From contig JAGIQG010000009.1 of the NCBI GenBank assembly GCA_024679065.1, positions 66,340,001 to 66,404,000 of the forward strand: 64,000 nt of DNA, written 5' to 3'. The notes under the pieces were generated by a model that ran no database searches, was not told the DNA's origin, and saw nothing but the letters and a program-made list of their open reading frames with translations. This document shows positions 1-64,000 of this stretch, piece after piece. This DNA is from Sphyrna mokarran. Taxonomy: Eukaryota. A program made the position numbers and the translations under genes. Numbering within the stretch: position 1 is the first letter of the stretch; each line of letters opens with the position of its first letter.

Positions 1-91
1 GGGGTTACAGGAATAGGGCCTGAGTGGGATAATGGTTGCTGCAGACTCAATGGACTGAATGGTCTCTTTTTGCATTGCAGGGATTCTATGA
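1..91 (+). mobile_element. HE1-type SINE, 3' part
   Basis: Tail gcagactcaatggactgaatggtctc...gggattctatga, shared with CR1 3' ends. Confidence 0.8.
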
Positions 92-566
92 AATTATCCA
101 AAGACAGGGAACACCAACAAATACCCTAAGCACTTTGCAAATCTGTTATAACGCTGCACTGAATCCCCATCTGTATGGTATCAAACTGAAATAAGACACG
201 ACCATTGTCCCCAGGAAATGACTCTCCATTTTACTCAGTAGCTAGGTCAGGCCCTGTTGCTGAATTTACAATGCAAGTTGAGCACTGCGGCAAAGATGCA
301 GTTGCCTCCCATCAACAAGCAATGACAACGTGCAAATACATTCTCAATAACATCTCGACAAATACTGTCACAAAATTCAAAGTAATTGATGCTCAATAAA
401 GGTATCTTGTAAAATAAAGATTTTACAATCCTGGTAAAAGTCTGAATGATACACAAATCAGAGACTGCTTTCTTTTGATTAGAATCCAAAACTGAATGGG
501 AATCATAGTTTCAAATACCTGGGACTGCTCTATGGATCCAATCCCTGCACATCATAATGCCAAAAT

Positions 567-850
567 GTACAGTGGTTAGCACTGCTGCCTCACATTGCCA
601 GAGACCTAGGTTCGATTCCCAGCTGTTTAAAGTGTCCTGTATCTGTGCAGAGCCTGTACATTCTCTTCATGTGCTCCGGTTTTCTCCCTCAGTCTGAAAG
701 AGGTGCAGATTTGGTACACTGGTACAATGTTAAATTCCTCAGTGTACCCAAACAGATGCCGAGTGGGGCATCTAGAGGATTTTCACACTAACTTCAATGC
801 AGTGTTAATGTAAGCTTACATGTGACACTAATAAATAAACATAAAACTTT
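567..850 (+). mobile_element. tRNA-derived SINE with alternative (type 2) tail
   Basis: Head cagtggttagcactgctgcctcac...ggttcgattccc (A/B boxes); tail aacttcaatgcagtgttaatgtaagcttacatgtgacactaataaataaac. Confidence 0.85.
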
Positions 851-1036
851 AAAAAAATTGCTTTAGTCCAGCCATGGGAACTAAAGCACTTGCAACAATA
901 TCAGATGCTGTGTGTGTCTGGACCTGTCCCTGTTAACAGGTCATGGACTGGAAGCTGGCCAAGTCTGAATGGATCAATGCCATTCTTCCAAGCATAAGGG
1001 GCTCGCAATCTGTAAGTTATCAGTTAGAAAGATTCT

Positions 1037-1320
1037 GAGTGGGATTTTCCATTCCCCCCTGGCCACCATAGTGACCAGTGGCGGAGGCGGCTCATCATTG
1101 GCCACCAGTAAGATCTTCCAGCTCTGTTAAGATCGACGGCCATTTGAGTTGCTCACCAGCCATGCTACTGGGAAAGTTACCTCGGGAACAGAGAGAAGGG
1201 CCGGGGATATCTTCAGCTGAACTGGAAGATCCACCTCTGGCTGAAACCCATCGCCTCGCCCACCCCGATTAAATGGAAATCTTTGTTGACCTCGGGCAGG
1301 ATTTTACAATCTCGCCCTCT
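1037..1320. mobile_element. MITE plus adjacent MITE fragment (TIR family)
   Basis: Termini gtgggattttcc / ggaagatccacc (ends ~1236); the downstream piece is the reverse complement of the 41664-41790 interior. Confidence 0.6.
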
Positions 1321-1702
1321 GTATTTTCTACATTTGCTAACTCACTAACACATTTAATGTGTTCATCTATTTTTTGATGTATTGCCATTTCTAATGTGGC
1401 TTACGGAGGTGCTACAAAATGAAAAAAAACTGAAGTAGGTCTGAGCAAAGATCAAGGAACCAAACATTTGTAATAAAGTACTGAGAGAAAAAAAGACACT
1501 TATTCCTGAAAGGTGGTCATGATGTAAAGACAAATTCTGAGCAAGCAGAATTGCTAGAAATTTTTTAGCTGGAGATTTATAACTTGGGAGCTGGGACTCT
1601 TTATAAGTAAAGAAATTGATCAATAACTGTTAAAAAATCAAGGCGATTTGAGTGCCTTGGGAGTATACTTCATTTGCACTGAAATTTTGCCATCTTACTT
1701 TA

Positions 1703-3305
1703 CAGCACGGTGGGACCGTGGTTAACACTCCTGCCTCAAAGCACCAGGGACCCGGGTTTAATTCTGACCTCAAGTGACTGTGTGGAGTTTAACCTTCTCT
1801 AGCTGTCTGTATGGATTTTCTCCAGGTGTCCAGTTTTCCTGCCACAATCTAAAGATGTGCAGCCAAAAGAGAAAATGCTGGAAAATCTCAGTTGTTCTGA
1901 CAGCATCTGTAAGGAGAGAAAAGAGCTGATGTTTCGAGTCCAGATGACCCTTTGTCAAACTAAAAGGCATTGAAAGTGGGAAGTATTTATACTATAAGAT
2001 AAGGGAATGAAAGAGCTACAGCCACAAAAACAAAGCAAAAGAGCACTAATGTTAGTCCATAGAGAGAGTAAAAGGTATGAATGGCCACATGGCAGAGAAG
2101 CTGAAATCAAAGGGTAAGATGACAGATGAAGATGTGGGGTGGGGTGGGGTGGGGGGAATGGGTGGAAAAGGTGGGGGGGGGAGGTAAGAAAAGGAGGGGT
2201 TAAAATAGAGAGGTGGGGGAAGAAACATAGAGAAACGACAATAAAAATGGTAGAGAACAGTTAAAAATGAAATGAAAAGAAAACAAAAAGGATAACAATG
2301 GGGTAGTGCTGGGGTGAAGCTCAACGCAAACTGGAGGAACAGCATCTCATCCTCCGGCTAGAAAATCTCAGCAAGTCTGGCAGCATCTGTGAGGAAAGAA
2401 AAGAGCTGATGTTTCAAGTCGAGATGGGAGATATTTATACTGCAGGGTGAGGGAATGAAAGATGAGTCATAGCCACAGAAACCAGGGAAGAAGACTCCGA
2501 ATGGCAATAAAAAGGTTGTGAATGGGCAAACAGCAGAAAAGCTAAAATCAGAGGGTCGACTGTGACAGATTAAAAAGTTTGGGTGGGGGGGCGGTGCTGG
2601 GGGGAGCCCTCCGGTCTTAACACCAAATTCAACAGCTTCAGACAATTCGCTCGACCCCACTTTGACCATTTTGTTTTCATTTCATTTTTAAACTGTTCTC
2701 TATCTTTTATTTCTTTATGTTTCTCCTCTCTTCCCCTATTTCATTCCCCCTTTGCCTCAATTTTACCTCTTTCCACATCATCCCTGCCTCGCTATCTTCC
2801 TCTGTCACAGTTGACCCTCTGATTTTAGCTTCTCTGCTGTTTGCCCATTCACACCTCTTATTGCCATTCGGAGTCTTTTCCCCTGGTTTCTGTGGCTGTG
2901 ACTCATCTTTCATTCCCTCACTCTGCAGTGTAAGTATCTCCCATTTCCTGTGTCTTTTAGCTTTGGCAAAGGGTCATCTCGACTTGAAACGTCAGCTCTT
3001 TCCTTTCCTCACAGATGCTGCCAGACCTGCTGAGACTTTCCAGCGTTTTCTCTTTTGGTTTCAGAGTCCAGCATCTGCAGCAAATCGCTTTTAACTAAAG
3101 ATGTGTGGGTTAGGTTGATTGGCTGTGCTAGATTGGCCATGCTAAATTACGGTCCAAAAATGTGCAGGTTAGGTGGATGAGCCATGGGAAATGTGTGGAA
3201 TACAGGATAGGGTGGAAAAGGGCTCTGTGCGGGATGTTCATTTGGAGAGTTAGTGCAGACTCCACGGGCCTGGTGGCCTCTTCCTGCACAGTAGGAATTC
3301 TTTGG
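1703..3305 (+). mobile_element. HE1-type SINE split by a Penelope insertion (5' part 1703-1860, 3' part 3095-3305)
   Basis: Head and tail are collinear across the insert; ctaaagatgtg duplicated at 1849-1859 and 3095-3105. Confidence 0.85.
1861..3094. mobile_element. Penelope-like element 3' end with inverted pLTR copies
   Basis: + strand GIY-YIG C-terminal peptides GEAQRKLEEQHLILRL (2311-2360) and PSGLNTKFNSFR (~2607-2642); - strand pLTR copies at 1863-2310 and 2358-2600; decayed hammerhead motifs. Confidence 0.85.
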
Positions 3306-5539
3306 TTATAAGCTGTGTAATTGCTTTATAACTGATTTACATATCTTTGGCTGCAACTACACAGGCAATTCCAGGCCCACTGGACTGTTTTTCAGACTTC
3401 AGTATAGAGAAACGAATAGGTAGGAATTACTTACCTATTAAAGGTAGATCCATTCATACCATAGGGTTATGCAAACATAACTGGTTTATCTATGATTTAA
3501 ACATTAAAAGCTCATACTTGAACATATACTGATCAAGCAATAGAGAAATATTGGCATTTAAAAGTTGGAAAAAACAAGGTATATTTTCCCCAGTGGATGT
3601 GTGCATTGCTGGATTGTCTATAACTTTATATGGGATGCTGGGTTTGACAGGAAACAGTAACTCCTGACTAACGTTTTATAGCGCAGCACTTTACTGAGAA
3701 TGAATGAGTCGGAGCTAAGTAGGAAACATCCCAGGAAAGTGTTGTCTTGCTTTATTCAACAAATTCTCCAACAAAATTATCCTGAATTTACTCAAGAACA
3801 TTTTTTTTAAAGCAAGAGGCAATGAAAACAAATTAAATTTTGGGATGGCTGGAATCTATCTAACGCATTAATTCCGACTCTTGCGTATATTTCCATTCGT
3901 AATTTCATCCTTCATGGGAAAGTAACCTTCTCACAAATGGCAGGAATTTCCTGTATACTAACCCACAAATCTGTCACCTTTAATTTAATTAATTGTAGAC
4001 CATAAATAAAGTGCTGGTTAAAACCCATGTTACTAATGGCAAACAAAGTGAATTTCCATATGTTAAAACTTTGCCTATGGTGCAAAGTGGCAATTTCTCG
4101 ACAAACAGGAAGGGCGAAAAGCTTCCTTTTTTTGTGCAGGGACGGCACTGATAACTGGCTAGTTTTGTTTCAGTTCCACTGGGGAGTAGACTGTACTGAC
4201 CACCCACAGGGAATGAATAAATCCATCATGCTCAGTGCTAAGATGGTCAAGGTCATCATCGCATCCCCATTCAAATTGCACTCCGGCAAGTTTAAAATGG
4301 ATGAGGCTTTTTAAAAAAAACTAATCAGAAATGACAAACGTCACCCATCATTATTCATTGCAAGTCTCAGATGACAGATGGAGATTACAGATTCACACTG
4401 GTGGCATTTCACCCTTGGTCACTTAGTCATCTCCCAATTAGTTTTGAGTGATATTTGAGCCAAAAGGTAACACTTGCTTTTGATAAACATTAAAAAAAAA
4501 TTAGTGTTTCATTCAATATTAGCAGCAAGTTACATTTCATTAGTTGCATACTCTCTACAGGTTTCTCTTGCCTGTTATCACACACCAGCGTTCCAACAGC
4601 AACCTGCTCCAGATCTCAGTCAATACCATGCTATTCAATATTTCCCAGGAGATTGTAGAAGGATTTAAGGTGATTTGTCTTTCTAAATTCCCTTCCCCTC
4701 CCTCGTGAAAATTTCACATTCCCTCAATAAGTCATCTATCAGCCATTCTGTGTGATCCTGGACGATGAGAATCAATAAGTTAACTGATTGGGAAGGTATC
4801 ATCGTGCCTTTCCAAGTCCTATGTCTGAATTTGCATCACCAAATTGGGAAAACTCCTGAATCAACAATTCTGACTCAAGAGGAAGTGTCCTGGATGGTCT
4901 GATTTCTAGGGGGTTGGTGTGTTAACAGGTTTCAGGTCCACCGCCCCAGAGTCAGCAACTGGAGATGTAGGTGTGGTGGTGGCAGACTGTGTGAAGGGCC
5001 CACCCAGAAGATCTGCAACTTGGAACGAGCTGTAAAAAAAATGCAAAAAGCAACCCTACAGCCTACACCACTACTACCCCCTCAGCTCCCACACACAAAC
5101 CCCATGATCCATCGTACCCAAGAAGTTACTTCATGCTCCCTACCCACTCTCCATGGCCTTTCATATCCCATATGCCAACCGATGTCCCTCTACCTTCCCC
5201 TTTTATAGGTCTTCAGAGCCTCCATGCCAACTTACTGCCAAGTCATGCCCCCCATGGACAACCCTTTGTCCTTACACCCTCAATACCAACAGCATCCACC
5301 ATGAGCAAATCTTAGGATACATACCGAGATAAAATAAAATATATTCTTATGTCTGGGGCAGGTAACTTCCCAGTGTGGCAATTAGCATTGAAGTGCTACT
5401 CTGTGCTCAATTGTTTCTGTGAATTGTTTTCCAATCAGATTAGTTAAAAGTCTCATTGCAATTTAAAGTGCTCTGACAGACCAGGGAGAAGGTAGGTGTC
5501 CGAGGTAAATGGATGGGATTTGGAGCAGTCGGGTAATTG

Positions 5540-5878
5540 GAGGCCAGTGGATAACATGACTGCCTCACAGCACCAGGGACCAGAATTCAATTCCGGCCTT
5601 GGATGACTGTGTGACATTTGCATGTCCTTCCTGTATCTGCATGGGTTTCCTTTGGATGCTCTGGTTTCCTCCCACAGTCCAAAAATGTGCAGGTTAGGTG
5701 GATTTACAATGGTAAATTGTTCCTTAGTGTCCCAAGGTACGTAGATTAGGGGGATTAACAAGATAAATATGTGGGAGTAACAGGGATAGGGGGAAGGTGA
5801 AATGATCTGTTGGAAAGTTGGTAGAGAGATGATGAGTCAAATGGCCTCCTTCTGTACTGCAGGGATTCTATGATTCCA
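5540..5878 (+). mobile_element. HE1-type SINE
   Basis: tRNA-like head, central domain, tail atggcctccttctgtactgcagggattctatgattc. Confidence 0.85.
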
Positions 5879-5879
5879 T

Positions 5880-6150
5880 AGCCATTGCCATCGGCACTTG
5901 TGTGGTTTGAATGTTACTTGCCACTTGTCAGCCCAAGCTTGGACATTGTCCAGATCTTGCTGCATTTGGGCATGAACTGCTTCAGCGTCTGAGTAGTTGG
6001 AATAGAGCTGAATATCTGCGAACATCCCCACTTCTGATGTTTCAATGAAAGAGAGGTCAGTAAGGAAGCAGCTGAAGATGGTTAGGCCTAGGACACTACT
6101 CTCAGCAACTCTTGCAGTGACGTCCTGGAGCTGAGATGATTGCCTGCCCC
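5880..6150 (-). mobile_element. CR1-clade LINE RT fragment
   Basis: MFAD...MQQDLDNVQAWADKWQVTFKPHKC; same family as 30350-31170. Confidence 0.8.
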
Positions 6151-6159
6151 ACTGGTCCC

Positions 6160-6885
6160 AGTTAGACTCCCGATAAGTACCCAAATTGGCCACTTAATAT
6201 AATCAGCAGGTTTGAAGCCTGATTCAAATACTTCCCACTATTCTGGGCAGCAGCAGATGGGAACATGGCCATTGGATCTACATCCTTCACTCCCGCTCCT
6301 ACACTAGGGGCCTGAGGTGCCAGACCAGGATGTCAGTTCCAGTGCACCATGGGCACTGCCAAGGCACGTGCAGGGGTGCCGAGGGCTTGAATGGGGAGAG
6401 TGGGTCTGAAGGGAGAGGGGGGCCTTAAGGGAAAGATAGCCTAAGTGGAGAGGGGCTGGGTTTGGAGGGTTTGAGGGGGAAGGGAGGCTGAGGAGGAAGG
6501 GAGCTGAGTGGAGGGCCTTGGAAAGGGGGGGGGGTTGAGTGGGGTTCTTGGAGAAAGGGGGAGCTGAGTGGGATCCAAGTGGTGAAGGGAGCTCAGGTCA
6601 CCCTCATGTCTCTATAGTGTGTGGGGGTGCAGTGACCCATTATGTGGTTGTGGGGGAGAGGAATGTCCCTCTTTAGTGTAGGGGCTGGTGATGCCCACGG
6701 CCAGTGGGAAGGGCACCATTTTACTTTTGGGTGAGGGGAGCCTGTGAGGAACAGCAGATGGCTCAAAATGAGCTCATTGGCATCTTACAGATGGGTGAAT
6801 GCCACCTGACAGAGACTACCAACATCAGCAGGTAACACTCACATTTTCCTTCCAGCACTTAGTCTCAATTTGGGAGAATTGCAGC
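6160..6885. mobile_element. Large GC-rich MITE-like DNA element
   Basis: Right end gggagaattgcagc resembles the 49414-49428 terminus; G-rich interior with ggcactgcc motifs like 48381-49428. Confidence 0.45.
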
Positions 6886-7319
6886 TGAAATTTTAAAAAA
6901 ATAGGAAAGGCTGCAAATACTCAGCGGATCTGGCAGCATCTATGGGGAGAGAACGCCACAAATGCTGCTATTCCCATTGAGTATTACACAACACTTTCTG
7001 TTTTTGGTTCACTGTCCTTAGCAGTCAGGTTTTCACTTTCTTGTTCAGGTTACAGCAATTGGTTAAATCTTCCTTCACTTCACTAACCAGTGACAGGAAG
7101 AGTTAGGTGTTAATGAAAGCAATAAGGATTTCAGATTACCTTTCACTGCACAAAGTAAATCAAATATTGTGCTAACAGTTTTCTTGCTATATCTTTCATC
7201 TCCTGCGTATAATGTTTTTTGCAAGTACACTTGACAAATCATTTTACGCTTTTGCACAATCTGATGCTATAGAAATTGCCACAAAGAGCTGACGGGGAGA
7301 AATAGGGTAGACAACTTGG

Positions 7320-7600
7320 ACTAGTACAGTGGTTAGCACTGCTGCCTCACAGTGCCAGATACCCGGGTAACTGTCTGTGTGGAATTTGCACATTCTCCTT
7401 GTGTTTGTGGGGATTTCCTCCTGGTGCTCCAATTTCCTCCCACAGTCCAAAGATGTGCGGGTTAGGCAGATTGACCATGCTAAATTATCCCTTATTGTCA
7501 GGGGAATTAGTAGGGTAAATTAATAAGGTTATGGGGATAGGGCCTGAGTGGCATTGTTGTCGTTGCAGACTTGATGGGCCAAAAGGCTTATTTCTATGAA
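7320..7600 (+). mobile_element. HE1-type SINE
   Basis: cagtggttagcactgctgcctcacagtgccag head; gcagacttgatgggccaaa tail. Confidence 0.85.
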
Positions 7601-7699
7601 CTCATTTGCTGCTCCCAACAGAAACACTGCCCCTTAACTACCAATCCATCACTCTTCCTGCCTACTGTCTGAGGCCAAGCCAAATTGCTCACAACCTAT

Positions 7700-8170
7700 T
7701 TGTTCCTAAACCACACTTCCAATCCCTCATTCTCCATTGCCATGGCTACCTACTTCACTTTCCTAGTATTATCTCTCTCTGGCCCAGTTTCACACCACCT
7801 GCTGCTAAACAACAGACCAATAGTATATCCCAACTTGTTTAATACAATGCCTGTTGGGTTACTGCACCATCTTCCATTCTGTGTAAACTTCAACTCATCC
7901 AAACTCCGCTGCCCGCATCTTAACTCACACCAAGTATTGTTCACCCCACAATACCCGCTGCTTTCTGTGTGTTCACTGATTTACGCTGGCCATTAGTTAA
8001 GCAATCTCTTAAATTTCAGATTCTCATCCATTTCCAAGTTCCTCTATGACCTTTGCCCTCCCTGTCTCATTCCAATCTGTCGCCCTCTGGGAATATTCCA
8101 TCCCTCCAATTCTCTAGGATTTTCCTGATTACCTCTGCCCCTTCCATTGGCAGCCATGCCTTCAGCTATT
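7700..8170 (+). mobile_element. L2 LINE 3' fragment, decayed
   Basis: LQLIQNSAARILTHTK-like and DLRW remnants; cagccatgccttcagc near the end. Confidence 0.65.
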
Positions 8171-8172
8171 CA

Positions 8173-8400
8173 AGGTGGCATGATGGCACATTGGTTAGCA
8201 GTGCTGCCTCCAGCACCAGGGATCTGAGTTCAATTCTGGTCATGGGTGCTCTGGTTTCCTCCCAAAGATGAGTGAGTTAGGTGGATTGGCTATGCTAAAC
8301 TGTCCCTTAGTGTAGGCGGACTAGCTAGGGTAAATAGATGGGATTGTGGATTGAAGACTCGATGGGTTGAATGGCCTCCTTCTGCACTGAAGGGATTTTG
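8173..8400 (+). mobile_element. HE1-type SINE, internally deleted
   Basis: Head ggcacattggttagcagtgctgcctc; tail gactcgatgggttgaatggcctccttctgcactg. Confidence 0.8.
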
Positions 8401-8519
8401 TAATGCTCCTGCCCCTCTGCAATTGTTTGCTGTTCCTGCATGTTAAACTTTCACATTCCTTGTATGCGTAGAATTTGGACATACTCAAACCCTAAGTGAT
8501 ATCATAATCTTCTGTGAGT

Positions 8520-9080
8520 CCATTTGTGAAGGATCAACATGGACATCCACAGAATTGGCAGTTAATGATTTTATTGCTGCTTAGAAGAACCTCTGTAACT
8601 GTGCCACCTCAGGGCACATTGGCCATTATTATACTATTGGCATAGATGGTCCTCAAAACATCAGTGCTTGGCCTCACGTAGATCGATCAGGTGTGGTGCA
8701 AGAGAAGTGGTCTGCAATGCAAAACAGTGAAAGGCACTTTCTTAAGGGTGTCTTTGTATCACTTGTACCAAGCATCTTGATGCTTCTTACCCCCCCAAGA
8801 TAGTTCCCCTTCAGCAGACCTGCTTGGGAATTCTATAACCATCCATGTAGGAGACATGGTTTGTCCATCCAGATTGAATTTTCTGTCATGTCAGTATGAT
8901 GAAGGACTGCATTATTTGTGATATCACATCCTCATAACGGGCTTTGGTGAAAGAGTTCCAGAGCTTTGAGGTGGTGCCAACAGCAGACTCAGGATTCTGT
9001 ACTGTACCACAGGCTGGTAAGGAAAGTGGCCTGGTGGAGTTTGATTTTAGTTTTCAGCTTAATGCTACCTTCAGGCTATG
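8520..9080 (-). mobile_element. RTE-clade LINE 3' fragment, decayed
   Basis: - strand peptides HLKALELFHQ, GWTNHVSYMDGYRIPKQ, YKDTLK match the RTE ORF C-terminus. Confidence 0.7.
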
Positions 9081-9714
9081 GAATTGGCCAATGTGTTTTC
9101 TGGATGCGTGCATGAATATCTGCATCAATACGCATATTGTTCACCCAAGTCTCTCTGAATATCAGCACTTAAGATTCACATCTTTTAGAAAATATTCTGC
9201 TTTTCTATTCTCATTACATAAAGTGAATAAGTTCACAATTCCCCACATTATACTCCTTCTGCCGCACTCACTTAACCTGTCTAAATATAGCTCTGCTTTA
9301 CAAAACCACTTCTTGTGTTCTATCAAATCATGGATCTTAAATTTTATCCTTACTCTGTGGATCAATGCTCAAGGCCTTCCTGTTCCAGGCTGGAACATTG
9401 TTTGAATAAAAAATGCAGCCATTTCTCACCACAGAACAAAGGGCCAAGGCTGACCATTAGAGCAACCCAACAAATAAGCAGTGTATTCCAGCATGTCAAA
9501 TTACTATAAAATAATGCACAAATAGGCTGCCAATTTATATATAGTAAACATCAAGAATATATGCACAGTGTCTTGGAAACGAGCATACACATGATTATTG
9601 AGTTAATGAAAGGGAAAGATTTCCTTTTATAAAGTTCTTTCATGACCACCGGATGTCTCAAAGTGTCTCCCAGTCAAAAAATACTCTTGTTATGTTGTCA
9701 CTACTATATTATGT

Positions 9715-9998
9715 GGGTGGCACAATGGCAAAGTGGTTAGCACTGCTGCCTCAAAGCGTCAGGGACCTAGATTCGATTCTTCACTTGGGTCACTGTCTGT
9801 GTGGAGTTTGTATGTTCTCCCCATGTCTGCGTGGATTTCTTCCAGGTGCTCTGGTTTCTTTCTACATTCTGAAAGACATGCTGGTTAGGTGCATTGACCT
9901 GAACAGGCAGTGTTGGGTGGCGATTAGGGGACTTTCACAGTTAACTTCATTGCAGTTTTAATGCAAGCCTTACTAGCAACTAATAAATAAACTTTACT
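9715..9998 (+). mobile_element. tRNA-derived SINE, type 2 tail
   Basis: Head aagtggttagcactgctgcc; tail aacttcattgcagttttaatgcaagcctt...taataaataaacttt. Confidence 0.85.
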
Positions 9999-10152
9999 TT
10001 AACATGGCTGCCCATTTGCAGATAACCAGCTCCCACTGCAACAATGTGATAATAGCCAGATAATCTGTGTCAGGAATGTTGACGAAGGGACAAATATTGG
10101 CCAGGTCATTAGGAATGACTCCCTTGCTCTTCTGCGAAACAATGCCATGGCA

Positions 10153-11013
10153 TCTTTCATATGAAGATGGGTAGGAGAAGAAGTTGTGAGGAGGATACGA
10201 AACATCAGGGAAAGGAAACCGGTAGGTTCAGCGAGTAGGAAAAAAACTGGCAGTATAATGTGATATGGTCACGTTAGAATAAAAAAAGCAACATACCATT
10301 TAAATGCAGAGTGCACAATGCTGTGGGACAGAGGGATCTGGGCGTCTGCGGACTGGAATCACAGAACTGCCCAATGGAGATACAGCAAGTGATTAGGAAG
10401 GCGAATGGAACATTGGCCTACATCAGAAAGGGAATGAAGTATAAAAATAAGGACGTTTTAAATTCCTGTCCCAGGAATTTGTGAGACCCCACTTGGAGTT
10501 CTGTGAATAATTTTGGTCTCCTTTCATAAGGACGGACATACTTGCATTAAAAGAAGGTCAGAGAAAACTCAGTAGGCATATTCTTAGGATCGAGGAGTTT
10601 TCTTAGGAGGAAAGGTTGGGCATGATGGAGTTTTTGAATTCAGATCTCACTGAGACATACAATCTCCTGCAGGATGTTTTGACAAGGTTAATGCTGAGGG
10701 AATGTTTTCTCTGGAATCTAGAAGGGAGGTCACATTTCAAAAAGAAATGACCTCTCAATTATGATGGAGATGCAGAGAAATTTCTTCTCTCTGAGGGTTC
10801 ATCTTCAGAATTCTTCTTCCCAGCAAGCAGTAAAGGCTGGATCATTGAATATATTCAAAACTGAATTAAATAGGTTTCACCAACAAGGAAATTGAAAATT
10901 ATTAGAAGGGGGAGCAAAGGGAGTCATAGCCACACTCAGATCAGCCATGACCTCTGGTGGAATAGGCTCGATGGGCTGAATGGTCTAGTCCTGCTCCTAT
11001 TTCTTATGATCTT
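10153..11013 (+). mobile_element. Old CR1 LINE 3' fragment
   Basis: VRPHLEF-like remnant gtgagaccccacttggagtt; tail gggctgaatggtctagtcctgctcctatttcttatg. Confidence 0.75.
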
Positions 11014-12299
11014 TACATGCACCTGAGCAGGCAGTTGGGGACTCAGTTTAATATCTCATCGAATGACCAACATGTCCAACAGCACTGGAGTGCCAACCCA
11101 CACCATTGTGTGAGAATATGTTATCAATATTGCATCAGTGTTGCCAAAGACTCAGGTATTGATCAGAGAGACAAAGTGTGTGAAAAACCAGTGTATCATT
11201 TCCGAACTGAAACTATTCTATCTGAATAATTAAGTGGGAAAATGTTTATCAGTTTCCCTCGTTCTCTCTGTAATCTGTTTGCTAGGTTTCTCCACATAAA
11301 TAAGGATGCACGGATCTGCAGGAGTTCACAGCAGTGAATGATTCCAAAGGTTTTGTTGAATAATTAATAGCACTAAGTAATGATGCTCTAAGGGATCCAT
11401 CTCTCAAATAAATTATTTGAAGGAACACGTACAATTGTTCTTTCAGCTATTAAGCATACGTTCCCGAATTTCCTTGCCAAATCCATTTAAATGTTACTTT
11501 TCTCACTGCTTTTCCTGGAATCCTGCCTATTCTCAGCTATTGCTTCCGAACTGAGTTACCGGGATTGCAAATTCTCCGGGATGATCCTGGAGCCTCCAAG
11601 CAGGAAAGATCAAGCTGCTGAATATAATTTTGACCAACCCAGGAGAGGAAAACCTCTGAGGCATTGAAGAAATTCTGCCTCCCCTTTTCATTTGCTTCTG
11701 AGCATTCAGCTTACAGAAACATTGCGGATGTGAAACAAGGTTGTCAGACTGGACCAACCCATCGGGGGCCGGAGATCACATCAGGAAACCTCCAGCAATG
11801 CATCCTACAAGCTCCTTGGAGACTCCCAACTGCTTCTTCAAAGAGTCTGCAGCGAGGTCTCTTCCTCAAAGCTCAGGGAAGGGATCCTGTATAGAAGCCC
11901 CTGAGGTTATTTCCACTCTGGGCTCCAGGGGAAAAATAAATCATTCAAGCACTGTGCTTACAGTCTAAATTATCTAAAAGACACTGCAATTACTGGCAAA
12001 CATGATCAATGCAGAAAGATTCGAAAATAAACGGCTCAAAAAGGTAGTACATTTTGTCAAGAAGTTTTTCTCCACAGAAAATCTCAGAACACAAGGCACA
12101 GGAACATATCTGGTAATAGTCAACCAGCTATTAACTGTTAACAAAGTCCAAGTTAGGGTGTATGAAGCTAACTTCATTTTGATTTCTTTTATGTACAGAG
12201 ATGGAGAATACACCAGATACCAGTCCCATCTTAAGCAGAGCTGTAAATGACACATTCGATTACTACTCAGGCCCAACTTTCTTTAAAAGAAATGAAAAT

Positions 12300-12602
12300 G
12301 GGTGGCACAGTGCTGCTCACAGTGCCAGGGACCCAGGTTCAATTCCCAGCTTGGGTCACTGTCTGTGCAGAGTCTGCACATTCTCCCCATGTCTGGTGGG
12401 CTTCCTCCAGATTCCCTTCCACAGTCCAACAATGTGCAGATTAGGTGTATTGGTCATATAAATTGCCCCTTAGCGTCAGGGGATTAGCAGGGTAAATGCA
12501 TTGAGTTATGGGGATAGCGCTTAGCTGAGGTTGTGGTTGGTGCAGACTTGATGGACCAAATGGTCTCCTTCTGCATTTAGAATTTCTAAGGTTCTATGAT
12601 TC
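12300..12602 (+). mobile_element. HE1-type SINE
   Basis: Head and CR1-type tail. Confidence 0.85.
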
Positions 12603-12679
12603 ATCCTTGCTCAGAAGCACAATAGCAAAATTTAATGGAATGTGTTGAATTGAAACAGCAGCAAAGTCTGTGTACAGTT

Positions 12680-12830
12680 ACTTAGTAGCATTGCCTCTGA
12701 GTCAGGAGGTTGTGGGTTTAAGTTCCAATCCAAAGCCTTAAGCAAATCATCTGGACTACACTGTCACTCCAGTGCAGTACCGCACTGGAGTACTGCTGCA
12801 CTGTCAAAAGTACCATCTTGTGGATGAAAC
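12680..12830 (+). mobile_element. Deu-type SINE tRNA head
   Basis: gcctctgagtcaggaggttgtgggtttaagttcc...ctgcactgtc. Confidence 0.6.
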
Positions 12831-13295
12831 TTCAGGACAGACAGAGGTCTTGATTTTTCAACTGTAATGGGAGCAATTTTGTGCCCACATTGTTCCCACC
12901 CAGAAACGTTAGGGACCTCTCTTCAATACACTAACAGCTGATTAGGTGGCTCCCCTGCTGTATCATCCCCTCCCATTAGAAATTTCCCAACCAGGTTTAC
13001 AACAAGACTTTAAAAACTGGAATAAGCAAAAGGGAACCAGTCAGAGGTATACACGTAAGTACAACTTCTGAGGGAGGGGGTGTGGGAAGGAAACATGGCT
13101 GGGTACTGTCCTGGCAGTGCCCCGGCACTATCTTAACACTGCCCCAGGCTCAGTGCCAGAGAGCGGAAATGGGACTTCATTTGGATAGCTCCATTCGGGG
13201 CTGGGTGGTTCCAATGTCCTGATGGGTGGGAGGGTATGATAAGGATCTTTATCTCCGTGGGGGGTCTTTTTTTTAAAAAGATCAGCTGGACAGCC

Positions 13296-13440
13296 AACAC
13301 TGCACTTGCCTGATGAAGACACAGGAGTGTTGAAAGCTCGCTATTTTACTATCAAATAAATCGGTTGGATTAATAATTGGTGTTGCTAAATTCTTACTGA
13401 GTTCTTACCACTCCAATCCAACGCTGGCATCTTTACATCA
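13296..13440 (+). mobile_element. ~140-bp ORF-less Penelope pLTR-derived element with hammerhead
   Basis: TSD cagccaaca at 13291-13299 and 13439-13447; near-identical to 31294-31434. Confidence 0.85.
13308..13341 (+). ncRNA. Minimal type I hammerhead ribozyme motif
   Basis: gc CTGATGA a GACAC agga GTGTT GAAA gc TC gc. Confidence 0.7.
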
Positions 13441-13649
13441 GCCAACATTAACAGCTCCTTCAAGCCCCACCCATTAGTGTGACGGATGAGACACGCCTCC
13501 AGCACTTTTGTTTTAAAACCACACCGGACAACATGGAGGGAAAGACAGCTAACCACCAGCTTTCTCACCTGGTCCAGCATTTAGAAAAAAAATGGAAACT
13601 TTTGCCCAAAATATCCATTCTGCTAAAGGTTTATTGATCTGAAACATTA

Positions 13650-13774
13650 GCCAGGATTCTCCGGCCCCACCCACTACCAGGATCTTCCAGCTCTGATGAA
13701 AGTCAAGGGACTTTTGGCAGGTCTGCCATATCCACTGTGGCAGTTCACATCAGGACGGAGCTGGAAAATTCCAG
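13650..13774. mobile_element. MITE inserted in a decayed Penelope pLTR
   Basis: Termini ccaggattctccggcccc / ggagctggaaaattcc; flanks resemble pLTR (ctgctaaaggtttattgatctgaaacatt ... acgctgcctgg). Confidence 0.55.
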
Positions 13775-13889
13775 ATGTTAACATTGCTCCTTTCCTTAAA
13801 CGCTGCCTGGCTGTGTGGCCTCTCTCTGATAGGTATAAAAAATCCCTTGCACTGCGTGACTAAGGCCATATTGCCTATGATGCCATGGA

Positions 13890-14090
13890 TAATACTTATC
13901 CCTCACACAGTGTCACTAAACCAGATTATCTGCTCAACATCTCACCATTGTTTGTGGGAGCTGGCTTCATACAAATCAGCTGCTGTGTTTTCCACATTGC
14001 AACAGCAACTACAATTCAAAAGTACTTCAGTGACTATAAAGTGCTTTGGGGTGTCCCAAGATCATGATAAGCGCTCTGTAGATGCGGGAC
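13890..14090 (+). mobile_element. Deu-type SINE 3' part
   Basis: cagattatctgctcaacatctcaccattgtttgtgggagctggc...aaagtgctttggggtgtcc. Confidence 0.6.
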
Positions 14091-14454
14091 TTTTTCTTTT
14101 ATATACACCAGTAAAATATATTTATAGTAAAGACTGGAAGTGCAGGTTAGTGAGTAATCGCATTTGTCAGCATATCCGAGTTTTTCAGTTTAACATCACA
14201 GCTATGGGTCATAGTGGAATAATTCAGCCACCTCCTTTCAATACCTCCTTGACCTGGTGTCTAATCTCACAGCATGGTTAGATTTCATTTGGGGTCTTCT
14301 ATCTTTAAACCTCGTATAAAGATGCAAAGCACTGCATGTCATTACACATGACAAGAGGGAATATTGAGGCATGTGGTGGTCAGATCTGCAGAACACCCCT
14401 GCCTAGTGAAATGATATCTAACCTTGGCCATCTCTTAAGTTAAGTATTAGTATC

Positions 14455-14690
14455 AACAAAAGGTTCATATTAACACTGCAATGAAGTTACGATGAAAATC
14501 CCATACAAAACACCGAGGGAGAATTTGGCTTGGCCAATAGACCTAACCAACACATCATTCAGAGGAAACTACATAGACACAAGGAGAATTTGCAGACTCA
14601 GTACAGACAGTGACTCAAGCCATGAATCGAATCCAGATCTTTGTTGCTGTGAGGCAGCAGAGATAATCATTGTGCCTCCATGCAATCCAT
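14455..14690 (-). mobile_element. tRNA-derived SINE, type 2 tail
   Basis: attaacactgcaatgaagttac; reverse-strand head tgtgaggcagcag. Confidence 0.75.
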
Positions 14691-15429
14691 AATTCTGAAA
14701 GCCAACAGTAAACCCCAGACTAGCTTGGGCTGCTGCACCTATCTCATCATGGGCCACTCACTTTAACCCATGGCTGAATAATATACAACCAATAGCAATG
14801 GGAACTTACAGCAATTTTACAGCATGCATTGCCACAGATCACCTCCATAAGTTACCATCACTACATTAAACACTGGAGTGTTTTTCTTCTGCCCCTTACT
14901 GAGCTGTAACTTACCTTGGCAAAACTCTGCATTTTAATTTTGCAAAATATCCGTAACAAATTCATTATCATCGCTCATCACATTCTCAAACCCAATCGTC
15001 ACCCGGGCTTCTGACATGGATTATAGATCCTGTGATGTTCCAATTATTTTTTGTTAAAATGGTCAATTAAATTTTTCTTCTCCTTCCCCTGCCAGTTTGA
15101 ACAATTTGTGCTGTTCCCTTTGCCATCTTGTTAAATATTAAATTGCGTCATCCCAAAGACTCCTCATTTCTGAAGCAAACAATCCCAATTTCCAAAACCA
15201 TTCCACACAGGACATCAATTCCTAATGGAGTTGAGTTAAAAGAAGCTGTGTGTACATTACACGTAAACATGTTTTAAACATTAGTTTTCATTCAGTCTGA
15301 GATTACTGGAAAACCCAGACCAGATTCTGAAGAAGAAGCTGATGATTAGCTCCTGATAGTCTTATATTATCCCCTCTCCTATGTTATTGAGAAAGGGAAA
15401 TAATGACAATTAAATAATAATTCATAAAA

Positions 15430-15560
15430 TAATGAGATTTGATTCATTGTCACAAGTATTGGAATACAGCGAAACGTATCATTTCTCATGCACTATTCAG
15501 ACAAAGCATACTGTTCATAGGGGAGAAGGAAAGAAGAGAGTGCAGAATGTAGTACTGCAG
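15430..15560 (-). mobile_element. Rex1/Babar LINE 3' UTR fragment
   Basis: Reverse complement resembles 25720-25835 and 53410-53530. Confidence 0.55.
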
Positions 15561-16406
15561 AGGTCTTAAAAATAATTTTCAGCGGGAACCATGTAGATTT
15601 GAACAAATATCATTTACTTACAGGAGTTTGAAATAATGAGCAACTAAGGCCCCAGAGTAAGGGAACTGAAGACAGCACTCTCTTAATTTAAAAAGTTGCT
15701 TGTTTCTGGGTGGTCTCAGGATAATCAATGATGTAAGAGAGAAGATAATGATTACTCAGAACAGCATAGTTCAGGCTTAGATACCAACCTGCACTTTACA
15801 GGATCTTCTAAATAAATGCTGAAAAATTAATTTGAAACATAGCTGGACATCAGAACTTTAATTACGCCAACATGGTTTTGTACTGCCTGTAACACAGTGA
15901 TGGGCAACCAAGGATATTGAGTGGACTCTTTCATCCCAGTGGGCAATGAAATTGAAATCAGACTTGGTCACTAAACATGACACCATGGAAAAGATTAAAT
16001 ACATTTAATAAATGCCAAATATTTCATGATGAGTTTTAGAAAGTATTTAATTATTTGTATATTAATAGAACCATCATCTACTTCAAGTGATAAAAATAAA
16101 AGAAATATTTACAGTTTGGATGCAGAGGGAGTGCATGACTCTCCTAATACAGTGTGTAATCAGCGTGCACCTCACTTCACTTGCCCTTGCTTCAGTCATA
16201 CTGGTAGGAAAAAACTAGGCAGTTGGAAATCAGCAGAATGTAGCAACCCTGTGCACGAGTAATGGTGAACAAAATGATTCCTGGGCTGCAGTCTGGACCC
16301 AGATAGGCTTCATGTGGAAAAATATTGAAGTCAACTGAACTCAGCCATCTCCCTGATTTGTAGTTATATTAATTACAGACAATACCGGAGGTCAACACTG
16401 AGCAAC

Positions 16407-16727
16407 AGGCAGCAAGAATGGTGGCACAATGGTTATCACTGCTGCCTCTCGTCATCAGGGACCCAGGTTCAATTCCAATCTTCAACGATTGTCTGTGTGG
16501 AAGTTGCACATTCACCCTGTGCCTGCATGAGTTTCCTCTGGATGCTGCGGTTTCCTTCCACAGTCCAAAGATGCGCAGGATAGATTCATTGGCCATGCTA
16601 AATTGATCCTAATATTAGGGGATTAGGAGGGCAAGTTTGTGGGGTTATGGGAAAAGCGACTGAGTAGGATTGTGGTCAGTGCAGGCTCGATGGGCTGAAT
16701 GGCCCTCTTCTACACTGTTGGGATTCT
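16407..16727 (+). mobile_element. HE1-type SINE
   Basis: Full head, central domain and tail. Confidence 0.85.
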
Positions 16728-16759
16728 AAAACAGCAGGATAACAGTGTGTCTGCAATGG

Positions 16760-16975
16760 AATGAGAGATAAAATGAGACAGAGAAAGAAAGAGAAAGACG
16801 GGAACAGTCAAAAAAATGGCAGACAGGGATGGGTGAGAGCTGAGATAGAGACAGACAGAACAGGGAAGGGAGTAGGAAAACGTGAGTGAGTGAGAGGACA
16901 GCAAAAAAGGAGAGAGAGAGAAAAAAAGATGTGCGGAGGGACAGTGAGAAACTGAGTGGGGAGAGGCAAAGCTAG
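16760..16975. repeat. GA-rich low-complexity tract abutting the gap
   Basis: Degenerate (GA/GACA)n purine-rich sequence. Confidence 0.7.
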
Positions 16976-17131
16976 NNNNNNNNNNNNNNNNNNNNNNNNN
17001 NNNNNNNNNNNNNNNNNNNNNNNNNNNNNNNNNNNNNNNNNNNNNNNNNNNNNNNNNNNNNNNNNNNNNNNNNNNNNNNNNNNNNNNNNNNNNNNNNNNN
17101 NNNNNNNNNNNNNNNNNNNNNNNNNNNNNNN
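16976..17131. other. Assembly gap (156 N)
   Basis: Run of N. Confidence 1.
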
Positions 17132-18184
17132 TCTTTTGATGGCCAAAGGGCAGATTTCTTCTGCTAATTCTGTATATAATCTCACCAGCCCACAGTGTGT
17201 CCAGGGGAATCTCGCCTTCCAGATAATGACTAGGCTTTATCGCTGACCACAATCCCATACTGCTCACTCCCAAAATGGAGGAAAAGATTACTGAACTTCT
17301 AAATGTGTCCTTGGAAACTATTCATTTAAAGAGAGAGAGGTAGAAAGCTCAGTTCTATCAGATCAAAATCTTTCCTGTGCTTTTAGGGCAGCATGAAATA
17401 CAGGCATTAATGTGCTGCTACCACAATGCCCTGAACCCTGTTCAGGTAGGCCAAGAATAACTCAGAACTCTGGCCAATACTACGCAATGGTGTCTCAAGG
17501 AATATCTAGGCCTCGTTCAGTTCCCAAGAGCTCCTGAGGCAAAAGGCAATGGGCGGGATTTTATGGTCTTTCTTGTCCCAAAACCATAAACCTCTAATGG
17601 AACATCCCATTGTCAGCTCCGATTCCTGTGGCTGGCCAAAATATTCACGTGACCAATTATCTGTGATTCCAAAAGAAATAATTTTTTATTTCTTTCAACT
17701 GAAGCTTATAATTCTCTCCACCAGCACCCCTCCCACCCATTCAGGAATCTAAAGTCCCCATCTCCACCCCACATCCCGGATGCTTCTTTTGACCAATTTC
17801 TACGGACAGGCTTCAAATGGGAACTTATCTTCACGGGTGTTTCTGTCACATTAGCCGAAACCCCTCAACCTGTTCTGAGATTTAAGTGTAATTATGAGAA
17901 ATTGTTGACTGCTGGCCAGCCATATCCTTTGATCTTACTCGAGCATGCACTGATCTGGCAATAATGACTGTTCCAGCGTGTTTTATTTTAACAGAGAGTT
18001 GATTAAAGTGTGATGCACAGCTGAATGCTTTAATCAACTCGAGGTCCCTGACTCAACCATAAAGCTCACTGAGACGTGCCTTGGTATCCCTGGGTAATCT
18101 TATGTTCAGAAATCCAAGCCTTGGCTGTACATTAACTCTTCTCATGACAGCCCCATGTTTGGCCATTTTCTACAATTCATTTGC

Positions 18185-18540
18185 AGACGACCCAGGTTCA
18201 ATTCCAGCCTCGGTCACTGTCTGTGTGGAGTTTGCACATTCTTCCTGTGTCTGTGTGGGTTTTCTTTAGGTGTTCCTGTTTCCTTCCACACTTCCGAGAT
18301 GTGCATTTTAAGTGGGTTGGCCATGCTACGTTGCCCCTTAGTATCCCAAGATGTGCAGGTTGGATGGATTAGCAGTGCAAATACTTGGTTATAAGGAACA
18401 GTTCTGGGTAGGATTTCCCCTTAGTGTCAGGGGAATTACATGACGTTACAAGAGTAGGGGCTGATTGGGATTTTTGTCGACGCAGACTCGATGGGCAGAA
18501 CGTCCTGATCGTGCACTATAGGAATTTTACGATTCTACGT
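18185..18540 (+). mobile_element. HE1-type SINE, 5'-clipped
   Basis: gacccaggttcaattccagcctcggtcactgtctgtgtggagtttgcacattct...; tail. Confidence 0.8.
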
Positions 18541-18904
18541 GGATTGAAGTGTAGGACTGACCCAGAAGCATGTGAAGATGATAAGACAGCACGCTTGACC
18601 TATTATGATCTCATGCTAAAACATTTAACCAGAATGTTCATATTATAGCATTTGTGAACTACCAAGTGATAATGAATTAAACCAGGGAACATAAAAGCTG
18701 AAACGCATCAGCTATCCTACGTGACAAATAAAGAAGTCAAAAATGAAATCTTGAACAAAGGCATAATCATGTAAAACATCATGGCTGACAAAATATGTGC
18801 TGCACTCTGCAAGGGCAGTATATAATTACTGTCAATCCAATCTTCCAGATACATGGCAACTACCATAGGATTTACAAACCCAAGGATATAATCAGATCTT
18901 TTTT

Positions 18905-19185
18905 TTACTTGTTAGCGTCGCAAGTAGACTTACTGCAATTAAGCTACTGTGAAAAACTCCTAGTTGCCACACTCCGGCACCTGTTCGGGAAAATTGCGGG
19001 ACAATTTAGCATGGCTAATGAGCCTAACCAGAACACCTTTCAGACTGTGGGAGGAAACTGGAGCGCCCAGAGAAACCCACACAGACATGGAGAGAACGTG
19101 CAGACTCCGCACAGGCAGTGACCCAAGCTGGAAATTGAACCAGGATCCCTGGCATTATAAGGCATCATTGCTAACCACTGTGCGA
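18905..19185 (-). mobile_element. tRNA-derived SINE, type 2 tail
   Basis: Reverse-strand head gctaaccactgtg; tail caagtagacttactgcaattaagctactgtgaaaa. Confidence 0.8.
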
Positions 19186-19416
19186 CCAAATCAAGACAGG
19201 AGAGATGAGTGGTTTGCATCTGCTGGAGTTCTTCCCATCCTGTGTAAGAAGCCTCATCAATCCATATGTCAATTAATTAAGCAGCATGGATCACACCAGA
19301 TAGAGGGACAGAACGCGTTAGCAGTCTCCTCTCATCCGGTGAGACGCTGCTGAAACCTTGCATTGAACAGTATCTGAGGCAATGACAGAACTTCTTAGAT
19401 CTTTAAGCTAAGGAAC

Positions 19417-19723
19417 CCCCGTAACTTGCCTGGATTAGCAAAAAACCTCACTTACTGTGCTGTCTGGAGAAAATACACAATTCTCTAACCAATGCTCAGG
19501 ATTCCCTTCACACACATTGTTAGCCACTTTAACACTTGAATAGCAGGTTAGATGTAAGGATTCGCATTCTAATCAGCAATCTGTAACTGTCTGTGTGGAT
19601 ATGAGTGCCTCTGCAGATCAGAACACTGCATTTGCCTGACGAAGGCACAACATAGTATCGAAAGCTCGCAGATTTACTATCAAATAAATTGGTTGGATTT
19701 AAAATTGGTGTTGCAAAACTTTA
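19417..19723 (+). mobile_element. Solo Penelope pLTR with hammerhead
   Basis: Homologous to 59880-60158; TSD ctaaggaac at 19408-19416 and 19724-19732. Confidence 0.85.
19630..19673 (+). ncRNA. Minimal type I hammerhead ribozyme motif with 6-bp stem I
   Basis: ATTTGC CTGACGA a GGCAC aacata GTATC GAAA gc TC GCAGAT. Confidence 0.75.
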
Positions 19724-20517
19724 CTAAGGAACAGAGACAGTGCTCTGTGCTCATTTGCCTCACTGTAAAGCTGGTGGTCCTTTACCTGCCATTTTGTGCC
19801 TCTATTTTTCAGTGCTGCAATCAAGCTCAGCCCCAGCTCCATTGGCAGACCCGTAACACAAAAGGCAGCAGCACTAATACCCAGGTTAGCATGACGACTT
19901 AGTACAGGAGGCTGCTTTTCCACACACTCATACTGTCACTCAGCAGAAGGGATTGGGCAGCGGCAACATTTGGCCAGCCAGCTCCCATGGGCCAGCGGAT
20001 TTTCTCAGCTGGAATTAGAATGACGGGTTCCGGAGTTCCAGGCCCGAGTACATGTTGTATTCATGTCAGTTGTTATTGCAACTTCAAACATACATGAAGC
20101 AAACTGATGAGTACTGGGCACCTCCAGCGAATTGCTCAGTGTGGAAATGGTTCACAATACATTAAAAAAACCCACCAGATTTAATTCCCAACTGCTTTGC
20201 CAGAATAGGGAAATGATTTTCTGAAATGGAACAGGATGAATTAAGTCTACCTTGTTGTGTTTGAATCATCTGCTGCGTGACATTTGCTTCACAAACTGGT
20301 CACTGTGCTGCCAGGCACTCAAAGCACAAGACCATTTTGTTCTTAAACAATGGTGTCCATTTAGTTTGGATGATAGGAGATCATCCTTGCATCAGCTGCC
20401 TATTTACAACTCTCAAGTTGGCATCTAATTCTGACTGCAACACACCAGCACCCCCATCGCTCCTCAACATTGCACCTTGACCTGCTGGAAAAAGATGATG
20501 AGCTGCCTAAGCCAGGG

Positions 20518-20762
20518 AGTAAAAAGTCTTATAGCACCAAGTTAAAGTCCAACAGGTTTATTTGATAGTAAACACCACAAACTTTTGGAACACTTTCGTC
20601 AAGTGAGTGGACAGTTCTGATCAGAAACAAGGCATATAAAGGCACACACAATTTACAGCTTGTGGCACTTACGATCAAATAAACCTGTTGGACTTTAACT
20701 TGTGTGTTGTGAGACTTCTTACTGTGTTTACCCCAGTCTAAAGCCAGCATCTCTACATCATG
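20518..20762. mobile_element. Inverted pair of Penelope pLTR ends
   Basis: gttaaagtccaacaggtttatttgat mirrored by atcaaataaacctgttggactttaac; + copy ends in ccccagtctaaagccagcatctctacatca. Confidence 0.85.
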
Positions 20763-21711
20763 AGTTAGAGAGATCAGAGGTCTTTCTGGTCAGAAAGTGC
20801 GAGTCAGACCTATAATGCAAAAATTTTGCCACGGAAATAAACAGAGACAAAACAATCCAGACACAGGCATGTAAACATGAACATCAACTGTGAAAAACCA
20901 TGATCTGCTGGATGGAAGGCAGGATAGTACTGACAGCAGACACATATCTTGGACAAACATCAGTCAATGGTAAGTCCACGAGGGACAAGAGACTGACTAA
21001 CCAATTGTTCAGCTAATGGTACAATTCTGTTATTGGAATAAGGCAGCAGACATTAGTAGCATAAACTCTGAAAGGCAATGAGCAAATATTGCTCCCTCAT
21101 GCAGAGTTTTATGTACTGTTATCCGCAAGAGTTCCATTTGCTTTTAGAAAGCCAGATGTCTATAACCTCCCCACCAGAGACCATTAAAGACCCAGTTTCA
21201 TTATGTAAAAGGTTTGTGAAATATTGTAAAGTTTTCAAATTAAAATTCCAATTAAATCTCAGCCCATTAAAATTGGATCATTAAAAAAAATTGATTAACT
21301 GGATTTCTGATACCTGTCTTGAAAAACAATTTTATTCATAAGAAAAAAGATGGAAAGGATTAGTTTCATCTCAGCAGTGCATTTTTTTTCCTTCTGAACT
21401 AAAGTTTTAAAAATAGGTATGAATATGTAAAGCAACAGGAAAATAAAAGCTGGAAGCAGGCTCGGCATCATGTGTGGTAAATTCCAAGTTCAGATTGGAG
21501 GGTATGGGGAGGTCATACTGTCATATGACAAACGTGTTTCAAAAGAGAAACTTGACAACAAAGATGCCTTTCAACCTTTATTGCACTCTCGTGTTTAGCT
21601 GGTGAATGATAATCAGATGTAAAACTAGAGATATTAAATCACTGGAACTTTTCTGTACTTCCACATATACTGCCCAACAAACTGCTTTCAATGCCAACAA
21701 TCTAGATTTAG

Positions 21712-21997
21712 ACAGCATCACGCTGGCCGAGTGGTTAGCACCACTGTCTTTGAGCACCAGGGACTTGGGTTTGCTTCCCAGCTTAGGTCACTGTCCATGC
21801 GGAGTTTGTACATTCTCTCAGTGTTTGTGTGGGTTTCCTCCTACAGTCCAAAAGGCGTGCTGATTAGGTGCACTGACGATGCTAAATTCTTCCTCGGTGT
21901 ACCCAAACAGGCACTGGAATGTGGCAACTAGGGCATTTTTACTGTAACTTCAGTGCAGTGAAGCCAAGCCCTGACAGTAATAAATAAATTTAACTTT
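21712..21997 (+). mobile_element. tRNA-derived SINE, type 2 tail
   Basis: gagtggttagcacc head; ttactgtaacttcagtgcagtg...taataaataaa tail. Confidence 0.8.
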
Positions 21998-22062
21998 GTA
22001 AAAGATGCTTCTCAGTTGTGCAATTAGACAAAATTTGAGACCCAGACATATAAAGCAATATT

Positions 22063-22181
22063 AGGGAAGGAAATTCCAGCCCCATCCACCACTGAGATCT
22101 TTCAGTCTGCCAAAGTCTTTTGAGGGGCCCTCTGCATTCCCATTGGGGCATCCTGCCTGAGCAGGGCTGGAAAATCCCAGC
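22063..22181. mobile_element. MITE inside a - strand L2 remnant
   Basis: TIR ggaaattccagccc / gggctggaaaatcc. Confidence 0.65.
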
Positions 22182-22410
22182 TGAGGCCAGATGATCAAGT
22201 TTTTGGTCAAAGAATTTGGCTTTAAGGGAATCTTAAAGGCAGGAAGAGAGATTGAAGATAAAAAAATTTCATACAATCACAGAATGGTTACAGTGCAGAA
22301 GGAGGCCATTCAGCCCATCATGTTCCTGCTCTCTGGAACAGCAATGCACCAACTCCCACTCCCCAGTCTTTTCCCTGTAGTTCAGCAAATGTCTTCACTT
22401 CTGCTAAACA

Positions 22411-22722
22411 TCGGCAGCACAGTGATTAGCACTGCTGCCTCACAGCAGCAGGAACACAGGTTCAATCCTGGCCTTGGGTGACTGTCTGCATGGGCTTTCT
22501 CCCAGTGCTCCAGTTTCTTCCCACAGTCCAAAGATGTGCAGGTTAGGTGACTGACCTTGCTAAATTGATGCCTGGTGTCTAAAGAAATGTCAGTTAGATG
22601 GATTAGCCTGTCAGCGTCAGGGTAAATACGTGGATTATGAGGATAGGGTCTGGATGGGATTGTTGTCGACGCAGACTTGATGGGTCAAATGGCCTCCTTC
22701 TGCACTATAGGGATACTATGAA
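22411..22722 (+). mobile_element. HE1-type SINE
   Basis: Head and tail. Confidence 0.85.
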
Positions 22723-22724
22723 AT

Positions 22725-23115
22725 AGCCAATTTTGTTTTCGAATAGGACCGCGATTAAGTTTGCCTCTGCCACACTCTCAGGCAGAGCATTCCAGATCCT
22801 AACCACTCAATGTGAAAATGTTTTTCCCTGCATGCTGTTGCTTTTTATTGCCATTCACCTTAAAAGGGTTGTCGTCCCTTGTGCCAGTGGGAACAGTTTC
22901 CCTTGGGAAACATTTCTGTCCACACCTTTCATGATTTCGAACACTTCTATCAAATCTCCTCTTAATCCTCTTGTTTCCAAGGCAAAGAGTCCCAGCTTGT
23001 CCAATCGATTCACTTGGCTCATATCCAAAACCATCTTCAGAAATATTTTTCTGTATGCTCCCTCGAATGCCTTCACATATTTTGTAAAACGTGGTGCCCA
23101 AGATTGGACACAATA
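22725..23115 (-). mobile_element. CR1 LINE 3' fragment
   Basis: RLDKLGLFALETRGLRGDLIEVFEIMKG. Confidence 0.85.
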
Positions 23116-24049
23116 ATCAAGGGAGTGACTGGCAGAGCTTAGGGGCTAGACAGCTGAAAGCACATTTGCCAAAAGGTAGAGTGATTGGAATTGAGGATGC
23201 CCAAGAGACCAGAATTCAAGGAGTGCAAACACCCCAGAGGATTAGATGACTGGAGGGGGTTTCAGACACAAGATGTGATTTGAAAACAAGGATGTGTATT
23301 TTCAATTTGAAACATAGGCAGTCTAGTTACATCATGCACTAGAGTTCAATTGAATGAATACGCTCCTTGTAGAACATCAAACAGAGTCAGAGTTTTACAA
23401 CAGAAAAAGAGACCCTTCAACCTGTCTGTACCAGCCGTCAAACACCCAACTATTTTAATCCCATTTGGTCCAGAGCAGCAGAGTTTTAATTCCAAAATAC
23501 CCTTCCTCCCAGGGGAATTTCCAATGTATCCATGCAAAAACAAAACACTGGCTATCAGGAATACAAATAAGAAATGCTGGAAATGCTCAGCATCTGCAGA
23601 GAGAAAGAAAGTGTACTTGATGACCCTCGTTAAGACAATGCATGGTGCAAGATTGAGTTAGGTGAAGCAGCCCAAACTTGGATTATTTCCTTTGGCTCCA
23701 TCTTAGCTAGTTTTAGTTCAATGATTTTGGCACTGAGATGGCAGAACTCAGATCTCAGCATGAAGACTGCAGTGCTAATAAAAACAAATTTATTTAATTT
23801 ATATGTTAAAACCAAGCGTGAGCTCAGAGTTCCTTGTTGATACAGACATCTGCCTTTACTCAAACAGAGATCCAATTAAAGCTTGGATAACACCCATCCC
23901 AGCAGACGTGTACAGATTTTAACTTCTTCATCTTGTATCGTGTTGAAATCAATCTCCCTAAAAAGACAACTGGTTTAACATTGTCTCAATCCCATTATAC
24001 CCCAGAGTAGACAATATTCTTTGCTTGCTCTCTTCCAAAAACAACCAAG

Positions 24050-24645
24050 AATAGATTAAATTAAATAGAATGAATGGCAGATGCAATGACATGGATAAAT
24101 ATGAGGTTATCCACTTTGGTAACAATAATAGGAAGACATTTTTATTTGAATGAGAGAGACAGATACTTAGTGAGACCTTGGTGACATTGTGCATCAGTCA
24201 CTGAAAGTAACATGCATGTACAGCAGGCAGTAAAGAAGGCAAATGGTATTTTGATCTTCATAGTGAAAGAGTTTGTGTATAGGAAGAGAAATGTTTTATT
24301 GCAATTGTGTAAGACATTGGTGAAACCACACCTGGAGTATTGTGTGCAGTTTTGATGTCTTATCTGAGGAGGGATGTCTTTGCTATAGAGAGAGTACAAT
24401 GAAGGTTAATCAAGCTGATTCCTGAGATAGCAGGTCTGTCATATGAAGACAGACCAAGTTGACTAGGATTATATTCACTGGAGTTTAGAAGAGTGAGAGG
24501 GGATCTCATAGAATCTTATAAAATTCTAACAGGATTAGACATGGGAGATTCAGAAAGAATGATCCCAATGGTGGGGGAGTCCAGAATTAGAGGTCATAGT
24601 TTGAGGATAAGGGGTAAGTCTTTTTGGAACAGGTGAAGAGAATCA
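24050..24645 (+). mobile_element. CR1 LINE RT C-terminal fragment
   Basis: LVKPHLEYCVQF, LGLYSLEFRRVRGDLIE. Confidence 0.85.
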
Positions 24646-24810
24646 ACCTAACCTGTACATGTTTGGAGTGTGGGAAGAAACTGGAGCACCTGGAGGAAAC
24701 CCATACAGAAATGGGGAGAAGGTACAAACTCCACGCAGACAGTCTCCAAGGTAGGAATTAAATCTGGGTCCCTGCTGCTGTGAGGTAGCAGTGCTAACCA
24801 TTGTGCCATG
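24640..24810 (-). mobile_element. HE1-type SINE 5' half
   Basis: Reverse-strand head tgtgaggtagcagtgctaaccattgtgcca. Confidence 0.8.
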
Positions 24811-25171
24811 TGAATATGCTCAGCCTACAGGCCCATGGGGTTATAGTCAATTCTATCAATCCAGATTATTGGATCACAATTAGTAAAAGAATATCTAACC
24901 ACAGTCCAGACACTGAGGCCGATTACTGCCTTCACCAGTAATCAAGGGTCAGCAATGGTATAGATTATGGCTCAAAATGGAGGCCTTTACTCATGGCTGA
25001 GTAAAAGATGGGTCATATATAATACAACACGTATTATCTGGGGTTTTAGACTTAAAAAAAGCTGAAAGGTTGGTATAGAGATTGAACAACAGAGGCTTCT
25101 TGCTTCTGCAAATGCATCTGACAGTGAAGACTAACCAAAACATGTGGGAAGGAATTCACTGAACCTGCCTC

Positions 25172-25282
25172 TCAGTGGGGTTTTCCAGGCCCGCTGCCAT
25201 GAATGGAGATTTGGCTGAGCATCAAATTCACCGTTCTTGCTGGTAGCAGGGACAGGGTGTGCGAAATTGGAGAATTCCGGCT
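25172..25282. mobile_element. MITE (relatives at ~36355-36470 and ~45235-45336)
   Basis: Termini ggggttttcc / ggagaattccgg; shared interior gagatttggctg...caaatt. Confidence 0.55.
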
Positions 25283-25434
25283 GTGATGTGATAACAGGAA
25301 GTAATGCAATATATATTTACATAAGTATGAATTCAAGTAAATAGACTGATTTCATCCAACATATGTTTTACCAGAAGCCTTTGGGGATCAACAGTTTATA
25401 ATATAAGCTATCATGAACGAATGGTTATAAATGT

Positions 25435-25835
25435 AAAGGTCATAAACAAAGCCTAGTCCATCACGCAAACCAGCCTCCCATCCATCTACTCTGTCTACAT
25501 TTCCTGCTGCCTTAGAAAAGCAGCCAGCATAATCAAGCACACCATGCACCCCAGACATATTCTCTTCCACCTTCTTCCAATGGGAAAAAGATTCAAAAGT
25601 CTGAGGTCACAAACCAATCGACTCAAGAACAACTTCTTCCCTGCTGCCATCAGACTTTTGAATAGACCTACCTCATATTAAGTTGATCTTTCTCTACACC
25701 CTAGCTTTGACTGTAACAATACACTCTGTACCCTTTCCTTTCTCCCCTACTCTATTAAAAATATGTTTTGTCTGTATAGTGCCAGAAGCAATATTTTTCA
25801 CTGTATACCAATACCCAGGGCAATAATAAATCAAA
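25435..25835 (+). mobile_element. Rex1/Babar LINE 3' end
   Basis: KAASIIK..HP.H.LFHLLP.GKRFKSL...TNRLKNNFFPAAIRLLN; ends aataataaatcaaa. Confidence 0.85.
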
Positions 25836-26242
25836 AGCATTTGACTGGCCTTCTATAGTGCTTTATGAAAAGTGGCACGACAATTTGCTGACTGTCAGGA
25901 CACAATTTTAATAAGACAATTCTCCGATCTTTCCCTGGAGGGCAATAAATTGAAACTGACCTCTACAACTGGACAGAGAGAAGAATTGTTGTCAATCAAA
26001 CTCCGAAAATTGAATTTTTATTCCCAGGTCAGGAATGACATTTGGGACAATTCCCACTCAGCAACCCGACTTGCAAATTCCCAGATAGTTGGGGATTCGT
26101 TCTGGTGTTGGGTGGGGTGAAATGGTAGTCAGGCCTGGTGCGCAGGAATGGAGTCTGGCTGGGCAAAAAGGCCAGTTATCTTTCTGTGAAGAAAAGAATG
26201 AAACCAATAACAGTCCTCCAACTCTCACCCTCTCCCAGAAAC

Positions 26243-26592
26243 TCATCATAGAATCATAGAACCCTACAGTGCAGAAAGAGGCCCTTCGGCCCATCGAGTC
26301 TGCACTGAACACAATCCCACCCCAGGCCCTACTCCCATATTCCTACACATTATACCCACTAACCCCTCTAACCTACGCATCCCTGAACAATAAGGAGCAA
26401 TTTCTTAGCGTGGCCAATCAACCTAACCCGCACATCTTTGGATTATGGCAGGAAACCTGAGTACCCGGAGGAAACCCACGCAGACACAAGGAGAATGTGC
26501 AAACTCCACACAGACAGTGACCCGAGCCTGGAATCGAACCCAGGACCCTGAGGCTGTGAAGCAGCAATGCTAATCACTGTGCTACTGTGACA
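26243..26592 (-). mobile_element. HE1-type SINE, well preserved
   Basis: catagaatcatagaaccctacagtgcagaaagaggcccttcggccc tail; full head. Confidence 0.9.
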
Positions 26593-26676
26593 CCTGATAT
26601 CGGAGAGGAAGAGGCAGTGAGCTGCTATTGTCGCTCCCACAGAATGCGGGTGGCAGGTGTGCTCATATTGAAGAGT

Positions 26677-26953
26677 TAAAGTTATTTATTAGTCACAAGT
26701 AAGGCTTACATTAACACTGCAATGAAGTTACTGCAAAATTCCTTAGTTGCCACACTTCAGTGCCTGTTCGGGTGACTGAACTTAACCAGCATATCTTTCC
26801 AATTGTGGGAGGAAACCACAGTACCTGGAGAAAACCCATGTAGACATGGGGAGAATGTGCAGACTCCACATAGACAGTAATCCAAGCCTGGAATCAAACA
26901 CAGGTCCTTGGCGCTGTGAGGAAGCAGTGCTAACCACTGCCATTGTGCCACCC
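26677..26953 (-). mobile_element. tRNA-derived SINE, type 2 tail
   Basis: tttattagtcacaagtaaggcttacattaacactgcaatgaagttactg. Confidence 0.85.
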
Positions 26954-28799
26954 GAAGTTTGTGAGAGTATAAATGAGCTGGAAAGTTTGCTTAGCTTTGG
27001 CTAAAGAGAACAATCACTAATTTCTTCCTCACCATGAAAGCTAGTCCTAGGATTAAGAATTACTCAGCTGGGAAAGAAAAAGAATAGAAACAAACCCTTG
27101 GGACCTAAGAATCATTTTTCACTGGTTCCTGGAGAATGAAGTGTTCACTTAAAGAACAGAGTACAATATAACCATGGGCAAGAGTGGAGTGGGGATTTTC
27201 ATCTCTATTAGAAGTTCATGGGGAAGCTTTTCTGTACTTTAAAGTACAAGCTGCCTTCTGAAGTAATGTTTAATATTGTTGTTAGTTTGTTTGTTACAGT
27301 AAATATCTTAAAATCTTGTTGTGCAATCCTTCTGTCACTGGGAGCTCACTTTCTTTATGAAACTATAATCCCCTTAGATATTGAAAACTTGTTTAACATG
27401 AGGTATTGCACACATCTCCTCCTGCGCCATGCCCTCACCCTGTTCACAACTCTGGATTCCCTCAACACTCATTACTATTCCCCAGTCTCCAAGGCCTCAA
27501 TGTCTGATTGTACAGCAGCTTTGAAAACAGCTTCTCAGTACATGGGAGATGGGGGAGAGGGCTTGGCATGGGGGAAACCAAAATAGTAAAATAAATGTGA
27601 ATTGAGGAAGGACAAGGCAGCCTTTTCTGAGAGATGGAAGTCCAAATTCCTCACACAAACATGTAGATATTTAAATACATCCAAAGTAAATACAGACTCA
27701 AATAACAAATATGCAGATAGCTATTGCTTTCGACTACCTGATTCAATGAAAGAGTCCAGATATGATTCTTTTAATAAAAAAAACATATTTGTCATAACAT
27801 CCTTTAGTGAAGAACATTTCAAATCTTTACACGCAACACTGGAGCCTTTTGTCCATTCCCATGGCAACAATAACATACTATAACTTCTGGGAATTAAACA
27901 TACCTCTCCAAAATATGAACTTACTGAACCATACCACCACTCAACAGATAACGCTTACCAGAGAGCTCTTGAAGCGTGTATATTTTTTGTGTTTTAATGC
28001 ACAACAGAGGAATTGTAACTCTGATAATAAATCATTCATTGCCTGGCTATACAGCAGATTGTGTCTGGCTTTACATAGGCAACAAGATGTTTATTGGCTT
28101 CCTGTGAACTTTGAACTCTGCTAAGTAAAATCACGACGACCTCATGTGCTCACAAAACCGCTCTACATGAGGAGCATCAACTCACCTGTAGATAGGATCC
28201 TGCATAATCATCATCTTGCTCTCATCCCAGGTCCACTCTTTTTTCTAAAGAGAGCAACAAACAAAGAAGGGAAAATTACTCGGCAGTAATAAGTTGTCAA
28301 CAAATTGCAAGTGTTAGACAAGCAGTAATACAGAGTCAAATGTGCCATTTGTCCGGGAAATGGTTGTCAACATTGTGTGAAATTCCTGCACTAAGATGCT
28401 ATGCCAATCTAAATTCCAAAGGAATTGAGTATATGGATTAGGGCCACATTTGCAGGAAAAATAAACATTGCCCGCATGCGCTGCATTCCATTTTTCTCTG
28501 AAAACAACTTAGATAAAATTAGCTTACAATCCTTTGTGCAGAAGAGATTAAGAACACATCTCATCAAGGTGTTTAAAATATTCAAAGGTTTCGTTGTATA
28601 GATCCAGATAAACAATTTCTGCTGGTGAGAGAAAAGTTGAGAGAAAGTGGAAAATCTTGAGGTTCCTACACTTGCATGTTAGCTGGATCTACCCATCACT
28701 GAAAATTAAATCAGTTTGAGTGTTGATGAAAAAAAAAGAGACAAACTGTCAAATCTGCACTCATCAGGACAGATGCAAGAATACCAAATTTCAAAAGTA

Positions 28800-29199
28800 A
28801 CAACTTGCTGACCTACACTGGATTCCAGTTTACCAAGACCTTAGTTTTAGAATATTCATCCTCATGTTCAAATCCCTCCAAGATCATGCACTCTTCATCT
28901 TAGTAACTTGCTTCAGTCCCATAACTTTTGAAGGACTCTACTTTTTTCCAGTTCTGATCTCTTTTGAATCCTTTTCATTTTCACACCTTCAGCCGTCTAG
29001 GCTCTAAGCACTGCACTTCCTGTCCAAACCTCTCCATTCCAGTCTTTCGCTCTTCTCATCGAGATTCTTCTCAAAATTGAACTTTTTGATCAAACTTCTG
29101 GTCATCTGTTATAACATTTCCTGCTGGTGGCTCAGTGTCAAATGGGTGCCTGGTTGGGCTACAGTGAAGCACCGAGACATTTTACTGCACTAAAAATGC
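28800..29199 (+). mobile_element. L2 LINE 3' end (tail resumes at 30227)
   Basis: ADLHWIPV remnant; tail gtgaagcacc...gacattttactgcactaaaaatgc|tatataaat. Confidence 0.65.
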
Positions 29200-30226
29200 A
29201 GTTGATGGGAAATATTCAACTTGGAGTTCAGTTACAAGTGGTGTACCTCAGGGATCTGTTTTGGGGCCACTGCTGTTTGTCATTTTCATAAATGACCTAG
29301 CTGAGAGTGTAGAAGGAATGGGTTAGTAAATTTGCTGATGACACCAAAGTCGGAGGAGTTGTAGACAGTGAGGATGGATGTTACAGTTTGCAGAGGGACA
29401 TAGCTAAGCTGCAGAGCTGGGCCAAGAGGTGGCAAATGGAGTTTAATGCAGAAAAGTGTGAGGTGATTCACTTTGGTAAGAGTAATAGGAGTACAGAATA
29501 TAGGGCTAATGGAAGGACTCTTCGTAGTGTTGACGAGCAGAGAGATCTCAGTGTATATGTGCATAGCTCCCTGAAAGTTGGCACCCAGGTTGATAAAGTT
29601 GTTAAGAAGGCATACAGTGTGTTAGCTTTTTTTGGTAGAGGGATTGAATTTCGGAGCTGTGAGGTCATATTGCAACCGTACAAAACTCTGCTGCAGCCGC
29701 ACTTGGAATATTGCCTACAGTTCTGTTCGCCGCATTATAAGAAAAATGTGGAGGCATTGAAAAGGGTGCAAAGGAGGTTTACCAGAATGTTGCCTGGTAT
29801 GGTGGGAATGTCTTATGAGGAAAGGCTGAGGGACTTGAGATTATTTTCATTAGAGAAAAGAAGATTAAGAGGTGACCTAATTGAGGCACACAAAATGATC
29901 AGAGGGTTAAATAGGGTGGACAGTGAGAGCCTTTTTTCTTTGCTTGGTGATGGCTAACACAAGAGGACATGGCTTTAAATTAAGGGGTGGTAATTATAGG
30001 ACGGATGTAAAGAGATAGATTCTTTACTCAGAGGGTAGTAAGGGTGTGGAATGCCTTGCCTGCAGCAGTTGTGGACTTGACAACTTTAAGGGCATTCAAA
30101 TGGTCAGAGGATAGGCATATGGATAAGATTGGAATAGATTAGGTTAGAGGGTCATTAGATTGGTTCCATTGCTTGGCGCCACATCGAGGGCCGAAGAGCC
30201 TGTATTGCGCTGTAATGTTCTATGTT
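29200..30226 (+). mobile_element. HER1/CR1 LINE, 5'-truncated
   Basis: [26 protein letters not shown]; ttctatg tail; TSD ctaaaaatgc at 29190-29199 and 30227-30236. Confidence 0.92.
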
Positions 30227-30349
30227 CTAAAAATGCTATATAAATCCACACACTGTTGTGGAATTCCCAGTCTCAACAACAATACATTTCTGAAGGGTAG
30301 ATGGATTCACTTTCCTCATGAAGATGAGAGAATTTAATCCATTCCTCTT

Positions 30350-31170
30350 CTGCAGCAAGACCTGGACAATATCTAGTCTTGGGCTAACAAATGGCAAGTA
30401 TCACACACACCACACAAATTCCAGGCAATGAACATCTCCAATAAGATCATATCTAACCATCATACCTTGACAATCAATAGCATTAACATCTGAATTCCCC
30501 ACTATAACCATCCTGGGGGTTACCACTGACCAGAAACTCAACTGAACTAGCCGTATAAATAAATACAATTTCTCCAGGTCAGAAACTAGGATTCCTACAC
30601 GTGTAACTCACCTCCTGACTCCACAAGCCTGTTCACCATTGACAAGGCATAAGTCAGGAGTGTGGTGGAGTATGCTCCATTTGCCTAGAAGAATACAGTT
30701 CAAACAACACTCAAAAAATTCAACATCACCCAAGGTAAAGCAGCCTTCTTGACTGGCACCCCATCACAAACATTCACTCCCTCCACCAATAGCATATAGT
30801 AGCAACAATGTATACCATCTACAAGATGGTACAAAATCTACAAGGAACTCAGGCTTTTTAGACAGCACCTTCCATACAAATGACCGCTACAAATCTAGAA
30901 GGACAAGAACAGCAAACACATGGGAACATCATCATCTTGAAGTTCCCTTCCAAGTTATTAACCATCCTGACTTGGAAATATATCACCATTCCTTCACTGC
31001 CATTGGGTCAAAATCCTGGAAATTTCTCCCTAACAGCACTGTGGATGGACCTACACCACAAGAACTGCAGTGATTCAAAAAGACAGCTCACCACCACTTA
31101 CTTAAGGGTAATTAGTGATGGGCAATAAATGCCAGCCTAGCCAGTGACGCACACGTCCCTTGAATGAATA
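30350..31170 (+). mobile_element. CR1-clade LINE 3' fragment (second family; more pieces at 36470-36785 + and 52880-53180 -)
   Basis: LQQDLDNI...WANKWQV; tail gatgggcaataaatgccagcctagccagtgacgcacacgtcccttgaatgaata. Confidence 0.8.
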
Positions 31171-31236
31171 AAATAAAACAGTAAGAATTTAGCAACACCA
31201 ATTTATAATCCAACCGATTTATTTGATAGTAAAAAA

Positions 31237-31269
31237 GCGAGCTTTCAACACTCTGTGTCTTCCTCAGGC
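31237..31269 (-). ncRNA. Minimal type I hammerhead ribozyme motif
   Basis: Reverse complement reads gc CTGAGGA a GACAC aga GTGTT GAAA gc TC gc. Confidence 0.65.
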
Positions 31270-31303
31270 AAATGCAGTGAACACTGCAGTGAACACTGCA
31301 TTT

Positions 31304-31336
31304 GCCTGAGGAAGACACAGAGTGTTGAAAGCTCGC
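31304..31336 (+). ncRNA. Minimal type I hammerhead ribozyme motif
   Basis: gc CTGAGGA a GACAC aga GTGTT GAAA gc TC gc. Confidence 0.65.
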
Positions 31337-32514
31337 TTTTTTACTATCAAATAAATCGGTTGGATTATAAATTGGTGTTGCTAAATTCTTACTGAGTTCT
31401 TACCACCCCAATCCAACGCCGGCATCTGTATATCATAAAATAAAACACGCAGTCCTTAATTTCAGGCAATCCCCGGGTTGGAATTTTGTGTCAAGTTGGG
31501 TCCTGCAGGAATCGTGCTTGGACTCCAACTATCAACAGTCTATATCAACAATTTGGATGCGAGAGCCAAACAGAATGGGCCTGAGCTTCTGTGGTGTGTC
31601 AGTCAGAGTCAGATTGCCACTATGCCCCTACTGCTTAACTGCAAATCTTCACGATCCAGTCTCTCCTGCCTTCAGGCTCAGTGAGCACAGTGCAGGGTAA
31701 TGCACCCCTCAGCACTGCAATACCAGACAGGAAGAGGCTGCAGCTCAGTTTTGTGTCACACCAGCTGCCCTAATTCAGTGAGTTTACAGATGCTGTCACT
31801 TACAAACCAGCCAGAAAATAGGCCGCCAGTTATGTGACTAGAATTTGGTAGGCAGGTTGTGGTTTGCACTCAGGAGAAGTTTGACAGTTGGTGGGAAGCC
31901 AGTCAGGGGGTGTGACTTTTGAGGGTACGTAACAACATGAGAAAACACTTCAACAGAGGCAGTTAAATACTGACCAAGGAGACATAGGAAAGGAGACCGT
32001 GAAAAAAGGCCTTCACTTTAAACATTAGTTTGTCCTTTCTTTTTACAGATGTTAATTGACTTGCCTGTGTGTTTTCAAACTATTCTCTTTGTGTTGATCT
32101 GCATTGTATCCTATCTCTTCAATGTAGCTTAACAATTTGCTGTTGCGAACAATACTGCATGATTTCTTCTGCTAAACTGAGGGTCATCTCACATTCTTCA
32201 ATGCTGCCTTTCGCCTCTATCCAACTCTTGAAGATCATTTTATGCTAATGTCACCTCCTCCTCATCCATGTTGTAGCTCTGACTGCACCTTGAACTCTCA
32301 CCATGAAAACTCATTCTTCATCTCTGAACAAACTGATAATAAGCCCATTAACAGACTCAACTGGCCATTTAAAAAATTTGGGTGGATTGCCAATTACACT
32401 TTTGAAAATGAAATGTCTTACACCAAGAAAGGGCATGCTGACCCGGGGATGGGAGCTTTAAGCCATTAAGGGCAAGTGTTCAATGTTTTATTATTCATTA
32501 TTCATTACCATAAG

Positions 32515-32690
32515 AAGTAGTTGGTGCCAAATCATTGAATGTATTCAAGAGGTAGCTAGATATAGCACTTGGGCGAATGGGATCAAAGGTTATTAGGAGA
32601 AAGCAGGATTAGGCGATTGAGTTGGACAATCAGCCATGATCATGATGAAAGCCAAACAGCTTCTTCCCACTCTTATCTCTGTGTGTCTAG
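32515..32690 (+). mobile_element. CR1 3' terminal fragment (sister copy at 34100-34285)
   Basis: attcaagaggtagctagat...gggatcaaaggttat...agaaagcaggattaggc. Confidence 0.7.
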
Positions 32691-32799
32691 GTCCTTCTTA
32701 ACAAAATGGTTTTATGACAAACAATAAAACTTTTCACCACTCCCACTATTGATAAGCAATGTGTTTGATCCTTGCTTTTAACTATTAAATAACAACTTA

Positions 32800-33052
32800 T
32801 TTTTATGGAAGCATCAAGTAAGATAGTGCACTGCATAGGGAGATAAGTACACAAAGTAAGTTTTAAGGAGTGTCAGAAGGGAGAAAGGGGAGGTAAAAAG
32901 GTGCAGGAAAGACATTTCAGAGCTTGGGATCTTGGCAACAAAGCGTAGCCACCAATGATGGAGTGACTAAAATTGAAAAAGACACCAGGATTATAGGAGT
33001 GCAGATATCTCAAAGGGTTGTGGAACTTGAGAAAATCGGAGGGAGGGGGAGA

Positions 33053-33087
<35 letters not shown>

Positions 33088-33318
33088 ACGAGGGGCAAGG
33101 TCAATGATGGCTTGCAAAACAAGGGTCCAATTTTTAATGTTTGACAAGGAACCAATCAGAAGTTAGTAAACACAGGGGTGACAGGTAAACAGGATTTGAT
33201 ATGAGTTCAGGCATGAGCAACAGAGTTTTGGTTGATCTCCAGTTTATAAGTTCAAGAATTTGGGAGACTAGCCTGGAGTGCACTGGGGTAGAGAAGTTAT
33301 TAATGCCAATGACCTTCC
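32800..33318 (-). mobile_element. L2 remnant containing a (GA)n microsatellite at 33050-33087
   Basis: Resembles the reverse complement of the other L2 3' regions; pure GA run. Confidence 0.55.
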
Positions 33319-33319
33319 C

Positions 33320-33638
33320 ATAGAATACTGACAATGCAGAAAGAGGCCATTCAGCCCATTGAATCAGCACCAACTCTCCAAAAGAGCATCACAGGTTTTC
33401 CTTCTGCACTACCCTGGTTATCATTTACCATGGCTAATCACCTAACCTACACACCTTTGGACATTAAGTGGCGATTTAGCATGGCCTTCCTACCCATCCT
33501 GCACAGTTTTGGACTGTAGGAGGAAATTGGAGCACACACGGGGAGAATGTGCAGACTTAACACAGATAGTGATCTGAGGCTGGAATCAAATCCAGGTCCC
33601 TGGTTCTGTGAGGTAGCAGTGCTAACCACTGTGCCACT
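33320..33638 (-). mobile_element. HE1-type SINE
   Basis: Reverse-strand tail and head. Confidence 0.85.
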
Positions 33639-35179
33639 TTAACAAAAGTACACCTTTTATTATTTTAATTGGTCTAACATAGGTCAATGTTTAAAAGATG
33701 AATTCTGATTAAAGATCCTGCCTCAAAATGAAACTCTTTCAAATTCTAGTACATTCCTCAATCCTTTCTGCTTCATATTTCTAGTTATTAAACAATTTTT
33801 CATGCCTATTTTTAAAAAATTGATAGTACAAATATTACTTATTATAAAAATTCAATGAAAAATTCAGAGATCTACTGCTCTGATTTAGAAACGAAACAGC
33901 CAATTTCATATATAATAAAAGAGAATGTTATTTTTCAATAATATTGTAATTTAGGTTTGCACTAATCAGAAGAAATGCTGATACATTGTAACAGATTTGG
34001 AGAGCATGCATAATGTGTTACCTATCAAAAATCTATTATCCAGGCATCAAGAATGACAAATTATACAAGCTCCAAAACTAAATTATACATTAAGAATGCC
34101 AAAACATTGAACTCATTCAAGAGGCAGCTAGATAAAGTACTTGGGTCAGATGGGATCAAAGGTTATGGGGAGAAAGCAGGATTAGGCTATTGAGTAGGAC
34201 ATCAGCCACGTGCGAGGTGAATGGTCGAGCAAGCTCGAAGGACCAAATGGTCTCCTCCTGCCCTAACATCTATGCTTCTATGTCCCTCCTAATAAAACAG
34301 TTTTATGACTTCATAAACCTTCTCCCAGAGAGCTGAAGAACAAAATGGGGAGGCTAAGGAGTGTCGGACTGAGATGTACAAGATAATGGAGGTTGGGGCA
34401 GGTGTGTGTGCTAGGTAGATGGGGGAAGACTTTTTTTTGAGGAAAAACAGATGTGAGATGATTTGTTGACCGACTGGCCCTTTGGAGTTTGCTGCTTGGT
34501 TTGGCGGTGGAAACAAAAACTCCCAACACATTTAAAAGATGACTGGAACAGCACATAAACTGCTGTAACCTGCAAGGTTACAGACCGGATGCTGGAATAG
34601 AATGAGCAGCTAGTTTGTTTTTCTCTTTCCAACTGGCGCAGAGACAATGGCAAAATGGCCTCTTCCTGTGTCACACCTGTTCTATAGTTCTATATAGTGA
34701 GATGCGTGGAATGACTTGTGGTGCTGAGCCCAAAATAAAATTGGACATTTGGAATTAAAAAATTGGGCACTCTAAACTACAAATCAGTTCCAGCAAATCA
34801 CTGGCAGGAAGTCAAACCTGGCCAAAGTTTAAAATACAGAATCAGACGGACTGCTGGGGCATGTCTGGATCCCCCTTATCAATAATCCATCAAGTGATCA
34901 TGGCTTCTATTTGATATGCACCGGCCTATTATCCACAGCTGGCGCAATAAATTTTATTCAGAGAGAATGTCCACCAATGACATGTAAATATATGCTAATG
35001 AAGTTGCTGACCTTGGAAATAACAACCTCAATGGGAAATCCCACTGGCTTAAGAGTCATTCTGGAATTCCCATTGATTCCTCTGCCTCCATCCCTCCACC
35101 CCCTCTCCCTGCCACCTCCCATAGAGTTCAAAAATTGTCCTGTCAGTGGTAGCTTTCTTCCACTTTGTCTGGATGTCAA

Positions 35180-36345
35180 TAATAGGTCCTGTCCAGAAGG
35201 GTGCAATGTAAATATGTTTACACAGCAAGGGGAAAACATACCCACCTCCACCCTTGTCCTGATGGCCACGTTTATATGCAGCTGCATCAAGCTCTGTGTA
35301 ACCTCAGTACACAAATACCAAGTGTCACTATATGCTGAGGTCCTTTCCCAGGTGTTGTCAAGTATGGTAACTTTGTCCCAGAATTCTCAAGCCCATTGGA
35401 CTCTCCATCTCTTGTTGAAAGGTTTATGTGGAAAAAAACAATTTTGACCTAGAAGGTTATCAAACAGGTCTGCACGTAACTTGCTCACAAGATCCTGTGG
35501 GAATAGTAGATAGTGCATCCTATCTGATGATTCGCTGAGCAGATTATCAAAAAAACATTTGGCAGAATGCTGCATCAACAGAACTTTCAAAGAAGAATCA
35601 AAGAACGTTGCCCAATTGGTGGGGAGAAAGGCCCTCCCTGTTAGATCACGCCCAGAGTCTCACCCTTTCCACACACTGCCCTTGCGACAGCTGCAGTGTG
35701 GGGGAGACTATTGCTCACCTTCTTCTGGGAATGTGCCTTTAGAAAGAAGATCTGTACAGAAATACAGTGGTTTTTATTGAAGGTCACCCTAAACAACTCT
35801 GTATTTCATACAAACAAGAAGAACATTCTGTCCCTCAAGCCTACTCCGCCATTTAATAAGATCACGGCTGCTGTGATAGTAATCTCAAATTTGCATCTTG
35901 CCTGGCCGAGATAACCTATCATTTCTCTCTCTCTCACTAAGAATCTATCCACCTCGGACTCAAAAACACTCAAAAGCTCCGCTTCCACTGCCTTTTCAGA
36001 AAGAATTCCAGCGAATCGCGAACTCAAGAGAAAAAGTTTGAACTCATTTCTATTTTACAAGAACGATCCCTTATTTATGAAAGTGATTAACCTTAGATTA
36101 TAGATTCTCCCATAAAAGGAAAGATCCTCTTGCCAAGACTATTAGAAGTGTTGCAGCACTTCCCAGGGACATATACCTGAGATGAACATAAACTATGGCT
36201 GGAGAGCCTTCAATGCAGTGAAAGACACTCTTTGGGTCCACCCAATACCTGCCACTCTTCAGGTGAAAAGACTTGTCTGAGACTGAGTGTAGCAGACTGA
36301 CAAATTCAAAAGTCCAGGACTAAGTGCTTCAGGATGTACTGCCAC
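35180..36345 (+). mobile_element. L1-Tx1 clade LINE ORF2 3' part, decayed, split by a CR1 fragment
   Basis: LVLMATFICSCIKLCV, IWQNAASTELS, RKALPVRS, CP..C..GETIAHLL.ECAF (C-terminal zinc finger), VKDTLW, SKVQD. Confidence 0.75.
35810..36135 (-). mobile_element. CR1 3' fragment nested in Tx1
   Basis: KAVEAELLSVFESEVDRFL. Confidence 0.75.
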
Positions 36346-39074
36346 AAAGATCTAGGCCAGAATCTTATCACTGCTTATGCCGACAGAATTTTCCTATCCT
36401 GTTGCAGTAAACAGAGATTTGGCTGGTTGCCAAATTCTCCGACCTCACTGAGGCGGGAGCGTGGTGTGACAGCTTGTCCAACAGCACTTTCCAAACTCAC
36501 AGCCACTACCTCTGGGAAGAACAAAAGGCAGCAGGAGCATGGGAACACTACCAACTGCAAGTTCCCCTCCAAGCCACTCACCATCCTAACTTGGAACCAT
36601 AATCGCCATTCCTTCACTGCCACTGGGCCAGGGTAAACCCTCCCTAACAGCACTCTGGATGCTCCTACAACACATGGACTGCAGCAGTTAAAAAAGGCAA
36701 CTCACCACCACCTTCTCAAGGGTAATTAAGGGTGGACATTAAATGCTGGCTGAGCCAATAATGTCCCATGAATGAATTAAAAATAAGCATGACTTGCTTT
36801 GCTTTTTACTGTATATATTGAATTTATGTATGAATGATAAAGAACATCTGTTTCAAATATATTTTCAAAAATATATTTGCATTAAAAAATGTGCAAACAA
36901 TGTTACAATGTAGAGATTTAATATTCCAAAACGACTTACAAGGAGAGTCATCCAGAATGAAGTCGGGGTCACTCTCCTGGCCTCGTCCTTAGCTTCTAGA
37001 CTCTTGGCAATCTAAAGTGTACAATAATCAATAAAAGAATTAATAACCCAAAATAGTAAAACACCAATAAATTACCAAAAAGCAAAAAAAACCCTCGCTT
37101 CTACTGTGATCAGCTAACGCACCACAAGAGAAAGCAGTATAAAAATATACTTAGTGCTTCGATGAACCAAATTGGGAGGATGCAAAAAACGTGCTGAACT
37201 GCAGGAACAGCAAGCCATCGGTACAATAATATAAACATTATTTATGATAAAATATTTCAGTGTTTGAGTAGAGATCCATTTTATAATAATTATATTTCCC
37301 AAAAATAAATCAGGAACGGTATACCTGAATGAATGAATTTCATATATGAATGAAAATTCATTGATTAATAATGAAAGAAAAATCATTTCCATTCTTAGGG
37401 CAAAATGAATGATGATCCAATTATATGTATGTTTTTCTTTTTCAAATAGGAAATCAATCAGTTGCCCCCTCCTTCATAAAACAGGAACATCCAAACACCC
37501 GCAAAAAGTCCCAAAGCTTCAAATGTTGCACCAGGAAAGGACTTTTAAAACAAAGGTCAAAGCAAATCTCAGTTCAACTCAGCACTTCCGTAAATGGACA
37601 ATGAACAGAACTGATCCCATTCTGACAGAGTATTCAGCTGTGGGATAACTGAGTCTGATCAGCGTCTGTTCAATTCCTTCTCGCTGTCTTTTCAAGGCTA
37701 AATTAAATCAGAGTCTTTCTACATATGCCAAACTACAATCTGAATCACCATTCAACCGAAGCTGTGATATTCCTTCTGAACAACACTGCGGTAAAATATC
37801 CACTTGAAAATGGTGTGTCTTCCAAGTGTTTGGAAAGGATGCCAAAATCTTTCATTTTGAAGTGTTCCCCTTTAAAGCACATCGTGTCACTCTGGGCGAG
37901 TGAATTCAATTGGTAACAGCAGGGCAATAAACACTTTATCCACGTGTCCTGAAAATTACTCGCAAGTTTAGTGCCATTTTTGATTCACTTCTTGATGAAG
38001 CGCAGAATGTAACAGAGGATCCAATAAAACATTGTTATTTCTGTGATGAAAGTTAGAACCGAATGTATCAAGATAATTTCCCCTCACTTTATTCCAAGAA
38101 GTTCTCTCTGTGCTCATTTACATATCAGCCTGTCGTAGGTGTATAGCCAACGTTTTCAATTTATTAGTATGAATTCAGTGGGAAATTACAGTCAAAGTAC
38201 ACATACTCCAACGTAGCTGCAGTCCTGTTGCACTGCATTATGTCCAACGTAACAGATTTCGCACCTGGCTGTTGCAAATCAGGCTGTTAAATTAGAGTCA
38301 AAAAGTGGATGAACAAAGTTTATGAATGGATGAGACAAACTGCACAAGGGTTCTTTCAGACATCCTGATTTCTTTACCTGACAATCGCGGCCACCCCAGT
38401 CAGAAGGCGGTTAAAAAGTCACTAGGGATCATCTGCTCAATGGGAGCCTGATTAGTCAAGTAACTTAACCAGTGGGAATTTCATCTGCATCCAAAATCCA
38501 GTACTGTTAAAATTGGGAATGGAGCAGGAAATGGAATCAGTCCATTTGGATTGCTCCCCCCATTCCTTTCCCTCTGACCCAAGAACTGTTACTGTTCATC
38601 TTTTACTACAGCAGTGAGGAGTGGAACCCACAATGGAACAATGATGTGGCAGGTCAATTTTCAACATGGTCTCTGCGTGAAGTGGTGAGCAGAAACCCAA
38701 ATATCCTCCTGATATGAAAGAGAGAACAAAACTGAATGACAGGACCATTCACTAACCCAGGCAGAAGCATCTAACTGCACCAGACAATGAGAATCCAGTC
38801 TAACGTTTTGGAGTGAGTTAGGAGGAATTAACTCAAGTCAAATACTAGGGCAGAGAAAGCAAAGCAAACACACACTCATATACTTGCAACACTCATTTAC
38901 GAAGGGGTTACTTCTTTGTAATCTTGACCACCATCATAAATGGAAATAGGATATCGCTCATATTATTCGCTCAGAGGTCCTTAGAGAAGATTATTACTTC
39001 ATATGTAAATTGATTTTAAAAAATACATATGACAAATTAAGAAGTATATACACTTACACAAACTATTTCCCAGC

Positions 39075-39852
39075 CTGTGCCGCCTCGTGGAAATGTCCTC
39101 CTTGCCTTTTTCTGCCACGCGGAGGCATTTCCTGTATGGGCTGCTGCTGCATACCTTCCATTAACTGTCCTCGCCTGTTGCCTGGATACACCTTGGCGGG
39201 CCATCAGGCAGCAGAGGTCCCTCTATGGAGGGGTCTCCCCCAATTACCTGGGGTGCAGAGTATATATGTAGCAGTTCCGTACAACCGTAGGATTCACTGG
39301 TTCATGGGCTCCGAAGCTTGACCCTTCTGTGGCCTTGGAGTCAGCAGACCATGTCTGTTTCATGTCTTAGGTTGCACTCCCTTTCCGTTTTCCTGAAGAA
39401 CCTTTTATTGATGTTTTGTTTGCACTTCAATCCTCCACGCTCCTGATCTATGGACACCTGTGCGGAGAAAGGCGAGTCAGGATGGCGACCTCCGTATGAA
39501 CCTGCTCCTGGGTTTGGTGAAACGCACCATTTACATGTCCAGGCAGCGGGCGATTGAGGGGGCGTCCGTCCTAACTGTCTGCCCCTTTACCCCAGCTACG
39601 TTCACAGCCAGGTGTCCCTGAAGAGGGAGCATGTGAAGTCCACAGGTGCAGTTGAGGTCTTCCATGCCCGTTGGGCACCGCAGGGGCTGAGGTCCATTAT
39701 CGACCTTAAATAATCACATTATCATTTGATGTTTTCAAGTTCCCTTTGTACTTTGATTTTGTTCAGGCAGTTCCCCCTCCTTTTAGGGAACTGCCCCTTT
39801 TATTTTGTCCTGATTTAGTTTGAGTTTGTTTATTTGGTTTGACCTAAAAGAG
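39075..39852 (+). mobile_element. L1-Tx1 clade LINE 3' end (second family)
   Basis: LYGLLLHTF, DTPWR, AVPYNRR, PFCG...DH...C, NLLLGL, RWAPQG; T-rich 3' UTR. Confidence 0.75.
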
Positions 39853-39989
39853 GCCATATACATATCTTTCAACTACTATTATGTGCTTAGGATATTCCTG
39901 CGCAGGACGTGGGGAAGTCTGAATAGTAATAACAATGTGTGCTGATGTGTCTCGACTCTGACCAAGATAACCAAACTTCCTTCACCACT

Positions 39990-42910
39990 ACACTCTCCCC
40001 TCCCTTCCCCCTTCCTCCAGTCCACTAGGAACATCTGTTACATGTCTCAGGTGATCCTTTGACACTTTGCTTACCTTTGTTCTATTAATTACACATTCTG
40101 ATCTCTTAATGATCGCCCTTCTTAGCCATGATCATCAGCATTTCTATTCCCTTTTATCTTTTGTCCATACCATCATTATCCGTTACCAACTCACCCTTAC
40201 AATGAGAATATAAGATCATCAAATTATCTTATATTCTATTCTCTTCAGTTCTGACGAAGGATCATCCAGACTCAAAACGTTAGCACTATCCTCTCTCCAC
40301 AGAGCCTGTCAGACCTGCTGAGATTTTATAGCACTTTCTGTTTGTGTTTCAGATTCCAATATCTGTGATATTTTGTCTTTATCTTGGTGTTTAACTCACT
40401 GTTACTTCTCTTGCAGAGTACCTATCCTGAAGAAGTATTGTTCTTCTCTGGCAGGATTTCCATTTGTCTCTTTCACCCGGTGCACTATCACTGCTTTCCA
40501 TTTCCATCTAGCGTTTGACAAATTTTTAACCAAAGCTCGCTTTCACAAGCATATTATCTTCCTCACCAACTGTCTCCATTTCCAATTTACTCAACGTCGA
40601 TTCCACCACTCATGTTTCAAATCTGCCAGGATTACAGGTATCTCCAGGACAACAACGCTCTTTGAGAACTGCTGTTCTTGCCACTCTCTGTGCCATGCAC
40701 TGTCACATGCACACCCTCTCTCCAGCAACTCTGACTCACTCCATCTCAAAGCTTATCCCCAGTTTCATTTCATTCTTTGTCTCACCTGATATCTCAACAA
40801 GAAACTCTTCCTTTCAGGTGTAAGGAACATAAGCTTCAACAACTCAAAGGAGATTTTCACAGTAACTTCATTGCAGAATTAACGTAAGTCTACTCATAAC
40901 ACTAATAAATAAACTCTATACCAATGCCCATCCAGGACTCTCTTCCCTTTCCTGCTCCTGATTCCATCCCCCTGAATCTCAGTCTTTGCCATGTATTCAC
41001 CACCCTCTGACCTTTGCTTCACTGATGCTGAGCGTACCATATTCAACAAAAGATTTAGCTTTGTACCCTTATGTCCTCACCTTCATGAATCTCACGCTCA
41101 ATGCAATGCTGAGCTCTTCCTTTGCTGCCTTTGTCTCCGTGTTTTCTTTGGGTAGGAGTCCTCCCCCCGTTCAACAGATCCTTTCACTCACCTACAGCAC
41201 TTTCCCTCTATCAGGACCCCTCTCTCCAGTCTCTTACTTGCTCTTGATGTTTTCATTGAGAACTGTAGGCATGACATTGGCTGGCTGTCTCAATTTCTCT
41301 ACTATTCTGACCTGATTCCTTCTGAACTTGCATTTTGCTCTCTCAGGTTCAACTCTCGCTTTGTCATCAAACCGGCTGACAAGTCTCCCTTGTCCAGTCC
41401 CTTCCCACCAGTTGCTGTCTGCCATACTAATCTCTACCTCGCAGAGGCTGAATGCCAATTCTCAGACACTTCTTCCTACCTTCCCTTGGATCGTGACCCT
41501 ACAAACAAACATGAAGTCACTGTTTCCAGAACTGTCACTGACCTCATCTCCTCTGGAGATCTTCCTTCCACAGCATCCAACCCCCTGGTCTCCCAACCCC
41601 AGACAGCCCACTTCTACCTCCTTCCCAAAAATCCAGAAATAGGACTGCCCCAGTCAGTGCATCGGACGGGATTTTACAACCTCGCTCATCCAGAAACCGT
41701 AAAATCCTGCCCAAGGTCAACAGACCTTTCCATGCTCTACCCCTCACCTGCTCCAATTCCCATGGTAGACAGGACAGTAAAATTCCAACCATCGTATCAG
41801 TCGGTTCCTGAACTCATTTCTTCCCATCTTAACTCTATTCTTCCTCCTCTTGTCCAGTCCCATCCCACCTACACCCAGATATCCTCCAGTGCCTTATGTC
41901 ATGACAACAATTTCCAAAGGTCCAAACCATCTTTTCCTTACCGTGGATGTCCATTCTCTCTGCACCTCCATTTCTCATCTGGATGGCCTGAGAGCTCTTT
42001 GCTCCTTTCTCAAAACGGAGACCTGAACAATCTCCATCACCACCACTTCCCCCTCTGGCTGAACTAATTCTCTATTCAACAATTTCTCCTTTAACTCGTT
42101 TCACTTCCCTCCAGATAAAAGATGTGGCAATGGGCATTTGTATGTGTCCCAGTTATGCCTATCTCTCTATGGGGTATGTGGAACGTTCCCTGTTCCAGTC
42201 CTTTTCCAGCCCGTTCCCACAACTCCTTTAAATGGTAATCAATAAATATTTTGGTGCACTTCATGCTTTCATCTGGATCTGAAAAAATTTGGTTCACGAG
42301 CAGGGACCGGACTTTCCTGTCGCTTGCCATTTCAACACATCACCCTGTTCTCCTGTCCATTCTTGGCCTGTTACACTGTTCCAGTGAAGCTCAATCCAAA
42401 CTGGAGTTTCAGCATCTCATCTTCCAATTAGGCACTTTCCAGTCTTCTGGATTCAGCTTTGAGTTCAACAACTTGAGAGCATGAACTCTCTCATTCACAT
42501 TCACTTACTCCCTTCCATTTTTTTTCATTTCTGCTATTGTTTCATTTTGCCACCTTTTTTTAATCTCACTTTCCAGGTTTTTCCCCCACCATGGTCTCCA
42601 TTGTCCCCAAGCCACCTCAGGTCACCTGTTATACGCCTCAGGTTATCCTTTGACATTCTGCTCACCTTTATTCTGACATTTACACATTCTGATCTCTTAA
42701 TGGCCACTGTCAGCACCCTTCTTAGCCATGATCACCAACAGTTACATTCTCCTTTTCTTTTTATCCATGACATGTTTGTTAATTTGGTCCCCCCACCCCA
42801 CCTCACCCTAATAGTATAAATATCATCTGATATTCTATTATCTTCAGATCTGACAAAAGGTCCTCCAGTTGTGAAGTGTTGTCTCTATCTTCTCTCCACA
42901 GATGCTGTAT
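39990..42910 (+). mobile_element. Near-complete decayed Penelope-like element (pLTR-ORF-pLTR)
   Basis: Direct pLTRs ~39990-40375 and ~42560-42910; RT motifs VIKPADK, LYLAEA, FYLLPK, GVAMG-like; GIY-YIG end EAQSKLEFQHLIFQLGTFQSSG; many frameshifts. Confidence 0.85.
41664..41790. mobile_element. MITE, PIF/Harbinger-like
   Basis: TIR ggacgggattttac / gtaaaattccaacc; 3-bp TSD atc; interrupts the Penelope RT PGRPIVS-like motif. Confidence 0.75.
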
Positions 42911-43154
42911 GAGTACAGTCAGTAGTTCTGATGAAATCCCAGAGGGCCAAGGTTGGCCTTTTAACCAGAATTCAGCGGCCCATGGCTACCTCTGATGTGT
43001 CCATATCCCGAACAAAACAAGGCTACCTCCCTATTGCTCCCCCTGCCCTGCCCCAGAACTCTTCCCCCTCACCCATCACCAGAACTCTTCCCCCACCTCA
43101 CCCTGCCAATTTAGGGAATTCCAGCCCTGCCTGTGTGACATTACACTGGCAGGG

Positions 43155-43605
43155 TTTAGATGTTGCCTGGATTGGGAGGTATGCCTTATGAAGATAGGTT
43201 GAGGGAGCTGGGACTCTTCTCCCTGGAGAAACGAAGGTTGAGAGGTGACCTGATAGAGGTTTATAAGATGTTGAGAGGAATAGATAGGGTGGATTCTCAG
43301 AGGCTATTTCCCCGGGCTGAAATGGTCGCTACCAGAGGACACAGATTTAAGGTGCAGGGAAGCAAATACAGAGGGGATGTTAGGGGTAAGTTTTTCACTC
43401 AGAGGGTAGTGAGTGAATGGAATCGGCTGCCGTCGGTGGTGGTAGAGGCGAACTCGCTGGGGTCTTTTAAAAGACTTCTGGATGAGTATATGGGAACTAA
43501 TGGGATAGGGGGTTATAGATAGGTCTATGGCTTGGTAGGTATAGATGTGATCAGCGCAACTCGTGGACCGAAGGGCCTGTTTGTGTTGTAGTGTTCTATG
43601 TTCTA
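43155..43605 (+). mobile_element. HER1/CR1 3' end, open frame
   Basis: MLPGLGGMPYEDRLRELGLFSLEKRRLRGDLIEVYK...; ttctatgttct tail. Confidence 0.9.
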
Positions 43606-43638
43606 AAACTTGCATTTACAAAAGTTCTTCCCATAAGA

Positions 43639-44085
43639 GGCCTAAAATTTAGGTGGGGGCGGGGTAGAAAGACGATCATGCCCAGACTGTACCTGGAGCG
43701 CACATACACTTAGCCGTGGCCTGGCAATACTGGGGAACATCCTTTGCAAAAGTTGGGGGTCAGTGAGGGTCCCCCTGTGGGTGCAGGGGGACTTTCCCCC
43801 TGTCCATGACACGTGTCCCATGCCCATGAGGTGTTTGTGTTTTCATTATCTTTTTTAAAATCAGGACGCTCTTTATAAAAAGGGTTCCGATCTTTCAAAA
43901 ACCAGAATTATTAGCAGGGCAGGGGTAGGCTGAAACACAGCTGGCCCTCCCTGCGTGACATCATGGGCCCAACCTTTCCACCGTTTTTCCAGAGTTTAAA
44001 AATATGGCAGGAAAGCCGGCAAGGCAGCATGTTGGCTGCTCTGTCAAGCAAAACTTTGAAATAGAAAACTTGAAAATTTCATCCT
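43639..44085. mobile_element. MITE-like element
   Basis: Termini ggcctaaaattt / aaaatttcatcc; GC-rich interior. Confidence 0.4.
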
Positions 44086-44239
44086 GTATCTCAAATGAGA
44101 TAGCACCGTTTCTTTTGCAATTCATCTTCTCACAGTGCTATTTGTAAACTAGTTAAATTTAAATAAAAATACATGTAAAGCCAATGCAACTGATTTCTCG
44201 ATCATTACTCTGGGGAAAAAACATGGATCATTCACAGGC

Positions 44240-45180
44240 CAGCAATTGTAACGAGTGGGAAGCCACAGGATTCAATGCTGGACCTCAACTATTTACAATC
44301 TGATGGCTTGCATGAAGGGATTGCGTCTACTGTACCCAGATTTACTGGTGACATGAAAGTAGGTAAGAAATCAAGCTGTGGAGAGGATGCAACAAACCTG
44401 CAAAGGGATTTGCATAGGTTGAGTCAATGGCTGAAAAATTGGCAGATGGAGTATCATGTGGGAAAGTCAGAGATTATCCACTTTGGTATATGTAATAAAT
44501 TAGCAGAACATTATCTAAATGGAGAGAGGTTGCTGCGGTTCAGAGAGATCTGGTGTCCTGATGCATGAATCATAAAAGATTATCATACAAGTACAACATT
44601 TAATGAGAAGACAAATAGAATGCCGGCTTTTATTGCAAAGGGACAGATATTAAAGTACAGACTCTTTCTGTAATGATATAGGCCATTAGTGAGACTGCAC
44701 TGGGACTAAGGAAGCGTATACTTGCCAAATCAGAGATGGTTCACTGGGTTGGTTGCTGTGATGAGAAGTTGCAGATTATACGTGCTGGCTTTGGAATGAG
44801 AGATGAATTTATTGAAACATACAAGATGTTGAGGAAGTTTGATAGCGCAAATACGACAGGATATTTCCCCTCTGGGGAAATGAGGAGGCATCTTTTCAGA
44901 ACAAAGGGTCTCCTATTTACGACAGAGGTGAAGAGCAATTTCTTCTGAGATGGTCATTTATCTTTAGAATTCTCTATCTCAGATAGCAGTGAGGCCTGGA
45001 TCATTGAATATACCTAAGGATGAGTTATTCAGACTTTTGATCGACAAGGTCGAGAAATAATCCTTGACCCCATCATAATGAGGTCAAGCAGGGAGATAGA
45101 ATTGAGGCCACGTTGGCATCTTATTGAATGATGACAGGCTCGAGGGGCTGAATGGCCTGCTCCTGCTTTTACATGTTCTG
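44240..45180 (+). mobile_element. Old CR1 LINE RT and 3' fragment
   Basis: LQRDLHRLSQWLKNWQMEYHVGK; tail gaggggctgaatggcctgctcctgct. Confidence 0.8.
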
Positions 45181-47212
45181 CTCTCAAAAAAAAAGTCTAT
45201 AGATGAGATCTTATCAGTCTCTTATGACATGCTCCAGCTGCAGCGAGGTTGGAGAATTTGGCACTCAGCTAACTCCCCATTCACTGCAAAGGGATGGGAA
45301 ATTCCTTCTTTCATGAGTGATAGTAACATTCCGGCCTATTTCCTCAGGTAAAAAAGGGACACGAGATCCTTTAACTGCAGTTGGATTTCTGTGTCCTCAC
45401 CAGGAGTAGTGTTGCAGTGTTGGGGGACTTGGAGGGCCATAAATAAGGATGAGAGAGTTGCAACTCCAAATAGATATGGAGGCGGCATTGAACTAAAATG
45501 AAAGGAAGCTTTCCCTCCCCTGTTTCATTCAGCATTATCAACGAAGGGCAGAACATCTCAAGGAATATTGATCAGTTCGATTAGAATGTCTGAGAAACAG
45601 GCCAGCAAGGTTGTAATAACTTTAATCAGATCATTATTGGTCTATTGGAATATAAACTCTATGATTAAGAGACTAAATAGGGAAGACCTTACTTCATATT
45701 TAGTGTCTTTATTTTGTATTTGTGTCAGTTTCTCTGGGACTTCCAAAGATAGACTGCTGACTGACAGCACTGTGGATCCTGCTATTGGAATTGGAAATAA
45801 AGGGATTCTGGTGACGGGACTTCTGCCTCCATGAATTTATTACTAAGGTAAAGAGGACCAAAAACTGGGAAGCTGAGATAGTTTAACAACTTTCTTAATT
45901 TGGAACTCCGACTGCTAGCTAACAGCCCAGCTGCATTCTCTGAATGACCATCTCCAGATGTACATCCTAAACCGCAGCTGGTTCTCTGGCAGGGCTTTTT
46001 TCATTCTCCCACACAAGTAGAAAAATATAACATGCAGCATTTTTTTTAATATATTCAGGCTTGATGCAGATCGCCTGAAGTCTCCAGTTCCGAAGTGCCT
46101 CACGCAATTGTTAACAGACACATCTGAATCAGAGATACTGATAGCAATTCCATCACTTTGCAGATGTGCTGAATGAGTAGTGGCATGTATAAACAGATGT
46201 CACATTCAATCATCACCACAGCCAAGGACCAAGACTTTCACAGGCTCTGCCAGCGACCAAAGCAGAGTCCGATAAATACGCAATGGGTCAAACATCTGAA
46301 CTGCCATAGCAATTGTAAGTTAGTAAATTCCACAGCAAACTGCTTCTAGCTGCAGACAGTGACATAACAGAACTGGAAGACCTTCAGTAGACATTGACTG
46401 AATGTTCCATATTGGCAGGGCACAGACTTTGCTGTAACTCACAACTCCAAAGATCAATTAGGGTCAACTCACCTTCTTTTTCTTCCTGAGGAGAACTTTA
46501 ACACCATCCACTGACACCATTATAGTCACTTTCTTTTTCTTAATATTCTTGGCCTTGAATTCATACTGAAATGAAAAGGGACGGAAGAGCTATATTAATA
46601 AGTGACGCCATCCTTGAACAACAGGAAAAATATGGTCAATGTTATTTTCCTCGTTTCCCTCAAAGGTTCACACAATTCTGCCCCACCCACCCTTCCACAT
46701 TCCCTCTCCCCTTCTAACTACAAACAACTGTGGCATTGTATGTTCTGGATTGCTGGTGGATCACAAGATTTTACTCAAAGATATTTGCTCCATCGGAGGA
46801 GGAATTTAGACTGGGTCACAAGAACAACTTTACAGTAGGCAGCTTGTACCTTGTAACATGGAACTGAGTTTTTGATGCACGACACAAGATGGGACTGCTG
46901 TGGGTTAGTAAGCAGTAAGGAATCAATGGTCACGGGGATGAGTTTGGAAAGTGGAATTGAGGATTATCACATTAAATCAGTCACAATCTCATTGAATGGT
47001 ACCTCAGACTCGATGGGCCCAATGGCCTACTTCTGCTCTTATGTCTTATGGTCTGAGGGCCTTATGGGTCAAGAAGATGGTTCATCATCACCTTCTCATG
47101 GAATATTAGGGATGGGAGGCATGATGCCACAGTGATTAGAACTGTTGCCTCTGTGCCAGGGACTGGGTTCAATTCCAGCCTTGGGTAACGGTCTGTGTAG
47201 AGTTTGCACATT

Positions 47213-48323
47213 AGAACATAGAACATAGAACATTACAGCACAGAACAGGCCCTTCGGCCTTCGATGTTGTGCCGACCAAAATAAAAAGCAATGCCCCTCC
47301 AAACTAAACATTCCCTTCTCTTCCATATACTTATCAATTAACCTCTTAAACGCCACCAAACTTGGCGCATCTACAACAGCTGCAGGCAGGGCATTCCACT
47401 CCCTAATCACTCTTTGAGTAAAGAACCTACCTCTGATATCCGTCTATAACTCATACCCCTTAATTTAAAGCTGTGTCCCCTCGTGCTAGCTTTCTCCATC
47501 CTAGGAAAAAGGCTATCACTGTCCGCCCTATCTAAACCTCTAATCATCTTATATGCTTCAATAAGATCCCCTCTTAGCCGCCTCCTTTCTAACGGAAACA
47601 ACCTCAAATCCTTCAACCTCTCTTCATAGGACCTGCCCTCCATACCAGGCAACATCCTGGTAAACCTCCTCTGTACCCTCTCCAATGCCTCCACATCTTT
47701 CTTATAATGTGGCGACCAGAACTGCACACAATACTCCAAGTGCGGCCGCACTAGAGTTTTGTACATTTGCAACATGATGCTGCGGCTCCTAAATTCAATC
47801 CCCCTACCAATAAAAGCTAAAACTCCATATGCCTTCTTAACAACTTTATCCACTTGACTGCCTACTTTCAGGGATCTATTGACACATACACCAAGATCCT
47901 TCTGTTCCTCAACACTATTAAGAGCCATACCATTAGCCCTATACTCTACACATTTATTGTTCCTGCCAAAGTGCATTACATCACACTTTTCCACATTAAA
48001 CTCCATTTGCCACCTCTCGGCCCAGCTCTGCAACTTGTCCAAGTCACTCTGTAAACTATAACACCCCTCTTCACTATCTACCACTCCACCGACTTTAGTG
48101 TCATCTGCAAATTTACTGATCCATCCCTCAATACCCTCATCCCGATCATTTATAAAAATTACAAACAGCAGGGGCCCCAAAACAGACCCCTGAGGCACAC
48201 CACTCATCACCGAACTCCACGATGAATATCTCCCATCAACCACCACCCTCTGTCTTCTATCTGCCAGCCAATTCCTAATCCAATTAGCTAAATCACCCTC
48301 TAAATCACCCTCTAAATCACCCA
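47213..48323 (-). mobile_element. Young HER1/CR1 LINE, 5'-truncated
   Basis: 305-aa RT C-half ([14 protein letters not shown]); (agaacat)n tail; att duplicated at the junctions. Confidence 0.95.
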
Positions 48324-48380
48324 ATTCTTTCCCTTGTCTGCATGGGTCGCCTCCGGTTGCCTCCCACAGTCCAAAGATAA

Positions 48381-49428
48381 GGGCCGGATTCTCCTATCCT
48401 ACTGTACTAATTTTTTTAGGGTGAGAGGAATCCGGCAGAGGCCAATTTGTGGAATTTGCGCAAGCTTTCTCGCCCCGATTGTCTCCCAGCAGCGGATTTC
48501 CGGTGGAGTCTGCTCCACACTGAACATTGGTGGGGAGATACACAGACCATTAAAATGGTTACTTCAATACAATTTGAATATCATTAGTAAGCCTGAGATT
48601 GAAGTCTCCGGCCCACTAGCGTTTCCCATCTTTCCTTCCTGGCCCACCAGAGTATTTCACTCTAGCGGGGATTACATGAACTCCATAGTTCCCCATGACC
48701 TGACCCTGCTGGAGTGAAGGTAAATCAGGGCTCCCCTAGACAGTCCGGCAGGGGGTGTACCCTGGCCATTAGCACCCTGCCAGTGCCAATCTGGGCCCCC
48801 AAGCACTGCCCAAGGGGCAAAATGCCAATGCCCAGGGGACACCTTGGTACTCTGCTCATGTCTAATGCACAGTCAAGGGGGTAGGGCAAATGGGGCTTGG
48901 TGGGGCAGGGGTCCTGCTGCCACTCTGCATAGGGATGGGGGTGGGGGGGGATAAAGGAGGCCGATCTTTGACTAGCATGGCCAGTCTGCTGGGGGTGGGT
49001 CAACACTGTGGGCCAGGGAGAAGGTTTGAGGCTGGGCCCAGCAATGGTCGGGGAGCCAGCAATCCAGCTTATGGGGTGGGTGGGTGGGTGGGGGAGCAGA
49101 GGAGGGTTGGAGCTGGTGTCGCTGGAGTCGAGGGGCTGGCGATGATGGAGCTAGTCAGCAATTGGAAGGCTATCAATATGGAGCATGCACCGATCTCGGT
49201 ATTGACAGAAGGATGCATGAGCAGTAGCTTGTTCAGGATGCTGATTTCAGCCTTTCCAGTGGGGCTAGGCACCACCCCTTGAAACTTGATGATATTCACG
49301 CTGGTGGCCTCAACAGGGCACAGAGTATGGGAGATTCTTCTCTGAACTCCCACTGGGGAAAAAAAATGTGAATTACTCCAGTTTTTACATAAATTTAACG
49401 CACAAAATTTTTTGGGAGAATTCTACCC
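48381..49428. mobile_element. ~1-kb non-autonomous TIR element
   Basis: TIR gggccggattctcc / ggagaattctaccc; no transposase ORF. Confidence 0.7.
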
Positions 49429-50129
49429 CAGGCTAGTAGGATTGGCCATGGTAAATTGCCCCTTATGTAGGTTTCAATTTATGTACGTCCAATGGATTAG
49501 GGATTATAGGGATGAGGCAGGTAAGATACTGAATCGGTGCAAACTTGAAGGACCGAGCGAACTCCAGCTGCAGTGTAGGAATTCTATAATATGTTGGCTA
49601 ATGCCCATCCCATGAAAGAGATTGAAAACATGTAAAAGATTATTTGTAGAAAGTCCAAATTAGTATTTAGATCAAGGCACAATTTGGGGTATGCGTCCAG
49701 ATGATCATTTAACTCTTTCCCTGTGAAAGACAAAAGGCAACAACTTTAATAGTTGTTGCATACAACAGCACAGTGTGTCATAGTACAGGACAACAGTGTA
49801 GATGGGGAATGGTTTTGCACTATTGTAGTAGTTTTCTGAGAAGTTAGTAAAGCTTCTGCATCAATAATCAAAGTAAATATTAACAGAATCAAAACTCCTT
49901 GCCTGCAATGCCTGAGTGAGCTAATCCAGTGATTAGCCGACCCATACCATTAATGTTTCAGGTTCTACTCCAATTTCTGCTCCAACAATGAGAATGTCAT
50001 GGTTGGGCTGAGTGCTTTTGAACTAGTAAGGGCTTGACTAACCAGCATTCCTGCTTCTATTCTCTATATACCAATTCTTGCCACAAGTGGCTACAACCAA
50101 ATATTCAAATAAATTGGTGGATAGCCATG

Positions 50130-50450
50130 TCCACGGTAGCACAATGATCAACACTGTTGCCTCAGTGCCAGGCATCTGGGTTCGCTTCCGGCCTTGAGTC
50201 ACAGTCTGTGTGGAGTTTGCATGTTCTCCTCATGTCTGCATGGGTTTCCTCTGGATGCGCCGGTTTTCTCCCACAATCCAAAGATGTGCAGGTTGGTTGA
50301 TTGGCTGCGCTAAATTGCCCTTTAGAGTCAAAGGGATGAGCAAAGTAAATATGAGGGATTATGGGAATAGGGCCTGGGTAGGCTGGTGGTTGGTGCAGAC
50401 TTAATGGGCTGAATGGCCTCTTTCTGCACAGTAGATTCTACGATTCTACG
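50130..50450 (+). mobile_element. HE1-type SINE
   Basis: Head and tail. Confidence 0.85.
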
Positions 50451-51701
50451 AGCAGGAGCAGCCAGCATAAAGTTATCAGTATCAGTCAACAGGAGCAAAG
50501 TTCTTATAATTGGACAGTGTGTGAATGGTTACAATGGCAGAGGCAACAAATTTCCTTTATGATCAGCTTTGGTGCTCAGAAAAAAATTCTCAGTGCCTCA
50601 TGTGCATTCCTGTCTCATTAGCAAGGCATTTTTGATAACCGCCTCAGTATTCAACTGTTGGAGATGGACCATCATTTCAAATTGTTTGGTCAAACGGACT
50701 CTGACTGTGTGAGCTTCCAGGCATGAGCTAATCAAGTCACCTTGGAATACATGGGCAAAGTCCTTTTTTTAAATTTTCCTGCAAGTTGGAGAGAGAGAGA
50801 GTGTCACACGACAAGCCAACCCTGTGTGTGTTTTAAGTAAATGATTTCTCAGCAGAATTGAAGACAATCAATCAGCTTGGCGAGAAGATCAAAGCGGGAC
50901 CTGTCCTGCCTCCCTTTCTCTCCAACCCACCGGATACATTTTGAACCCTGTTTGCTGACTGTTACCATCTAGGGATCTGTGGTGTGAGCAGAGATTTCTG
51001 AAAAGACCTACTTTTCACAGTAACTTCATTGTGGTGTTAACGTAAGCCAACCTGTGACACGAATAAATAAACTTTAGACCCAGCACTATTGTCTCCTGAA
51101 ACGCAGCCAACCTACTCATTTTCATCTTTAAATTGAATGCATTAAACCATGGGGTTCAGCTAGAAGCCAGCCGAGTCTCCAAAGCACAAGATGTGTATTC
51201 TTACAATATTTTTTGAAGAAATGACTATACTTTGGCCCACTAATCCTTCCCCACTCTTCAACTAGTAGTTGTCTGTGTGAGCTTCAAGTATGTGCGCGTA
51301 AAGTTGGTGTCTGCTTTATTATTTGCTTGGAACAGTTTAAGAACAATAAAGCTAATTAATCTCTTTCTTTGTTAAACTCAAGAAAATCTGTCCTATTGCT
51401 TCTTTTATAATCACAGCGAGTAAACGATTAAGCACTCACTGAATGGGCAAGAACACGCTTTTCAATCAAGACGCCTGCTGTGGTCAGACAAGGAAAAGAT
51501 TAAGAGGGAAGCCATTCGACTCTGCCTCACCTGGTCCAACGTGGGCAAGGTGTGCAGCAGAGTTGGAAACAAGATGTCAGACCTAGAGTTTGAATTTGGG
51601 AGGCCAGCAATAAGAGTTGAACAAGTTGAAAAAGAGTAGAAAAAAAATAAGGTCATTAGCACCAATCTGAAGGGACAGGTTCAGAAATTTCAACAAGTAC
51701 A

Positions 51702-52000
51702 TGTGGCACAGTGGTTAGCACTGCTGCCTCACTGTGCCAGGGACCTGGGTTCGATTCCTGGCCTTGGCTCACAGTATGTGCCAAGTTTGCACATTCTTCC
51801 CTTGTCTGTGTAGGTTTCCTCCAGGTACTCTAGTTTCCTCCCACAGTCCAAACTGTGCTGGTTAGATGCATTGGCCATGCTAAATTCTCCCTTGGTGTAC
51901 TTGAACAGACACCAGAGTGTGGTGACTAGAGGACTTTCATAGTAACTTTATTGCAATGTTAATGTAAGCCTATTTGCGACACTGATAAATAAACAAACTT
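51702..52000 (+). mobile_element. tRNA-derived SINE, type 2 tail
   Basis: gtggcacagtggttagcactgctgcc...ggttcgattcc; tail gttaatgtaagcctatttgcgacactgataaataaac. Confidence 0.88.
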
Positions 52001-53179
52001 ATTTCATAAATTCTGACTAGTTAGGTTAAGTTGCAAGTATTAGCCAGTAGAAAGGAAAGCTCTAAGTGTTCACAAAGCTTGACAATATAGCAATGCTTCA
52101 AAGTGCCGTTATCATGGACAAAGCTTAAATATTGGCTCTTTTTAAGCAATGCCAAATATGAACATGCTTGAACTGCTACAGGCATTTATACGACACTGTC
52201 ACTGGGGAGAATTTGATGATACAATGACTGCACTAACATCAAATGCCCTTGTCACCAAAAGTTAGTGTTTTCAGTCTTAATATATTCTCAAGAATACAAG
52301 AAATAAAAATTCATTACAAATGAAAAAGCATTTTCCTTCAGCATTATTTAACCCCTAAGATTGAGATTGTAAAATAACATCTACGTTTCCTCAACTGATT
52401 AACCGCATTCCATTAATCCTATTGCCTCGCAGACGTCAATATGCTAAATCGCACCAGTCTGACATAAATTAGTTCATTCAGGCTCGAAAATGAGTTCATT
52501 CGGGTGAGCAAATGTTGACAAATGTATTTCCTCTCTTTGGCTTGCAGCTTCCCGAACCCTCCACTCCCAGGCCCTGAATTATTTGCATTCTTAAATAAAT
52601 GAACAACATATCCAACATAAGTAAGCAATTGCAGAAAGGTGAATAAATTGTATCATTTCTGCACGTCCTCATTAACTAGAAACTGGGAATGTCAGTCCAT
52701 TTATGCCGCTGAAACTTAACCTTTAGCGAAAGCTAAGTTTAGTCTAAGTTGTTGGGAGCAATGCATAGACACCTGGAAACCCAAAAATAAAGAATCCTTA
52801 AATCCCATTTAAGGATATTCTGTTCATAGCAGGAATAGTGACAATGGCTCTTAAAGTACCCATTCTTTAAAATGATATTCAACATGCTGCCAATTTACTC
52901 TGATTTTAATTGAATTCAAATTTCACCACCTGTTGCAGCAGGAGTCCCAGAACATTAGCTCAGTTTCTGGATTAATAGTCAAGCGAAAATGCCATTAAGC
53001 CATCATCTCCTCCATGTCTATGATGGAGGAAAGAGATGGATATGGTGTCACTCAAGTGGGCTGAATTGTTCTAGATGGTGTTGAGCATTTGTCCAGAAAG
53101 TTCAAGAGTATTCCATCATACTCCTTACTTGTGCCTTGATGATAGACAGGCTTTGGAACTTCATGAGGCAAGTTATTCA

Positions 53180-53530
53180 ACTCCCACCCACTGACTCTGT
53201 TTACACTCCCACTGCCTCAAAAAAGCAGCAAGCTTAATTGAGGACTCGCTGCACCCTGAACATATTCTATTCTATCTTCTTCCGTCGGGAAAAAGATACA
53301 AGAGATCACATATCAACCAACTCAAGAACAGCTTCTTCCCTGCTGCAAAAAGGCTTTTGAATGGATCTACCTTGCATTAAGTTGCCTTTTTCCATACCCT
53401 AACTATGATTGTAACATTGCATTCTGCACTCTTTCCTTCTCTATGTATAGTATGCTTTGGCTGCATAGCATGCAAGGTACAATACTTCTCACTATATGCT
53501 AAATCACGTGACTAATAAATGAAATCACAA
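53180..53530 (+). mobile_element. Rex1/Babar LINE 3' end
   Basis: LLPSGKRY...NQLKNSFFPAA; homologous to 25435-25835. Confidence 0.8.
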
Positions 53531-53544
53531 AATTCTCACATTCT

Positions 53545-55730
53545 GACCTAGAGTCATAGAGGTTTACAGCATGGAAACAGATCTTGCCGGCCGAAAAGGC
53601 ATGGAAACAGGCCTTTTGTCCACGCTGCCTTTTTTTTAAAAAACCTCTAAGCTCATCCCGATTGCCCGCATTTGGCCCATATCCCTCTATACCCACCGTA
53701 CCCATGTAACTATCTAAATGCTTTTTAAAAGATAAAACTGTACCCGCCTCTTCTCTTACTTCTGGCAGCTTGTTCCAGACACTCACCACCCTCTGTGTGA
53801 AAAAATTGTCCCTCTGGACAATTCTGTATCTCTCCCCTCTCACCTTAAACCTGTGCCTTTGAGTTTTAACTTCCCTACCTTTGGGAAAAGATATTGACTA
53901 TCTACCTTGTCTATGCCTCTCGTTATTTTATAGATTTCTATAAGATCACCCCTCATCCTCCTACACTCCAGGAGAGAAAAATCTCAGTCTATCCAGCCTC
54001 TCATTATAACTCAACCCATCAAATCCCAGTAGCATCCTAGTAAATCTTTTCTGCACTCTTTCTTGTTTAACAATATCCTTTCTATAATAGGGTGACCAGA
54101 ATTGCACATAATATTCTGAGGATGGCCTTACCAATGTCTTGTTGAAGTTGCAGAAGACATCCCAACTCCTGTATTTAATATTCTGACCAATGAAACCAAG
54201 CATGCCAAATGCCTTCTTCACCAATATGTCTGTGACTCCATTTTCAAGGAGCTGTGAACATGTACCCCTAGATCTCTTTGTTCTGTAACTCTCCCCAGTG
54301 CCCTACCATTAACTGAGTAAGTCATGTCTTGATTCAATCTACTAAAATGCATCACCTCGCATTTGTCTAAATTAAACTCCATCTGCCATTCATCAGCCCA
54401 CTGGCCCAATTGATCAAGATCCCATTGCAACCGGAGATAACTTCCTTTGCTGCCCACTATGCCACCAATTTTTGTGTCATCTGCAAATTTACTAACCATG
54501 CCCCCTATATTCTCATTCAAATCATTAATATAAATGATAAATAACAGTGGGCCCAGCACTGATCCCTGAGGCACACCGTTGGTCACAGGCCTCCAGTTTG
54601 AAAAACAACTCTCTGGCTTCAGTCAAGAAGCCAATTTTGTATTTATTTAGATACCTCACCCTGGATCCCATGAGATTTAACTTCATGCAATAACCTACCA
54701 TGCTGTACCTTGTCAAAGACCTTGCTTAAGTCCATGCAGACAACATCAACTGCACTGTCCTCATCTATCTTCTCGGTTATCACTTCAAAAAACCCAAATT
54801 TGAGAGACATGATTTTCCATTCACAAAGCCATGCTAACTGTCCCTAATCACTCCTTGCATCTCTAAATGCCTGTAGATCTTTTCTCTCAAAATACCTTCC
54901 AACAATTTATCCACCACAGATGTGAGACTCACTGCCTGTAGTTTTCAGGTTTTTCCATGCAGCCCTTTATAAACAAAGGCACAATATTTGTCACTCTCCA
55001 ATCTTCAGGCATCTCACCCGTAACTAATGATGATTCAAATATCTCATCTAGAGGACCTGCAATTTTTTTGCCTATCCTCCCACAACATCCTGGGATATAC
55101 TTCATCAGGTCCCAGGGGTTTATCTACCTTGATGTGCTTTAAGTCTTCCAGCACCTCCTTCTTTGTAATACATACACTTCTCAAGACATCACTATTTGTT
55201 TCCCTAAATTCCCTAACAACCATACTTTTCTCAACAGTAAATACTGATGAAAAATATTCATTTAGGATCTCACCCATCTCTTGTGGATCCGCACACAGAT
55301 GACCTTGTTATCCTTAAGAGTCCTTACTCTCTCCTTTGTTAACCTTTTGCCCTTTATGTATTTGCAGAAGCTCTCTGGATTTTCATGTGCTTTATCTGCC
55401 AAAACAATTTCGTGTCCTCTTTTTGCCCTCCTGATTTCTCTCTTAACTCTATCCCTACACCCTCTGTCCTCTTCAAGAGATTCACTTGATCCCAGCTGCC
55501 TATGCATGTCATGTGTCTTTTCCTTGTCTTGACCACTGGTCCCAAAGTGATCCCTCACTAATACTTTTGTCACTTGCCCTTCCTTATTTCCCAAGAGGAG
55601 GTCAAGTTTTGCCCTCTTTCTAGTTGGGCCATCCACATACTGAATGAGAAATTCCTCCTGAATACATTCAATAAATTTCTTTCCATCCAATCCTCTAATA
55701 CTATGGCTATCCCAGGCAGTGTTGGGAAAA
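53545..55730 (-). mobile_element. CR1 LINE, ~2.2 kb of disrupted ORF2
   Basis: FLIQYVDGPTR...LDLLLGN, LNEYFSSVFT, PGPD-like motif, [14 protein letters not shown]; 3' tail. Confidence 0.92.
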
Positions 55731-55945
55731 TTAAAACCTGCTCTTGTGTCCACGGTATTTATATGACAGGTACAGAAGTGTGGGTACAAATCTATCCAAT
55801 CTCCAGGTAGCACAAGGAGGATTTGTATCATCTAACTCAGTGGAGAACAGGAACCAATCTGCAACAGACTGCTAGTGGGAAATGGATGCACACAGGCAAC
55901 ATGGATCCATTAGATCCCTGTCAATTATTCAAATTCAAGGGCTAC

Positions 55946-56861
55946 TGTTATGAATTATGTAAGTTGAATTTACATATATTTGTGTGTAAAGGACGATAAA
56001 AATGTTTTCAATTTAATTTAGGTTTTGTTTATGAGCCTTGGTGCCTAGAAGTCTGGATTTACTTAACTAAAGGGTTCCAGGTCTTTCGGATTTGTTTGTA
56101 TAATAGACATTTGTAATGAGGTATTAGAACCACTGAAGTTAAAAAAAGGGTTAAAAGGAGTTGAAAGGTCAGTGATTCTGAAAAGAAATGAAGGAGAAAA
56201 ACTTTACCAATGCTGAGCCACAGTGATTTAGTGACACAGACACAGAAAAGAGAGAAGTTGCGAAAGAGTACGACAGAAAGAAAGGAGAGGAATTTTAAGC
56301 TTTCTGGAAAGCAAAGTTATGAGACTAGTGGGACAGTAAAGTAAATATTTAGCAGAGGTGCCAGTGGAAGATTGAGTTTAAAGAACTCATTTGTATACTA
56401 TGTAGTTGAAGAAACGGTGAGTTTAAAGTGCAATTTTGGATGTCTCGAGGAGAGATACAAGTTGGGTGAGAAGCATCAAGTAAATGCTCAGGAATTCACC
56501 ATAAGAAAACTGTTTGAAACCGTGCCAGTCCCAATGCGATGTCTTTGCACCAAGCCAGTGGTAAGCCCTCATTAAGGGTACACAGACATATTACTGGGGT
56601 AACGAAGCGGTCATATGAGAATTATCTTCTCATGTTTGTATTTAGATCTTCCTGATCATCTTGTCTCGTGTAATACAGTTCATTTTTCTTGTGAAATAAA
56701 TATGTGACTCTTAGTCTGAAAAGTTCATCAGCAGATTCTTGAGAATTTGCTCAGTAACTTTCCGCCATGATTTCTGAAAAATACATTAAGGTCTACCAAG
56801 CCAGGCTTCACCCTGGGATCTGATCTGTCTAGTATCAGCAGCAGCAGCTAGGATTGTAACA
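55946..56861 (+). mobile_element. Probable solo LTR
   Basis: Begins TGTTA and ends TAACA; AATAAA near 56695; no ORF; TSD imperfect. Confidence 0.55.
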
Positions 56862-57859
56862 GCACAGATCCCATTAATCTGAATCCTCCAGTGAGTAGGG
56901 CCTAAAGATGCTATGGGTAGCTGGAGTAGAAAATGGAAAGGTTATTCAAACTCCATAATACTGATCAAAATTCCTTGCAGCACAACTCTTTCGTCCCTTT
57001 GTGAATCGACAAGGTTACAGAAGGAATAAAGCTGCCCTTGCTGATGTTTTTCAAGCATAGAAGTAACTCATTAGCTCATAGAGACAAGCAGCATCTGTCC
57101 TGCATCTGAGGTAAGCAGAGATAAATGGAGCCATCATGACTTAAACTGGATCACACTGACATGGGTTTTGAATAAACCAAGTCCCTTGGGTAGAGTAGGT
57201 ACTAAATTGTGTAGTTTTTCTTCACAACATACCAAATGAATGGATGTTATTTGGGTGGTAAACCCAAGAAAATCTATTCTCTGGCCCATTTCATTGTACA
57301 GATCCAATTAGTAAGAAATCTATCCGACACTTATGGATTTTTTGTAGATCTTGGCAGACAGAATCCTATATTTGTACATACACGTTGTCTCTTGGTTTGT
57401 TAGAGCAGTTAGAAAAATTGCAGGAGGTTTCATTTGGTTTCAATTGAGATGGGGAAGGGAAGGAAAACAAGCCAATTGGTGTGATTTAGACATCCTTAGA
57501 GTTAATAAAAGAGTGTCTCAACAGCAATAACAATCTTTCTGAATGGTGCTGTTCTGAATAGACTGCCTTTTTAGCAGGTTTGGCTGCAGTGGAGATGACC
57601 AATGCCCCTTGTTCAATAGGCAAAACAATGAAAGCTTTGCTTTCTTCAGGGAGATGACATTAGAAATGGATGTTTAGAACTTCTATTTAGGTTGTGTTTC
57701 TAGATTAACACCTTTGCTTCATGTTGTTATTTCTAATTTATTCATTTTTTAGCCTATACATGACCAACCTTATGAATAATATTGAAGAGGATTAGGTAAC
57801 ACATCACAAAATGTTAAATCCATAATGCAGTTGAATATATAGCTGGAGCTTGCACACTT

Positions 57860-58138
57860 CATAAAATCGTAGAATCCCTATAGTGCAGAAGGAGGCCATT
57901 CAGTTCACTGATTCTGCATCGATTCTCTGACACAGTATCTTACCTACACCCTCTCTGGTGCCCTATTCCCATTACCCCACAAACCTAGCATGGCCAATCC
58001 ACCTAATCTGCACATCTTCGGACTCTGTGGTGGTGGGAGGAACCCATGCAGACAAGGGGAGGATGTGCACAGCCGGAATTGAACCCTCGTTTCTGGCACT
58101 GTGAGGCAGCATTGCTAACCACTGTGCCAACATGCCAC
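57860..58138 (-). mobile_element. HE1-type SINE
   Basis: Reverse-strand tail and head. Confidence 0.85.
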
Positions 58139-58613
58139 TCTAAAAGGGTACAGCCCCAGAATGCAAATTGCTATAGTCTATGTGTAGAAACCTCTTAGAT
58201 GGTTGAAAAAAGTGACCATGCAAAAATCCTGTAACTGCAAAATGTCTTTAAGATAATGCAGGGAAAAACAAACAAACAAAACAAACAAACAGCAGGAAAA
58301 GCCCATTTTTAAATCACATTTTAATGCTGCAGATCACTTAATTTTGTATGAAAGTCTGCTCCAGACTTCCACCTCCCTTCATGCAGACTTTTACAATATT
58401 GTATGATGCACGTGCGCACAGATTTTTCAAACTCACTGCCCATCGATTTAACCTGCTTTAATCTATACAGCAGGATATAAGCTCAAATCAAGAGCTTATT
58501 CAAACATCTGGCTGAAAAACCACATATTTCATATTGTTTTTACTTCCAGCAACAGAGTACTCTGTTGTAGAGGAGCTAACCCCAGCCAGCGGGATAATCA
58601 AAAAGCTGCATCG

Positions 58614-58895
58614 GGGCAGCAGAGTGACACAGTAGTCAGTGCCAGGGACCCAGGTTCAATTCCTTTCTCGGGTGACTGTCTGTGTGGAGTCTGCACGTTC
58701 TCCCACGTCTGCATGGGTTTCCTCCGTGTTTTCCGGTTTCATCCCACAACGCAAAGATGTACACGTAAATTGACCCTAGTGTCAGGGGATTAGCAGGGTA
58801 AATGTGGGGTCACGGGAATAGGGATTGGGTGGGATTGTGGTCAGTACAGGCCCCATGGGCTGAGCGGCCTCCTGCTGGACTGTAGGGATTCTATT
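58614..58895 (+). mobile_element. HE1-type SINE
   Basis: Head and tail. Confidence 0.85.
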
Positions 58896-59090
58896 TGTTT
58901 AGCACCTTTAAATGTAGTAAAATTACTCAAGGTGTTTTGAAGCAAAATGTTTCAACGAGTCACAAAAGGGGCTAATGACCAAAAATTTAGTGAGAGATAG
59001 ATTTCAAGGTGCGTTGAAATGAAGTGAGAAAGACAGAGAACGTTTAGGATGAAATTCCAGAGCTTAGCACCTTGACAGCTGAAGGCATGA

Positions 59091-60158
59091 TGTGGAGATG
59101 CCAGCATTGGATTGGGGTAAACACAATAAGAAATAAGAAATCTCACAACACCAGGTTAAAGTCCAACAGGTTTATTTGTTGTCACAAGCCACTAGCTTTC
59201 AGAGCATTGCCTCTTCATCAGGTGAATGGGAGTTCTGTTCACAAACAGGGCACATAAAGACACAAACTCAATTTACAAAATAATAGTTGGAATGCAAGCC
59301 TTTACAGGTCATCAAGTCTTAAAGGTTCAGATAATGAGAGTGGAGAGATAGTTAAGCACAGATTAAAAGAGATGTGTATTGTCTCCAGCCAGGCCAGTTA
59401 ATGAGATTTTGCAAGCCCAGGCAAGTCATGGGGATTACAGGTGGTGTGACATGAACACAAGATCCCGGTTGAGACCGTCCTCATGGGTGCGAAACTTGGC
59501 TATCAGTCTCTGCTCAGCGACTCTGCATTGTAGTGTGTCATAGGGGCCAATTTGGAGAATGCTTACAGTCAGAGGCAAACGCCCATGACTGCTGAATTGT
59601 CCCCAACAGGAAAAGAACATTCTTGCCCGGTGATTTTCGAGTAGTGTTCAATCATTCGTTGTCGTAGTGTCTACATGGTCTCCCAGTGTACCATGCCTCG
59701 TGACAGCCTTTCCTCCAATGTATCAGGTAGACAACATTGCCCGAGTTGCAAGTGCATATACCTAGTAAATAGGTGACCTTCACGACACACAGAGTCGCTA
59801 AGCAGAGACTGATAGCCAAGTTCTGTACACATGAGGATGGCTTCCACCGGGATCTTGGGTTCATGTTACACCATCTGTAACCCCCACGATTTGCCTGAGC
59901 TTGCAAAATCTCATTAACTGGCCTGGCTGGAGACAGTACACATCTCTTTTAACCTGTGCTTAACGCTCTCTCCATTATCTGTACCTTTAAGAATTGATTA
60001 CCTGTAAAGACTCGCGTTCCAACCATTATTTTGTAAACTGAGTTTGTGTCTTTATATGCCCTGTTTGTGAACAGAACTCCCACTCACCTCATGAAGGGGC
60101 AGCGCTCCGAAAGCTCGTGGCTTGTGATACCAAGTAAACCTGTTGGACTTTAACCTGG
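59091..60158. mobile_element. Penelope-like element 3' end with inverted pLTR, inserted in an L2 remnant
   Basis: - strand GIY-YIG peptides NVVYLIHWRKGCHEAWYTG and RVAEQRLIAKFRTHEDGLNRD; inverted arms ~59150-59545 / 59775-60158; TSD agctgaagg(c/t)atga at 59077-59090 and 60159-60172. Confidence 0.92.
59189..59225 (-). ncRNA. Minimal type I hammerhead ribozyme motif
   Basis: TCAC CTGATGA AGAG gcaatg CTCT GAAA gc TA GTGG. Confidence 0.65.
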
Positions 60159-60534
60159 AGCTGAAGGTATGACAGGCGGAGAATTGAAATGGAGGATATC
60201 TCACAAATGTCTCTTGAGTGTAGCAGTGATGTGGATTGCTTATTCTTCAAACAAATCTCCATATTTCCAGGACAGAATGAGGACAACATTGGAGGAAAGA
60301 AAAATACGGTTTAGGGCACAATGGTGGAAGGGGTTTAAAAAAAAAAAATGGAGAAAAGAGCATATGAAGATGTACTCAAAATTACAAAATACTATATAGT
60401 GTAGATGAGGCCTTTCAGCCCATCGAGTCCACATTGGCACATGAAAGGCTCTCTCGGAGGCTTCTTAATTTGAATAAACAAATAATTTACAAGGTTGCTT
60501 CTGTAGCTGCTTGCTTCAAACTTGTTCATAGTAC

Positions 60535-60670
60535 ACGTGTAGATGGGTTAGCCGTAGTAAATGTGTGGGATAGAGCAGGCAGCGGGCCAGGGTAAGATAC
60601 TCTGTCAGTGAGTCAGTGCAGATTTAACAGTCCAAATGGCTCCTTATGCATTGGAGGGATTTTATAGTTC
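60535..60670 (+). mobile_element. HE1-type SINE 3' part
   Basis: gtcagtgcagattt...ccaaatggctcc tail. Confidence 0.65.
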
Positions 60671-61123
60671 TCTGATTTCCAGTTACTTTCATGACTCTGG
60701 ATGTCCTAAAGTGCTGTACAATCATTTAAATGTGCACAGTTGCTTCCAGTCAGTAGACTAGACAGGCGTGCAGTGCTCATTCAAAATTCACAAAGAGTTC
60801 AGATCTTCAAGGCTAAGGTTAGTGTCTCGAGCTCACATGTTGCAATGTTGCTAGGTTTGTTCCTTTGCAACATTCACCTGATTAAAGAAAACACACAATT
60901 ATGTCCCATTTTCTCATTAAAATCCAGCTACTTCATGGCCCAGTGAGTAACGCAAATATCAAAGATTCCATTCATGTAGGCCAACATCAGTAACACAAGG
61001 GGAGTGAAAAATGCATTGATTATTCAGAATTAGGGTTTTATAAAAGGGATACATACAGGGAATGGAATGGCTCAGCGGATATTCTCTATCCGAATCAGAA
61101 ACTTCGGGTTCAAGTCCCATGCC

Positions 61124-62470
61124 AGGGTGGCAAGTTGGCACAGTTGTTAGCACTGCTGCCTCACAAAACAGACCTCAGGGGTCTGTTTTGGGGCCCCTGC
61201 TGTTTGTAATTTTTATAAATGATCTGGATGAGGGTATTGAGGGATGGATCAGTAAATTTGCAGATGATACTAAAGTTGGTGGAGTGGTAGATAGTGAAGA
61301 GGGGTGTTTTAGTTTACAGAGTGACTTGGACAAGTTGCAGAGCTGGGCCGAGAGGTGGCAAATGGAGTTTAATGTGGAAAAGTGTGAGGTAATGCACTTT
61401 GGCAGGAACAATAAATGTGTAGAGTATAGGGCTAATGGTAGGGCTCTTAATAGTGTTGAGGAACAGAAGGATCTTGGTGTATGTGTCAATAGATCCCTGA
61501 AAGTAGGCAGTCAAGTGGATAAAGTTGTTAAGAAGGCATATGGAGTCTTAGCTTTTATTGGTAGGGGGATTGAATTTAGGAGCCGCAGCATCATGTTGCA
61601 ACTGTACAAAACTCTAGTGCGGCCGCACTTGGAGTATTGTGTGCAGTTCTGGTCGCCACATTATAAGAAAGATGTGGAGGCATTGGAGAGGGTACAGAGG
61701 AGGTTTACCAGGATGTTGCCTGGTATGGAGGGCAGGTCCTATGAAGAGAGGTTGAAGGATTTGAGGTTGTTTTCGTTAGAAAGGAGGCGGCTAAGAGGGG
61801 ATCTTATTGAAGCATATAAGATGATTAGAGGTTTAGATAGGGTGGACAGTGATAGCCTTTTTCCTAGGATGGAGAAAGCTAGCACGAGGGGACACAGCTT
61901 TAAATTAAGGGGTATGAGTTATAGGACGGATATCAGAGGTAGGTTCTTTACTCAAAGAGTGATTAGGGAGTGGAATGCCCTGCCTGCAGCTGTTGTAGAT
62001 GCGCCAAGTTTGGTGGCGTTTAAGAGGTTAATTGATAAGTATATGGAAGAGAAGGGAATGGTTTAGTTTGGAGGGGCATTGCTTTTTATTTTGGTCGGCA
62101 CAACATCGAAGGCCGAAGGGCCTGTTCTGTGCTGTATTGTTCTATGTTCTACAACTCCAGGGACCGGACATAATTCTAGCCTTGGGTCACTGTGCGCAGT
62201 TTGCACGTCACCCTCCCCCTTCCTGTGTCAGTGTGGGGTTTCCTCTAGGTGCTCCGGTTTCCTCCCACAGTCCAGAGATGTACAGGTCAGGTGGACTGGC
62301 CGTGCTAAATTGCCCCTTAGTATCTTGAGGTGGGTAAATTAAATGGATTAGTCATAGCAACTGTGTGGGGTTATAGGGTGGAGAAGAGGACCTGGGCAAG
62401 ATCCTCTTTCACAGTCAGTGCAGGCTCGATGGGCCAAATGGGCTCTTCTTCACTGTAGCAATTCTATGAC
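61124..62470 (+). mobile_element. HE1-type SINE split by CR1 (61124-61166, 62151-62470), next to a Deu-type head at 61065-61123
   Basis: ctgcctcacaa | acaactccagggacc continuity. Confidence 0.85.
61167..62150 (+). mobile_element. Young HER1/CR1 LINE, 5'-truncated, frame open to the native stop
   Basis: RT C-half PQGSVLGP...FADD...; TSD acaa; near-identical to 47213-48323. Confidence 0.95.
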
Positions 62471-62572
62471 TTGATGGTCAGGAAAGGGGCATTCATAAAC
62501 ACAACCAAACAGATTGCATGTCAACTTAGAAATCCTTCCAATACATGCCAACGGCAGACAATAAAAATAAGA

Positions 62573-62782
62573 GAGCTGGGAATATTTGGCTCGGAATATC
62601 CTGGCCTCTGCTCATTCCGAGCCGTGGGTTTTCTGATAGCAGATACATGCGGCTTTTGGTCAGTGATGGGATCTTCCAGTCCCACTGAATTCAACTGCCA
62701 TTTGCATGACTTGCCAGAGAACCTGCTGGTCAATGGCAACCCGCTGAAAACCCACTGTGGGGAAGCTGGAAAATCCTATCCC
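62573..62782. mobile_element. MITE
   Basis: Right terminus ctggaaaatcctatccc; interior gggatcttccagtccc as in the 1037 and 13650 copies. Confidence 0.5.
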
Positions 62783-63444
62783 TTAATCAACTATGTGATG
62801 AAGGATATTGGAATCTTTAACATCATTATTCATATAACGCCAACTACAACGTGCATACAGAAGTGTATGTTGCCACAGCAACAAATGCTCACCGAGAGAA
62901 CTACAACACAGCACCAAGAGGGATATATAATTAAAATGGAGTTCAATTCAAAATCAATGCAGCATTTCATTAAACTCTATGTCATCAATTTTAAGATATA
63001 ATATAATCACATATTTATGAAACACCAAAAATATGTAGAGTAACTGCAGGGGAGAATTAACTATACAGCTCGCAAAGACTTCTAATATTTACTGAATATT
63101 GATATTCAGGCCTTATAGCTAATGATTTGCAATGTATCTGTGCATTTTACTTCAGTTGATGATTGAGTTGGTAATTAAAGCAATGGGGTCAGTTGAGGTG
63201 GGTGGGGAGGAGATGTTGGGAACCAAACTCAGTCTGGTATAACAGCATCATCAAGGGATGTGGATGTGTTCTCCATCTTTACCTGACATTGGGTGACACA
63301 GTGGTCAGCACTCCTGCCTCACAGCTTCAGGTTCAATTCCGGCCTTGGGTCAGTGTCAGTGTGGTGTTTGCACATTCTCCCCACACTGATATTTGACACT
63401 CTAGGTGTGCTGACAAGAGTAGAATTGCTTCCTTCAATTAACCA

Positions 63445-63775
63445 ATGATAGAATCCCTACAGTGCAGAAGGAAGGTCATTCGGCCCATCGAGTCTGCACC
63501 AGAACAATCCCACCAGGCCTCATCTTCATAACCCACAGATTTACCCTGCTAATCCCTCTAACCTATGCATCCTGGGACACTAAGGGGTAATTTAGCATGG
63601 CCAATCAATGTAACTCTCATATCTTTGAAGTGTGGGAGGAAACCAGAGCACCCAAAGGAAACCCATACAGACATGGAGAGAATGTGCAAACACCACACTG
63701 ACACTGACCCAAAACTGGAATTGAACCTGGATCCCTGAAGCAGTGAGGCAGGAGTGCTAACTACTGTGCCACCCA
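63445..63775 (-). mobile_element. HE1-type SINE, with an inverted partial duplicate at 63290-63383
   Basis: Reverse-strand tail and head. Confidence 0.88.
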
Positions 63776-64000
63776 ATGTCGGGTAAAGATGGAGGACACG
63801 TCCACATCCCTTGATGATGCTGTTGTATCAGCCTAAGTTGTTTGGCCTCTCAAATATCCAAATCAAGCAAAAGCCGGAACACACACTCTGATCATCAGTT
63901 ATTTTTGTAAATCTTCAGGATCAGTTGATGGTTGAGGCTGAGTGCAGAAGCATCTTGAACAGACAACAGCAGCTACTCCAAAGGTGTACAGGTTAGGTTG

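Follow-up and report, generated by a model that had tools for sequence, protein, structure and literature searches.

The two short inserts examined here lie in a window of 64,000 nucleotides (the whole stretch of Sphyrna mokarran DNA that was analysed) and, as their sequence shows, represent an autonomous Neptune-type Penelope-like element (PLE) truncated to its 3' end; the notion of a new mobile-element family does not hold. We put at about one half the probability that the inserts end where RT is halted by a predicted long-range helix in the RNA, immediately upstream of the hammerhead. The matter bears on how PLEs integrate, leave inverted ends and retain introns, and the thousands of young copies of this family provide an in vivo record of PLE integration. 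To our knowledge, PLE integration in vitro is represented by one system, PAc (Poseidon of Anolis carolinensis).

The family tail has 4,396 exact matches, and the window stubs are 93-96% identical to copies bearing the RT/GIY-YIG ORF; a single difference separates element 1 from one long copy (L094). The single ORF matches RVT_1 (E=6.5e-10) and, C-terminally, GIY-YIG (E=2e-4; 21.8 bits, just under the cut-off of 22.6). The RT-EN linker in L121, CHSNLCKTC, fits the CX2-5CxxC pattern that the accessible text of PMC8557442 gives as a Neptune/Nematis trait. Copies L118 and L117 together define a 3,029-nt unit between two tails, in the form of a partial pLTR tandem, and an adjoining inverted piece is present in 58 of 100 copies. 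The preliminary description had assigned the inserts to the 3' end of a Penelope pLTR and had seen in them a minimal type I hammerhead; both points were borne out. Positions are collected in Table 1; offset 0 is the first A of aacactgca (window 13296), with 1-2 nt of slop from loop-length polymorphism.

Table 1. Positions in the window of the two inserts, their parts and related insertions
Feature	Position	Strand	Remarks
5' TSD of element 1	13291..13299		last 4 nt common to element start
Element 1	13296..13438	+	5'-truncated pLTR 3' end with hammerhead, hairpin and tail; from offset 0/+4 to about +143
Minimal type I hammerhead of element 1	13308..13341	+	2-bp helix I; predicted cut 13339/13340
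3' TSD of element 1	13439..13447		9 bp
Sister-subfamily pLTR insertion 19417-19723	19408..19732	+	9-bp TSDs 19408-16 and 19724-32
Decayed head-to-head stub, older related PLE family	20518..20762		about 75% identical; without reliable TSD
5' TSD of palindromic insertion (element 2)	31168..31180		13 bp
Inverted tail-less arm of element 2	31179..31279	-	offsets about +2 to +99/+102; own minus-strand hammerhead core
Junction spacer	31280..31290		11 nt, re-copied end sequence
Forward arm of element 2	31291..31434	+	offset -1 to tail; hammerhead core 31306, predicted cut 31334/31335
3' TSD of palindromic insertion	31435..31447		13 bp
Older-family head-to-head PLE insertion, long arms	59077..60167		9-bp TSD; pLTR strands used in helix test

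The inserts are 93% identical across 145 nt (13296-13440 compared with 31292-31435). Element 1 is a simple stub, whose 9-bp TSD overlaps the element by four bases, so that its true start may be anywhere from 0 to +4. Element 2 is a head-to-head palindrome of about 254 bp, with no mismatch between the arms across 101 nt and with both arms inside one 13-bp TSD. Its 'start' is a fold-back junction and not a target junction, and the two elements thus have no insertion boundary in common. Where two independent insertions with their own TSDs and the same start had been proposed, the inserts, their cores and the TSD of element 1 stand, while the TSD of element 2 encloses a palindrome whose inverted arm had been overlooked, so that element 2 is not a lone insert. 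The pLTR relative at 19417-19723 (91% identical) begins just past the ORF stop, at offset -203, and ends near +99, at the tail-less site; that it is without the tail had been missed.

The hammerhead of element 1 comprises CUGAUGA (13310-16), helix II (13318-22/13327-31), GAAA and an AGCU stem III. Both inserts have the CTGANGA...GAAAGCTC core, the palindromic AGCT stem III, the conserved core and helix II. The earlier statement that the core is intact is right as to the core nucleotides, yet helix I has only 2 bp and the 10.1-11.1 pair is G.U, so that neither insert has the G10.1-C11.1 pair and 4-5-bp helix I expected of a minimal type I hammerhead, and in neither is the hammerhead the MFE fold. 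The core is matched in 74 of 78 copies, with a 2-bp helix I in 49 of those 74 and G10.1.U11.1 in 61. An Rfam scan of the window returned no hammerhead family, just miRNA-like hairpin matches below the gathering score. Dimer cleavage was reportedly treated by Lünse et al. in 2017. Copy ends show no excess at the predicted cut site (3 of 89 at +40..+49), and the boundary, some 50 nt upstream of the predicted cut (+43), is therefore not set by ribozyme cleavage.

The end statistics rest on 100 consecutive copies; the best 40 DNA matches, being biased toward copies that cover the whole query, were kept out. About a third of the sampled copies (30/100) end within +10..-9, a window picked after the data were seen, and the stop rate there is about nine-fold that immediately upstream (30 of 78 at-risk copies, 0.019/nt, vs 2 of 48 in -10..-29, 0.002/nt). 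The raw genome-wide ladder gives only a two-fold contrast (3.6%/nt vs 1.6%/nt) because substitutions were not removed. As the preliminary description held, the 5' ends are not random: the smooth spread that would have spoken for random truncation is not seen. Neither is the single start claimed at aacactgca: only 3 of the 100 copies start at 0 and 7 at +5, genome-wide some 430 arms have their end at 0 and some 420 have it at -6, and the ends form a plateau that covers about 30 nt (+20..-8) and breaks off near -6/-8. In the older PLE family 23 of 30 copies have their end at -1 or 3' of it and no copy ends from -2 to -73, with L271 and L272 classed by eye as continuing (hence 23, not 25, of 30 at offset 0).

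The same edge has little effect on copies that have already been through the ORF: on this second pass 1 of 26 stops there, vs 30 of 78 (p=4e-4). The copies show a stop that depends on template context. Full-length copies also stop at +14..+129 in 30 of 56 second-pass entries (one locus being counted twice and two probable local duplicates included), for which stalling at a helix gives no account.

In the palindromes the two arms are coupled. They fall in the same length class in 56 of 58 cases (37/1/1/19, Fisher p=4e-13), a short inverted arm is attached to 37 of 52 short copies, and the arms of one palindrome differ by a mean of 1.4 nt vs 5.5 between loci (37 loci, p=1e-4). The outward ends of BLAST-called inverted arms lie at +95..+110 in 46 of 56, 16 of them at +99. 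These copies support priming of both target strands from two tail sites on one template. A simple snap-back origin of the palindromes is ruled out by arm geometry, since the inverted arm outreaches the forward one by at least 10 nt on the 5' side in 10 of 37 short palindromes.

The predicted helix pairs pLTR -44..-11 with ORF nt +199..+237 and begins just beyond the end-point edge. At about -37.5 to -37.8 kcal/mol (z=-3.8, 0 of 300 shuffles) it is the best window in the 3,029-nt unit, with pair probabilities of 0.93-1.0 at the four junction loci folded. In the older family, about 25-30% diverged, z runs from -2.4 to -4.7 in five of eight sequences, the other three giving no significant pairing with ORF strands that are possibly non-cognate. 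One C-G to U-A change was seen there by eye; as the ORF strand is almost invariant, covariation comes down to one pair in one decayed copy (L370). Upstream extensions of the helix are not significant, nor is an inner rod pairing (-5..+45 with +145..+195, z=-0.7) tried as an explanation of the end spread. At template-jump junctions the pLTR and ORF-start positions run antiparallel (rho=-0.82, n=11, p=0.002), and two junctions, at -40/+231, fall next to the predicted helix end. Three inverted arms of the older family run past the edge (-13, -23, -40), which counts against stalling at the helix.

On this reading, the template RNA would span pLTR, tail and ORF start, with the helix formed between pLTR and ORF start. 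With both target strands primed, cDNA synthesis would begin at two sites, +143 (the tail end) and +98..+110 (the tail-less site), and the cDNAs would traverse an uncleaved hammerhead and stall a few nucleotides before the helix. A single cDNA would leave a simple stub such as element 1, and two cDNAs joined head to head a palindrome such as element 2. Without an ORF start behind the tail, or with one that is already copied, no helix would be present and RT would read on.

The main rival to stalling at the helix is a transcription start near -7, which we consider rather unlikely. An internal pLTR promoter would start there, and tail-started RT would run off after 140-150 nt (strong-stop), either at the 5' end of the mRNA or, in trans, at that of short pLTR transcripts. 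The edge and the arm coupling are explained equally well in this way, and TGCA(+1)GA at -10..-5, at the edge, resembles the initiator consensus. At two palindromic loci both arms have an additional G, such as a cap would leave, but simple insertions have no clear G excess (4 of 11 at -6, 4 of 9 at -7). Full-length copies should moreover pile up at such a start, whereas 25 of 26 pass it, and the antiparallel template jumps are left unaccounted for. D. virilis Penelope does have an internal pLTR promoter (PMC2377424), but its geometry, with the start 46 nt before the intron, would place the start near -120.

A local obstacle or end-joining bias is an unlikely cause of the edge. RT might stall at a 5-bp hairpin (TGCAG/CTGCA, -10..+8), which does appear in MFE folds, or at factors bound to a predicted 3' splice site (TTGCAG, -6), and the self-complementary words TGCA/CTGCAG might draw junctions: 7 of 100 ends are at +5 (TGCA), and palindromes centred on TGCA/CTGCAG exist. 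Of 44 long copies, 40-43 retain the donor-like and acceptor-like motifs; the predicted intron would span -73/-66..-6, and the D. virilis intron is described as ending at helix I (PMC4209133). A purely local obstacle, however, would be expected to stop RT at each pass, and to do so in one arm without regard to the other, and neither is seen. Spliced junctions had 0 matches genome-wide, which counts against this reading and fits intron retention or no intron alike.

That the short copies make up an independent, non-autonomous element of ribozyme plus tail, of retrozyme or SINE type, which is transcribed and mobilised again from copies of its own, is very unlikely. Roughly a third of sampled copies have such a size, and the distances among them are slightly smaller than those to long copies (permutation p=0.07). 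Yet short copies occur in every subfamily with alleles in common with long ones, 22 of 29 are 0-1 nt from a long copy, and 0 of 22 variable columns separate the two classes (minimum p=0.066, from an allele table in which the L082 row was wrongly extracted). The distances between copies were taken from 75 of 78 copies (L035, L110 and L090 being without anchor), and a 133-nt alignment has limited power against a small secondary lineage. The haplotypes are shared with long copies, and no lineage apart from the autonomous element is found; the ends form a plateau with no single start; the boundary is not at the cut site; and the window has one monomer and one palindrome rather than tandem hammerhead units. 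The discrete unit of the preliminary description is accordingly not supported as a self-propagating, retrozyme-like one; short transcripts may be mobilised in trans, though nothing here requires this. Three tandem arrays do exist, each at a single locus, and look like rolling-circle products; one (L162) has four hammerhead-bearing units and fits the tandem definition, and the one hammerhead-bearing array junction tested is present at one locus only. Arrays of this kind may record how a PLE gives rise to a retrozyme.

A broader and somewhat doubtful extension of the helix model is that the pairing acts as a conserved Neptune RNA switch, in which the ORF start after the tail would pair with the pLTR segment that includes a predicted branch point and 3' splice site. 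A single fold would prevent splicing of the template, halt RT directly beyond the uncleaved hammerhead, and promote template jumps, or small circles, across the base of the fold. If true, this would account for PLE intron retention, for the flood of ~140-bp and palindromic stubs, and for tandem retrozymes born from PLEs in a single insertion, as in array L162.

The hammerheads share with the minimal hammerheads of PLEs described in PMC4209133 an extra nucleotide between 9 and 10.1, a long helix II, the palindromic 15.2-16.2 and a short helix I, of 2 bp in D. virilis as here; they differ in having mostly G.U at 10.1-11.1, where G-C is conserved. The short, ORF-less metazoan non-LTR retrozymes with a type I hammerhead, derived from PLE pLTRs (PMC7229834; bioRxiv 10.64898/2026.07.22.740005), are similar as far as these sources describe them, but of the window elements one is a monomer and the other a palindrome, with a weak 2-bp helix I and no lineage of their own. 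In the accessible text of PMC8557442 and PMC3846280, Neptune-clade EN+ PLEs have, like the present family, an ORF with RT and C-terminal GIY-YIG, a Cys linker, a pLTR hammerhead, tail-less head-to-head inverted copies and TSDs mostly of 10-14 bp, and their insertions are 5'-truncated or have inverted pLTRs, with a one-sided tail of 30-40 bp. Truncation is described there without a preferred stop, whereas here there is a conserved wall of ends; palindromes are ascribed to self-priming on an antisense template, whereas here arm classes are coupled; and the candidate pLTR-ORF helix is not part of those descriptions. A search of the openly accessible literature found no earlier description of a stop site or of a pLTR-ORF helix, and the accessible text of the PAc study (PMC11167929) mentions no stall site or long-range helix. 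PAc belongs to another clade, and its ORF starts in stem II, while here the ATG directly follows the tail. Our model nevertheless takes from PAc that the protein nicks and extends both target strands in vitro, that RT starts internally at two sites flanking the tail and that the template is mostly uncleaved RNA; in PAc, too, ORF-start sequence belongs to the RNA required for TPRT (PMC11167929).

Both window inserts are stubs of a Penelope-like element (PLE) whose tail, taken as a 34-nt pattern, is matched exactly 4,396 times across the genome of 2.77 Gb. The unit is 3,029 nt long, as read from two adjoining loci, and its long copies, which extend further upstream than the short ones ending near offset 0, encode an RT, a GIY-YIG domain and a CxxxxCxxC linker, the last being a Neptune/Nematis mark according to PMC8557442. 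The preliminary description saw two similar segments; they do exist, 93% identical and each with a CUGANGA...GAAAGCUC core, and by the features that define retrozymes both fall outside that class. The separate TSD ascribed to each holds for element 1, whose first four bases overlap its 9-bp duplication, and not for element 2, where a 13-bp TSD encloses a whole palindrome with arms identical over 101 nt. Each element has a long copy 1 nt away.

Positions of the inserts, their relative, and the tandem arrays; offset 0 is the initial A of aacactgca
Feature	Position	Remark
Element 1	13296-13438	
Element 2	31291-31434	forward arm of palindromic insertion
Inverted, tail-less arm	31179-31279	head-to-head with element 2
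TSD of palindromic insertion	31168-80 / 31435-47	13 bp
pLTR relative	19417-19723	begins just past ORF stop, ends at tail-less end
Predicted hammerhead cut	offset +43	
Tail end	offset about +143	ORF ATG directly after
Array L161	G000:C749:36341600-36344900	unit +47..+202; 8 tails on one strand
Array L162	C905:25586300-25588800	unit +8..+183; hammerhead core kept
Array L163	C771:27292500-27294700	unit +27..+167

On contig C1 the initial 100 hits to the tail, selected by 3' end only, were all fetched and their forward-arm starts mapped. Within +10..-9, an interval picked after inspection of the data, 30 of 78 at-risk copies ended (0.019 per nt), against 2/48 within -10..-29 and 0.0005-0.0016 per nt further upstream. 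The shared start claimed at aacactgca survives as a non-random excess nearby, only 3 of the 100 copies lying exactly at 0. Genome-wide, exact-end patterns corrected from 30 fetched loci apiece give about 430 arm ends at 0 and about 420 at -6; position -7 has about 240 and -10 no more than 140, some of the latter (several) being junction microhomology. The uncorrected ladder (+5..+24 covered by 12,872 arms, -8..+24 by 8,184) loses 3.6% per nt vs. 1.6% just upstream, a weaker contrast than in the sample. The excess is real, a plateau with its edge near -6/-8 rather than a single point. That edge lies about 50 nt upstream of the predicted cut, where the sampled copies have no enrichment of ends. 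An extra non-genomic G precedes offset -6 on both arms of the L218/L219 and L227/L228 palindromes, whose spacers contain short re-copied end pieces.

We put at roughly 0.5 the probability that this wall is made by a predicted helix between the pLTR and the ORF start. In folded junction loci, pair probabilities are 0.93-1.0 for -23..-14 against roughly +202..+211 and for -31..-25 against roughly +213..+219, and the pairing extends to -44/+237. The predicted duplex, about -37 kcal/mol, is better than 300/300 shuffles, and its ORF-start strand is the best partner window for the pLTR strand within the 3,029-nt unit. A sister subfamily keeps the predicted pairing via one-sided changes; in an older family, whose tail is matched 2,627 times, the pLTR strand is much changed, pairing in the same register recurs in 5 of 8 sequences, and the wall is similar, if softer. 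Eleven template-jump junctions join pLTR and ORF-start positions antiparallel (rho=-0.82). Genome-wide, 130 copies continue from tail into ORF; about 70 such places were inspected, and when the ORF had been copied first only 1 of 26 stopped at the wall, vs. 30/78 in the C1 sample (p=4e-4). This counts against the main rival, a transcription start site near -7, at least in its simple form, and we consider that explanation of the edge less likely than the helix; the result also argues against a purely local obstacle. The predicted helix would form only where an ORF start comes after the tail and has stayed single-stranded, a condition that would account both for the missing second-pass stop and for the coupling of palindrome arms. 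Of the 56 full-length entries among the tail-to-ORF loci (L131-L200), 30 get no further into the second pLTR than +14..+129. The loss rate there is far above that inside the ORF, and ends recur at -130, -812 and -856/-857.

The idea of a discrete independent unit is not supported: no alignment column divides short from long copies. With 75 of the 78 copies used, 22 of 29 short copies differ by 0-1 nt from some long copy, and permutation tests gave p=0.07 and 0.16; 3' ends reach equally far into the ATG in both classes (p=0.84). Because haplotypes are common to long copies, no column separates them and 3' ends are equal, the stubs are, from their sequences, best read as repeated by-products of every active subfamily, though a small secondary lineage could go unnoticed in a 133-nt alignment.

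The core of the hammerhead, a predicted ribozyme, is matched in 74 of 78 copies. Of these cores, 49 have a helix I of 2 bp and 61 a G.U at pair 10.1-11.1, and in both window inserts the minimum-energy fold differs from the hammerhead fold. The only retrozyme-like material found lies outside the window: three tandem arrays, each a single insertion flanked by an 11-bp TSD, in which pLTR/ORF-start units of 141-166 nt repeat with identical junctions. L161, whose unit begins 2-6 nt past the cut, also has an inverted arm with the identical junction; the L162 unit has a 10-nt deletion starting one base past the predicted cut, and all four occurrences of its junction are at that locus. These arrays appear to have arisen by rolling-circle copying of small circles, or else by jumping repeatedly on a single fragment.

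In the pLTR, -73 and -66 resemble splice donors, and -6 and -1 resemble splice acceptors; these motifs are retained in 40-43 of 44 long copies. The predicted 60-68-nt intron would run from -73/-66 as far as -6, corresponding by homology to roughly 19550-19616 of the window, and lies directly 5' of the hammerhead, and no spliced genomic copy was found genome-wide. The 5' strand of the predicted helix covers the predicted branch-point region; a link between helix and intron retention would be speculation.

Independent insertions (L013, L027 and L066, together with the 3' flanks of L031, L034, L061, L067 and L071) apparently landed at one site of another repeat; the flank motif they share suggests a target preference, and CCAG/CAGA stands about 12-20 nt past the insertion end in many flanks. 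The window also holds a ~1-kb inverted repeat pair (47219-48195 / 61173-62151, 98.7% identity) with older 79% relatives and a related entry at 29201-30229, a very abundant SINE-like ~300-bp repeat throughout, and 156 N at 16976-17131.

An adjoining inverted piece is found in 58 of 100 copies, its outward end at +95..+110 in 46 of 56 BLAST-called pieces. Arms of one locus share alleles, differing by 1.4 nt on average vs. 5.5 between loci. The length class of one arm also goes with that of the other: 37 pairs are short/short, 19 are long/long and 2 are mixed. A snap-back origin is disfavoured, since the inverted arm exceeds the forward arm in 10 short palindromes. L049, L052 and L108, a minority class, have non-overlapping upstream ORF sequence inverted in a LINE-1-type twin-priming layout.

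Inverted tail-less pLTR copies (PMC8557442, PMC3846280), solo hammerheads left by truncated PLEs and the PLE origin of retrozymes (PMC7229834) are already described; in the literature searched, neither a conserved stop site nor a pLTR-ORF helix turned up. What is new here is the proposed mechanism that the stubs record. The predicted intron's placement mirrors that of the D. virilis Penelope intron, which ends at helix I according to PMC4209133. For PAc (Poseidon of Anolis carolinensis, studied in vitro), PMC11167929 describes a ribozyme that requires protein for activity, extension of both strands, two internal starts flanking the tail, and uncleaved RNA as the main template. Our palindromes agree with these PAc results, and the match, together with the arm patterns, implies by analogy that two primings would have occurred on one template. 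All young-family folds obtained contain a long hairpin at +67..+122 (about window 13363-13418), the tail-less end (+98..+110) falling in its upper part, an arrangement that resembles the AC-rich start stem-loop of PAc.

Follow-up and report, generated by a model that had tools for sequence, protein, structure and literature searches.

A hammerhead-bearing palindrome in Sphyrna mokarran, most probably left by the insertion of a Penelope-like element

The closest described counterparts of the locus reported here are insertions of endonuclease-positive Penelope-like elements (PLEs). According to Craig et al. 2021 (PMC8557442), PLE insertions are 5'-truncated and often have an adjacent inverted truncated copy, with a tail of 30-40 bp at one end; these authors describe the transposition cycle as still undefined, and assign a Zn-finger-like linker to Neptune and Nematis rather than to Penelope/Poseidon. 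Arkhipova et al. 2013 (PMC3846280) describe inverted pseudo-LTRs (pLTRs), mostly placed head to head, with a 31-bp tail, target-site duplications (TSDs) of 8-10 bp, and a palindrome where the inverted copies meet. The PLE protein from Anolis cuts and extends both strands of AT-rich DNA; its reverse transcriptase (RT) starts at two sites bounding the tail, a dimer is predicted, and hammerhead cleavage is not needed in vitro (Frangieh et al. 2024, PMC11167929).

The minimal hammerheads of pLTRs were described by Cervera and de la Pena 2014 (PMC4209133), who report no cleavage for monomers and low cleavage for dimers, opposite-strand pairs of motifs 100-700 bp apart, and a variant with a 2-bp helix I. 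In Drosophila, siRNAs match the inverted regions of rearranged Penelope copies (PMC3681739). Retrozymes, as described by Li et al. (bioRxiv 10.64898/2026.07.22.740005), are head-to-tail tandem units with at least two complete motifs; the non-LTR retrozymes are short PLE-derived sequences that code for nothing and contain a type I hammerhead, and they are reported from the one cartilaginous fish sampled. A search of the openly readable literature for shark PLE hammerheads led to a review (PMC6155905) that uses the word "shark" for a shape. The subfamily described below may already be named in subscription papers, Repbase or Dfam.

We analysed a window of 64,000 nucleotides from a Sphyrna mokarran assembly (GCA_024679065.1, contig JAGIQG010000009.1, positions 66,340,001 to 66,404,000 of the forward strand). 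All coordinates below refer to this window, which contains an assembly gap at 16976-17131 and 156 N in total. A palindromic unit near 31 kb was compared with the published systems, with related copies in the same window, and with contigs from sequencing runs. We put the probability that this 31-kb unit is a PLE insertion whose palindrome formed at integration at about 0.9.

The two arms (31179-31279 and 31294-31394) are exact reverse complements over 101 of 101 bases, in agreement with the initial annotation, and are the sole exact inverted repeat with arms of more than 40 bases among the matches listed for the window. The direct repeat ATAAAATAAAACA, a 13-mer found at 31168-31180 and 31435-31447, was rightly proposed to be a TSD; its copies are identical at 13 of 13 positions, and when both strands are counted it occurs at two places in the window, which are the two TSD sites. 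The element and the TSD overlap by 2 bases at each end. On the left, the last 2 bases of the TSD copy, which lies in the A-rich end of a host LINE, belong also to the left arm; on the right, the first 2 bases (AT) also suit the end of the tail in sibling copies. The spacer between the arms (31280-31293, AACACTGCAGTGAA) has the 14 bp previously given to it. The centre, formerly presented as a spacer with its own palindrome, is better read as 2.3 tandem copies of a 12-nt repeat (31273-31300), assigned to neither strand and including the spacer. Judged from the sequence and the alignment, every base of the junction is accounted for by the 9 bases at the end of the truncated copy or by the complement of these 9. 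Folded as RNA, the region reaches -182.8 kcal/mol (z = -30), and none of 200 shuffles folded as well.

Between the right arm and the right TSD copy lie 40 nt (31395-31434) that have no counterpart on the left, so the unit is asymmetrical. The initial annotation missed this one-sided sequence and left the element unidentified; the inverted copy, the tail and the TSD together point to a Penelope-like pLTR. The left arm, on the minus strand, is an inverted, tail-less, 5'-truncated pLTR copy, and its 3' end is the tail-less site at which a solo sibling ending near 19723 also stops. The direct copy, on the plus strand and likewise 5'-truncated, occupies 31292-31394, the right arm proper beginning at 31294 and similarity to siblings at 31291-31292. 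It alone carries the 40-nt plus-strand PLE tail, which was delimited by alignment to siblings. We assign the unit to the PLEs because an inverted truncated copy, a tail of 30-40 bp, a TSD, a palindrome at the junction and a minimal hammerhead make up the published PLE signature. The likeness to endonuclease-positive PLE insertions extends to the head-to-head arrangement and the AT-rich target. Unlike those insertions, the 31-kb unit has only about 100-140 nt per arm and no ORF, its TSD is 13 bp long in contrast to the 8-10 bp of the rotifer examples, and its arms are truncated at almost the same base, resulting in a near-complete palindrome with a 12-nt stutter at the centre.

The reading of the unit as a non-autonomous MITE or foldback DNA transposon, or as a selected hairpin-RNA gene (miRNA or siRNA) with a hammerhead-like sequence, would also account for a long inverted repeat within a TSD, and the region has sub-threshold matches to Rfam miRNA models. 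However, the inverted repeats are not terminal, since the 40-nt tail separates the right arm from the TSD, and solo, non-palindromic copies of the same sequence exist with 9-bp TSDs of their own. None of the Rfam matches reaches its gathering score, and the resemblance in the five alignments displayed is one of hairpin shape; on these grounds a miRNA identity was rejected. A contig from a related species (run X4) aligns to the flank and not to the tail or TSD, which argues weakly against this reading. We regard this as the least probable of the explanations considered.

Motif scans and self-comparison revealed five pLTR insertions in the window, two of them solo and three inverted pairs, the 31-kb unit included. 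The arm of the unit matches 13298-13439 at 93% (40-nt tail included), 19624-19718 at 84%, and 59089-59228 at 66%; it also matches two pieces within 20535-20759. Tail or extra bases are confined to one arm in all three inverted pairs. Both solo copies are flanked by 9-bp TSDs; one ends with the 40-nt tail, and the other just before it. The former (13291-13447) belongs to the same subfamily as the 31-kb unit, and its 5' end lies at most 4 bases from that of the unit, 10-14 nt upstream of the hammerhead core, at a position that is not the predicted hammerhead cut site. The latter (19408-19732) is a near-complete pLTR of about 310 bp that stops at the tail-less site; in its part beginning at 19624, the point equivalent to the 5' edge is preceded by CAG, which could suit a splice acceptor or the start of a transcript.

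The pair at 59077-60172 is older. Its arms, at about 59089-60158, agree at 88% over 375 columns, and their truncation points lie about 265 bases from each other; its 14-bp TSD has 1 mismatch, and it carries a frameshifted GIY-YIG-like C-terminus. The pair at 20518-20760 is a decayed member of a related family with a tail on the right only; a convincing TSD was looked for at this pair, and none was found. Three further inverted pairs (1863-3058, 2357-3044, and 63226-63839) are decayed and 70-86% alike, two of them nested or overlapping near 2-3 kb. They contain none of the motif-scan matches of the pLTR family and were set aside.

There is no ORF sequence inside the 31-kb unit, and its arm is linked to an RT and GIY-YIG protein by two steps of DNA similarity, at 84% and then 71%. 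In the second of these, the solo copy (19414-19713) and the 59-kb element match at 200 of 283 aligned bases, starting right behind the ORF stop; the part upstream of the shared arm alone scored 117, compared to a maximum of 42 in 200 shuffles. The 45 codons before the 59-kb stop matched 3 proteins among 65 candidates (best E 4.4e-13). The ORF remnant matched protein P0002 with an E of 1.2e-11, and P0002 also matches a second frame of the remnant. P0002 passes the Pfam cut-off for GIY-YIG and matches 41 of 91 longer candidates, among which the named ones are mostly from sharks and two unnamed RT-bearing proteins have 881 and 882 aa. In all three RT-bearing homologues examined, a Cys motif is located between the RT and a C-terminal endonuclease-like region, and the C-termini of the three align back to 59438-59771. 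The 59-kb remnant itself had no Pfam GIY-YIG match in any of its 3 frames, because it is frameshifted. A comparison with the ESM Atlas pointed, as a lead only, to a GIY-YIG cluster with a score of 0.88, in 16% of members.

These similarities suggest that the arm is the 3' end of a pLTR related to that of an RT + GIY-YIG element, and that the element is probably endonuclease-positive and Neptune-like. We propose that the inserting RT + GIY-YIG protein was encoded elsewhere; an autonomous partner of the exact subfamily was looked for, and none was found. The Poseidon element PAc of Anolis (PMC11167929) resembles the unit in its two 3' ends bounding the tail, its AT-rich target, and the hammerhead in its pLTR; unlike PAc, the related shark ORFs carry the Cys motif between RT and endonuclease. 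Elsewhere in the window, 41027-41650 has weak tblastn matches to the N-terminal half of PLE proteins (27-31% identity, E 1e-5 to 4e-8) and is probably, to judge from these, an older and more distant PLE remnant. Some annotated isoforms of shark host genes (e.g., P0012, P0018, P0022, and P0042) contain a piece of the PLE endonuclease region; these pieces are either exonised repeats or annotation artefacts.

The insertion lies in a decayed, 5'-truncated LINE remnant with pieces resembling an RT thumb, on the plus strand at 30340-31180 (left boundary approximate). This remnant is 73% identical to a sibling at 36481-36786 and 80% identical to 5883-5964; the sibling ends at about 36770-36786, matching the A-rich end that was used as TSD. 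The claim that the palindrome sits in the A-rich tail of a CR1-clade LINE is correct as to the LINE and its A-rich end. CR1 is at most a candidate clade, the remnant being 25% identical (E 1e-5) to a neighbouring RT-bearing LINE and having no Pfam match in 3 of 3 frames. The 3' parts of RT-bearing LINEs are present in three copies, 79% alike, at 29201-30232, 47219-48240, and 61172-62154, the first directly 5' of the host LINE. A Pfam scan for a host gene in 79 of the 111 stop-to-stop frames that have at least 85 aa gave 0 matches, a scan that short exons would escape. A sigma-70 promoter scan, irrelevant to a vertebrate locus, returned no promoter.

Each arm contains a minimal type I hammerhead motif. 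The plus-strand motif (31304-31336, C3 at 31306), located by motif scan and alignment, has the core CTGAGGA, an additional A following position 9, a helix II of 5 bp with a closing G-U, GAA, a palindromic AGCT, and a C at 31334 as H17; helix I has 2 bp, and the predicted cut falls after 31334. The minus-strand motif (31237-31269, C3 at 31267), found by motif scan, has the same core set and a predicted cut after 31239. The core, the extra nucleotide after position 9, the palindromic 15.2-16.2 and helix II are features of metazoan minimal hammerheads; unlike these, which have a helix I of 4-5 bp and usually G10.1-C11.1, the motif in the 31-kb unit has two contiguous helix I pairs and a G-U. Its 2-bp helix I is shared with the D. 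virilis hammerhead variant. Helix I has 6 pairs in the sibling at 19624 and 4 in the 59-kb copies.

A hammerhead descriptor, written after the motif had been seen, occurs at 5 places in the window, whereas 100 shuffles averaged 0.06 and never exceeded 2. In an alignment of 8 rows, 76% of the cells pair, which is above all slid controls and was equalled in 0 of 500 shuffles, and 5 of 11 pairs change on both sides; the rows are related copies, and the figure is no probability. This covariation lends modest backing to a hammerhead fold. In Rfam there were 0 matches at gathering score in the window, and among the 21 sub-threshold matches over 31000-31600 none came from a hammerhead family. The sibling cores read CTGATGA and CTGACGA. 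CTGAGGA, thought at first to be private to this palindrome, appears to be common to other copies, as the loose-end consensus of run X1 at 31319 (26 contigs, agreement 0.63) contains it, and is probably a variant of the subfamily.

A hammerhead on each strand, as claimed in the initial annotation, is therefore borne out as a motif; as a ribozyme it is in doubt, with 2 pairs in helix I compared to 6 in the sibling. By analogy with the published elements, the motifs are probably passengers of the pLTR and inactive at this locus. Since they lie on opposite strands, one transcript contains one sense copy, and a cis dimer within one transcript is impossible. In either direction, transcription would make the antisense arm first, so that the motif would be hidden in the duplex and lack a partner in cis. 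The duplex suggested earlier to mask the ribozyme in read-through RNA from either strand agrees with the folding energy given above; effects of Dicer, ADAR, or cruciform extrusion at the hairpin are possible.

We consider the locus most likely a recent, heavily 5'-truncated insertion that has no selected function. The PLE endonuclease would have made its two cuts, one per strand and 11-13 bp from each other, at the A-rich end of the old LINE, where the TSD is now seen. RT would then have started at two internal sites 40 nt apart, at the end of the tail on the right and at the tail-less site on the left; both ends are present in the sequence, and their use as starts is suggested by the Anolis PLE. 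The two copies would both have ended at one 5' edge (31292-31294), which lies 12-14 nt before the hammerhead core, and been joined head to head. The 12-nt stutter at the joint could have arisen through the self-complementary TGCA, either as one aborted turn or as a later slip.

Twin priming in L1 offers a parallel. There, both nicked target strands prime RT, and a 5' inversion inside one TSD results; as its two pieces derive from parts of one RNA that do not overlap, they form no palindrome. In the 31-kb unit, by contrast, the same segment is present twice. A search of the openly readable literature found no PLE-titled paper on twin priming.

Two routes to the head-to-head copy can be distinguished within the PLE-insertion explanation. 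In one, two primed cDNAs are joined end to end. In the other, a single cDNA, running from the tail to the 5' edge, folds back, slips once at TGCA and is copied as far as the tail-less site. The fold-back route is a sub-route of the same insertion and does not alter the identity of the element. It agrees with the published reading, Arkhipova et al. 2013 (PMC3846280) having inferred self-priming from the junction palindromes. Identical arms fit it equally well, and the centre is a hairpin of the terminal bases alone. However, the copying would have to stop at the very site that serves solo copies as their 3' end, as in the sibling at 19624, which ends at the tail-less site within its own 9-bp TSD and thereby favours two primings. 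The turn also offers no paired priming stem longer than TGCA. The Anolis protein, which works on both strands and has two start sites, speaks for two primings as well. In each of five joints listed for run X1, an inverted arm meets, at its 5' edge (31277 or 31279), a direct piece whose first base is 31340, 31383, 31404, 31407, or 31414. We read them as head-to-head junctions of other copies; each is a single contig with sides of 21-28 letters and outer ends that are unseen. In three of the five the direct piece begins inside the tail (31404-31414) and is too short to be the template of the inverted arm, a weak point against fold-back. We lean towards two primed cDNAs, since the left end falls on a genuine start site and these three pieces are too short to template the arm; fold-back is the less probable route, though a substantial possibility.

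The assembled unit was compared with contigs from sequencing runs. Run X1 contains 74% of the sampled words of 30230-32300, and the other 12 of the 13 runs at most 13%; X1 may be the source of the assembly. Contigs of four runs (X1, X2, X4, and X12) were aligned at 85% likeness to 31250-32300, which covers the right arm and 30 bases of the left arm. In X1, 14,571 contigs aligned, piled on the arm, and 4,106 of these were at least 99% alike. Summed depth reached 4.2 million over the arm, compared to 12.5 over the flank, figures that give no copy number. The arm is thus marked as a very abundant repeat with young members. One X1 contig joins the end of the tail to the start of an arm (31436 to 31301) with 3 letters in between, a head-to-tail junction; tandem, retrozyme-like copies of the subfamily may exist elsewhere in the genome. 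For the 31-kb unit itself the retrozyme class was rejected; the unit is short and non-coding with a type I hammerhead, as are non-LTR retrozymes, but its copies are arranged head to head and not as head-to-tail tandems. From run X12, RNA by guess, 661 contigs aligned; they cover the arm and the tail, give no depth on the flank past 31465, and are uninformative on expression.

Assemblies are known to have difficulty with inverted PLE structures (Craig et al. 2021, PMC8557442), and a solo copy might have been turned into an inverted duplication by a chimeric read or by the assembler. Among the matches listed for 31250-32300, no contig crosses the palindrome centre or the left junction, a point in favour of such an artefact. 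The remaining observations argue otherwise. The TSD is exact on both sides, the left arm stops at a biological tail-less site and not at random, and the same architecture recurs in decayed form at two other loci in the window. X1 contig 8 matches 31409-32300 with zero differences and so joins tail, TSD and flank; to the left of the TSD it has 26 letters, below the 31-letter bar for bridging. No 12-nt deletion or skip at the centre occurs among the X1 matches listed. An artefact of assembly or library preparation is, accordingly, highly improbable. Contig 29 of run X4, from another species, aligns to 31450-32295 with 62 other letters and 7 gaps and does not cover the tail or TSD; from its coordinates, 30 letters are unaligned on the junction side. 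This gives a weak hint that the insertion is absent in that species. No empty allele was seen in the aligned contig runs.

With no mismatch in either the arms or the TSD, the rule of three (about 114 positions) sets an upper limit of about 3% on the divergence per pair. The 59-kb pair, by comparison, has diverged by 12%, the host LINE and its sibling differ by 27%, and X4 differs from the flank by about 7%. The perfect arms most likely reflect the youth of the insertion. Alternatively, the palindrome could have arisen or been perfected after insertion, through gene conversion, hairpin repair, or an inverted duplication of a solo copy at a stalled fork. Closely spaced inverted repeats are able to convert, and the 12-nt duplication could be a later slippage. 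However, the TSD is also perfect, though it lies beyond the reach of arm conversion; because of this independence, youth suffices as an explanation without homogenisation. The left arm stops at a PLE-specific site, and the number of X1 contigs that are at least 99% alike fits a young subfamily. A post-insertion origin is therefore very unlikely, if a little less so than an artefact. The later homogenisation of the arms that had been offered as an option is unlikely as a general process, since the older pair in the window has decayed to 88%. The other option of the initial annotation, an inversion made from one template at insertion, stands in that formation at insertion is the likeliest course; the argument for a single template from the private core has little force, as the core seems to occur in other copies too and so many of the X1 contigs are nearly identical.

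As a single locus, the 31-kb unit is one young copy of a very abundant repeat with a published architecture. It is ordinary, and no new RNA system. Its value is that of a clean specimen, in which an undecayed junction, both 3' start sites, the TSD and the 12-nt stutter are preserved together; junctions of this kind, gathered genome-wide, can separate the two-primer from the fold-back models. It also gives a warning to those who predict hairpins and miRNAs, as PLE insertions score well on miRNA models through shape alone.

A wider proposal, which we offer tentatively and which as a whole is more likely wrong than right, is that the subfamily moves as a short non-coding RNA with its 5' end fixed just upstream of the hammerhead. 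A dimeric PLE protein would copy two RNAs at once, one per nicked strand and from different RT start sites, and would routinely seed near-perfect hairpins of about 100 bp in shark genomes. If this is true, the junctions would be a large natural data set for telling two-RNA priming from self-priming, the step of the PLE cycle that is still open; the hairpins would be a sizeable source of endogenous double-stranded RNA.
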